Shown here: positions 1-64,000 of the stretch, one piece after another | Layout: the number at the start of each line of letters is the position of its first letter | Numbering within the stretch: the first letter of the stretch is position 1 | From: Paraspadella gotoi | Taxonomy: Eukaryota > Animalia > Chaetognatha | Length of the DNA: 64,000 bases | Assembly: GCA_051294375.1 (NCBI GenBank) | Contig: CM119265.1 | Coordinates: 14,334,414 to 14,398,413, forward strand | Direction of reading: 5' to 3' | The notes under the pieces: model-generated | The model's input: only the letters and a program-made list of their open reading frames with translations | The model's database searches: none | What the model was told of the DNA's origin: nothing | Translations under genes and position numbers: made by a program

Positions 1-425
1 CAATAAATGGTGAACAAAATACTAAGCAATGGTTAATTTGAATACGTTAAAAACAGATCCGAGTCTTTATAACGCACGGTTCCCTAGACACCCCGAAAAA
101 GAAAATAGAAATAACCCATTTCTGAAACACAAAAAAATGAAAAATATAATGTCTTTTCTACATCGTAGTGAAGTCGAAAAATTCTGATCCAAGCAAGTTT
201 TTTTTTAATTGAATTTTAAAGTTTTCTTATAATTTTCATACAAAATAATGAGAAACTAATCAACAACTTTGTCATTCTTTGTCAAATTTTACTTTCTTTA
301 TATCAATCATTATCTACTGAAAGAGAGCTTTAATTTGAAATCACTCTCATAAGCCTACGATTATTCGTTCTCAAGTTATTATTGAAAATAACTCAATTTA
401 TTACAAAAATAGTAACCATTAATAG

Positions 426-1901
426 GGTACGGAGACCATGTCAAATGCTTTTTTTGCGACGGTGGCCTTTGTAACTGGGAACCTGACGACGAACCTTGGA
501 CGGAACATGCCAGATGGTTTCCCGACTGCGGCTTTCTTAAGCAAGTGAAAGGATCTCAATTCATCCAACAAGTTAAAGTATGATAAATAGGAAATATATA
601 AAAAGAGTAATGATTTTTTGTTTTGTTTTTTTTTTACCTTTATTTTTTCCTCTCAGGACTTAGGATTTAACGGTGGTCCAGTTACGTCGGAAAATGACCA
701 AGAGCCCATGAAAAAATCTCCGGCTTCTCTCGCACTGTCTAGTGACACTTCAGAACCACCGGCAGAATCCTCTTCTCAGCATGGGTCCTCCGCAACTACA
801 AAGCTCTCTTCTATATCGCAATCTAACGATTTGAAGCGCGAAATCAGACATGCAATGAATTCGCCCACTGTTGCAAAGGTCTGACACCTGTAAAATTTTG
901 TCTCTGGTCGCCATTTTAAAATCCTGAAAGTGGAATTTTTTTCTCATTAAACGACATGAAAAATAAGAAAATAAAGAGAAATATATGAGCGCAATTAATT
1001 AAATAATCGTTTTTAGAATCAATTTAAACCCCTAGGTAAATGTAACACATTAAGTAATAGACATGCTTCTGTCTGATGCAAATATTACTTTAATTTATTT
1101 TTTTCATTATCTTTATCTCTTTCATCTTTCTCTCATTAGGCATTGGAAACTGGAATCCCAAAGGATGCCATCGAAACTGCACTTAAGGAAAATATCTTAG
1201 CTGGAAACGGTTAGATCCTTTGATTTTTTTTTTTTAATGATTTACCTATGATTTATTTAAGCATATTTGAATTACTGACAGGGAAATATATCTGAATTTT
1301 TACTATTATTAGGTCATTTCACGGACGTCGAATCATTGATAAACAATGCTCTTCTTATCAACGATCGACTATCTTCAACGATATCTCCAGCACAGCCTAA
1401 AAGTTGCGTCGCGATTCATGAAGAGAAACACTGGTTAGCTGTAAAAAGTTATTAAAATCTCTCATAGAATTGGAATCAATTTTTTTCTTATTCCATTCCT
1501 TAGCGAAACCAAGAAACAAAAGAAAAGAAAAAACAAAGAGTCATCATCTTCCCCCCCGCGACAACGTAAGGATGAAGACGAATTTCCTCTTTTAGTGGAG
1601 ACGCCGATGAGCCTCGGTGAAACTTCTAACCCAGCCGACGCAAAATCACTCGAAGAAGAGAATTTGAAATTAAAAGAGCAACGACTTTGCAAAGTAAGTA
1701 CTTAAATTTTTTCTTTCCGATATCGATACTTTTTATTTTAAATCATGGTATTCTTTGCAGATTTGCATGGATGAAGAAGTATCGATCGTACTTCTTCCTT
1801 GTGGACATTTGGTCTCTTGCGTTAAATGCGCGCCGGCCTTGAGAAATTGCCCGATCTGTCGCAACGCTATCAAAGGAACCGTGCGAACTTTCATGGCATG
1901 A
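426..1901 (+). CDS. Inhibitor-of-apoptosis protein (BIR + UBA-like + RING), 3' part, 6 exons visible
   Basis: Exon from 426 reads [33 protein letters not shown] (BIR). Further exons at ~657-878, 1140-1209, 1313-1432 and 1504-1693. Last exon 1761-1901 reads [46 protein letters not shown] (IAP-type RING). GT-AG introns; 5' end not seen. Confidence 0.93.
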
Positions 1902-2677
1902 TAATAATTTTATTACATTGTTTAAAATTGCGAAATAAACTATTAATACTTTAAATGTGAATATAATTTGGTTTTTTTTCGTTACCTTAGTTTGACTGAA
2001 TTGAAACAATTCGGATTTATTCGGTTAAAGCTTTCCAATAATTAGCTTATGTGGTGGTTGTAACTTGGTGATTGTGAGCTAAGTTTCTCTTTGCTTCAAT
2101 TAATAAAAAGGGAAGGATTAAGGAGTGGCTTAAATTAATATAACAAAAATTGCGGGCAATATTGGATTTAAAAACTAGTATTTTTTCGTTTCGTCTTTAA
2201 ATTTGCTTGATCGTTTGATTTTAAGAATTTACATTGTGTGAAATTTAAGACGCTGTTATTAGTGACGTAAAAAGAGATAAAAGAGAAAAAAAATATTGTA
2301 TGGATTAGTTTCAAAAACACATAGAAATATAATGTCAATTTTATCAAAATCGGCAAGGCGCTTATAATATAAATGATGCAACGTTGAAGTCAGTAAAAAA
2401 ATATAGAAAGAAAGCAATTAGTTTTTATCAACAAGTTTTTAACTTTTTGTTATAAGAAACTTATAATAAAGTATCGACTGAAAAATTTCAGCACCGTTTG
2501 TGTGTGGTGATTCGACTATACAAGTACGATACATAAGAACAAGCAGCATTTATTCATAATTTGGCATAATTTTACTTTCGCCGACCGGGTTTAAGGTTAA
2601 GGGTAGCTAGGTTACGGTATTTAAGTAATTTTTTTTTAAATTAGTATTTTTAGTTAGTTCTTTTAAAACAATTGTAC

Positions 2678-2911
2678 TGAAGAGACAGTAATTATTGATA
2701 AGTGTTAATGACAGAACCGTTCAATATAAGCAGTCCCTGAGCTTCGGATCAGGCTGTAACACCATGTTACAGGCGGGTTAAGCGCCCCGTCCCTCTTAAC
2801 TGCCAGACGACCACCGGGCTAGAACCCCGGACCTTTGGGTTGGGAGGCGAATGACTTGCCTCCGGCACCAATGGCCACTGATGAACGGTTGGTGGATTTT
2901 AGTCCACCATA
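2678..2911 (-). mobile_element. tRNA-bearing ~234-bp element (family T1), copy 1, TSD GTAC
   Basis: Near-identical to six other copies. GTAC at 2674-2677 and 2912-2915. tRNA-like domain with A/B-box-like motifs on the minus strand. Confidence 0.88.
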
Positions 2912-3547
2912 GTACTATGATATATTTTCCAATTCTGTAGAATAAAAAAATATCTTTTTAAGGCTTAGTTAAGTTATAGAATTATAGAATAATTATTTTA
3001 AAAATTACAAATAAAGGCAAAGTATTTTACTTTTAAATTAATCCTGAAACAATTTTTTATAGGCTTTTTTGTGATACCTATATTAGCATTAATTCGTGAG
3101 ATTATGATTGTTTAACAGGTGATGAATTTATTTTTATTTTTGATTGAAAAGCTGGAATTTGTTCATCTCTAAACGGTTAATTATCGGGTAATTTTATTAT
3201 TCGACGACCGCAACCAACATTAACTACCACCGGTCGCACATTGCCTCATTTTTTAAAAAGACCTCGAGGTTAATGCCCTGCTCCTTCCTTCGTTCCCCTA
3301 TCTCGTACACATTGCCTCAGGTTAACACCTTGCTCCTTCTTTCGTTAATGCAGTTTTTTCCTTCGTCCCCCTTTCTCGTATACAGTGGTTTGTTAATCCA
3401 TTGAATTGTTTTCCAGTTACATACAATTTTTGGGGGGGAATAATAATATTTTTTATATTATTTTATGTTGATTTATTCAAATAATTGTTTTAAATTTATT
3501 TTAACTATTATTTTTATGTTATACTCATTACTCATGTTACATTACAG

Positions 3548-3761
3548 ATTGGAGGATTAAAATCCACCAACCGTTCATCATCGGCCTTTGGTGATGGAGG
3601 CAACTTATTCGCTTCCCAACCCCAAGGTCCGGGGTCGCCTAGCAGTTAAGAGGGACGGGGCGCTTAACCCGCCTGTAACACGGTGCCTGATCTGAAGCTT
3701 AGGGACTGCTTATATTGAACGGTTCTGCCACTAACACATAACAATAATTATTGTCTCTTCA
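3548..3761 (+). mobile_element. T1 element copy 2 (degenerate, no TSD)
   Basis: Same sequence in the opposite orientation with small deletions; flanks ACAG/GGTA do not match. Confidence 0.8.
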
Positions 3762-4409
3762 GGTATTTAGAATGATTTGACTTTTAAAAAAGTTATTTTT
3801 GACATTAACTTTGAGTGATGATAACATGAAAACTGAAACTGAAAGAACTTTTGGATTCAACAAGTACAGTAAATGCAATTTTTATAACTGTACTGATTCA
3901 TTGTATTCATTTGTAAAGTGACAGTACGTTTGAGACACTCTGTAGAATATAGAGTCTGGTCTGCTGTAATCAGATCCGATGTGAGTAATCCAAATTAAAC
4001 TTCCTCCAAAAATATTTCGCTCCAGGATTTTTTGTTTACCTTTCCTTTCAACCGTTATTGCCGGACTTTTGCCCAAGTTTTTTGCCTAATTCGACCATTG
4101 CTAAGCAAATAAAAAAAAATCCTTTGGCACTAAAATTTTTTTTCAAGACCATTGCGCAATTTTCGTCATTCAGGTGTACGACATTCAATTTATAATTATT
4201 GAAAGAACAGTGAATCAAGCGAGCACAATTTCTGAAAAAATGAATAGGGGGGGGGGAAACGTTAATATTGCAATCCTAAAAAAATTGAAAAAAAAATAAA
4301 TAAAAGCGGATCATAAGATTAGAAACATATTTTAACCGTTAATAAGCAATTTTTTATTTTTTGTTAATTATTTTTGTTATTAGTTGATGATGATATGATA
4401 ATAATTTAG

Positions 4410-4517
4410 GGTTACTTTTACTTTCGCCGACCGGGGTTAGGGAGGGGTCAGGGTTAAGGGTGGTTTAGGGTTAGGGGTGGTTAGGATTAAGTGGGTTTAG
4501 GGTTAAGGTAATTAGGT
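4410..4517 (+). repeat. Degenerate TTAGGG-like tract following the MITE-end motif TTTTACTTTCGCCGACCG
   Basis: ggggttagggaggggtcagggttaagggtggtttagggttagggg. The same motif or tract recurs at ~2570, ~8880 and ~9120-9280, and as CCCTAA at ~6183-6220. Confidence 0.75.
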
Positions 4518-6305
4518 AATATTTATAATAAAGCATAATCGACGATCCTGGAGGGATCGGGAGGCTTATGGGAAAACGAAGAGAAAGATAAAAAAATAGT
4601 TTGTTTCTTTACAGAAAAGAAAACCTTAACAATTATATTAAAAACGTTGATAAGCTTCATGGGCAAAATATTTTTTGTTAATTTTAATTCTTTAAAAAAA
4701 TTTTTTTAAATATTTATATTTATAATATTTATTTTTTTGTTAGGTTTGATATATATTTAAAAAATAAAAGTTTTTATTTGTGAATACAATAATCATTTAA
4801 TACTTTGGACATATTTTCGTTCTTGTTTTTTGAACCATCATCCAGTTTCAACAGTTTTAAAAGAGAAAGAGAGAAATAATCTCCAGGAATGCCGCATAAT
4901 CAATGTCATATAAAATTTATGGTTTATGTCAGCATTTTAATTTATAATAATTAGGATATTAAGGTAACTTTATTATTCTATGTCGGCAACCAACTTGGGC
5001 TACCAATGGTAGAGCCAAACTTTGTCAATGGGGTGGGTCAGAAGTTTGATTTGGGAACCTTCCAAATGAAACTTCATACATTTCTGAGAAAGCTTTCAAT
5101 GGACCAAAATTTTCTAAAATGGCTAGAAGCACTAGTAATTAATTTTTTAATATTTAATTATAGATAGGAAATGTCAAAATTTTTTTTTTTTTGAATTTTG
5201 TATTTTTAAAAGCAGATTCAGATAGCTTATTAAAAGTTGTCTACACAAAGTATAATTTTTTTTCAATATTTTGATGATAAGTGGGTCAAAATTGAGAAAA
5301 ACCTAAAAAAATCATCCTCATTATCATCATCCGATGATTTTAATAGTTTTTGCTAATTTTTAATAATAAAACATCAAAATTTTAAAAAGTTGTAATTATA
5401 TTTTTTGTTTAACTTTTTGAGCTCTATCAGAATCAATTAAAAAAATTTAAAATATCTAAAAAAAAATTTTTGACATTAATAGCAATATAATAATTTTAAT
5501 TAACGAATTACTCATGGTTCGGAACATTTTTGCAAAAAATATTTTAACAAAATAACTAATACTAATAATGGATTCGTTTAATGATGTTCCCATTAAAATT
5601 TAAATTTGGTCGGCTACCGCTACCAATGGTTGGTGTTTGTTAATCCATTATATTTTGTTTTCCTTCTAGCGTCTAGTCTGTTTGCGCATTAATACACATT
5701 TTTACGCAGTAATATAAATTTTTGTTAAATTTTGTAAAAAAAATAAATTTCTAATGTTTCAGATTCAATATAAGCCTTCATCATCAGAGCAAAAAAGAAT
5801 TGACGTGTAAAAAAATATTTTTTCAGACCTCTCTTCAAATTTAAAAATGAATTTAGAAATGAAATTTGTAATAAAAAGTTTTTCTACTTTCACTAATGTC
5901 CTTTTTTTTATTCTTGTGTAATAATATTTTTATACGTCGTTCATAAAAAGCGAAAAACAAATCGCCGACGGCAAAATACCGGTCAGCTAATGTAAAAGTT
6001 AGCCGGATGATAAATTCTATGCTATTAATTTATTGGCTTATTTGTACATGCGCCGACGAGTATTTTGCGGTCAGTTATTTATTTTTCGCTTCTTATGAGC
6101 AACGTATAAAAATCTCACTACACAAAAAGATATGACACTGGTAAGGGTAGAAAATATTTATATCACAAATTTAATTTCGAAACCTCCCCTAACCCTAACT
6201 ATCCCTAATTACCCCTAACACCATTGCTTACCGTTTAAAAATATAATAAAAATATTATTTATTTTACTTTCATTTTAGTTATTTGTTTAAGGTTTAAAAC
6301 GAATT

Positions 6306-6510
6306 ATGTACAAGTTTTATTTAGAAATATTTAGACATATTCCGGCTTCAATGTAAGCCTTCATAAGCGCAAAAACGAATTGATTTGTGAAACAAAAATT
6401 TTCACAATATTTGAAGAGAATCTGTAAAAATATTTGTTTCAGTGAAACTTTCACAAATCAATTCTTTTCGCGCTGATGAAGGCTTATATTGAAGTCCGAA
6501 ATTTATGTTT
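6306..6510. ncRNA. Palindromic element with outward-facing degenerate hammerhead ribozyme cores (Penelope-type)
   Basis: Plus arm CTGATGA(6473-6479)-aggcttatattgaagtcc-GAAA(6498-6501). Minus arm cttatga-aggcttacattgaagcc-ggaa-tatgtc. A related half-copy lies at ~5752-5787. Confidence 0.6.
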
Positions 6511-6515
6511 CTTAA

Positions 6516-7386
6516 GGGGACCCAGTGATAAAAATGATATCATAAGCTTATGGGTCTATCATCAAAAGAATTTGAATGGTGATAGTCATTAATTTTTCTT
6601 TGCACGGGAAAGTGGCAAAAAAATTCTTCTCATTGTAGCGGAAACAAAAATTTAATAATTATAAAAAAACATTTAGTTGACCCTACTTAAATATTTATAT
6701 AATCCATTATTTTATTTTTGCATTAAAAAATATTTTTTACTAAATTCAATTTTTTTATTTTTTATTGTACAAAGTTACAATTTTAGGTTTAAGCCTCATT
6801 GAACAAAGGCTTTACAAGATTAATATTTTTTTATTTTTATATTTATTTAAAAGCAGACAAATCAAACCTAAATTCTATTCTTACAGAAACAAAACTGAAA
6901 TAATTATTAATTAATATTCATATTCATCCTTAAATGTATTATTAAACTATATTGATTCCTAATTATAATAATTAAAAATTTAGTAAAAGTAAAGAATCTT
7001 TCTCTTTTTTTATATTTATATTACTTTAAAGAGTTTTATTTTTATCCAATTAACAGAATCATTTGAAAAGAAAGTTTAAATAAAATCAGTCGATACCTTA
7101 AATTTGGATTCATTTCTAGTTTTTTTTCTTATAAATTTTTGTGATAAAAGCTGAAAATCTTTTTAAAATTAGATCTTACCCTTCTTAGGAAAAAAAAATT
7201 TTAAACTTGAAAGATTTTTTTTTTACCGATTTTTTAAAGAAAATTAAGCTCGCTGATTTTATCGAATTTTTTAACTACTTTCCCAAATGATTAAAGAAGA
7301 AAAAATTATATGGTCAGAACCAGCTTAAGTTAAAGGGTCAAACGTTATATTTTCAGCTTTTTACCCCCCCTGTTCACGTGGTCCCC
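6516..7386. mobile_element. Kolobok-like MITE with TTAA TSD
   Basis: ttaa|GGGGACC...GGTCCCC|ttaa. It interrupts the right arm of the 6306 palindrome, which resumes after 7390 (taaaactcgttgtacat). Confidence 0.7.
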
Positions 7387-9774
7387 TTAATAAAACTCGT
7401 TGTACATCAACAAACAATTCATTTTCTACCTCAAACATAAAAATATCAATTAAAATAAATTTAAAACAATTAAAACAATTACTGTGCATTGTGTGCAAAC
7501 TAAGACTCGACGCTAGAAGGAAAACAAAATTAAATGGATTAACAAAGCACCGACATTAACATGGATTAACAAAGTACCTAAAGTAGGGGTAGCCCCACTC
7601 AATGGAGTGAATCAAAAATTTAGAATGATTATATGCTCAAATGAAAATTTATACATTTTTAAGTATACTTTCAATGGACAAAACATTTCTTATGTGGCTC
7701 TATACCCAAATAATAAATTTTTTAATATTTATTTATAAATAGGAAAGGCCAAAATTTTTTGGGAAAATTTTTAAATTTTAAGACCAGATTCAGATAGCTC
7801 ATAAAAAGTTATCTACACAAAGTATAATTCTTTTTTAAATATTTTCATGATAAGTGAGTCAAAAATAAGAAAAACCGTAAAAAATCATCATCATCTTTCG
7901 ATGATTTTATCAGTTTTTTTATATTTTCACATAGAAAATGTAAGAATTTTTAAAAGCTGTAATTATATCTAACTTTTAATGCTCTATCAGAATCCATCAA
8001 AAAAATTTTAGATTTAAAAAAAAAAATTTATAATGTTAAAAAAGACAAGTAATATTTATGATTGTTTAAATATTTAGTCAAGACAACTAAAGTTGGTTGC
8101 GGACGTCGAATAGTAAAGTTACCCAATTTATTTTAGGAATGATAATTATTCAATTTCGTGATTCCTTGATGCGTTGATAAATAGTTATTGTTGTGATGAT
8201 ATTCATTTCTGGGATAGCCTTTTTTTTTATGCGATGGTAATTGTTTATTGATGCAATAAGATTATCGATAATATCATTTATTGATACAAAAGGAAAAAAT
8301 GCATTGTTAATAAGTTATTAATATGATAGCGAAGATTCAATAATTTGAAGTATTTATTCATTTAAAAGTAGTAAACTAGTCTTGAAACAAATGAACAGAT
8401 AAGATAAGCGCATGCGTTAGTTTTAAAATGAGTACTATTTCTTTTTTTTTCCAGAAAATTATTTCCAACATTTTCCGAAATTGTTGCTATTGGCAAACTG
8501 ACTGATGCAAAGATTGTCATCGTATTGCCATCGACGATAGGGAATAAAAACCTCTTTCGCGCCTCTCAGTCGGGCCTCCGTAGAACATCTTAAGTGAATG
8601 ATAAAGTTTCTTTTAATAAAAATTATTTTCCTTCCTTTAGATATTCCGCCTTCGCCATTGCTTGCATTTTTTGTCATAATTTTTTTTTCTCACGAATTGT
8701 CAATGACATTTGTTCTTGGCTTTGTAGTAGGATGGAAATAATAAAAAATTAAAGGGCATAATTTTACTTTCACCACTGGAACCGAACCAGTCGGTTATTT
8801 TTTTATTTGCATATAATATTATTTTAGGTTATTTGGGATTGGCGTTTCAAAAAAAACTTTTTAAATTAATAAATGGTGTTACTTTTACTTTCGCCGACCG
8901 GGGTTAGGAGAGGTGAGGGTTAAGGGTGGTTTAAGGTTATGGGTGGTTTTTAAAATAAGTATTTTTAAATGGTTCATCAAAATTCGCCATAGCCGTGGTC
9001 AGCGAAAGTAAAATTTAGCCTAAGTATTTATGCATCTTCATCGTCTTCCATATTTCTCCTATTTATTCTGCGATTCAATGTAACTTTTTTTTTGTTCGGT
9101 TTTTTCAAAATACACCAAAAGCCCGGTCGGCGAAAGAAAAATTTTGCTATTACTTTTTTTTCCTTGTATTATTAAAACCCTGTAAGGTTTAGTTAAGGCG
9201 AGGGGTATTTAGGGTAGGGATGGTTAGGCTTAGGGTTAGTTAAGGTTAGGGGTGGTTACAGGGTTAGTGTTAAGGGAGGTAATATTCAAAAAATATTTCT
9301 AAATCTTTTTTACGTTTATGCTCATAAGAAGCAGAAAAAAAATCATGGTCTGAATGATGTTAAACAGTGAATGTACAATTTTATTAAGAAAAGATTGATT
9401 TAAAATGATTTCTTATGTTAGGACCCTTTGGTCACCCCCCCCCCCCGAGAATCTTTTCCACCCCAGCCTGATACTTGTTGTCCAGACCAAAGGCATGAAT
9501 TGGCGATCAGAGCAGATTGACGATAAAATTTTTGACATTTCCTATCTATAAATATTTTAAAAATAATTACTAGTGCTCCTAACCATTTTAAAAAATTTTG
9601 GTCCATTGAAAGTTTTTAAAAATGTATGAAGTTTCATTTGGGAAGGTTCCCTCCCTAAAGTAAAAGTAAAAATAACCCCCACTTTTTAATATGTCAAGAA
9701 AATGCTTTAATTTTGTTGTTTTATTTCTATTGACCAACAAGCTTCAAGGAATAGCGAAGTAATAAACTGAAAAA

Positions 9775-12700
9775 ATGGCAAAACCTAGGTCTTTGCTTGG
9801 AAACGGCGTCAATCTTCCTTCTAGCAGCAAAAATCGCTTTCATCAGGCGGCTCGAGATGGTTACCTCGATTTACTCAAAGGTACGTAGAAAGACGTGTAT
9901 TTTTCGAATATATACTATGTAAATACAGATAAAGAATTTTAGGTGCTGCAAATTCGTACATATGTAATGGTATTCGTGTACGAAAATTATAAAGTTCTTG
10001 GCTTCCTATGTAATTACCAAACTCGCTGTTTAACCAAATGCAGGCGCAACGAGACGCGACTGCGATCGACCGGACGAAGACGGAATGACGCCTTCGCATT
10101 GGGCTTCGTATCATGGAAACGTGGAAGCCCTTCGACTTCTAGTCTCGCGCGGGGGAAACCCTGATAAGCTTGACCTTCTCGGAAACTCGTGCCTTCATCA
10201 CGCTGTCGTTCACGGCCACCTCAAGTGCGTCTCGTTTCTCGTCACTTTCGGCGCTACCATATGGGCGATGGACAACGGTTTTCGGTGAATTTGAAGAATT
10301 GAATGATTTCGGTAAATGCAAAATTGTATGTAATAGATCTCATTTTTCATAAGAACTCCCCTCGACTTGGCCGCGCTACACAATCATATGGACATTGTCA
10401 AATATTTAGACTCAGTTGCTGCGCAACAGGCTTCGAAAGATCCCAAGAGCGTTTCCAAAGCCAAGCAGAAAGCACATGAGCGCGCGGTCAACAACGGCAA
10501 GCGTTTCGAGAAGTTGCGAGATGAGACATCGAAGAAACTTGAAAAGGAGCATCTAAAACTTTCAAACGCGCAAATTCCTAGTCCTGATAAATATGGGACC
10601 GTATCTTCACTAAATCTCTTCTCGGACTCAAAAATAGCCAAATCACTTCGAAGTGCCAAGAAACCTTCCACATTTTCGACCGGCTCGAAAAATGCACCAA
10701 AAAAATTTTCTGATATTTCTGGCATACAGGCCACTGTACGACGCGACAAAGGGAACCCTCAATCTTCCAGCGAATCGTGGTTTTTGGGGCAGGGTTCGGC
10801 GCCAGAAAGTGAGTTAAGTCAAAGCGCCTCGGCGTCCGCCACGCCCACCTCGCCCCCGCGACGCGGGCTCGTCAGAGATTTTCAAGTCCTGTACGTCGAC
10901 AAATCGGCGCGGCAACAAGTGAGTTTTTTAATATACTCTTTGAAATGGAAGTAATACATACGTAGTTTTGTTTTTTCAAGGCGGCAATATCTATGGATCC
11001 CGAGGCGATGGAAGACGCATTGAATCGGGCGACGAGCGAGAACGATCTCGTATTGAGTGGAGACAGCGGAATCGTGGAGGAGGACGAGGAGGATATTGAG
11101 CCTCCCATCAGTATATTCGACCGCAAGGGTTTCGGCGAGTTAGCTTTCTTTCGCCACCGACCCCCGCATCTTCAAGAGAGCGTCGTCAAGGACGCTCTGT
11201 TCTCGTTGCCTGCGTCCGTTTCGACTGAGAGGGACGACGATGAAGCATCTGGAATAAAAAATTACGGATTTATTACGAATGACCAACCGGTAGGTGGAGA
11301 GCGTTTTTCAGAACCGAATTTATTTTTATTAATGACGTAAATATATAAAAACCACTGTAGTGTTTGAAGAAAGACCTTTCTAAGTTTTCCTGTTATCTTT
11401 TTAGAGCCATACGTATTAGGCCGGAACAGGTTGAAAACTAGAAGTTCTCTCAAATAAATAATAGTAATGAAGAGACAGTAATTATTGTTATGTGTTAGTG
11501 ACAGAACCTGAAGCAGTCCCTGAGCTTCGGATCAGGCTGTAGCGGGTTAAGCGCCCCGTCCCTCTTAACTCCCAGACGACCACCGGGCTAGAACCCCGGA
11601 CCTTTGGGTTGGGAGGCGAATGACTTGCTCAACGGTTGGTGGATTTTAGTCCACCATAGTAAAGTGTTAGAGAATATGAAATTGAAAATAATTTTAAAAG
11701 ATTATTTTATTAATAAGCGCACGGAAGCATTTAAAGATTATTTTAATACTATATAAAGTTAAAATTTTTAAAATTTTTTAAAAATTTTAATAGATTCTGA
11801 TAGAGCTTTAAAAGTTAGATAAAGGTTATTAATACAACTTTTTAAATTTTTTTTGTTTTATTGGTAAAAATTTTAAAAAAACTATAAAATTCAGCCAATG
11901 ATGATGATGATGATGATTTTTATCGTCGCAAACGCAAAGGGGCTGCGTCTGCTGATCAGTTTATTTGACAATGAAAAAGTTGGGTTTTTTTGGGTTTTTT
12001 TTTTTTTTTTTTTTTTTTTTCAGAAACTAACTTTAATTTTCCTCGGTACTTTATTTTTTTTTATTTCTAGATTTTTTAAATTTTTAAATTTTGTTTTTAT
12101 TTTGTTTTATTTTTTCGAGATCACTATACTTTTAAGATTTTTTTTTTTCTAAAAATAAAACAGAGCAAACAAATAATTGCGTGCATGGTTGCAAAAAACT
12201 TTTATATGTTAACAAGAAAGAACCAAAAATAATAAATTTAGAAAAATGAATGGTTCAGGGGACAAAGTCAAGCATGTGGCGGCTACTCAATCACGGGACT
12301 TGAAGCAAACAGGTCCCCATTCTCGCGCAGACAGATAGTCTCTCAAAGAAGTACTTTAATGTTTTGCCGAAGTCGAGACCTGCATTCATTGCTTGGAGTT
12401 TGGCAAAATCTTTAAGGTTGAAGAGCTCGTCCAGGTCCCAAGCCCCAAAGGTGGAAAAAACCAAAGGGATGAAACCAACATCGGCCGGAAGTTTGCCTTC
12501 ATAATTGCCATGTTTGGCCTGACGTGGGATTAAGGATTGTGGGTTTAGTTGAGAATAAGGCATAAGCAGGGAAAAAAAAAAGAGTAGCATCAAGATAAAG
12601 GATAGAAGAAAGAATGAGCGAACCACGCGTCTAGCGCTTTGTTTCTTTGTATTAAATCTTATATTCGAAAGCTTAACTGCTAATGCAAATTTTATTCTTT

Positions 12701-13800
12701 CAGAAGCACGACTCTGATTCAATAGAGGACGACGGTCTTCCTTGGGAGGTGGATGCCCTGTCAGATTTAGACGATGACGTCAACGCGGTGGGCACCAATT
12801 CTCCTCTCGAAACTTTTCTCGCATCACATGGCCTCCAGAATTTTCTCAATGTTCTTGCGACGGAAAAAATTGATCTTGAGACATTGTGTCTTTGTAGGTA
12901 ATTTTTAGTCAGATCCCGACTCTATAATTCACTTTGTCAGTCCATCGGTCCGCCCTCTCCATCTTGTCGGGCATTCACTTATATCATGTCAGAACATCAA
13001 ATTATGATAAATTATGCAAAAAAAAACTGTCCGTCCGTCGGTCCCAACTTAGCAAAAAACACCAATTACTCGTGATTGGATGGATGGATTGGAATGAAAT
13101 TTTGTGTGTGGGTAGGGAAGTGTGTGATTGAGCTGGATATGAAGTTTCGTCCTAGTGGAAATGAGTTTAAATGGAAAAAACAAACAAATATATTTCACTA
13201 TTTGAACACCAATTACTCGTGATTGGATTGGGCGATTGACTTGAAATTTTGTATTTGGGTAGAAAAGCGTGTGATTAAACTGGAAATCAAGTTTCGATGG
13301 AATTGTTTGAGTGGAAATGAGTTTAAATGGAAAAAACAAAGAACCTGTTTCACTAATTGATTATGCTTCTTTTTATTTTAATTTTAAATGTAAATGCAAG
13401 ATGTATTAATTAATCAAATAATTAATCAGTTAATTAATCAATTAATCAATCAAAACAAACATTTCGATCAAATTAATTAGTTGCCTAATTAATTAAATAA
13501 TTAACTTGAATAAAGTAATTATTAATTAACTTGAATTCATTATTAATTAATTAATTAATTACCGATAATGATCGTGGGCAGATCCGACATTGTTTGCTCA
13601 AACTTGTTATATCAACGGGTTAAATTCTATTTAGGACCATCAATGCAGTATAAACTAATGATTACGTTTTCGTTTTTAGCGATGAAGATCTCAAGGAAAT
13701 TGGGCTTCCACTCGGACCAAGGCGAAAAATTTTGGATATTGTTGAACGCAGGGGAGAAAAATTGAAATTCCCAGAAACTATTATGGATTTGTGGCTTTAG
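9775..13800 (+). CDS. USH1G: USH1G/SANS (ANKS4B family) ankyrin-SAM scaffold protein
   Basis: [15 protein letters not shown]|[26 protein letters not shown] ankyrin repeats; central [13 protein letters not shown]; LPWEVD; SAM domain [12 protein letters not shown]...[30 protein letters not shown]. About 6 exons. Confidence 0.9.
11468..11658 (-). mobile_element. T1 element copy 3 (internally deleted), TSD GTAA
   Basis: GTAA at 11464-11467 and 11659-11662. Confidence 0.88.
12291..12530 (-). mobile_element. 3' fragment of an RLE-type (CRE-like) non-LTR retrotransposon
   Basis: [23 protein letters not shown]...[13 protein letters not shown] resembles the post-endonuclease C-terminus (FxPLxxxTxGxW...RLS) of CRE/NeSL-type elements. 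A homologous copy lies at ~40327-40500. Confidence 0.65.
12906..13608 (+). mobile_element. Non-autonomous Helentron-type (DINE/HINE-like) element, family A
   Basis: 5' tagtcagatc...cgactcta, internal (GTCC)n, 3' subTIR gcagatccgac plus hairpin gtttgctcaaac, T-rich flanks. Same ends at 30833-31438; same 3' end at 53611-53643. Confidence 0.65.
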
Positions 13801-15188
13801 AAATGTTACAAAATTTTGTTCGATCGTTTCAATTTTTTTTATCGCAATCGCTTGCGCTTGCGACGATTATTGGACGATGGATTCATTGATTAAATAATTA
13901 TTTCTTGATTCCTTACTTATTTAAAACCTTTTTGACATTTAGTTAATTATTGACCTCGCAGCAATTTTTTTTCGGAAGAGGTTGCCTTACTTTTCTTGAT
14001 TTTAATTTATTCGATGAATATGTTAAAAGTGAAATTACTTGTTCTATATTTTATTCTCACACTGATCGTCCCGTCCACTATTTCTGTTTTCTGAGAAGTT
14101 CAGTTTGGAGTATTTTAGCTGAATTAAGTAATTTTTTTATTTCGTTAAATATAACTAGATTGTTATTTGCCATCATCACCTCCACCGGTTACTCCTTTTG
14201 AAATATGTCTCATATTGGTTAGGGCATTTAAAAATAACAAAATATAACAAATCGAATAAGGTACATAGCTATTTGTATAGACTATAGTTTCATCTTCTTT
14301 GTCGAGAATGACGATTTTAGCAGCATATAAGGTGCTGTTCAAATAGAACAAACATTGTTGAGTATAAGAAACTCAAATTATTAAAATTTTAAAAAAGCCA
14401 TATTTAACTTACATAATATTAATATTATTATATTATTAATATTATTATATTATTATTATTAATATTATTAATATGAAAAGAAAGACCCATATAAATATTT
14501 CGGTAAGTTTATTTACAAATTTTATATTTTATTAACTGTTAGCTATATTTATTAATAAATAATAATAAAAAATAAGATAAAGTGAAAAAACAAAAACTTA
14601 CAATTCTAAAACTGGATTTGAATTCCTTACAAAAAGTAGACATAAGAAAGTATAATCCATTTTAACAAATTCTTTCATTAAGTTGGTTAAAAATGTTAAA
14701 AACTATTCTTTTTATTTAATTTTATAATTTTTGGCTTAAAATTATCGTTTTTTAGAATTTTGACCAACTTAATGGCATAATTTTGGAATAAAAATTAGAT
14801 TTTCTTTTATCAACTTTTTGCAAGGAATGCAAATCCAGGAATAAAATTTTGAAATTATTATTTTTTAACTTTAACCTAATTTTTACTCATAATTATTAAT
14901 AAATAACTTTTTATAAAATTGTTATTTTTATATTTCAAAAGCTCATGTAAATTTTATAAAAATTTAATAATTTGATTTATCATAACTTATAATTATTTTA
15001 TGACAATTTAATATACATTAAAAATCGTCATTTTCGACAAGAAAGATAAAATTATACAAAAAAATGGTTATCACCATCGAATTCTACGGACTTGTTTACG
15101 CTAAAATAGCTAAGTACCTTATTCGATTTGTAATATTTTATTTTTAGACGCCCTAATAATGGTGTATTTATTTAGGTACGTCTTTTAA

Positions 15189-19388
<4,200 letters not shown>

Positions 19389-19503
19389 ATTTTTTGTTTG
19401 ATTTTAGTCTCACTCTATATCAGTTTTGTCTTTCGACGGATTAAGTAAATCGTTCAGTTTTTGTTTCTCTTCATTTCAGTTTACTATGTCATAACTAATA
19501 ATT

Positions 19504-22500
19504 ATGTTTTCGTTACGATTGCCGATTTTTCGACGCGTTGTTTCGTCAACCGTCAGCAGTGGCGCCGCGCCCACTGTCGTAACGCAGGTTAGATAAGGAT
19601 ATAATAAAACAAGCAAAGGACGTCTTTAAAAGTTTCAAGAAGATCCACAGGTAAAGACCTAAAAAAATGGCGACATCACCCATATAATCTATGTATTGGT
19701 CATGTTGAAGATTTCATTAGTCCTGAAAAAATTTTTTGTGCTCGTCCTATAAAACGTGACTCGAATTTTTGTCCGGAGAATTTAAAAAAATCAAGATTCT
19801 CCCCACCGTAAAAAATATCAACTAGATTACAAAACAGGAAGCCCTTGACTTTTCCCGGCTCTTAAAAAAATTAAAAGAGACAAGAACTGTATTGAATAGC
19901 AGAAAGTGAAGTTCAAAGCAGAAAACCAGAACCTCAAAGAATTCGAAAATCAGAAAACTTAAAAAAGAGATCTGAACTTTGCCTTTCTACAGGGGACATT
20001 AAACTTTGATTTTTCAAAAGGATGAGGGTACTCAAAAAAAATGTTATGACTTGTGATTGATTTTTCACATTAATAAAAATTGTATTTAAATTGGTCACTG
20101 AGCTATTAAAATTCTTTCGAGGTCGATATCTGTGGATCTCCTTGTACTTATAACATAAAAGATCGTAAATGATTACTCTATTAGGGGAAGCCTAACTCAG
20201 TAAGGTGGTAAAGAAATTTGAATTAAGCACCTGTTCAAACGAAAATTTAGACATTTTTAAAAAAATTTGAATATTACTCCATATATTAATTTTTTAATAT
20301 TTATTTATAAATAGGAAAGGCTAAAAAATTTTTAAGGAAAAACTATTTATAATCATCATCATCTTTCGATAATTTTATTACTTTTCTTAATTTTGACCAA
20401 GAAAACATATAACTACAACGTTCAAAAATTTTTATTTTTTATTTAACTCTTTATGCTCTATCAGAATCCATCAAAAAAGTTAAGATTGATTAAAAAAATT
20501 GTATCATTATATAGTAATATTGTAATTTTGATAGCAACAATAAAAGCATTAAAATCGAAATTTTTTAAAAATTCTTTTTTTTACCTGAAAGAGACTTCAA
20601 GACTAAAGTTTTGAACCCCGCCCCTATTGAATTTAATTTCATAGTAGATATCTAACTCTATTCTCCATTCTTCCTTCTTTTTTTCTTGCGTTTTCTTTTT
20701 TTTAATTTTTTTTTCTTGCTTGCTTTCTTTCTTGCTTGTTTTCTCTCTTTATTTCTTTCCTTTTTTCCCTTTTTCTTTCTCGCTTAGGGGGAATTGACAG
20801 GTGGATAGATAATTTTTTATAATTAAATGTTTTGAGATGATCTACTCGATTTCAAATGGGAGTGCAATGAAAAGATTTGTTATTACTCTTAATGGATATT
20901 TTATAATTTCATTAGTTAAAAAATTCCTTGACGTTTAGGTTCTCATATATAGCAAATTGATAATACTTTACATCATAACCACTGATACGCTTGTCTTCCA
21001 GCAGCTTTTTTTGCAACATTTTTTCACTCTTATTTGATAGTTCTATTTTAAACTCATTGTGAAAAAATTGAGCCAAAAATTGGTTAGTATGATGTTTTGT
21101 GAGCATGTAAAAAAATCTTATTAATATATTTCGAGGTTTAGCGAGGCTGTTGCCAGATTCTTGTTTTTTTCTTATTTTTTTTTATACTGAAATTCTTATT
21201 TTCTATAAGTTTTAACTAGAAAAACTATAAAATAAAAATGGTTGTGAATAAGCTTTTGACATTCTGATTGCTCAGGCACATACTCAAATGTTTATATCTT
21301 TAAGATAACCAAAATTTTTCAATTTTTTTTTTATAAAAATATATCTTATAACAGGAAGGTCCTTTTTAAATGCAAACAATTTTCGTTTTTGAAATTCGAC
21401 AATGCCATTAACGACCACATAACTAAGGAAGTTGGACGACTGGGAGTTGAAAAATAAAAAACGTCAGCGATTTTTTTACCAGAGAGCATAATCTGAAGTT
21501 GCAAATTATTTAGCCAGTATTTTTTCCTTTCATTTCACTCCCATTTCACTCCGAGCTACCGACGGAACGACGATGTTAATTATAGAATCGGACTGCGATA
21601 AGCAGATCAGACTAAAAAAAACCGTTTCGTTTGTCTTCAGCGGGGAAAAGCAGCGGCGGCTCAACCTTTACCGGAAATGGTGGAAGTTTTCGTCGATGGT
21701 CGGCCGGTCCAAGTTCTCGCGGGTTCCACTCTTTTGCAGGTTGTTGTTTAATAAATACTAAATAGTCTTGGCATTGATCTTTTACACAAAATTTTATGAA
21801 ACGTTTTCGTCCTATGAATTTTAGGCATGTGCCGAGGCAGGGGTAGAAATTCCCAGATTTTGTTACCACGAACGATTGTCTGTCGCGGGGAATTGTAGAA
21901 TGTGTTTGGTTGAGATCGAAAAGTCACCTAAATGCGCCGGTAAATTGCTATACTAATTTCGTTCTTACTGAGCTCGCTGTAATTCTTTATTTAAAAATTG
22001 CATTTTATAGCGGCCTGCGCCATGCCAGTTATGAAAGGAATGCGGATTCTGACGGATTCCGAAAAAACGAAAAAGGCCCGAGAAGGCGTCATGGAATTTT
22101 TGTTAGTCAATCATCCTTTGGATTGCCCGATTTGTGACCAGGTCATTGTCTAAAGCTGCATTTTTTTGGTTCAACTCTCTCATTAAAAAAAAAAATATAT
22201 TGGCTTTCATTCAGGGTGGCGAGTGCGACTTGCAGGATCAGAGCATGGCTTTTGGCAGTGATCGCTCTCGTTTCGTTGACATGGATTTTTTGGGAAAACG
22301 CGCCGTAGAGGACAAGAATATCGGGCCCCTAATAAAAACCATTATGACTAGATGCATACAGGTGTCTCTCGCTCACGTTTGGCTTGTGGTTGTTTAATGA
22401 ATTGTCTAAATAATAGACTCTCATTTGTTCAGTGCACTCGTTGCGTCAGGTTCGGTAACGAGATCGCTGGTGTGGAACAGCTCGGAACCACCGGTCGTGG

Positions 22501-25500
22501 TAGCAATCTCCAGATCGGGACTTACATTGAACAGGTTATCATTTTGGGGGGGGGGGCGAATTTGAGCACTAAATTTATAATTTTTATTTTAAATACGTAG
22601 ATGTTCACGAGCGAACTGTCGGGCAACGTGATCGATATATGTCCGGTTGGAGCCCTCACGTCCAAACCGTACGCCTTTACCGCCCGTCCCTGGGAGCTTC
22701 GCCGCACCGAGTCGATCGACGTCCTCGACGGTATCGGCTGCAACATCGTCGTCAATCACCGCGCGGGCGAGGTTCTTCGAATACTGCCAAGAATCCACGA
22801 GGAGATCAACGAAGAGTGGATCAACGATAAAACTCGTTTCGCCTACGACGGGCTCAAACGCCAAAGACTAACGCAGCCATACGTCGCTGACCCATCAACT
22901 GACCAGCTCTTCCCCGTCGACTGGGAGGACGCGCTCCGTATTACGGCCAAGGCCCTGAAGTCCGTGAGTTGTCCCTGACTTGGGTCGTTAGAATTTAAAT
23001 AAGAAAAAAAAACTGAAGAGCAAATTTTTAAATTTTCTTTGCCTGAAAACTTTTGAAGGTCAAAGGATCGGAAATGGTGGCTTTAGTCGGCCAACACGCC
23101 GATGCTGAGGCCATCGTGGCGTTGAAGGATTTGATGAATCGTCTCGGCTGCGAGACCATCTGTACCGAAGAGGACTTTCCAGGTGGACCTGATCTCAGGT
23201 CTTCCTACATTTTTAACTCAACCATAATCCGGATCGAAGAAGCCGACAAAATTTTGTTAGTGGGATGCAATCCAAGGTAAAACTCTAAGCCCGGGCCACT
23301 TCGTCGCTTTACGTACAAGTCATAATACTTATCTCATCTCATTTCCTAAAGATTCGAAGCAACGTTAGTCAACGCTCGACTGCGCAAAAGTCACATACAC
23401 AACGAAATGGACCTCGCGCTAATAGGCACGCCCGTTGATCTAACTTACCCTTATCAGCACCTCGGCGATAATGCCAGCATTGTCGAGGCTATCTTGCACG
23501 ACAAACATCCTTACGCTCAGACGTTGAACAATGCGGAGGCGAGTTTGAAAGTTTTACTTTGAGTGATAATGAGCATCCAATCAAATACCTTTTTCTCACG
23601 TTCGCAGAAACCGATGGTGATTGTGGGCAGCATGGCATTGAAGGGTCCGTGTGGTGATTCGCTTTTAAAGGCTTCATTAGCCTTAGGAGAGAAGCTTAAA
23701 AGGGGAAGGAAAAACTGGGAGGCGTTCAACGTCCTTCATGGTTCCGCCTCTCAGGTTGGAAGACGATTTTTAAGTTAAACATTTTAATGTTTCCTTTTAT
23801 GAATACATAAGGCTTCATACGTTCGTTAATTAAAGCTACCTGCTACTCGACCAGATCAAAAAATATAATTTTTTATTCTAAATAGGTCACCAAGTAGGAT
23901 CATTTTATAGAATATTTCATTTTACAAATTGAACAAAGCTTACTCTTGTAGTAAAAACTAAGTAATTGCTAAAAATACTTTTCAGCGAAAATGTTTAAAT
24001 CATTTATTTTTTAATATTTTTTATAATATTATGAAAGTAAAGTGTTAAAGCGTTTTACGACAACCTCATATTTTTAGTTACAGAGCTTTTATAATTGATT
24101 ATTAATGTTTTATAAAATATATATGATCCTGTCCTTACCTCTGATCACTGTCCTTTTCTTAATTCTTTGTTGAAACCTTTGGTCTCTCTCTCTTTATCTC
24201 TCTCTCTCTTCTCCCATGATTTACTATGAAATTTATACAATTGTTAAATCGTGCTCATGACTCGAAATAGAGTTGAAATAGGTCTGTTTTTATTTTAAAT
24301 AAAAACTGTTGCTGAGGAAAAACAATTTTTGCTAACCAAAAGTAAAAAATATTTTTGACTATTTTTTGCCCCTATGGGCGAGAAACCGGGGGCTCAGGGG
24401 TCAAATATTAAAATTCGCCTCGATAGTTCTATTTGTATTTGGTCCAGTAGTTTTTTAGGAATAGATTCTGGTCAGTATTAAAAAAAAAATTACCACCACA
24501 TTTTATAATATGAAGCCTTCTGTATTCGCTTCAATCTTTTCACTTCACATTCTCAGGTTGGTGCGCTCGACGCCGGTCTTACGCCTGGCGTGGGGGCCAT
24601 CAAAGACATGCGGCCTAAGGCTAAGCTTTTGTTCATGCTAGGCGCGGACCAAGGAAAGATTATTTTTGATGGAGAATGTGGATCGGATTTGGCCGGTGAT
24701 TTAAATATAATAATGTCTTTTCGTAATCCGTTTAAAATATTACCCCAGGTTGTTTTATCAATTATTTCTTTTACAGAGGGCGCGACAGTGATATATTTAG
24801 GATCTCATGGTGATCACGGCGTCAACCACTCTGATATCGTCCTCCCTGGTGCAGCTTACACGGAAAAGTCAGGTCAGTTTTCGACGGAATTAACTCGACA
24901 TAAACAAAATTTGAAAAATCTTAAAGCCCATCTGCTTAATTCAATCTGTGAATAAGTTCGGTAAGAGACAAATAAGACGTCCACCACAATGGCATGCTAG
25001 AACGTGTTTAATATTAATAATCGACCTATATTCAGCTACGTATGTAAACACGGAAGGGCGTGCTCAACGCACGTTTGCGGCGATTCAACCACCGGGTCAT
25101 GCGAGAGAAGATTGGAAAATCATTCGCGCTATTAGCGAAATCGCTGGGGTGACCTTGCCTTACGATAACATCGGCGAAATGAGAGCCCGACTTGCGCAGG
25201 TTCGGACTTACATGAGTGTAGAACTGTAGATTGTACACTGTAGATTATATCTTGATTACGGGTTCGTAACTACAGTATAAATATGATAACGAAATATTTT
25301 TAGGTATCCCCGACGTTGACGGACTACGGTCACATTACAGAAGCTAACTTTACTAGCGTCGCCGTCGACATAACGTCCTCCGCTTCGGCGATTGAAAATG
25401 ATCATATTCTTAGAGCCCCTATCGTCACTTTAAAGGATTTTTATCAGACCTGCGTCATTTCGCGGGCCTCCACAACCATGGCGCGCTGTGTCGCCGCCGC

Positions 25501-25528
25501 AAAGTTCGCCGAAGAAAATCCGCAGTAA
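19504..25528 (+). CDS. NDUFS1: NADH:ubiquinone oxidoreductase 75 kDa Fe-S subunit
   Basis: Inferred exon 1 (19504-19587) [28 protein letters not shown] is a mitochondrial presequence joining in phase to 21641 [20 protein letters not shown]. Motifs [71 protein letters not shown]. Confidence 0.96.
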
Positions 25529-25853
25529 ATTTCCCTATTTTCCCATTACTATTTATTGCGCCCTTTATGGAAACAACGATAAGGATGATATACTTAAGTA
25601 GATCTGCGTCGTCCATTCATAAAATTAAATTTAAAAATCAATCGGATTTCTCTGTTTGGCACAAAATAATTTACTTTGTATGATAAACCCTCGGACTCCC
25701 TTTGCTACCTTTGTTTATGTAATTGTTATAACTTCTGCTGTAGGATTATCTTAGAAACATTATTAAATTCACGACAAACTTTGAAACAACTCGCTTCTCG
25801 CGTGGTGGATGGGTTTGTGAAAAAAAAATGAGCGCATTCCATGTCCACCAGTC

Positions 25854-27589
25854 ATGTTGGCTCTTGCGATTTCCCTCGTAGATGTTATCTACTCCTTTTA
25901 TCTAAAGTTCCGCCGTTCCTCAAACGTCGACGATGAGGAAATGACGATCTTCGACTTGCCTCGGGATAGATATAATGGTGTAACTCTAGACACTGCCAGA
26001 GACGCGCTGTCCTTGGATGAAAACGCTTTTCGAAATAAATTGAAAAAATCCATCGATATTTGGGAAGGCACCGGGGTCAGTATCGTGTTGCTATGAACAA
26101 TTTTAGCTGTGGTTGATAGTAAATAAAATCTGTGAAATTAAATTTAGGTAGGCGCAGTGACAATATTCATTCGCCTAACGCATGCGTCTCTGGTCCCCGT
26201 TTGCGCCTCCCTTGGATTTGAGTTTCACCACGCGAAGGCCGACTACGTCTTCATGCTTCGATGGCTGCCGCGTCGTCAGCCATGCAAGTTCCCTCGTTAC
26301 GGGAGCACTTACATTGGCGTTGGAGGGTTAGTTGTTAACGATAATGAGGAGATATTGGTCGTTCAGGAACGTTATTTTCGTCGGCCTCATTGGAAGGTTA
26401 GATAGTTAATAATGACTATTGTATAATGGAGTTATCAAATTTGAAATATTTTATGTCAGCTTCCCGGTGGCCTTGCGGAACCAGGCGAAGACCTTCAGGC
26501 GACGGCCGTTCGGGAGGTGCGGGAAGAGACCGGAATCGCGACGCGTTTTGTTTGCGTTTTATGTTTTCGCCACGCCCATTTTTATCAATTTGGTTGCGCC
26601 GATTTGTACTTCGTTTGCCTTTTGCGCCCATTACTCGAAGGTCTTAGTGACGCAGACATTCGACGTCAAGATTCGGAAATCGAACAGGTAATGTTCGGTT
26701 ATGGCAACGGGAGGATAGCCTGTGATACCCGGGGCGCAGGGTATCTCACCAACTGGCGTAGGGGCTGCGGACCCTCAGTGACCGCCTCCTGTCACTGGCA
26801 TGTTTATACCGGCACCGTCACATTTAAGCCAGAACCGAGATACCCGGGGATTGAACCCGGGACGCACGGATGGAATGAGATGATTTAGCCTGCTCAGCCA
26901 TTGAGACGAGGCTGAGGACGGACAGCAGTGAGGCAGCTTTAAGTCTTGCTGCCACACGGTACGATTTTTGTGGGGAAAACTTCTGGGATTGATAAATTGA
27001 TAAATTCGCCTCCCGTATAGCTTGGTGATACTCGGCTCGTTCCATTGGCTTGGACAGCTAAGTACTCATTCACCAACCGTGAGTTCCGGGTACAATCCCT
27101 ACACGGTCACGCTGGTTAAGTGTGATGGTGTCAGCATAAACACGCCAGTGACATGGGTTGGTCACTGTAGGTCCAAAGCCCTAAGCGCCAGCTGTCCTTA
27201 GATGCCTCACGCCCCGGGCATCACCATTGCCATACTATCATACTTGCCAACCTTCATTTCAGTGTCAATGGATGCCCATTGAAGAATACGCTACATCGCC
27301 GCTTGTCTCTGAACAAAATCGTTTCGTTGTCCAGCTCTATCTCAGATTACGCGGAACCCGTTCCATCGATGCTACGCCTTTCGGCGAGCATCGAATGAAT
27401 GGAATCGGATTGCCGAATTCTCTTCCGAGAGATGCGAACCAAGCCGGAGTCGACCACTTCAACGGCGAAAACTACCTCAGCAACATAGGAAATTCTTTAG
27501 ATTTTGTCATCGTACAAAACTTAGTTCCGAGTCACGACGGCCGCGCGATGAACGCTTGCTACAGCGTTGATCGCATTCCTCTGGATTAA
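25854..27589 (+). CDS. NUDT6: Nudix hydrolase, NUDT6-like (start at 25854 or 25941)
   Basis: DRYNGV; GFEFHHA; PRYGSTYIGVGGLV; WK|LPGGLAEPGEDLQATAVREVREETGI (Nudix box); FRHAHFYQFGCADLYFVC. 4 exons. Confidence 0.9.
26716..27236. mobile_element. Head-to-head pair of diverged tRNA-derived elements (family T2) in a NUDT6 intron
   Basis: Minus copy ~26915-26716 has A-box TGGCTGAGCAGG and B-box GGGTTCAATCCC. Plus copy ~27017-27236 shares gccagtgac...gtcactg and ccccgggyatcac. A related fragment lies at ~39240-39300. Confidence 0.65.
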
Positions 27590-27739
27590 TTATTTAAAAA
27601 AATTGACTTCTTATACTCATGAACTAATTTTTCATGTTTTCATTTTTGCATTTGAAGGGGCATTTCATTTACACTTGTTATGGTTTATAGATTTTGAAAT
27701 ACTTTTTTTAAATATTAGTTAATAAAAAGGTTCTGGACT

Positions 27740-27766
27740 ATTTGCAGCAACAGTGATTGTTCAAAT
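27740..27766 (+). promoter_or_regulatory. Iron-responsive element (IRE) upstream of ferritin
   Basis: ATTTG-C(bulge)-AGCAA-CAGTGA-TTGTT-CAAAT: CAGUGN loop, 5-bp upper stem (one G-U), unpaired C, 5-bp lower stem; 122 nt upstream of the ferritin ATG. Confidence 0.9.
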
Positions 27767-27888
27767 TGGACCAGGCTTAGGTATCGTTTTAAAATTTAAA
27801 AGAAATTATAATTTGCCATTAATCCAAACTTTCAAACCTCTTGAAACATGCTTATAGGGTTCTTTCATTTTGCCTTCGAATTACCGTC

Positions 27889-30800
27889 ATGGCCGTTTCT
27901 GTGGTCCGTCAAAATTACCCAAGCGAATGCGAGGCCGGCGTCAATAAGCAGATTAACATGGAATTTTACGCCGAGTACGTCTACACATCTATGGCCTTCT
28001 ATTTTGACAGAGACGACGTCGCTCTTCATGGCTTTCATCAATACTTTAAGGTCTTTGATGCTATTCTCTTTTCTCCTGCTGCTTCGGCTGCTACCTTTTG
28101 ATTTCTTTCTTTTTTTCTGGGTGCCGCTGCTGATTCGTCCGAAAGCGTCTCTCTCTCTCTCTCTTTTTTTTTTTTTTTTTTTTTAAATGAAAATGATTAA
28201 AATTATTTTTTTAATGCTGAAAAATAAATTATCTTTTTTCAGTTTCCGGCCCGACTTTTTACAACTTTTAGTGGGATGCAATAGTTTTTGAGAAATCGTC
28301 TGTTTTTGTTTTTTTCTCAGGGGCTGCTTCTGCTGATTAGTTTATTTTTTGACAATGACAATTGACATTGACAATGATAAAAAAAACTTTTTTTTTTTTT
28401 TCAGAAACTGTAACTTTAATTTTCCTCGGTACTTTATTATTTTTGTAATTGTTAATCGCAAAATATAATTTTTCTTTCTGTTTAGAAATTAATTTTCTTT
28501 TCTCAAATTTAATTTTTTTCAGTATCAAAATTTGTCGTTAATCCAGATTTTTCTTATGCGATTGCGACGATCCTTATGCTTTTAAGATTTTTTTACTTTT
28601 GTCAGAATTCGGGTTAATTTACCTTTTTAGATTTAGAGAATTAAAATTCAAAAAGGCGTAAACGCTCAGCTTTTACTTATAGATCATTGAGGTCATATAT
28701 AAAAAAATTACAAATAAGCTTGGACGATGGTTGGGAAAAGTAAGAACGTAAAGGGCAGTGATTTCTATCTAGGAATTTAGCAAAAAAACCACTTTTTTCA
28801 ATATTGTTTAGAATATTACCAAACAAAAATGATTAAATTTTAACTCTAAGACAAAGTTGGCTAGACTACGGATTAATTGAAATCCTCTCAACTGCATTTT
28901 CTAATTAAGAATCAATGACATTTTTGCTACTTTTTAATAAAAAAAATTATGTCCATTTTTGTCCATTTTGACTTTTGTCTTGAGATTTGAATGCCAAGAT
29001 CATTGAAGAAAAATTTTTTTACTTCTGGCTTTCGGGTCCTTCTTATCTTCTTTTACCTCTGAGTTGGTTCATTTGATGTTATATCATCTATTGTTTGCCT
29101 ATGAATTAATTTTACTAAAATTGACTAGTCAAAAACTTCCATTTTTACATTTTATTTACAATTTGTTAAACGAAAATACTTCAAAATGTCCACAATTCTA
29201 ATCAAATATTCCCCATTGTTGGTGCTTCTGGTACCTAAAAAATTAGGGCAAAATATTTAATACTTTAGCTGGAAAAAAATTTTTTAAGCCAACTTTTAAT
29301 TTGTGAGGATTTGTGAGGGTGCGTTTTATTTGAACTAAAACTGCGGTTTTTGACTTATTTTTAGTTTTAATAGCTGAGAAACATACTAAAGTTGACGAAT
29401 TAAAAAAAAACCGCCTTTCTTTTATTGAAAGGGGAAGCGTCAGCAAATTAATTTCTCTCAATCGACAGGTTTTTGCGGAAAAAATTTCCGCAAAAATCTG
29501 TCGATTTTTTAAATCTGCTGTGGCAACCAAACTTCCGCTAAAATCATACACTACCCTAGATTTTTTTTCTTACATTACATTTTAAAGATTTTTACACATC
29601 CAGTATGATATGAATGCAAAAAATGAGTGAGAATGAGAAAAAGATGAGAGAAAGAAAGAGAATGGGTGAAAAAAATTGAAAGGAGAGGGAGAAAGAGTGG
29701 AAAGAAATTAATATATGGATGGGAGAGGGGGTAAAACAAGAACAATTGAGAGAAAAGAAAAGATAAGAAACAGGGAGGAAAGAGAATCAGAGAGGGAGAG
29801 AAAAACAGAGATTGAGAGGAAGGAAATAAAGGTTAAGGAAGAAAAGAAGGGATGACACAGAGAACATATGAGGACAGAAAAAGTATGAGGGGAGAGAAAG
29901 ACAGAGAGAAAGAGAGAAAGAGACAGAGAGAAGATTCAAGAGAGAAAAAAATAGTGGATAAAAAAAGGAAAACAGTTTTAAAAATATACCGTGCCATTGT
30001 TTTGCCTAAGCAGGTAGTATAATTCTAAAAAACGCGATAGATCTGACGAGCAAATTTAATCTTTAAAAGTTCCCCTTACATGAAAAATCGTTTTAGTTTC
30101 ATCTTAGTTATGTCAGATACCGGTAATTAGAATGATTTGTCGTAAAAGAAATCATGTCTTACCGTATTTTGAAAGCATAGAAATTCATCCAGTGAGTTCT
30201 ATATCATAAGGAGAAGATAACTATAGCCAACCGTTTTTTTAAAAGAAAGAGTGTTTCATTATTTATCAGTGGGAAAAAAAAGAAATAATAGTTATTTAAG
30301 TTTCATTTTCATTGTTGAAATACCCAAATCAAAATCACTGCCAAAGATTATCGTGAATGTTAGTAACCGTCTGTTTAACTGGCTGAAAATGATTGTTGAT
30401 TGTATTCTTTGTTTTGAGGAGTTTTACACGAGTTGTGGGTAGGAGGGTCATACCGGGGTTTAAATAATTAAAATTAGTTTCATTTGAAAGGCGGCAGCCG
30501 CGGAGGAACGTCAACACGCTCAGAAGTTCATGGAGTTCCAGAACAAGCGAGGAGGAAGAATACTGCTGAAAGAGATTCCAAAGCCGCAGAGGGACGAATG
30601 GGGATCAGGTCTCGACGCTATGAAGGCCGCCTTAGATCTCGAAAAGCAGGTACTTTTTTTGCTTTGATAGCGAGTTTTGTTGGACTCCGCGAACTTTTTT
30701 TTAGGTCAATCAGTCAATCATCGAACTGCATACATTGGCTGGGGAACAGGGGGATAATCATATGACACAATTCTTGGATGATTTCCTTGAAGAACAAGTA

Positions 30801-31602
30801 CGTAAGATTTAATTTGGTTTTTCGATTATTTTTAGTCAGATCTGCTTATCGCAGATTCCGACTCTTTTATTCACTTTGTCGGTCCCATCTTGTCGGTAAA
30901 TAATTTTTATCATATCATAATATCGAGTTATGAGTTTAAATGAAAAAAAAGTCATATTTACCTGAAGTATTTTTACTCATAATTAATTAATTATTATATT
31001 GATTAAAAATTGGATAAATAAATTGAAATGAAATTTTGTGTGTGGGTAGGAAAGTATGTGATTAAGCTGGATATATTTTTTTGTTTGAATCGTAACAGTG
31101 GAAAAGAGTTTAAAATAAAAGACCAAAAGACACATTTATTTGAATTTTTAAAAGTTTCCCTCTCTCTATCTCTCTCTGATTGATTGATTGATTGACCAAA
31201 TTATGCAAGTTGACCAAATTATGCAAGTTGACATTGGCGCAGCTACTGGTAATGATTGATAGATCAATTTTTAGATTAGATTTAGATTTATTGATTTTTT
31301 CATAGATTTATTAAGTCTGTTATGATTTGATCTGTTATGATTTGTTATGATCTGTTAAGATCACAAATTGAGAGTCAGAAAATATTACCGTGATTTAGCA
31401 TCGGTAGGTAGATCCGACATAGTTTGCTCAAATTTGTTTTTAATAATATCGTCTTCGCAGTGTATTTTGTATGACCGTTGCAAATTTTAATCAGGTTCAA
31501 GGAATCAAAGAACTTGGAGATCACGTGACTCGCCTCACTCGCGCTTGTCCCGGACTCGGCGAGCATATTTACGATGGAGAACTCGCGAAGAAGATGAAAT
31601 GA
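27889..31602 (+). CDS. Ferritin (cytosolic, H-like with ferroxidase residues), 4 coding exons
   Basis: [46 protein letters not shown]|[31 protein letters not shown]|VNQS..FLEEQ|[23 protein letters not shown] probable 5'UTR intron spans 27781-27857. Confidence 0.96.
29630..29970 (+). repeat. Polypurine (GA-rich) low-complexity tract in ferritin intron 1
   Basis: About 340 nt that are almost entirely A/G. Confidence 0.8.
30833..31438 (+). mobile_element. Helentron-type non-autonomous element, family A
   Basis: 5' hairpin gtcagatctgc-ttatc-gcagattccgac; 3' gtagatccgac plus agtttgctcaaattt; internal similarity to 12906-13608. Confidence 0.7.
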
Positions 31603-31986
31603 TTTCCCAAGATTCGTGCCACGAACGTGCTGTGCAATAGTTTTGTGCCGTTTATTTTACTCATCGAGATTGTGCCATTTTCTGCAATTATAAATTTTTT
31701 AATCTTTGAATCGCAAGTTCTAATTTTTTTTTAGTTAGATTAGCCCTAAGAGTTAGTGCTACCTTATTGACGATCAAACATGCTATATTACGTTGCTTTT
31801 TATTCAACGTATAACTTTTTAACTCTTATTACGATTCGGATGACATTTTTTGTTTCAGACGAAATGCGAGTAGAGGTTACGTTAACCTGCTCGTGTAAGT
31901 CATGTCCTGGAGAAGCGAGAGTGAGTTTTCAAATCTGAATACTGTCATTAATAAGTATCTCAAACGGAACGACACCCCCAAAAAAA

Positions 31987-33547
31987 ATGGAGTTGCAAAC
32001 CGGTCTAAAAGTGATTGTGGCCTTTATAGACTTAGTTTCTTCGATAGTCAGTCTGGGGCTGGTCCTTCTCTGGAGACGGAACCAACGGAAATGGATTGAG
32101 GCAACCCTGAGGCCGTGCCAACGTATGCGCCTCGTGGAAGGTGACCAGCTGCAAGAAATTGTTAAAATTGGCAAACCATTTTGTTAAATTTCCAAGTAAT
32201 TTCATGACTTATCGTGTTACAATTTAATTATAAATATATATTATATATTTTCAATGATATTAATAACCACAACGTGATAAGCATTTAAAAGTTATTTTAT
32301 TTTAATCTTGGATCGCATGATTTCGATATGGCCGCTGTTATCTATCGCTCTCTATTATTCCAAAATTCGTCATCTTGAAGTTGAACGTATTCTTAAATTT
32401 TGAAGCTCTTTCGGAGTTTCATGGACAATAATTAAAAATGGTCTCAACTGTTCATATCACGAAAAATAATAATTAAGTTTAAATTAAATTATATAAGTTA
32501 AAAATTGGAAAAACTCAAGCTCCAGTCGGGAAGTATCAAGTCTTCTTTGTACTATTTCTTTCTTTTTATTAAATTGGCAGGTCCATTGACGGCGATTAGT
32601 TTGATACGTGGCCGCGGATGGATCTTTTTCATGGTTGGACTCGACTTGGCGGCTTTCGTCGCCCAATGGTTTCCGTCCATTTTTACTGACAACCGTGGCG
32701 ACAGTTTGGGGGCTTGGAAGTATTCCGACGATCGTCTCTGCGCCTACTTCCACGATTGCGGATTCCTGCCAGAAGACGTATTTCGACATGTCTGGATCCT
32801 TCTCGAGCATTCAACGCTGAATTTGAACCTTTGGTCTATCGCCGGTGAGAGCAGAAAATTAGCGAGAGACTAAATATCTCCTTATGACTAATATTTTATT
32901 TAGCCGTATCCTGTGTCACACTTTGCTCGCTACACGAAGCTCGTACCGGTCGATCCTTTCCATTTCCTTTGGTTGTCACGGCGCTCTTCGTCGTGGCGGT
33001 TGTCCCGCCCTATGCGCTGATGACAGCGAGATTGGCCTCTACCCTAGCAGCACCTACTGTGCGTACCATCTTCTCTTTCTTTGTCCACTTCATCCTCGTT
33101 GTATTCGTCATCGTCGCTGTTAACGTCGTCCTGTATCTGAGAAAGACTCCTCGACTGGGAGAATTGTTTACGGCCGACGTAGTTATCGATCTGAAGGTAA
33201 ACAAAGAAATCTTAATGCTTATGCTTGATTATTATGGTCCGTTAGCAAATTTCCCTTTTGATTCATAATTTTCATAGGAGTTCATCTACCGATCATCCCT
33301 TTTGCTGTTTGTCATCATTCTCGTCCCCTATATTGTCGTCGCTGTCGTCGGCTGCGTCTTTGTTTGGATTGATTACACGTGGCGACATTCTCTCGCCGCC
33401 GAACCTGATCCGGTTTGGAACGCCGGCGTATATCGTGGCGTCGTTGTGACCTTCTACTCTACGATGGGCATTTTGTCCTGCACCAAGTGTGGTGCGATCG
33501 CGCTCGGCGTTGTCGTCCGGCGATTCGCCAGAATGAGATTTCGGTAG
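31987..33547 (+). CDS. Orphan ~300-aa seven-transmembrane (GPCR-like) protein, 4 exons
   Basis: Phase-consistent GT-AG joins (~31987-32139, 32581-32844, 32904-33196, 33278-33547) give 7 hydrophobic segments with TM2 Asp, TM4 PP and TM6 VPY. No DRY or NPxxY motif. Confidence 0.65.
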
Positions 33548-34579
33548 TGAGAATTGCTTTTAATATCGTTCCGGATATTTTATATCTTTTTAACCAAAAA
33601 AAAAAAAAAAAAAAAGATAAAAACGAAACGATGATGTTCACTTTCATATTTTATGACCAACGTAGTAGTTGGTTTGGTTTTTAAAAAAGCAAAAATAGCA
33701 CAAGAATGACTGAATATTTACTATTTAGTTGTTAGTTTTTTTTATGTCGTACTGTGATTTCTTCTCATAGAATTTTTCATTTCGTGAATGTAGGCTAAAA
33801 TGACCCAAGCTAGATTAATTGCACATCAGTAATGATAATTATTAGTTGCAAATCAAAACTTCTCGAGTCTAAAGATGACCAGGCATGTCATAATGTGATA
33901 TTGATTTTGTGGCTGTGAAATTTTCTCATATGAGACACGCGATCCTCCGCTTCTTTGTACATTAGCTTGTAAGAAATACGTATGCCAAGGCCGATTAGGC
34001 CTGAATTTTCTACAAGTTGGTAGCCCTATTAACGAAGGTCTTTTTTCCTGCAATCAAAATAGCAAAAAGTTTTGTTCTGTTTCGAAGCAAAATGTATTTT
34101 TGCTTAAATACATATTTTATTTAGGAAGCGAGAACACGACTAAAAAGGCTGTGAAATTTTACCGAGATTTTGCCCTTCATTATTTGTATGTCCAAATGTG
34201 TTATGTTGCGTTGGAATAATAATTGTATATCCTAGTTTAGTTTTTTTTTGTTTGACCTTTGCCGGTTCTACGGATTTATGTTTGTTTTCAAATTAGTTTT
34301 GATACCAATATATATTGATATGTATTCTGATTTTAGTTACGTGTTATTTTAACTAACTGATTGGTACGAATTAAGATTTTCTTTCATGTTATGTGGTAAC
34401 ATAAGATTTAAATTAAATCCCCGTTAGGTAATCTTAATAATTATGACTTTTTCGAAAATAAATGGGGTGCTATCGAAACTTCCACTTATTCTCAAAATTC
34501 TTTCAGTAAATAATTTTTTATTCTTATCAACGCATTATTCAGATTGTCGACGTGAATTAATTCAATTGTTTAGACTGCG

Positions 34580-36372
34580 ATGGCTTCGTCCTCGCATTCC
34601 GTTAAAGGATCCGCGGAAACAGTAGACGACGTCTCTGACTCGTCCCCTGCTCAAAACGTGGCCGCTCTGATCATTGGCCTCTTCTTTGTAGGCTTCGGAC
34701 TTCCGGTTTGGTGGAGGACAACGGAGGTTTATCGAGCCTCCCTTTCTCACACGGAGATCGAAGCGTTAATGACGACGCCGCTAGTGACACTCGCAGAGTT
34801 GGAAGTTGTGGTCTTAGCGCCGGAAGAAAATGTTCCCGGATCCAACTTAGCTTTGTTCGGTCAGCGATTAAAGGAAGAAATGGAAATATCCACGGAAGGA
34901 AGTCAAATGTTAAAGATCGATTACCGCGGACAGGTAACCTCTTAATTGTAGTTTAGACAAATTGCTAACCAATCGTACCTAGTGTAAAATTCGCATTATT
35001 TTCTGTTTAGGTGCGTCGTGCCTCCGAGGCGGAATTCGGAGCAGCCGCCCACGCCTCTAATCTCGAGACATTGGATCGCAACCTGCGCGACGTTCGAGGT
35101 CCGGAAAAACCTGGGCGATCTCTCGTTTATCTTTGCTCTTCGACCTCTTTTGCTCTTCCAACCCCTTACGTGGGTGTACACCGGGCCGCTTTTTTGCCCA
35201 TTAATCGAGATACGGATTTGAGCGACATGGTTTCCCCAGTTAACGACATAGTTCGCGCTCTCTTTGTTAACGAACCCGCCGTTTTCCACGCTTTTCACAA
35301 CGCTCAAGGTTCCATGCGCCTCGAACCGGACAAAGAGAGCATGCGCGCGCTAAAGTCTGCAACCGAGTACCAATTGACATTTACCCTATTGGTCCCTAAT
35401 CCGAACGAGATGGTGCCAGTGCGATGGAATATCGCCGACGCAGTGGACGCACACCTGCAACCGCTCATTGACCGACTTAATCCCTTCGCTTCATTGCACG
35501 TCGATTCCCAGGTTTTGTACTACGTATCATTACCAATGCGTCCCCATTTCGATGCGAATAATTCTCGTTACTATCTCACTCCCGACGATTTACCGCACAT
35601 TGTCAACCCAGTTGAGGCAAAGTTAGTGTCACACGTGAACACGCGTCAAATAATCCATTTCTTGGTGTACGTTCCTCCACCGGAACATTCGCCTCTATTC
35701 ATTTACGACGAAGGCGGTAAACCCGCCGAGTCCAACGCATTCATCAGCGCCAGATGGGGAGGTATGATAGTCGTTAATTCGGAGAGGGGCCCTACTTCGC
35801 TGCGTTCTCCTTCACCGATCCTTCTGGACACCCACTTTATAATGGAGATTTTTCTTTCGCAACTCCGCTCGCTGCTCCACTTCGATACCGCCTCCCGCGA
35901 AGTCTCCACGATCCCCAGTCTCGTCGTCGCCGAACCGCGAGACGCCGCCCTTACCGAGTGGGAACTGGACGCCTGGCTCCGTCGTCGGGGTCTCGAAAAC
36001 GTCGCTACTTCGTCCGCCACGCTCAAGTCTCTTTCGGATCTGCTGGAAAAGATCCACAACATCGTCATTAACGATGAGATAGGGGCCGACGTGGAGGCGG
36101 CCCTTCTAGCTTGTAAAACAGCGGGTTCGTTGATGAAATCCGGACGATTGACGGACGCCTATGTGTCTTCTAAAAAGGCCCTTGATTCCTCGGAGAAGGC
36201 CTTTTTCGATCCGTCTCTACTGGAGCTTCTATACTTTCCCGACGACCAAAAGTTTGCTATTTACATGCCGCTGTTTCTACCGATAGGATTGCCGATTGCC
36301 ACTTCCTTATACGGCGCTCTGAAGTGGTTAAAAGGAAAGAAGTATACGGCAGATGAAAAAAAGCAACAATGA
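34580..36372 (+). CDS. PIGS: GPI transamidase component PIG-S, 2 exons
   Basis: GLPVWWRTTEVYRASL; YQLTFTLLVPNP; DSQVLYY; SNAFISARWGGM; SEKAFFDPSLLELLYFPDDQKFAIYMPLFLPIGLP. Confidence 0.96.
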
Positions 36373-36515
36373 CTAATTATTTTGATTATTTAGTATTTAC
36401 GTAGTTTAATAATGATCTCATCTATCATTTCAATTTGTGTTAAAGCGGACATTTATTTTTCTCACGACTATGAATTCGTCTGTTGACAACCAGTGTCTCT
36501 AAACGAAGGGTGACG

Positions 36516-38204
36516 ATGGCTCGAGCTTTTTCACATTCTGTCCTCCGGAGAATTTTCCATTCCCAGCGGAGCCGTAGGGTTTCGACAGCGTCTGCCTCGA
36601 TGTTGACCGACGTTATCGACGTTCAACCCAAAAACTTTGAAAGGGAACTGTGGTATATCTACGACAACATAGATCGATATCCTTGGATCACTCAATCCCA
36701 AATGCTAGTCATTCGCAAAAAAATTTTTCGTGCTCAAGTTCAAAAGAAAACTTTGAATCCGTTAATCAATGAAAGGAAACGTTTGACTGAGCAGGTGACG
36801 AGATTAAAATCGGAAAATCCTTCCCATCCTGACTTGGCGAGAGTCTCGCAAGAACTCGATCGCGTCACGGAGCTTGCGGATCCTTTACACGAAAAATTAA
36901 ACGCGTTGCAAGAGGAAATATTCCAAGAAATAATTTTCTTTCCAAATTGTAAATCGTCGCCCGAAACGAAGCAACGGGACAAACTGCTTTCCCAGTTAAG
37001 TCACTCCATTTTAATGTAGGAAATGACGAGATTCACGAGACATTTCTTCGTCTTGTAGGTTGGGGTAACACCGAATTTCCATTTTCCGATCAAGTCCCAT
37101 GTGGATTTTCAGTCAGACATTTTGTTTCGTTCGGACGCTGGTCCCTCTTCAACTTATTTTCTCCTCGGTAAAGCAGCTTTGGCGGAGCTTGCCATCCTGG
37201 AGCGGTTCGAGGTCAGTCAAACTGACATGTTACTCTTTTAGTCTTTAGGCCCAAAAGCTTTTCGACTCTTATTTTTATCCCTTAGGATTTTTTTCTCGAT
37301 GAAGATTTTCGACCCTTCTCGTCGATGCCTGATATCGTCAAGGGTGCCGTTGTGATTGGTTGCGGTAGCTCACCCGAGGATGTCGTACCCATCTTAGATT
37401 TTCATCAGCCCGCAGAAAGGGATCTTGGCCAATCAGACGATGAGAAGCACTTACCGAAATTTCTCGTCGGAGGATCCTCGTTGTTTTCTTTCGCCGCCTT
37501 TTTCACGAAGATGCTGTTTAGAACTGGGAGAAGTGAGTTTGATTTAAGAGATAAGGCGACGATCGATCATAGCTCCAATGTTTTTTCTCCGCTCTTTTTC
37601 TCATTGATAGAAAACACCGGGATCCCTCTGCACCTGTTTTCCACCGGTCGTCGATACTCTCCCCCTCGACCGAATGAAGCGCCATCTCTCTTCAATTGTC
37701 TTCAGTCGTCCCGAGTATCGCTCTTCGGCGTCCCCACGATGACCGGGGCTGATGAAATGTTCGAGTTTTTTTCTCAGAAACTGACTTCTTGTTACGAGGG
37801 CTTCGGACTGCCATTTCAACTCGTAGAAGTGGGGAAGGAGAATCTTGGCAGAAGCGAATCGAGGCGACAGGAACTCAGCTTGTGGAGTCCAGCTGACGAA
37901 AGGTGTATAACGCCGTTTCGATAGGACGTTCAAAAAACTATTTGACGAATGCTTATGTTGGCGATTGTTTCAAATTCCATTCATATCAAAAAGTAAAATC
38001 CTCAGGTATCAACTGTGCGGTTGGGTTAGTCACCACAATGACTACATCTCCAACCGCCTTTTAGTCAACACCCGTCGCGCCAACACTTATCCATGTCCTA
38101 TTATCAGCGGAGTCGCCGCCGATGTCTCTGTTGTTCTGGGTGCAGTTATGGAAAACGGGCAACGCGAAGACGGAGATTGGGAGTGGCCCGGAGTGACGGA
38201 GTGA
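36516..38204 (+). CDS. SLIMP-type seryl-tRNA-synthetase-like mitochondrial protein (catalytically degenerate SerRS2 paralog)
   Basis: Mitochondrial-type presequence, coiled-coil arm, YFLLGKAALAELAI, PDIVKGAVVIGCG, LVGGSSLFSF, DYISNRL, MENGQREDG. Class II motif 2 and 3 catalytic residues are degenerate. Confidence 0.8.
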
Positions 38205-38484
38205 AAAATATAGATCTTTCAAGTTTCTTTGACTTTTTTCTATTTTCTCTTTGAAAGATTCGCGTCATTCATTTGTTATGTACGTGTAACGTCTCAATAG
38301 ATTGAAGCTGTCGACCTATTTGGTTTTTTAGGTTTTTTATGATATCGATATCAACAGTGAACCCAAGCGTTGCTTGGATCATAAATTAAAGTTTTGCTTT
38401 AAAATGGTTTAACGGGTGGACGGAATTTATTTGTCCGGCGCGCCCTAAACGTTAAAAACGTCTTAAACGTTCCCAAACGAGGAA

Positions 38485-41400
38485 ATGTCAGACAAAACTT
38501 CGCATTTGATCCAGGAGTTTATCTCCAACCTTCGAGGACGCAATGATGAGGTTAGACTCGATAATTAGTAAATTTTGAAGAAATTTTCGTGAGAGATTTG
38601 TCGATTTAGGTGCGAGTCAAAACGGCTCTGGAATTTTCCAAGTATGTCAACGATCAGATACGCGAAGCCACGGAACCGGAAGTGGCTTCTTTTATGAACG
38701 AATTTAGTCAGGTACCGACTTTGTTGGTATTTGTCAAGTTGCGCAAACTAATTTCACGTGTTTTTACTTTGAATAGTCAATGATGGAAATGATCGTGAGT
38801 GACGACATGAATTGGAAAAAGGGCGGCCTGCTCAGTATCATCATTTTGATGGCTGCGGACTGTCGCGATCAGGAGAGCGTCTCCCCAAGGGCCGCCCGCT
38901 ACTCGAATCTCCTTCGAAGACTCCAGGCGGGACCGGATCCTATTCTTCAGGAAGTCGCAGCTCGCGCTATTGGAATGTGCGCTATCGCCAACCAGGTTAT
39001 TTGTTTTACCGATTGTTCATACGTTTTTTTTCTTTTAAATTTTTAAATTTCACTATGACAGACGCTGAAACAAGAGTACGTTGATTGCGAAATAAGGCGT
39101 GCCATAGAATGGGTGGGTGTGGAAGATCAACGGGGGACAAAAGGAGATAGGCAGGCAAGTTTAATTCAGGATTTCCTTTAAAACCGATTTTATATCTGGA
39201 GTATAGCAACAGCTGGGTTGCCTTTGAAGCTCAGCTGGGTGGGGCATATCACCTGTAGGTGTTAGGGGCTCAGTGACGCCACCTGTCACTGGCGCGGTTA
39301 CCCATGGTCGTTAGGACTGTGGGTGGAACGCATGATTGGGATGATGCGTTGCCCCTCTGAGCTATTGGCATTGACTGAATGAAGTCGGAGGTAAGGCGGT
39401 ATGTATTAAGGCGGGCCAGATTTTACATTTTTTACAATATGAAAAAGTCTGAAATTAAAGTCTTTTGTCCTTTTACAACCAAATTGATTTATGATGTTAG
39501 ATTTTAATTAAATTAATTTTCCTCATGCTTGGAAGCATTTTAATATTTAACAATATATAAGAAATGCTTATAAAATATTTTAAAATTTTTAAAAATGGAT
39601 TCTGATAAATATTAAAAAGTTAAATAAAGGTTAATACTACAAATTTTAAAAATTTTAATGATAAATGGCTAAAATTTAAAAAAACTTAAAAAATCATCAT
39701 TATCATCATCATCATTCATTAAATTTTATAGTTTTTGTTAATTTTCATAGACAAATCATTAAAATTTCAAGAAGTTGTAATAATAACCTTCATCTAACTT
39801 TTTAAACTCTATCAAAATCCGTCCAAAAAAATTAAAAATTATTAAAATATTTTTTTGAATTTATATTATTTGGATAATATAAAATAGCTTCCATGTGTTT
39901 AACTATAAGATAAATCTTAATTTTTTTTTAATTTTTACGATTTTTAATAAACACATTAATAATATTTATACCGGACTTCTGTTAGTTTGTAACCTGTTCC
40001 GCCTTAGTATGTATATATACGGCCACATGAGATTTTTTTTTAGGTCTTGAAACGGGTGGTAATTTTTTTTTTTTTTTTTTTTTTGTGCAGTTCGGATGCA
40101 TCATTCTTCGCGAACTGGCAATGATTGTGCCAACTTTTTATTATCAATGGATGAAAACCTTTTTCGACGCCATATTTTTGTCGGCCGTCAGAGACCCAAA
40201 ACCCACGGTCCGAGAACAAGCAGTTTACGCGATAAGGTATTCAACTTTTAAGTGTAAGAAAAAACAAAGCAAACAAACATGTGGGAATGGTTGTATAATA
40301 TTAAGATGATATGAACAAAAAACGAACCGATAGTCTCTCCAAGAAGTGGTTTGTCTTTTTGCCGAGGTCGAGACTTGCATTTGTTACTTGGAGTTTGGAT
40401 AAATCTTTAAGGTTTGAAAGCGTATCCAGATCACATGCCCCAAAGGTGGTGACTACCAAAGGGATGAAACCTACATCGGCTGGTATTTTTCCCTCATACC
40501 ATGGCCAGTTTAGACTGCAGAGCTCGTTCCAAGGGCATAGGAGAGGGATTGATGGATGGTGTGACCAAAACCAAAAGTGAAAAAAATCTAAGGAAAGGCT
40601 CTAAAAATGTATTTCTTTAGAGCTTCTCTTGTGGTCGCCGCCCAAAGAGAAACAAGAGGAGGTCCGAAAGAAGCGCATCACAATGCTCCCATTTGGTTCC
40701 GAAAGTGTTACGACGAGGCGGTGCTGCTTCTCGACGACCACGTCCCGCCACCCGGTTTCAAGGTTTTTGTCCCCTTTGCGTAATAATTTTTAGCTGAAAA
40801 TAATCAGTATCCGTAGCTGTCACTATCAAACGGATAATTGATAATTGATCATCAGGAGGCAATGGGGAAAGACGCGAAACCGACGCCGCGCGACGATCGC
40901 ATTCATGGATATCTTCTGATAATCAACGAGCTTTTTCGACTGGCCAACGTGCGAACGGAAAAGATGAGAATAGAGTTGGAGGAGCAACTTTATCCTCGGG
41001 ACAACGCGGAGCAAAAACCTTTCAAGGGTGGGCGAGTTGTGTTACACACTCTACTCTATTTATAGGAACCCTTATAAAATTCGAAAAACCTACAGATGTG
41101 AGCAAATCCCGTATTCCGTCGTCTTTTTCCGTCCTGTCCTCTGCCTCGACAGAGACTCACAAGACGCCCTCTACCTCGTCGTCCTCTACTTTGAGTGCGG
41201 GTGGTTTTGGCGCCGGCGCCTCATTTTCTACGTCATCCTTTCTGACGACCAGTCAGAGCTTAAGTAGTGGCCTGTTTGGGGCCGCCGCGACTGCCTTAGC
41301 GCTCTCTTCCCCTTCCACTTCCGCCGCGGCCGGCGGCAGTCCCGCAATTCACGGTGCCTCTCCGGGAAGCCTCTCGCTTTTGCAGGTTTTTTAACAAGTG

Positions 41401-44400
41401 CCGCGGAATGTTTCGGTCCCTTTTTGTAAATTTTTTTTTTGGGATTAAACGCTTAGGTGCTTCCTTTTATCGGCTGCCCGTTGCTGACTCCAGCAACTAT
41501 AGAGAGTCGAACATGTCGCTTTCTTCTGGAAGAAAACTTTAGCGACATATGTCAAACCGTGCTTCGACTACGCAACAGCAAGAGCGCGCACGTCCACCTC
41601 ATGTTGATGGAAGTTCTTCCTCGTCTTGCAAGCTTTAAGACCGACACATACGTCAAGGTAAACTTTTTTAAAATTCGTGGTTTTGTGGCATTCTCGATCT
41701 GACCCTCGTCCCGTTTACTTGCCACAGTTTTATTATTGTTTTAACGAGTTTGGATAATCTCGAAGGAGAATATGAAGCTTGAAGAATAGCAATAAAAAAT
41801 TGAGCTCTCGAATCTGATTTAAGAAACTATTTTTAAAATAAATGAATGATGCGATAATCCTTTCTTTTTCGTTGTTTATTGATATTAGAGAAAGCAAAGA
41901 ATTTTGAATTTTTAACAACGATTTTTAATTAATAGTTGGACATGTTTCGGCTTGTTTGCTTCAAGCCTTCATCATATGAATGATGCGATAATCCTTTCTT
42001 TTTCGTTGTTTATTGAAAAATTCAAAATTCTTTGCTTTCTCTAAAATGAATGAATGAATCTTTACTAACTTAGCTCACCGACAAAAGAAAAAACTGTGAA
42101 TTTAAAGGAATAATGTTTTTGTGGTATTTTTAGAAAAAATTCTTATAAAACATCAACAATATTTGTGGTAGTTTCCTCTCGGTTTCACTTCCTCTTCTAC
42201 GCGGAAACGCCGAGCTTTGCATTCTTCGATGACCGCGACGCTGTAGTCCTTTCTCTGATCTCTATTCATCACCTGACCAACGGAGCAAAGCTCATGTTTG
42301 CCAATTAAAAAGTTGAGGAAATATTTTTTTCGATCTAACCTTTTCGTCCTGTTTGTCTTCATGGGCTTCGGTAACGACGAATTGATCCTCCGTCAGATTG
42401 GCATCCGCTTCTTCGCGAGCCCTAGCGGCTGCGTTTTGCCACCTTTTTTATCGATCGAATAAATAGTTGTTGAAACTATGCCAATAACGACAAAAAAACG
42501 CTTTTGCAATACGTGATTCTTGGATTGGGGTAGATGGCGTTCTCAGAATATTCTTGAAAAGAGTGATTAATCGTGTGTTGCACGCCCTCCTCAGAACCGA
42601 GTCGCTCCGAAGCTAATTTCCACTTAAGCTCTGGCTCTTGAGATTTTAGAGCCAGCAAGTCGTCCAACTGAGAGTCGACCTGTTTTTGTTCAAGAAGTTA
42701 AAGAAACCGTTGGCGATATGCTTAAGAGTAAATATAGAAAAGTTAGGACTTTTTTATACAGAAAAAAACAGGTCATGACCGTAGACTTAACTGGACATAA
42801 AATATAAAGAGAAAGAAAGAAAAAGAAATAAAGAAAGAGAGGAAGGAAGGAGAGAGAGAGAGAAAGTGTGAGTGTGTGTTCACGGCCAGAATCCTCGGCC
42901 AAAACGGTGGATCTGCAAAGTGGCTTCGCCACAAAGTATAATTTATTTTTGAAATTGGAACGGCCTATAGAAAAATTATCCATTTTTTTAATAACTAATC
43001 TATCTTGCCCCTGACTTTAGGCGGGCTATGGTGACTTAAGGCCTTATAAAATTTATTTCATTATTGAATGAAAGAACGTGCCTTTTGCATTAGTAGTATA
43101 GTAGGGTGTATTTCTCCTGTCGAGTCCTGAGGTGACGAAGTGTCGACCTTTATCAAATCCTTGATGCTTTTTCTCATCTGTTCGAGCGACCCTGAAGTGG
43201 CGACTTTCGGAGGACTTAAAAATTTTTTGTTGTTTTAATATGTTTTTTACAATGAATATTAGTTTTTCATTATCACTGTTTTTCATAATTAATTTTTTAT
43301 TACTTATACAATCATGTTTTTATTTATAAAACCATATTAAGTAAAAATAATTAAAATTTTTTCAATAGAATTTTGTCAAAACAAATAAACGAAATAATTT
43401 TTTAATAATTATTAATTTTGTGATGTTTAAATTATTATTTTAGCTTTTATTAATATACTGAGTTTAAATAAAATGACACAGATGAAGAGACAGAAGTAAT
43501 TGTTATGAGTTAGTGTCGGAACCGTTCAATATATGCAGTCCCTGAGTGTTTAATCAGGATGTAACATCGTGTTACAGGCGGGTTAAGCGCCTCGTCCGTC
43601 TTAACGGCAAGGCGGCCACCGGGTAAGAACCCCGGACCTTTGTGTTGGGAGGCGAATGACTTGCTTTCAGCACTAATTGCCGCTGATAAACGGTGGATTT
43701 TAGTCCACCATTCAGATTTTGTGATGATTGTCCCCAAAAATTATAGATCACCTTTTTTAATATTATTTGTATATGTATGAAGCTAAAAATTTAGATATAT
43801 ATTCTCATCATCAAGGTCCATGAAAACTGATGAAGTGATATACCAAATGTTTTGTTTACATTTTATAAACAAAATAATGTTTTTGTAATATTAAAATTAT
43901 AGTATAGTATAGGAAAAATTCTTTTTCTCAGTTGCTGCCTCTTCTGATTGGTCCAAAAACGAGTTGAGGTTGGCAGCGTCTGAGCTGAAAGTAAAATGTC
44001 TGTCTCTCTTTCTCTCTGTTTTTTTTTTTTTTTTTAAATTATCATTAACATCGAACGCGTGATTTTAAATATCGCGGTCGTGCATGTTATCATTTTATCA
44101 TCTTTTTCCTTTTTTTCTCTTTTTTTCTCGCACATTTATTTATTCAATTTCTTCAATTAAATTAAATCAATTAAATTCGTTCAGTTTAATTAATTCAATT
44201 ATTTTTAAATTTATTCACTCAATGCATTTATTTATTATTTAACTCTTTCATTAATTTAAAATAGATAAATTTAAATTTCATGTATTCATTCATTTTATTT
44301 ATTTATATTCATATATTTATTTATTTATTTTTTATATATGTCTAATGCCAAGTTTGTTATGATTTTTTGAGTATCAATGTTTGTCATGGGTCTCAAATTT

Positions 44401-47400
44401 TTTTATGCGATTGTGACGATCCTTATACTTTAAGATTTTTTAGATTTAAATAAACATAAAATTATATACATATATAAAATATTAAAACTAAACTAATATG
44501 GTGGACTAAAATCCACCAACCGTTCATCAGCGGCCATTGGTGCCGGAGGCAAGTCATTTGCCTCCCAACCCAAAGGTCCGGGTTTCTAGCCCGATGGTCG
44601 CCTAGCAGTTAAGAGGGATGGGGCGCTTAACCCGCCTGTAACACGGTGTTACAGCCTGATCCGAAGCTCAGGGACTGCTTATATTGAACGGTTCTGTCTG
44701 TTCTGTCTGTCCCAATTTCATAACAATAATTACTGTCTCTTCACTAAGATTTAATTAAAATTTATGAAATTGGTACAACCAATATAAAAATTATCCATTC
44801 ATTTAATAAATAAGCTATCTTGCCCCTGACTTTGGACAGGCTTTGGTGGTTTAAGGCCTCCATCACTCTTACAAGATAATGACATAGCAGGTCCCTGCAA
44901 GCTTTCAATCAAGACTCTCTCACAGTCCCGTTTATTCACTCCCAGAGTACCTGGCTTCCCTATCAATGAAGTGGAAAATATTTCAAAGAATGTTTCAATT
45001 GTATGAATTGTATATTATAATATATATATATCTATTATAATACCCTCTTGAATCCATCTCTGCCTTGTTTCTCTTTTTTCCCTGTATCGGCTTCACGTCT
45101 TTGGTTTGTAAATCCCAGCTTATGCTTCTCAATGTAATATGAACCTTAAGGGTTAGTGAACATTTGACATAACTGTTAGACACAAACTCTTGTTGGACTT
45201 TTTCACTCTTGATTTCTTTTTGTAAAAGCGTTTAAAAATATAAGCAATATTTGTTTACAAACCTTTCCATTTATATTATTATGTTCTAATCATGATTATT
45301 ATAGTGATGAGCGGGGTTTTCCGTCTCTTGCTCACCTTCTTAGAACATCAATATTGCTGGCGCCAATCAAATTGAATCGCATGCATAAGGTAAGCAAATG
45401 CAAGCATTGGGAAACAATCGGAATAGGCAATGATCTCTCGATGATGGCTAATTAATATTAATACAATCTGTGTGAAAATAAATCTTGGTTATAACATAAT
45501 AATGAAATAATAACTAACTGCAATGTTTCTAAACAAATATTGTTTATATTTTAAAACGCTTTTACAAAAAGAAGTTAAGAGCGACAAAGTCCAACAAGAG
45601 AGTTTGTGCCTAAATTATTAATATAATTCAATTTTAAAGACAATTCTTTTACATCGTTAATAAGGTTGGCCGCGTTATATTTGTCGTGCTCTTGATCGGT
45701 TTCAGTAAGACGCCACTTTTCAATTTCTCGATGCTTCTCCTGACCCTCGTCATCGTAGGCGATGATGTCATTAGAATACCCGGACACGAGAGCGTCGCGC
45801 ATTTCGCGTAGTTGGTCACGTTTACGAACCAGGAGCATATGCTTGTTCTGCAATTTTCCTGTAATGAGAAATTTTTGTTCGAGACAAAAGATGTTTTAAT
45901 TCATTTTAAATTTAGGTATTTCTACCTTTGGTACTTTGTAAAAAAAGTGTGATGTCCTTCTGTTCTTTTAGCCCATAAATTATTTCTTCTACAGACAAGG
46001 CTAAAAAGAATTAGTTATTCAATTTATAGATGGTTTAGATCATTTTCAACTTTTATTGAAGTACTAAAGCTATAAATATATATTTTTAAAATTAAACGAG
46101 GTCACAATTTTGTAAAAGTATATTTGAAATTTAAAAAATAGAGCCATAATAACTACCTCCTGTCATCGATTGGAGAGTTTTCAATGCTTGGTGCATGCTC
46201 TTTTCTAATTCGTCCTTTTTGTCTTCATATTTCATTCTTATTATTCTGTTAAAATATATTAGAAATATCGAAATTAATTATATAGTTCACTAATTAAAAC
46301 ATAATACTTTTTCCGTACTTGTAGGCCAATTTTCTGAGCTTTGGTCCACTTATTGCCTCTGGTCCGTGAGCTTTGTCTTTTATGGTTTTTTTACCTTTTC
46401 CCATCATCGTCGTGAGAGCTTTTCGAGCTCTTTCTTGTTCTTCCCGATCCAGTCCTACAAGACTCAGTTACCTTAATCATTTTACCTCGTTTTTATCTCG
46501 CCTGTCTTGTGCGAGATTTAGGTTTACTTGAGTTTCTTAGTATCGTCGTCGTTGTCATTATTATCACGCTTCTTTACAATTGGATATCGTAAAAGTGTGT
46601 AAATGTAGGAAGCTAAAAAATTAAATACGGTTTCTGATCATTAAGATCTTTTAAAATGATATAAATAAATTTTATTTGGATACAAGTATTTTTTGTTTAA
46701 ATTCCCTTCACATTATTAATAACGGTAATATACAATTTAAAATATAGTATAATATATAGTTCAATTCAATTAATTCAATTTATATTTGAAAAATTATTTA
46801 TTCAATGCTTTCATTTATTTAAATTAAACAATTTAAATTTAATTCATTCATTGATTTCATTTCATTTTTTTTATTCATTCATTCATTCATTCATCAATAA
46901 TTCTTTTTTATCGCATCAATAATTCTTTTTCATAGCATCAATAATTCGTTATCATCGCATCAATAATTCATTATCATCGCATCAATATTTTTTTATAATC
47001 TTATCAATCAATCTTTCGTTATCATCCCATCAATCAATCTTTCGTTATCATCCCATCAATCAATCTTTCGTTATCATCCTATCAATCAATCGTTCGTTAT
47101 TATCCCATCAATCAATCTTTCGTTATCATTGCATCAATAAATATTTCGTTATCATTTCATCAATCAGTCGTTATCATCGCATCAATCATTCGTTTTTCGT
47201 TTTATAAATATTGAGCGATGGATCATTGTGCTTATAAGATTTTTTCATTAATTTTCTTTGTCTGGCGAGATCTCTAAACTTTTAAGATTTTTATTTTATA
47301 TTTTTTTCTCATACCTTCTATTCTGTCGAGGAGATCTTGTGGCATTTTTTCTTTGTGAATTTTCCCTTGAATATTCAATTTCTGTTTCTCAAACTCTCTA

Positions 47401-50400
47401 CGATTTGACAAAGTTTCTGACATCATTTCCTCTGATGCTTTAAATGATTCGTCTCGGAGGTTTGTAGCTTGCACCTTAATTATTTTTCTAATTTGTTAGT
47501 TTAAAGTATAGGTTAAAATAAGATTTATTTTTATTACCTTGATTGTGTACAATTCCCATCGCTCTCTCATAAGCCTGTTTGCTGCTTCCTCCAATCTGTC
47601 GATTTTTCGCAGAAGCAGAACGTTTCCTTTTCTTACAATATATCTGTTAAAATTTTTTTATAAAAAATAAATGAACATTAAATTAAAATAAATGAACATT
47701 AACATTATATTTAATTACTGGCATCTTTTGTAGTGATTTCGGATATTTTCGCTATGTTCAAGCTGCATGCTAAGAAGCTCGTTTTGGTATGTTTTCCGTT
47801 TTATCTGTGATTATACAACACGCATTGATGTTGATGTAAGTGACGTATAAATTCTCTTTAATAAATACCTCTCTCCAAATGGGGTCTTTATTGATAGCTG
47901 TGGTAAAAGCAGTGTATACTTCTATCATGTGCTCCAACTCTTTCTCTTGTTCGTCAACTTTTTTTTGTTTTTTTGCTGTTTGGGATTTAATATTGTCAAG
48001 ACGTTTCTTGAGACCAAGCACATCGTTATCGAGGACTGGTGTAGACCACTTCGCTGAATGGTTTCTGTAAAAAATTTTTAAATGTAAGTTTGTTAATTGT
48101 ATGTTCTTATTTTCTTTCTATTGTAATTATTTTTTTTCAGTAACTATTTAAACTTTTTAATTATTTTTAATAAATTCAAAAGTTAATATTTTATGTAAAC
48201 CGAAAATGTTGACTGGATCTTTTCCATGGTGGGAAAACTATGTCCTTCAAGTGAACTTCTTCTTCCACTTCCAAGTAGTCTTCTCTTTTTTTCTTTATTT
48301 CATAACGTAATTTCCTGACGTGAAGGCCACTGTTTTGTACCTCTTTTTCCCCTGAATTTTGGCAAATACAAGATATTTACTTTCTTGTGAAGTTCGAAGC
48401 CGGTTATTTTAGTGAATTATAAAATGTAAAGTATAAAATAATATTCCTTTATTCGAATTCCTAAATCAATAACAAAGTGAAGCATATAGTCCTATGCAAA
48501 AAAAAAGATCACTCTTAAATCTTAAGTTTTATGCTTATGTTATTACAAATTATAAAATAGTAAATACATATAGATTTTGTCGTGCAAGTTAAAAAAAATT
48601 GGTCCAGCCATTCAAGAAGTATGTCACCCGAAAGATGAGTGGTCAAAAACAAAATGGGGGGGGGGAACATTTTTGATCTGTAAAAAAAACCAAAGCTTGT
48701 TTTTAACCCTTATTTACGGGTATTATGGTGTAGAATTCATACGTGTTAGTTAAAAGAAAATCGATCTAGTCAGTTAAGTGCGATGATAACCATTCTGAGT
48801 AGGTTTAAAAAATTATTGCTTACAAACGGATTACCAAATTTTAGCTAAATTAGTAACAATAGTTTCTTTTTCTATAAATATCATTCAATACAATATATTT
48901 TACAGTGAAGGAATCTAGGGTGATTTATTTTTAAAAAAATTTAGGGTAGCTTCTTTTTTTTTTGTACAGAACTTTAAAAGTCACTAATTTTTTTTTTGCG
49001 CATTGCCTATTATGAAATTATTTAAAATCAACTGCCTTCATTAGCCACAGCCGATCAAATTTAAATGTATACGGCCTTAAACTAGTCTATCATTAGCATA
49101 TTACACGCCTCCGAAGAGATTAAAATTTTTAAGAACGCTAAAAATTCTACCTCTGCCTTTAACTTTTTTAGGCCGTAAACAATTAATAATAGAGACCTAA
49201 TCCCTTCACTGCATTCCAATATCTTCTCTTGATGTCCGCCTTTCCCTTGACAACGTCTATCTCTTCCTCTCCTGTCCAATCGCGCACGGTCGTTTCTTTT
49301 CTCGGCTTCAGATTTCGCTTTACTGGCACTATTTCCTCGGTCGAATCTGGGGCCATAGATTTCCGTGCTGGATCGTAGGTGGACTTAAGGGGGGAGGGGG
49401 AAGCGTGCGCTCGCCCTTCATTGGAAACGTGTATGGCGATATTTAGAATTAACTTACCATTTTACGGTCGTCGAAATTTGCGCTCATTCCCTTTGTTGGG
49501 CGCGATGAATTTCTCGAACTGTGAGCTCTGTTTTTCGATGGGGACCTTGAGCGACGTCCCCCTTGAGCAAATCGCATCGGTGAGGTTAGTCTCATCAACG
49601 GATAGCGCATCTTGGCCTTGAGAGATTCGTAAACCGCCTCTCGTGAATCAGAAGTTGGCGGATAGCGTCGTCGCAAAGGAAAAGTTGGAAGAGATTCGCG
49701 AACGCTCGTATTGGAGATTGGAGTCTTCGTTATTATACGCGTCGTTTTCGAGGCCATTGTCCGTTCCTGTCTTAAACTCGGCAAAACTGCGCCAGTCATT
49801 AAAGACATGGCGTCTCACAGTCCAGAGTTTTCACCCAGTATCAATGCTTAAAACAAACAAGTTTGTTATGTAATTTTATCTTTGTAGAAAGCGTTTCAGA
49901 ATAGTGAACACGATTTAGTTTCCGTGTGTTTTAGTGTTTAAAAGTAGGTAATCGAAATTAGTAAAGATTCCGATAATTAAATAAAAATTTGTCAGCTATT
50001 ATACAGTAGAAAGCAGTTTGTTTTGACTGTCATTTTCTTGTAAATTTGCTAAACATGATATTTCATCTGTTTCAGAAATTTTCCAGCGAGACCATGACGT
50101 ACTTAATCGGCTGTTTGCGACGTGATCGAGAGCGGCCAGCTGCCTTCCGTGCGGTCGGCTTATATGCCATCGCTGTGAAGGCCGAAATCAAACGGCATCT
50201 CCCAAACGTCATGTCAGTCATAAGGGCTTCTCTGCCGACCAGAGAGGCCATTGCCAAAAAATCCCGCGGGGGAACAGCTCACGTTGTCATGGATCCTTCA
50301 GGTATTAAAAAAACATTCACGGAAATCCTAGTATTAGTCATGTAATTTTACCACCCTTGAAATAAAAAGCGTGCTATAGTTTCATTAATCTTCACAGTCA

Positions 50401-53400
50401 CCTCAGCCTAACATTTTCAACCCTCGTACGATATGATATTTATATTCGCTTCAGTCTTCAGCTGCATCAGCATGATCGCTCGAGCGTTGAAGTCGGAAAT
50501 CGCTTCTGATATGAAGGATCTTATCGATCCCATGCTTGCCACCGGTTTGAGTCCAGCCCTCACATCCGCACTCCGTCAACTAGCGGACGAGGTCCCCTCC
50601 GTCGCGAAGGATATTCAAGTATGCAACAAGCGATTTCGCTGGTTTTAGCACATTTTAGCATCGAAGGAAAAACGATGTTAGAATGAGAATTGAAAAGTAA
50701 AATTGATACTTCAGGACGGTCTCTTGAAGATGCTTTCACTACTTTTGATGAACCGTCCGTTGCTTCATCCTGGAGCTCCGAAGCATCACCAGGCCTTGGC
50801 TTTGCCTCCTTCAAGTTCATCATCGAATCTTCAAGACGACGTCGACGTCGGGGGACTCGTCCTTGCTCTCCGAACCCTAGGAAACTTCGACTTCGAGGGT
50901 CATTCTCTCACGCAGTTCGTCCGTCACTGCGCTGAGAAATTCTTAGCCTCAGAATTCAAGGAAGTCAGGCTCGAAGCCGTCAAGACCTGCTCAAGGCTGC
51001 TTACTCCGCTTATGCAGGTCTGGCCCTTCGTATTTTTACCTGAGCAGTGTGCATTGTCAAAGATATATTGCAAAGGGTTTAATTGTCGTTGTCTGGGTCT
51101 GATTTAAATACTTTTCTAGCTATGTTTCTTCTCTTTTTCTCTCTCTCTCTCTCTCGAATCGACGACTTTCGACGGTTTTCCCTAAGGTGGCTACCGGTAA
51201 ATCGCGCCTCCACCCCGGAGTCTTCAGTTCCGCCGCGATGCAAACTGTCTCGGAAGTTCTCAACAAACTCCTCGTGGTCGGAATCACTGATTTGGACGCA
51301 GACGTCCGCTTCGCTGTTCTCGATTCTTTCGACGAACAGTTTGATCCACATCTCGCACAAGCCGAAAACCTCGCTGCGCTGTTTGTCAGCCTTCAGGTTG
51401 TAAAGTTATTAGATTTTTTTTAGCTCGCCAGACGGAGATGTTAATTCGTTTCTGCCTCTTTTGACCGTATTCGTCGTCGTTACGCTGTTTTAACATTGAA
51501 AATAGCTGAAGTGTATAAACCATAGGCAGCTGAAAATTTTTTTTTATCGCTTTTGCGCATAAGTGGCGTCGTCGGCGTTCAAAAATATAGATCGCCTTTT
51601 TATCGAGCCGGTTCAGGCTCGATATTGATTCAGGTCAGCTTCTTTGTGACGTCGTCGTCGTCGGCACGCTGTTTTTATATAAAAACTACTACGCTTTTAT
51701 AAGTTTGGCTGGGACTTACCGTTTTTTTTTAATAAAAATTATTATGAATTATGATTTACAACAGTTTTACAAAAAGTACAAAAATAGTAAGTTAAAAATT
51801 TAGATATGGCTTTAATCATGTCTTGAAATAGCTTTGATATTTTCTTAATACATTTGGATTTAATTATTTTTTGTTGGAATTTCTACTTCATTATGATTTA
51901 CTGCAATATGCAAATGAGATTATAGTACTCATTATAATATCCAAATTAGTATATAGAAATGCTTTAATCTAATTTACATATTGCAGTATATAATATTGAA
52001 GATGAAATTCAAAAAAAAAATTTTAAATCTATAATAAAAATGGAAATCAAAGGACCTTTTTAATGAGAAGCTATATCTTAATTTTAATACAAATAAAAAT
52101 AAAATTTTTACAAGCTATGATTGGAAAAAATTGTAACAATTTCTAATTGTAAACAATTGTAACATTATTTTCCTTTCTTTTATTTTTTTAAATTATATAT
52201 ATATTTTTTTTCTTATTTTTGTCAGTTTGTCTCTTTGTCTCTTTGTTTTAATTAGCGTCTTTTGTTTTTATTAGTCTCTTTCTGTTGATTGCGTGCTTAT
52301 ATATATATTATGTATATGTGTGTTATATATATATATTGATTGTAGTTTTATTTCTATTAATAGCATTGTGGTCCCTCTGCCCATTACTTTAATTAATTAC
52401 TTTAATTACTTTACTTTAATTACTTTACTATAATTATACACTAAGCATTACGCATTAAACCTTTTTATACTTCGACTTTTTTCGTTTTTTACTTTGCTTT
52501 GCTTTGTTTCATTTTATACTTGAATTTCAATACATAGTTGAATTTTCCAGTCTTTTACACTGTTACTATTAAAAAAAAAATCAACGTTCTTGAACGTTAT
52601 ATTTTATAGTTTCTAATGAATTAGTTCATAACATTTTATTCATGAGTCCATTTAAACGTTAGTGTCTGTTTTTACTTGCTTACTGTTTTTCTAGTTTTTT
52701 ACACTGACACTGTTTCTGATTTTGTCAATACTGTTTTTGGTATTAATTAAAAAAAATATATATTTTTGTCAGTTGCTGCCTCTTCTGAACCCTTTACAAA
52801 CGAGTTCAGGCTCTGCAGTGATTGTACAACTGCCTTCCAGCGGCTGTCCAGCTTTCTCTCTCTCTGTCTCTGTCTGTCTCTTTCTTTCTCTTTCTGTTTT
52901 TCTCTGTCTCTGTCTCTCTCCCTCTCTCTGTATGATCTCTTGCGTGATCGTTTTTTGAAAAAATTTGATTTTTTTCCTTTTAAAAACTTTTATTATCGCC
53001 ATTTATTCTGCGCTTTTCTCAATGCAAAATCCCAAATTTACATCCGAGATTTTCGTGGATTTATTCTCTTTCTTTCTCTCTCTCTTTCTTTATGGGTAGG
53101 AACATGTGTGATGAAGCTGGATATAAAGTTTCGACGGAATCGTGTGAGTGGATATGAGTTTAAATGGAAAAAACATAAGTCGCATTTACTAAAATCTTTT
53201 TACTTATTTTAACCAATAAATACTCTAATTAATAATAATTGTATGGATAGATTGAGTTCAAATTTTGTGTGTGGGTAGGAAAATGTGTGACGAAGCTTGA
53301 TATAAAGTTTCGGTACGAGTGGAAATGAGTTTAAATGAAATAAATATGAGTCACATTTACTTGACTCTTTTTACTTATTTTATTTGAGATGAAATTTTGT

Positions 53401-56400
53401 GAGCGAGAAGGAAAGTTTGTGAAGAAGCTAGATATAAAGTTTTGACGGAATTGTGCCAGTGGAAATGAGTTTAAATGGAAAAAATATTAGTCACATTTAT
53501 TTTATTTTAAGGACATCGATGATGATAAGCTGTATATAAATTTATAATTAATTATTAAATATTAAAATTAATTAATTAATTAATCGATTAATTAATTAAT
53601 TAATTTTCGTAGGCAGATCCGACATTGTTTGCTCAAACTTGTTTTTTTTTCCATCGAAGCTTCTTTTTCTTCTTCCATCATTTGGTTATCATCCCATCAA
53701 TAATTTGGTTATCATCTCATCAATCATTTGGTTATCATCGCATCAATCATTTGATTATCATCGCATCAATCCTTTGGTTATCGTCGCATCAATCTTTTGG
53801 TTATCATCGCATCAATCCTTTGGTTACCATCGCATCAATCCTTTGGTAATCATCGCTTCAATCCTTTGGTTATCATCGCATCAATAATCAATTACTATTA
53901 CATCAATCAATCAATTACTATTACATCAATCAATTATTATTACATCAATAATTTGTTATCGCCATCAATCATACTTTTTTTTTTATTAACTTTTTTTGGC
54001 GAAATCACTATACTTTAAGATTCTTTTTCCCCTTAATACAATGTACATATGTAACTTTTAGATCTTAACTTTGTTAGGACGAAATATTCGAAATCCGCGA
54101 ACTCGCTATTTGCACCATCGGTCGACTTTCGGCTATGAACCCCGCGTACGTGATGCCGTCCCTCAGGAGGACACTGATTCAAATCCTAACCGAACTAGAA
54201 CATTCCGGAGCAGCAAGGTTTGATTTCGTATTTCTTTCTGATATCCGACGAATTATAATCGATTTTATTCGAAAGTTACAAAAGTTGATTCAGTAAAAAT
54301 ATAATTTACAAAAATACTGTCTGAGCAAACAAAAACAGAGATTAAACAGAAAAGGTTGTATAATCTGATTGGTACTAACAGATACAAAGAGCAATCTGCT
54401 CGGATGCTGTGCCACTTGATCACCAACGCTCCTCGCCTTATACGCCCTTACACGGAACCGGTGCTTAGGGTCTTGGTGCCCAAATTAAAGGAGGCTCCAG
54501 AGGCAAGCCATCCGGTTGTTACCCTCGTAGTGCTGACCGCCGTAGGAGAACTCGCTTTCGTGGCGGGAACCGAGATGAGCAAGTGGATGAAAGAACTTTT
54601 GCCACTTATCCTTGATATGTTGTCCGAATCTTCCGGTGAGTGACTCACGGTTTTAAACGACTCTTGTGCTTCCTGATTTTCTAAGATTTTCTTCCTTATA
54701 GCTCCGCAAAAGCGAGAACTAGCTTTGTGGACATTGGGACAACTCGTTGAAAGTGCCGGATATGTGGTGGAACCTTACATCAAATACCCTAACCTTTTGG
54801 AAATACTTCTCAACTTTTTACGAACTGAACAGTCGCCGAGAATGCGAAGGCTGACCCTTCAGGTTATTGGATATTTAGGCGCTCTCGATCCTTATAGGCA
54901 CAAAATGCTGATGGGAGCGATTGAGGTAAGACAAAGGCTATTATTAGATCCATATCGTCACTCTAAAACCTATCTTTCTTCCTCAGAATTGCGACTCGGG
55001 CCCCATTATATCGATGGCGGACATTTCTAAAGGAACTTCGGGAGCCGCCCTTGACACATCGGCCACCGCGGCTGACAATTTGTCTTCGGCGGAGATGCTC
55101 GTTAGCAACAGCGGCTCCATGGAAGATTTTTTTCCGGCGGTGACCATCGCGGTCCTCATGCGAGTAATCCGTGATCCTGCGTTGCAACAGCATCACAACG
55201 CTGTCATACAGGCCATCGTTTTTATATTCAAATCGTTGGGTGTCAAGTGCGTTCCTCACGTTCAGCAGGTTCGTGTTTTAAAAGGAAAAAGGTTTTGAAA
55301 GTTTTGTGAATCAAACGAACATGTTTAGGTTATCCCCGCTGTTCTCGGCATCATCAGAACGGCGGAAAATCGGGAATTCTTATTTCAACAATTAGGTCAA
55401 CTCTCGGCGATCATTAAGCGGCATATTAAAGTAAAGAGAAACTTCTTTTCCTTCTTTCCCTTCTTGTAATTAAAAAAAAAACAAAATAATAAAATAATTT
55501 TTTTTTAATTTCCCAGCCTTATCTTGACGACATCTTCGCTCTCGTCAGGGAGTTTTGGTCGACAGCATCAACGATGCAAAGCACCATCTTAACGTTGATC
55601 GAACAAGTCGCCGTTGCTTTGGGCGGTGATTTTAAGATGTATCTGCCACAATTGATTCCTCACATCCTCAAGGTACTCGCGGTTTAGTTAACTTTTTACT
55701 TTAATTCAAACAATTAAAAAAGAAGAAGAAAAAAACAAACCAAAAACAGGTCTTAGCATTTGACAAATCGAGCGGCCGTAGAGTGACTCGTCAACTTCTG
55801 GAGACCCTCAAAAAGTTTGGGGCGAACCTGGAGGATTACCTCCACATTCTACTCCCTCCAATGGCGAAGCTTTTCGACGCCCCCGACGTTCCAATTCCTG
55901 TCAGGATTGCGGCCTTTGAAACCGTCGATGTTCTCACTGGTAAAAGTAATTAACTTATGGAATAATTTGCGACGATTATGTGACGATAATCCCCATAAAT
56001 AGCGTCGTCGTCGTTTATTTTATCCTAAGTTTGTAATGTATAAATAATATTAAATATTAGGTTTCTTGTATCAAATTTGATTTTTTGAGTATCAAAATTT
56101 GTCATGTGTCCAGATTTTTTCTATGCGATTTCGACAATCGTTATGCTTTTAAGATTTTTTTTTAATTTCAAGTTATCTTTTTTTAGATTATATCGACCTC
56201 ACAGAATTCGCCTCCAAAATTTTGCATCCGTTGGTTAGGGCCTTGGACAAGCATCCCGAGGTCTCAACCTGACACTGACTCTTTTAATAACTATCTCTTT
56301 TAAAAATTAAATCGCGTTTTCAGGTAGTACCAGCAGCCATGGATTGCCTTTGTGCCGTCGTCCACCAATTGGGCAAAAAGTACCAAATATTCATCCCGAT

Positions 56401-59400
56401 GGTCAATCGCGTTGTCCTCAAGCACAAGATTCAGCATCAGAGTTACGAGATTCTTGTTCGTCGAATCTATAAAGAACCCTTCATCCCTGAGGAAGAAGAA
56501 GAGCGGGGTGGCGGTGGAAGCGGCAGCGCGAATGGATCTGGTGGTAGCAACAGCAACGGCACTCGCGGATCCAGCGGCAGTTCTGCCCCTTCCGTCTCAT
56601 CGGACGAGACGTTGACTGCGCCAATCAAAAAGCTACCGGTGGCAGCCGCCGCTTTGGCGCGAACCTGGAAGGAGAACAAGCGCATCTCCAAGGACGACTG
56701 GCTAGAGTGGATGCGGCGTCTCACGATAGAAGTTCTACGATCTTCTCCTTCGCCCGCCTTGCGCGCAACTTGGGCGCTTGCTCAGAACCACCTCCCGTTG
56801 GCCAGGGATCTTTTTAACGCCGCTTTCGTTTCTTGTTGGACCGAGTTGAGCGAAGTGCACCAGGACGAACTCATTCAGAGTCTAGAAGAAGCGTTGACCA
56901 TAGCGGACTTGCCGGAAATCACGCAGGTGAGGGAATACTAACGATATTTGGTTTTTTAACGCATTAAATTTAAAACTAATTATTCTTTTTCAACAGAATT
57001 TGCTTAATCTGGCCGAATTTATGGAACATTGCGACAAAGGGCCTCTTCCTTTGGAAGCCCAAACACTGGGCGAATGCGCCATGCGCGTGCGGGCTCACGC
57101 CAAAGCGCTTCACTACAAAGAAGAGGAATTTCACAAAGCAGGGCCACCCTCGCAGGTTAGAAGAAAGAAAAGAAAAAAATTAATTTTGAATATTATAAAT
57201 TTATATTTGTGATAAATTTAACGACGGATTCCGAATATCATCGCATCAATGAATGACTATCATCGCATCAATGAATGACTTACATCGCATCAATGAATGA
57301 CTATCATCGCATCAATGAATGACTATCATCGCATCAATGAATGATTATCGTCGCATCCATCATTTGGTTATCATCGCATCCATCATTTGGTTATCATCGC
57401 ATCATTATTTGGTTATCATCGTATCAATAATCAATTACTATTGCATCAATCAATCAATTACTATTACATCAATTAATCAATTATATCAATAATTCATTAT
57501 CGCATCAATCATTCATTTTTTTTCGGATTTTTTCATTAATTTTCTTTGATAGTAACGTCTTGCGAGATCACTATATTTTTAAGATTTTTTTTCATATCTC
57601 TTTCCCTCCATAGAAATAAAAGCCTCATTCGATAAGTTAACAAACGTGAAAAATCAAAATTGTTTTTATAAGGTTATTTATTGAGATTTCCCCTTTATTT
57701 AAATCATGTACGTATTTGAACTGTGTTTAAATTGCGTTTAACAGGAAACTATGGCCGCCCTCATATCCATTAATAATAAACTGCAGCAACCGGAGGCCGC
57801 TCGTGGTGTGCTGGACTACGCGATTAAGAATCATCGGTGGGATGAAAAAGCTTGATGAAACAACAAACAAGTTGAACCATTCCCCTTTTTTTTAGAGCCG
57901 ACATCCGTGTGCAGGAAAGTTGGTATGAAAAACTTCAAGATTGGAGCGAAGCTTTGCGAGCCTACGAGAAAAAGCAAGAGACCAACAAGGAAGACATGGA
58001 ATTGACTTTAGGAAGAATGAGATGTCTTGAATCCTTAGGAGAATGGGGGCAGTTGTATGAGGTAATTGCTGAACAATGCGTAAACATTTATAAACATTCA
58101 TAGATATATAGAGTCGACAAAATTGTAATGATTTAGAATCTGGCGGTTTCGTCTGAAAATGCGTCAATTTCATTTCAGCTCACTTAATACTGTAAGATTT
58201 TTTCTTAAATGATACAAATGAATTTAGCTCCGCTTGTAAATTATTTTACGTAAGAAAAACATTAATAATTTTGCAGAATAACTGGTGGTTCATTTCAAAT
58301 GAGATTGACTTCAATCTCATTTACATATTTTAGCAGTTAAAATCATTTCGCATATATTTTGATACGGTTTTTATAAGAATTTTTTTACGATTAGCCTGTA
58401 GTCGGGCCACTTTACTAGATATATCACCAAAAAAATTTAAAAAAAAAAATATTTACAGAGGAGGATTTAGCTTGCCGTCCCATTTTTCTCTTTCTTCCTC
58501 CTCCTCCTGCCCCTCAGTATATTTTGTCTAGCGATTCATTCTCTAGTTTCTACTTTTCGCCAAATATATATCTCTATTTTTTCACGCCTTCAATAGCCCT
58601 CAAGATTTACTGCGAAAAATTTGATTATTTTCAAGTGTTCCGAATTACCCTGCACTCTCTTAAAATCGCATTCAAAATAATATTAAAAGTAACCTAAGAT
58701 GGAGTGTAATTTTTTAATTCCAGTTATTAACTTCGTCAACAGTTAAAAAAATTGTGAACCTCAGCTAATTCTTTAGTACTTTAGATAATTAAAAAAAAAC
58801 ACTTTCTCGTCTTCTACAAAATGCATAGTACCTAAAAGCATAGGAAATGCGGAATATAATGGGCAAATGTCAACAAGCTCAATTAATTTTTTTCAGCAAG
58901 TTTAGACCTGCTAGTAAAAAATGCTAATCGACTTTTTAAATATTTTTACGTTTTTAAATTGTTTGTTTAAATCCCTATTGAAATCAAAGCTGTAGATGCT
59001 AAACTGAACTTAAACAGATTCTTTAAAAAAAATTATTTATACTAGTATGTATTAATATTTTCTTACTTTGTAAAAATTTTTAATCCTTTCACTGAAGAAG
59101 ACTCGAATTTTGAATCTAAATATGTCCATTTATAAAATAAATTTTGCTGTTGCCGAATACAATAATAAAAATGTTGTTACTCTAAAAACGCAACGTCGCA
59201 CAAGTAAAAATAATTAAAAAACCTCAAATCAATTCTTTCATACGGTCCTATATAGTCCTGTGCAAAAACATTATGAAAATAAATCAAATTAAATTCTTTT
59301 AAAATAAAAAATATTATAAGTAAATAATATTTATGGAAAAAAGAACTTAGTATAAATTTGGTTAATCTATAGCTATCCGTTACTCAGCAATGATTTTTTA

Positions 59401-60908
59401 AAAGTAACTACTCAGTTACAAACACTGAGTATTCAAACAGAATGCCAGAGCAAAAGGAAAGTATTTTTAACCTCTTGTGTTTAATATGCTGTAGCTCTGG
59501 AATGATTAGACCGATTTTTTTTAAAGTTACATATGATTTCTTCTTCAAAAGTTTTTATTTCCCATTCACAATTTAAAAAAAAAATATAAATACAGTGCCG
59601 ATAAATTAAGGCTTAAAAGTATATTAAGTTTTTGGCAGATCTTTAAAAATAGCTTTTTGAAGGGAATCAAATAACAAATGTTTTTTAACCATTTATTTTT
59701 CGGTAGCTATAGCACTTGAATGCTTTTACCGATTTTCTTTTAACTTACACATAGATTTCCCATTTCAAAATCAATATTTATCATTTATAAATTTTTATAA
59801 TATGAGCGTAAAACGAGTGCAACTTAATATTTGGAGTGACTTTTTTTTTGCATAGAACAGTATAAGATAATTTTTTTCTGGTTTTGAAAAAATCTTACAG
59901 TATAGCTAATAAGGCGGGCCAAAATTGATCACTTTTTTACTAGTGAAGCACAATATAAAATTGAAGCATTTAAATATTTATCAATGCATAGTCAATAAAA
60001 AAAATTTTAAATGTATTTTTTCAGAACGGATTCAGATAGCCCATAAAAAGTTGTTTACATAAAGTATAATTTGTTTTACAATATTTTGATGATAAGCGAG
60101 TTAAGGAAAAAATCCTTAAAAATCATTATACTGAAAAGACAGTAATTATTGATATATGTTAATGATAGAACGGTTCAATATAAGCAGTCCCTGAGCTTCG
60201 GATCAGGCTGTAACACCATGTTACAGGCGGGTTAAGCGCCCCGTCCCTCTTAACTGCTAGGCGACCACCGGGCTAGAACCCCGGACCTTTGGGTTGGGAG
60301 GCGAATGACTTGCCTCCGGCACCAATGGCCGCTGATGAACAGTAGGTGGATTTTAGTCCACCATAATACCTTAATTTTTATAATTTTTGCTAATATTAAC
60401 CAATAAAATTTAAAAATCTTGTTAAATATTTTTTATTTTTTTCATGCTCTACTAGAATCCGTTTTTAAAAATTCTGAATTGGAAAAAAATTTGTTCATCA
60501 TTTATAGTAATACGATAAACCTTAAATGCTTCTATGTTATTTATATTACAGAACTTGTTCCTTGTTCCGCCTTACTAGCTAATTTATCAATCGACGCTTG
60601 ATTGGGCATTCTAAGATGCAATTGATTATTTCAAAAGGCTGAAATTAAAACTAATCCCCTGAAAATATTTTTTTTCTTAAAATTTTTTCTAAAAAATTAG
60701 TCCGTTAAGTAATTCCAACAATACGTAGTTCCAATATTATTTTACATTTTGTAACAAAGTAGTCATTTTTGTGAAACAGATTGCCAACGAAGCCTGGGAC
60801 AAAGTTGGAAACGTTCATCGCATTCAAATGGCAAAGATGTCAAGCTCTGCCGCCTGGGGTCTACAGCAATGGGACAAAATGGGAAAATTTGTTAACTATC
60901 TTCCTGAG
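38485..60908 (+). CDS. MTOR: mTOR kinase, N-HEAT/M-HEAT to start of FAT domain (continues beyond window)
   Basis: LRELA..PTFYY; RDDRIHG; [24 protein letters not shown]; [11 protein letters not shown]; [11 protein letters not shown]; [18 protein letters not shown]; [12 protein letters not shown]; [13 protein letters not shown]; [17 protein letters not shown]; [11 protein letters not shown]; WYEKL; AAWGLQQWD. More than 20 exons. Confidence 0.97.
39407..40006. mobile_element. MITE with TAAGGCGG terminal inverted repeats and 4-bp TSD (GTAT)
   Basis: gtat|TAAGGCGG...CCGCCTTA|gtat. A second copy at 59910-60574 has CTAA/CTAG flanks. Confidence 0.75.
40327..40500 (-). mobile_element. Second CRE-like LINE 3' fragment
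   Basis: Translates [58 protein letters not shown], homologous to 12291-12530. Confidence 0.7.
41939..41975 (-). ncRNA. Minimal hammerhead motif remnant (C3 lost)
   Basis: aTGATGA-aggcttg-aagcaaa-caagcc-GAAA-catGTC with a palindromic ACATGT stem III, inside a local direct plus inverted duplication (41840-42043). Confidence 0.6.
42153..49808 (-). CDS. ODAD3/CCDC151-like (or CCDC183-like) coiled-coil protein nested antisense in the 41658-50075 mTOR intron
   Basis: More than a dozen exons. Segments [73 protein letters not shown] and [24 protein letters not shown] are collinear with recalled CCDC151 (e.g. FLASLEGRLPEYNTRI, EVVTRASLKIRSQKLIES). Some middle exon junctions are unresolved. Confidence 0.72.
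43483..43712 (-). mobile_element. T1 element copy 5 (older), TSD CAGA
   Basis: CAGA at 43479-43482 and 43713-43716. Confidence 0.85.
44497..44743 (+). mobile_element. T1 element copy 6, TSD CTAA
   Basis: CTAA at 44493-44496 and 44744-44747. Confidence 0.88.
46905..47190 (+). repeat. Minisatellite with core TTATCATCGCATCAAT (22-26-bp units)
   Basis: Tandem units such as cgttatcatcccatcaatcaatcttt. Same family at 53680-53970 and 57236-57510, and inverted at ~8140-8340. Confidence 0.85.
53680..53970 (+). repeat. Minisatellite, 23-bp unit TGGTTATCATCGCATCAATCMTT
   Basis: About 9 tandem units followed by a degenerate tail. Confidence 0.88.
57236..57510 (+). repeat. Minisatellite, 22-23-bp units ATCATCGCATCAATGAATGACT
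   Basis: About 5 units of one variant, then about 4 of the TGGTT variant. Confidence 0.88.
60132..60365 (-). mobile_element. T1 element copy 7, TSD ATAC, nested in the 59910-60574 MITE
   Basis: ATAC at 60128-60131 and 60366-60369. Confidence 0.88.
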
Positions 60909-61055
60909 GTTCGTTAATGATTCGAGCCTTTATTTAAAATTTTTAATCACACTAAACAACAATGATTAATTTTTCTGGGAAAATAGCAGTATTCAATTGC
61001 ACAAATGTAAAACAGTTTACAACGTTTTTAAGCAAATTGAGAAGCAATTTAGAAT

Positions 61056-62238
61056 TTAACATTCAGTAATATTCTCCCTTGCCTCTCCCTCCTCATCATC
61101 CTCCACGAAACTTCTGGGCCTGATAAGACTTGGAAACTGGGGTCCACAGAGGATGCCGACTAAGTTGGCAGTCGGTGTCCCTCTGGAGTACGGATTAACG
61201 ATTTGAACGTTATCATCGTTCTGAGAGTAAAAAATTCTAATGTCTTCACGTGTGGTTAGGTTGAAGAGGACGAGATAAGTGTGGTAACCGTAAAGAGTCA
61301 CCAGCATCCAAGCCGCAAAGGAGCAAATGACTATTACGAAGCAAGTTTGTGGAGTTTTTAGCATCGCATTTGCCATGTTGGATTGATGAGCTTCAAGGGC
61401 TAGCCTCGATATGGCGGAAATCGTGATAAACGTGCATAACCAGAAGAGGAAAAGGATAAAGAAATAAAAATATCGGTAATTTCGTCTGCCAATACAGTTA
61501 CCGACCCAGGGACAGTGATGATCGAAACCATCCACGCAGTTGTCGCATGTGGAACAATGAGAAGCACGCGGTGGTCGAAATATTTTGCACGTGTAACAGT
61601 ATTTGAGCTTAACGGCAACTCCGCGGACCTCGATTACCCGCGTGCGCGGTCGCTGCCCAGACGACTGCGTAATGAGGCTCTCTATCGCCTCGGTTTCGTG
61701 TTTTGTGGCCCGAGGAATAATACCTAAAGCGAAATATTTTTAATAAATTAATAAATATTCTGTAATTTCAACAAGCCGAGTGTTCCTCTTTACCTGGATC
61801 TGAGAGGACAACCCTTGCTAGATAGGCGAGAACAAAGAAGAACAAGAGACCTCCAGTGACCGGAATTGCCGGCGATACATTTACAGCCAAATAGGGACCG
61901 TCATGGGCGAAGAAAAGTACGCTGACACATAATATTATAGAAGTTATGAAAAAGAGCAAGCCTCGGGAGTTAGGCGCCATCAACCGGCCGTCGCAGTAAA
62001 ACTTGTTTCTGCCAGGGTGACGTCTCCACCGCCTCACGACCTGATGAGGGGCTGTCCCCGCCCGGCGTTGGACGCAAGCCACGGTCAATGTTGGAGGCGT
62101 GTTGTCACTTTCCAACTGGGAGTTAGCCGTGGCGGTTGAAGATTCTACTGGCCCTTGCGAAAAGGAGGCTAACGAAGGGATGGATGAAGATAATTCTATC
62201 TCTTCAATTGCCATCACTTCCATTTCTATTTCCTCCAT
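61056..62238 (-). CDS. DHHC palmitoyltransferase, ZDHHC9/14/18 (Erf2/approximated) subfamily, 2 exons, downstream of the last visible mTOR exon
   Basis: [19 protein letters not shown]; SDPG|IIPRA (intron 61724-61793); [48 protein letters not shown]; NLTTREDI; NPYSRG. Confidence 0.95.
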
Positions 62239-64000
62239 TTCCAAAGGTCGCTTTGAAAAAATAAAAACAGAAATACTATATCAGTAAAATAGTTGTCTGA
62301 AACTAGTTCATATACCTATATTCAAAATAAAACTAGAATATTATGGTGGAGAGACTAATTAGTATACATCATAAAAATGTTGTTTAGAAATTGTTTTTTC
62401 GTCGATGGTTATTATTACAATATTTGTAAATTTTGTTTTATTAGTAGAAATTGCTAACTACAATTTTTAAGGCATTTTTATTTTTAAGCAATACTTCAAT
62501 AAAATTTTTTAAATAAGATTAATATATATAATACAGAAGGCTTCATATTATAAAATGAGGTACCAGTTTTTTGTGACCAGATCACGTTCCCACCAAATTA
62601 CCCGATTGAATTTCATGAAATTTTCCAGTGTCCTAATGACGATAATAAGAGAAGAGATGCAGGGCTCTGGGGCTGGAACCCTGAGGGACCAAAAGAAGCT
62701 AAAAAATTTTATTTCATTTTTAAAAATTTTAAAGTAGCATCAGGTGCATCTTAAGCATATATAAAAACTTTTTAGAACTAAAATTGATAAATTTTCTATT
62801 TATTTGTAATATTCCCAAATTTTTCAAAATCTGACTTGAAAGGTTGTTTAGTTTTTGCGGAACAGATTATGGTCACAAAGCCTGTATACAATAATAACTT
62901 TCATTTAAATTTTTGAGAATCTGTTTGGAAAAATAAATTTGTTTAAAAAGTTACAATAAAAATCGATTTAGTAGAATGACAAACAGAATTTATTGAGAGA
63001 ACTGTTGGAAAAAGTGATGAATTTTGATTCACCTTAATTATCATACATAGTTGAAAACTCTTAAAAAGACCATGACGAATTTTTTTTTTCTTTTTTAATT
63101 TAATAAGTTCGTTATTAAGGTTATAGGGTAAGGTTTTAACTTAGTGGTAGTCGTTATGGTTCATTGAACATTAATGAATAGAAAAATAACAAAATTTAAG
63201 ATATAGAATTTCATTCATCCTGATTTTAGTATAAAAAATCAAAATAATATAATGATGATTTTTTTATTAAAATTCATATTTTAAGTAGAAAAATATTAAT
63301 AAAATTGGATAAAATAAAGTTTAATAAGATTATATAGAATTAAAATTTCACTTAAATAATTTATCTATATTTATAAATGTTTAATTATAAGTAAAATGAT
63401 ATTTTTTCAATTTTAAGATCGGATTTAAATTAAAAAAGTATAAGCTATTTGTGAAATTTTGTCATTAAGTTAGTCAAAATTGTAAAAAAAATATTTTTTA
63501 TCTAAATTTGAAAATTATTTTGATAAACAGTTTTTAATATTTTTGACAAACTTAATTACAAAATTTTGGAAAAGTGAAATCCTGTCTTAAAAAAGACAAA
63601 GATATTATTTAAAAATATCGTCCTCACCATTAAATTCTTTGGACTTTTTACAGAAAAATAAGGTTGAATAAAGTTTTATATCTTATATTTTGGTATATTT
63701 AAACGCCCTAATAAACATGAGTAACAAGTTATAGTTTGGGTACGGGAAAAGCAAAAGGTTATAGATTGGTTACGGTTAGGAAAAACAATTTAAACCGTTG
63801 CACAAAATACAATCAAAATAATCGAGCACGAAATTGTGATGGGCAAAAATAAAGAAATATTGTTTAAATTTTGTTAAATTGTGTTTTTGACTTTCGTGCA
63901 AGATTAAGATTAGTTGGCTGAAAAAAAGTGAAAAGTATCTCGAAAGATAACCACTGTTTTAGTTAAACCGAAAAATCACGAAGCAAAATAAAAACTGGAT

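Follow-up and report, generated by a model that had tools for sequence, protein, structure and literature searches.

The element under study lies on the plus strand at 44497..44743 of the 64-kb stretch of DNA that was analysed as a whole (the window), starts with TA, ends with CA and is bordered by the 4-bp target site duplication (TSD) CTAA at 44493..44496 and 44744..44747. Its 247 nt correspond to the 234-nt full-length unit of a repeat, hereafter family 1, lengthened by a duplication close to the 3' end that only this copy has. Read on the plus strand, the unit opens with a terminal hairpin (44499..44518; 7-bp stem TGGTGGA/TCCACCA), recognizable in the sequence and in the fold of the copy at 60132, and continues with a tRNA-like segment closed by the stem GCGGCCA/TGGTCGC (44530..44601), which is the predicted internal Pol III promoter and holds an A-box-like motif (44538-44549) and a B-box-like motif (about 44582-44592). 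Directly adjoining its 3' side is a twister ribozyme fold in circularly permuted P5 order (44605..44678), followed by an AT-rich 3' segment (44679..44743) that ends in CA and has no T4 Pol III terminator; 6 out of the 7 family 1 copies carry no internal T4 stop.

The seven copies were all found where the original prediction had placed them, account for 2.5% of the window and share 84-97% identity over aligned bases. Besides the focal one, and with TSD letters given in element orientation, they comprise the minus-strand copies 2678..2911 (TSD GTAC; twister intact), 11468..11658 (TTAC; three deletions, P3 lost), 43483..43712 (TCTG; the oldest, about 85%, with broken pseudoknots) and 60132..60365 (GTAT; inside an AT-rich repeat), and the plus-strand copies 3548..3761 (diverged, no TSD, two deletions) and 17326..17545 (AGTG; a deletion in the tRNA-like part), internal deletions thus affecting three of the seven. 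The six exact 4-bp TSDs, of which four have TA as their two central bases, are those already predicted, then listed as read on the plus strand; two flanking 4-mers are equal by chance with a probability of 0.012, and six such cases in seven with one of about 1e-11 to 2e-11. The ends proved slightly less constant than had been stated: the 3' end is exactly GTCTCTTCA in six copies, but the 5' end is exactly TATGGTGG in only four, the other three reading AATGG, CATAG and ATTGG. None of the seven has a tail or a terminal inverted repeat (TIR), as had been claimed. In the reads of runs X1, X5 and X9 loose ends stack on the terminal bases of family 1, the flanks beyond are unrelated (agreement about 0.4) and no common flank dominates, a view that is weak for a minority class. 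A reading of two inverted pairs as composite TIR elements did not hold up: the outer flanks disagree in both 43483/44497 and 2678/3548, and in the former every copy is bordered by a TSD of its own. A 19-nt terminal pattern gave six matches in metagenome contigs, none longer than 22 nt, and these were put down to chance; run X10 (organism B) yielded a single 51-nt piece, from the 5' end and at a depth of 2, which does not suffice for claiming a second host.

The tRNA-like character of the segment, also part of the original prediction, is borne out by its A and B boxes and by its resemblance to a related unit, but not by dedicated searches. Each box of family 1 has one mismatch, a fit equalled by 27 of 2000 shuffles; the B box of the focal copy has an additional one. 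The family 1 head aligns to that of unit 3a (see below) with a score of 37 against 21+/-4 for shuffles. ARAGORN reported no tRNA genes and the Rfam tRNA model gave no match at gathering or at E<=10; we therefore grade the support for a tRNA-derived segment, as judged from these sequence features, as moderate. With a 33-nt leader ahead of the tRNA head, no tail and a TSD constant at 4 bp, the family departs from SINEs mobilized by target-primed reverse transcription (TPRT). For the terminal TGGTGGA a role as candidate tRNA-Ala primer binding site (PBS) was weighed and discarded, the motif being only 7 nt long and folded into the hairpin. By eye the mid region had looked 5S-like, a view abandoned once the twister pairings accounted for that region.

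The focal twister follows the order of the Rfam RF02684 consensus, namely P5, UAA, P2', GA, T2', P1, UAA, P2, T1, P3 hairpin, P4 and P5', with UCCGAAGC as the P4 loop; cleavage is predicted to fall at unit position 132/133, separating U (44628) from A (44629). P1 is the self-complementary hexamer GGCGCT (44622..44627, plus strand), which forms one G-U pair under a palindromic tetraloop. Six of the seven family 1 copies, like three related units, form the two pseudoknots T1 and T2 and contain the UAA loop, the GA and the L4 motif. In its minimum-energy structure the focal copy does not adopt the twister, and Rfam twister models found no match in family 1 even at E<=10. Rfam hammerhead models gave no match in the units either; the ribozyme fold is a twister and not the hammerhead that defines LTR retrozymes.

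Family 1 is dense with its seven copies, and three related units occur within the same 64 kb. A family 2 copy (44760..44879, minus strand) contains a P5 twister core at 44826-44866 that scores 25.8 bits against RF02684 (E 0.32; gathering 37.6), with P1 AGGCCT, and ends in ...TTTCA; its 5' end, TSD and tRNA part were searched for and not found. Two further minus-strand fragments of this family (42945..43044 and 18262..18346) are 5'-incomplete; family 2 copies come without 5' ends and TSDs. Unit 3a (26700..26956, minus strand, 257 nt) has a 4-bp TSD (CGGT on the plus strand), perfect A and B boxes and the ends TGTGGCAGC...GTTGCCATA, LTR-like in their TG...TA form and inverted at 7/9 positions. 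Its P5 twister core (26761-26821, minus strand) has a 4-bp P2 and the self-complementary P1 TGCCGGTA. Its kin, unit 3b (27040..27234, plus strand), shows a tRNA-like head, the 3' end TTGCCATA and a P5 twister core at 27122-27182 on the same strand that scores 19.3 bits against Rfam twister-P1 (RF03160; E 0.22; gathering 67.2). P2 measures 4 bp and P1 2 bp in both 3a and 3b; in families 1 and 2 P2 is down to 3 bp and contains a bulged A, and P1 to 1-2 bp, with one pair under a palindromic tetraloop. The neighbourhood is MITE-rich, and a LINE-like fragment was noticed in the window by eye. The host is an invertebrate whose introns are short; among PIG-S relatives the best named ones reach 38-46% identity, and environmental proteins without a name 58-67%.

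Comparison of the four families supports the ribozyme. All 44 cells of P2, T1, T2 and P4 are Watson-Crick paired across them, and both pseudoknots show compensatory changes, which points to a selected fold. The best of 23 strand swaps reached 40/44 paired cells, 38 counting Watson-Crick pairs only, a control that does not translate into a probability because the four families share ancestry. P5 forms 5-6 of 6 pairs although its sequences are unrelated among families, and P1 is a self-complementary 6-8-mer, fully so in three of the four. A twister descriptor drawn up after inspecting the element matched nine times in the whole window, always within these families and with an L4 beginning UCC or UCU, as compared with 1.6 matches per window in shuffles and 0.04 when that loop start is demanded; it revises a first version requiring a 4-bp T2, which missed 3a and 3b and returned two chance matches. 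Independently of this, Rfam matched family 2 with its twister-P5 model and 3b with twister-P1, in either case below the gathering threshold, and a degenerate twister-core pattern had no match in viral contigs or prokaryote genomes. Taken as a model, the twister fold is very probably real.

The constant 4-bp TSD, the sharp ends, the missing tail and the TG...TA termini of 3a with their own 4-bp TSD agree with the integrase-type insertion proposed originally, a mode that these sequence hallmarks render probable. On balance we favour the reading that the units are solo LTRs of a Pol III-driven, non-coding mini-retrotransposon dependent on Gypsy enzymes, in which twister cleavage would yield a circular RNA template; solo-LTR status is likely, and a hybrid of Helenus and retrozyme is likely the best label. 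A rare full-length master of the structure LTR-PBS-internal-PPT-LTR would be transcribed from the A and B boxes of its 5' LTR and cut by the twister of each LTR at unit position 132/133, the two ribozymes possibly pairing through their self-complementary P1 segments. By analogy with retrozymes, the cut-to-cut RNA would then be ligated to a circle, regaining the 33 nt upstream of the promoter, and reverse transcriptase and integrase of a putative Gypsy partner would copy it and carry out an insertion that duplicates 4 bp, recombination or short cDNAs off the circle leaving mostly solo units. These components are not equally secure: judging from the modelled fold we expect cleavage to be active in the master element with fair confidence, the circular intermediate, argued from analogy, has slightly better than even chances, and a dimeric P1 is a tentative suggestion. 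Six of the seven family 1 copies and unit 3a are in the solo state. The original prediction had proposed, as a check, to look for pairs of copies that enclose an internal region holding PBS and PPT; none of the seven copies has a partner LTR, PBS or PPT beside it in the window, whose 130 ORF translations contain no reverse transcriptase, integrase or transposase (no retroelement Pfam domain). It also counts against this reading that family 1 starts with TA and lacks a terminal inverted repeat, most of the Helenus LTRs compared being TG...CA with short inverted ends.

The same lack of partner LTR, PBS and PPT in all seven copies would suit a scheme in which the 234-nt unit is the entire element, head-to-tail dimers act as masters, the twister frees a circle of ~238 nt and an integrase inserts it with no PBS/PPT region involved. 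In run X1 there is a head-to-tail junction whose two units are separated by the 4 nt CTAG, as well as another end-to-start joint, both at single-copy depth, the palindromic P1 fits tandem copies, and schistosome repeats combining Pol III promoter and hammerhead spread from tandems. However, a 4-nt spacer is also expected from insertion into a neighbour's TSD, as should happen now and then in a very abundant family, solo fractions above 90% are known in some Helenus families (PMC10886601), and integrase-ready ends would have no priming sites unless the hairpin-bound TGGTGGA served as PBS, so that we hold this scheme to be unlikely. Its dimer-gated form, where palindromic P1s pair, head-to-tail dimers free the unit circle and Gypsy integrase inserts it without any two-LTR parent, is rather improbable. 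Quite improbable, too, is an ordinary Helenus-type TRIM with linear RNA, whose twister would either form the 3' end in place of a T-run or sit in the LTR as an inactive SINE or LINE passenger. The weakened P1 and P2 of family 1, the twisters known at RTE 5' ends and Kojima's proposal that Helenus originated by SINE insertion into an LTR (PMC10886601) speak for it; yet the compensatory changes in both pseudoknots of four families indicate selection, and an active ribozyme would cut in the 5' LTR as well, leaving a cut-to-cut RNA devoid of terminal redundancy and, therefore, in need of a circle.

Two further readings dispense with LTRs. A SINE-like Pol III and ribozyme element comparable to Sm-alpha, inserted by a TPRT endonuclease that happens to leave 4-bp duplications, would share the schistosome layout of tRNA-like promoter plus ribozyme, and could account for the deviating first base of three family 1 copies, the 5'-incomplete copies of family 2 and the LINE-like fragment seen by eye. 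It is nonetheless very improbable in view of the constant 4-bp TSD with no tail, where animal non-LTR retrozymes have longer TSDs, of the inverted LTR-like ends of 3a, and of a predicted cut that is separated by ~130 and ~100 nt from the unit ends, of which the 5' one lies 33 nt upstream of the tRNA-like part. Hardly credible, finally, is a non-autonomous DNA transposon carrying the RNA cassette as passive cargo: the 4-bp TSD, the terminal hairpin and the MITE-rich surroundings would suit it, but family 1 has no TIR, and families that differ in their ends maintain the RNA fold through compensatory changes. The transposase-mobilised cassette of the original prediction is unsupported: there is no TIR, and the conserved fold points to an RNA stage.

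The other original proposal, a tRNA-based analogue of Cassandra, fared better in that such elements exist, but it overlooked the twister and is in that part not new, since they have been described as Helenus, the tRNA-bearing TRIM or 'TRIMp3' (Kojima 2024, PMC10886601). Like family 1, Helenus elements are short, do not code for protein, hold a tRNA-like A/B-box segment some way in from their ends and occur in many solo copies; animal families have 4-bp TSDs, a TA start in some cases and LTR:internal ratios of up to 10-20:1 (PMC10886601), and the size of family 1 falls within the 104-323 nt listed for animal Helenus LTRs. The Helenus LTRs compared are mostly TG...CA with short inverted ends, whereas family 1 lacks terminal inverted repeats and showed no internal region in the window; behind the tRNA part those Helenus LTRs mostly carry a T-run, in contrast to the twister fold and missing T-run of family 1. 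The Helenus report mentions no twister and no ribozyme in the LTRs (PMC10886601). Comparison with the published Helenus sequences was made by eye and by short-motif search, and none of five family 1 motifs (ends and tRNA-like part) occurs in the consensus file of that paper. Two published wasp Helenus LTRs show, on inspection by eye, a hammerhead-like core, a hint that ribozymes in such LTRs may have gone unnoticed on a wider scale.

As regards the ribozyme, the layout fits the published S. mansoni twister table (PMC8501958), where Perere-3 variants tolerate a weak P1. The units share with the P5/Perere-3 type the UAA cleavage loop, the GC at T1, the L4 UCCNAAGY, the GA with its T2 partner, the P5 helix order and the weak P1; they differ by a P3 hairpin, which is absent from the Rfam P5 consensus, by the palindrome of the mini-P1 and, for families 1 and 2, by the bulge in a 3-bp P2. 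Twister cleavage without P1 has been reported to be inefficient. In Perere-3, an autonomous LINE, the twister sits at the 5' end and sets the element's boundary, whereas the fold of our units is internal. Schistosome repeats share the layout of a short, SINE-like unit in which a self-cleaving ribozyme comes after a Pol III promoter (PMC6765202); theirs is a hammerhead and lies in tandem arrays, and neither LTR-like ends nor a constant 4-bp TSD are described for them. Metazoan non-LTR retrozymes match the units in size (170-400 nt), yet they are tandem hammerheads without LTRs and with longer TSDs, as opposed to dispersed, solo twister units with 4-bp TSDs. One of them, axolotl HHR_Amex1, works as a dimer with a helix of one pair and a palindromic tetraloop (PMC7229834), and the P1 mini-helix of the units resembles such dimer-acting hammerheads of salamanders. 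The palindromic mini-P1 would predict a dimer-dependent twister, of possible use in RNA circularisation tools.

Among the published systems compared, ribozymes in LTRs are plant hammerheads, the retrozymes of animals form hammerhead tandems without LTRs, and the sole demonstrated role of a twister in a mobile element is LINE 5' processing. If our reading is true, an LTR unit with tRNA promoter and twister would link the Helenus and retrozyme lines, P5-type twisters would gain a role in an animal genome, and it would be explained how a Pol III-driven LTR element devoid of a terminator recovers the sequence upstream of its promoter. Plant LTR retrozymes carry a ribozyme in their LTRs, come with 4-bp TSDs and also occur as solo LTRs (Cervera et al. 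2016, PMC4918200). With our units they have in common a self-cleaving ribozyme, in our case a predicted one, in an LTR-sized unit, a 4-bp TSD and the solo state, and for plant retrozymes a Gypsy helper and a circular RNA template are presumed, as proposed here for the units. They are set apart by ribozyme (type III hammerhead vs twister), by host (plant vs animal) and by the tRNA-type internal promoter of our units, for which the PBS/PPT region and the circles are putative. By this analogy the units would, on the favoured reading of solo LTRs with a twister, function like a retrozyme, yet they are not members of that group as it is defined.

A BLAST search with the focal copy (44497..44743, plus strand) recovered all seven copies of family 1 where the original prediction had placed them (2678, 3548, 11468, 17326, 43483, 44497 and 60132), and their alignment with flanks defines a 234-nt unit with sharp ends and, as claimed, no tail, the copies being 84-97% identical. 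Exact 4-bp duplications of the target site (TSDs) were confirmed in six of the seven (chance ~2e-11). The fixed termini hold at the 3' end (GTCTCTTCA in 6/7) but less so at the 5' end, which is exactly TATGGTGG in only 4/7. Assembled contigs of four runs (12,518 from X1, 1,890 from X5, 890 from X9 and 2 from X10) were placed on the copy at 60132..60365 (minus strand); their depth, which is not copy number, drops steeply at both termini, and loose contig ends gather on the terminal bases (in X1 at least 77 contigs at the 5' base and at least 36 at the 3' base), so the unit ends hold across the family. The X1 loose ends listed show an agreement of ~0.4 and long AT-rich flanks. The density in the window, seven copies per 64 kb, points to a family that may number many thousands. 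Copy 60132 itself sits inside one member of a MITE-like family that is AT-rich and has long inverted arms (5063-5500, 7638-8034, 11679-11921, 20337-20532, 39538-39934 and 60000-60449).

What the original prediction of a tRNA-like element overlooked is a twister fold behind the tRNA-like part. Unit positions 109-182 comprise a P5 strand, UAA, the P2 3' strand, GA, CGG and a hexamer, followed by UAA, CCC, GC, the P3 hairpin, P4 with loop UCCGAAGC and a P5 strand; this order is that of the Rfam type P5 twister consensus, and the parts agree with the S. mansoni twister table in the accessible text of PMC8501958. In T2 the loop CCG pairs with CGG and in T1 GC pairs with GC, both pseudoknots being intact in six of the seven copies and broken in the oldest; the predicted cut site is U132/A133 (window 44628/44629). 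The Rfam twister models do not match family 1, probably owing to its extra P3 and minimal P1, and flag the neighbouring family 2 unit (44760..44879, minus strand) as twister-P5 at 44825-44867 (25.8 bits, E 0.32, threshold 37.6). A covariance model built from family 1 copies hit 27105-27199 (E 0.31), where inspection revealed two further tRNA-like plus twister units, 3a (26700..26956, minus strand) and 3b (27040..27234, plus strand; a weak twister-P1 match in Rfam), lying head to head in 26700-27234 and separated by some twelve bases if the start of 3b is near 26969. The gene whose intron contains both encodes a NUDIX hydrolase. A twister descriptor, designed after the element was seen, has nine matches in the window, all within these families, against 1.6 in locally shuffled windows (0.04 with the same loop start).

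One copy from each of the four families was used to test covariation in the first 2 bp of P2, T1, T2 and P4. All 44 cells are Watson-Crick, with two-sided changes in P2 (C-G/A-U), in T1 and T2 (G-C/A-U in each) and throughout P4; 23 between-family strand swaps reached at most 40 cells (38 if Watson-Crick only), a control that is not a probability because the families share ancestry. P5 pairs at 5-6 of 6 positions in all four, with differing sequences. Matched changes in T1 and T2 are hard to account for without a twister fold. Against activity stand the P2 of families 1 and 2 (3 bp with a bulged A), the lowest-energy fold of the focal copy, which is an alternative to the twister, and the inefficient cleavage reported for twisters without P1 (PMC8501958).

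Support for the tRNA-like part is moderate. ARAGORN and Rfam made no tRNA call on it, at lowest energy it folds into a long closing stem plus two hairpins rather than a cloverleaf, and its A and B boxes have one mismatch each, equalled by 27 of 2000 shuffles. Aligned with the head of 3a, where both boxes are perfect, it scores 37, against 21.3 +/- 4.0 (maximum 40) in 300 shuffles, and pairing of the closing stem is kept in three common contig variants, mapped by hand, via G-U/G-C exchange. No T4 run occurs on the sense strand in six of the seven copies; in the seventh one lies 6 nt from the 3' end.

Elsewhere in the window, a LINE-like fragment in two copies 79% identical (12294-12779, minus strand, and 40326-40517) has no Pfam match; in translation it is similar to the C-terminal part of a LINE of the restriction-like-endonuclease type. 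Three related 22-26-nt minisatellite arrays with shared flanks (46842-47308, 53643-53983 and 57236-57604) are probably parts of one dispersed element. Another repeat combines degenerate GGGTTA-like runs with inverted segments (4411-4508, 8878-8948 and 9192-9258), and a near-perfect 67-bp inverted repeat (17121-17257) scores on plant miRNA models purely as a hairpin, far below threshold. Among the host genes (35011-36372 and neighbours) are ones for ankyrin, MCM, NADH dehydrogenase subunit G, NUDIX, ferritin-like, PIG-S and DHHC domains and, by eye, one for a TOR-like protein. The host is an invertebrate with short introns; named relatives of PIG-S are at most ~46% identical, which places it in an animal lineage with little sequence coverage.

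A transcript from the internal promoter would lack the first 33 nt of the unit, within which there is no terminator; two units in one transcript could be cut by both twisters and the RNA ligated into a circle holding one full unit plus whatever separates the two. We lean slightly towards a Gypsy-dependent two-LTR master with such a circular intermediate. Circles of the unit alone, derived from dimers, seem rather unlikely. Among the joints listed, X1 has two of the end-to-start kind at single-copy depth, one of them a head-to-tail junction spaced by CTAG; they fit either dimeric masters or insertion into a neighbour's TSD. We consider it improbable that the element is a linear Helenus whose ribozyme is terminator-like or dead. 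That insertion is unlike that of a SINE, as had been proposed, is borne out by the position of the unit ends, remote from the predicted cut site and upstream of the promoter; a SINE-type reaction does not account for this. A SINE is very improbable, and a DNA transposon is hardly to be expected.

The segment expected to form P1 reads GGCGCU in family 1, AGGCCU in family 2 and UGCCGGUA and UGUCAGCA in the third and fourth families, is wholly self-complementary in three of the four (6/8 bases in the fourth), folds as a hairpin in none, and forms self-duplexes of -8 to -11 kcal/mol in the first three. In axolotl, a hammerhead in which a palindromic tetraloop caps one pair has to dimerise for efficient cleavage (PMC7229834), and by analogy it is tempting, if somewhat doubtful, to speculate that each twister of a pair may fill in the P1 of the other. 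Neither a dimeric twister nor a twister in an LTR-type or tRNA-headed non-autonomous element is described in the titles, abstract openings and passages covered by a search of the accessible full-text literature (including PMC6765202 and bioRxiv 2022.07.19.500677), which mostly excludes subscription journals.

The tRNA-based Cassandra analogue of the original prediction is a kind already described as Helenus: these TRIMs carry a tRNA-like segment with A and B boxes in the LTR and a PBS and PPT internally, and the animal ones show 4-bp TSDs, with Gypsy as the presumed helper (PMC10886601, Kojima 2024, accessible text); family 1 is filed there only provisionally because its internal region is unseen. 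No PBS or PPT lies beside any of its seven copies in the window, and 130 ORF translations of the window (14 in one set and, in another, 116 of the 183 ORFs at least 72 aa long) contain no retroelement domain; since LTRs outnumber internal parts by up to 10-20:1 in some Helenus families (PMC10886601), solo-only copies in one window are not unusual. By eye, most of the Helenus LTRs inspected are TG...CA, with inverted repeats that are short and a T-run immediately behind the tRNA part, and several begin with TA (PMC10886601). The termini of 3a (257 nt, 4-bp TSD; TGTGGCAGC...GTTGCCATA, 7/9 inverted) look much like those of an LTR, and both 3a and family 1 have one end CA-3' and the other CCATA-3'. 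Five of six family 1 motifs are absent from the consensus file of the Helenus paper, whose whole supplement was searched, and the sixth matches Ajax LTRs. The 12-mer GCTTAACCCGCC, common to both nemertean Ajax LTRs and the family 1 cleavage region (44622-44637), is a remnant or chance; a hairpin follows it in the Ajax LTRs, and inspection of the two by eye found no twister L4.

The proposed cycle of two cuts and ligation is that of retrozymes, whose model also permits solo-LTR cDNAs directly from the circle (PMC4918200, PMC7761336, PMC9695139, as far as accessible); family 1 is not filed as a retrozyme because it is without a hammerhead. By eye, two wasp LTRs in the PMC10886601 supplement, Helenus-2_SyJa-LTR and Helenus-2_SyUm-LTR, contain, downstream of the tRNA part, a complete type III hammerhead core, with three stems and a loop-loop pairing, which the accessible text of that paper does not mention. 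Internal regions exist for both families, SyJa having a listed PBS (PMC10886601), and on this combination of core and internal regions Helenus-2_SyJa and Helenus-2_SyUm may be unrecognised animal LTR retrozymes.
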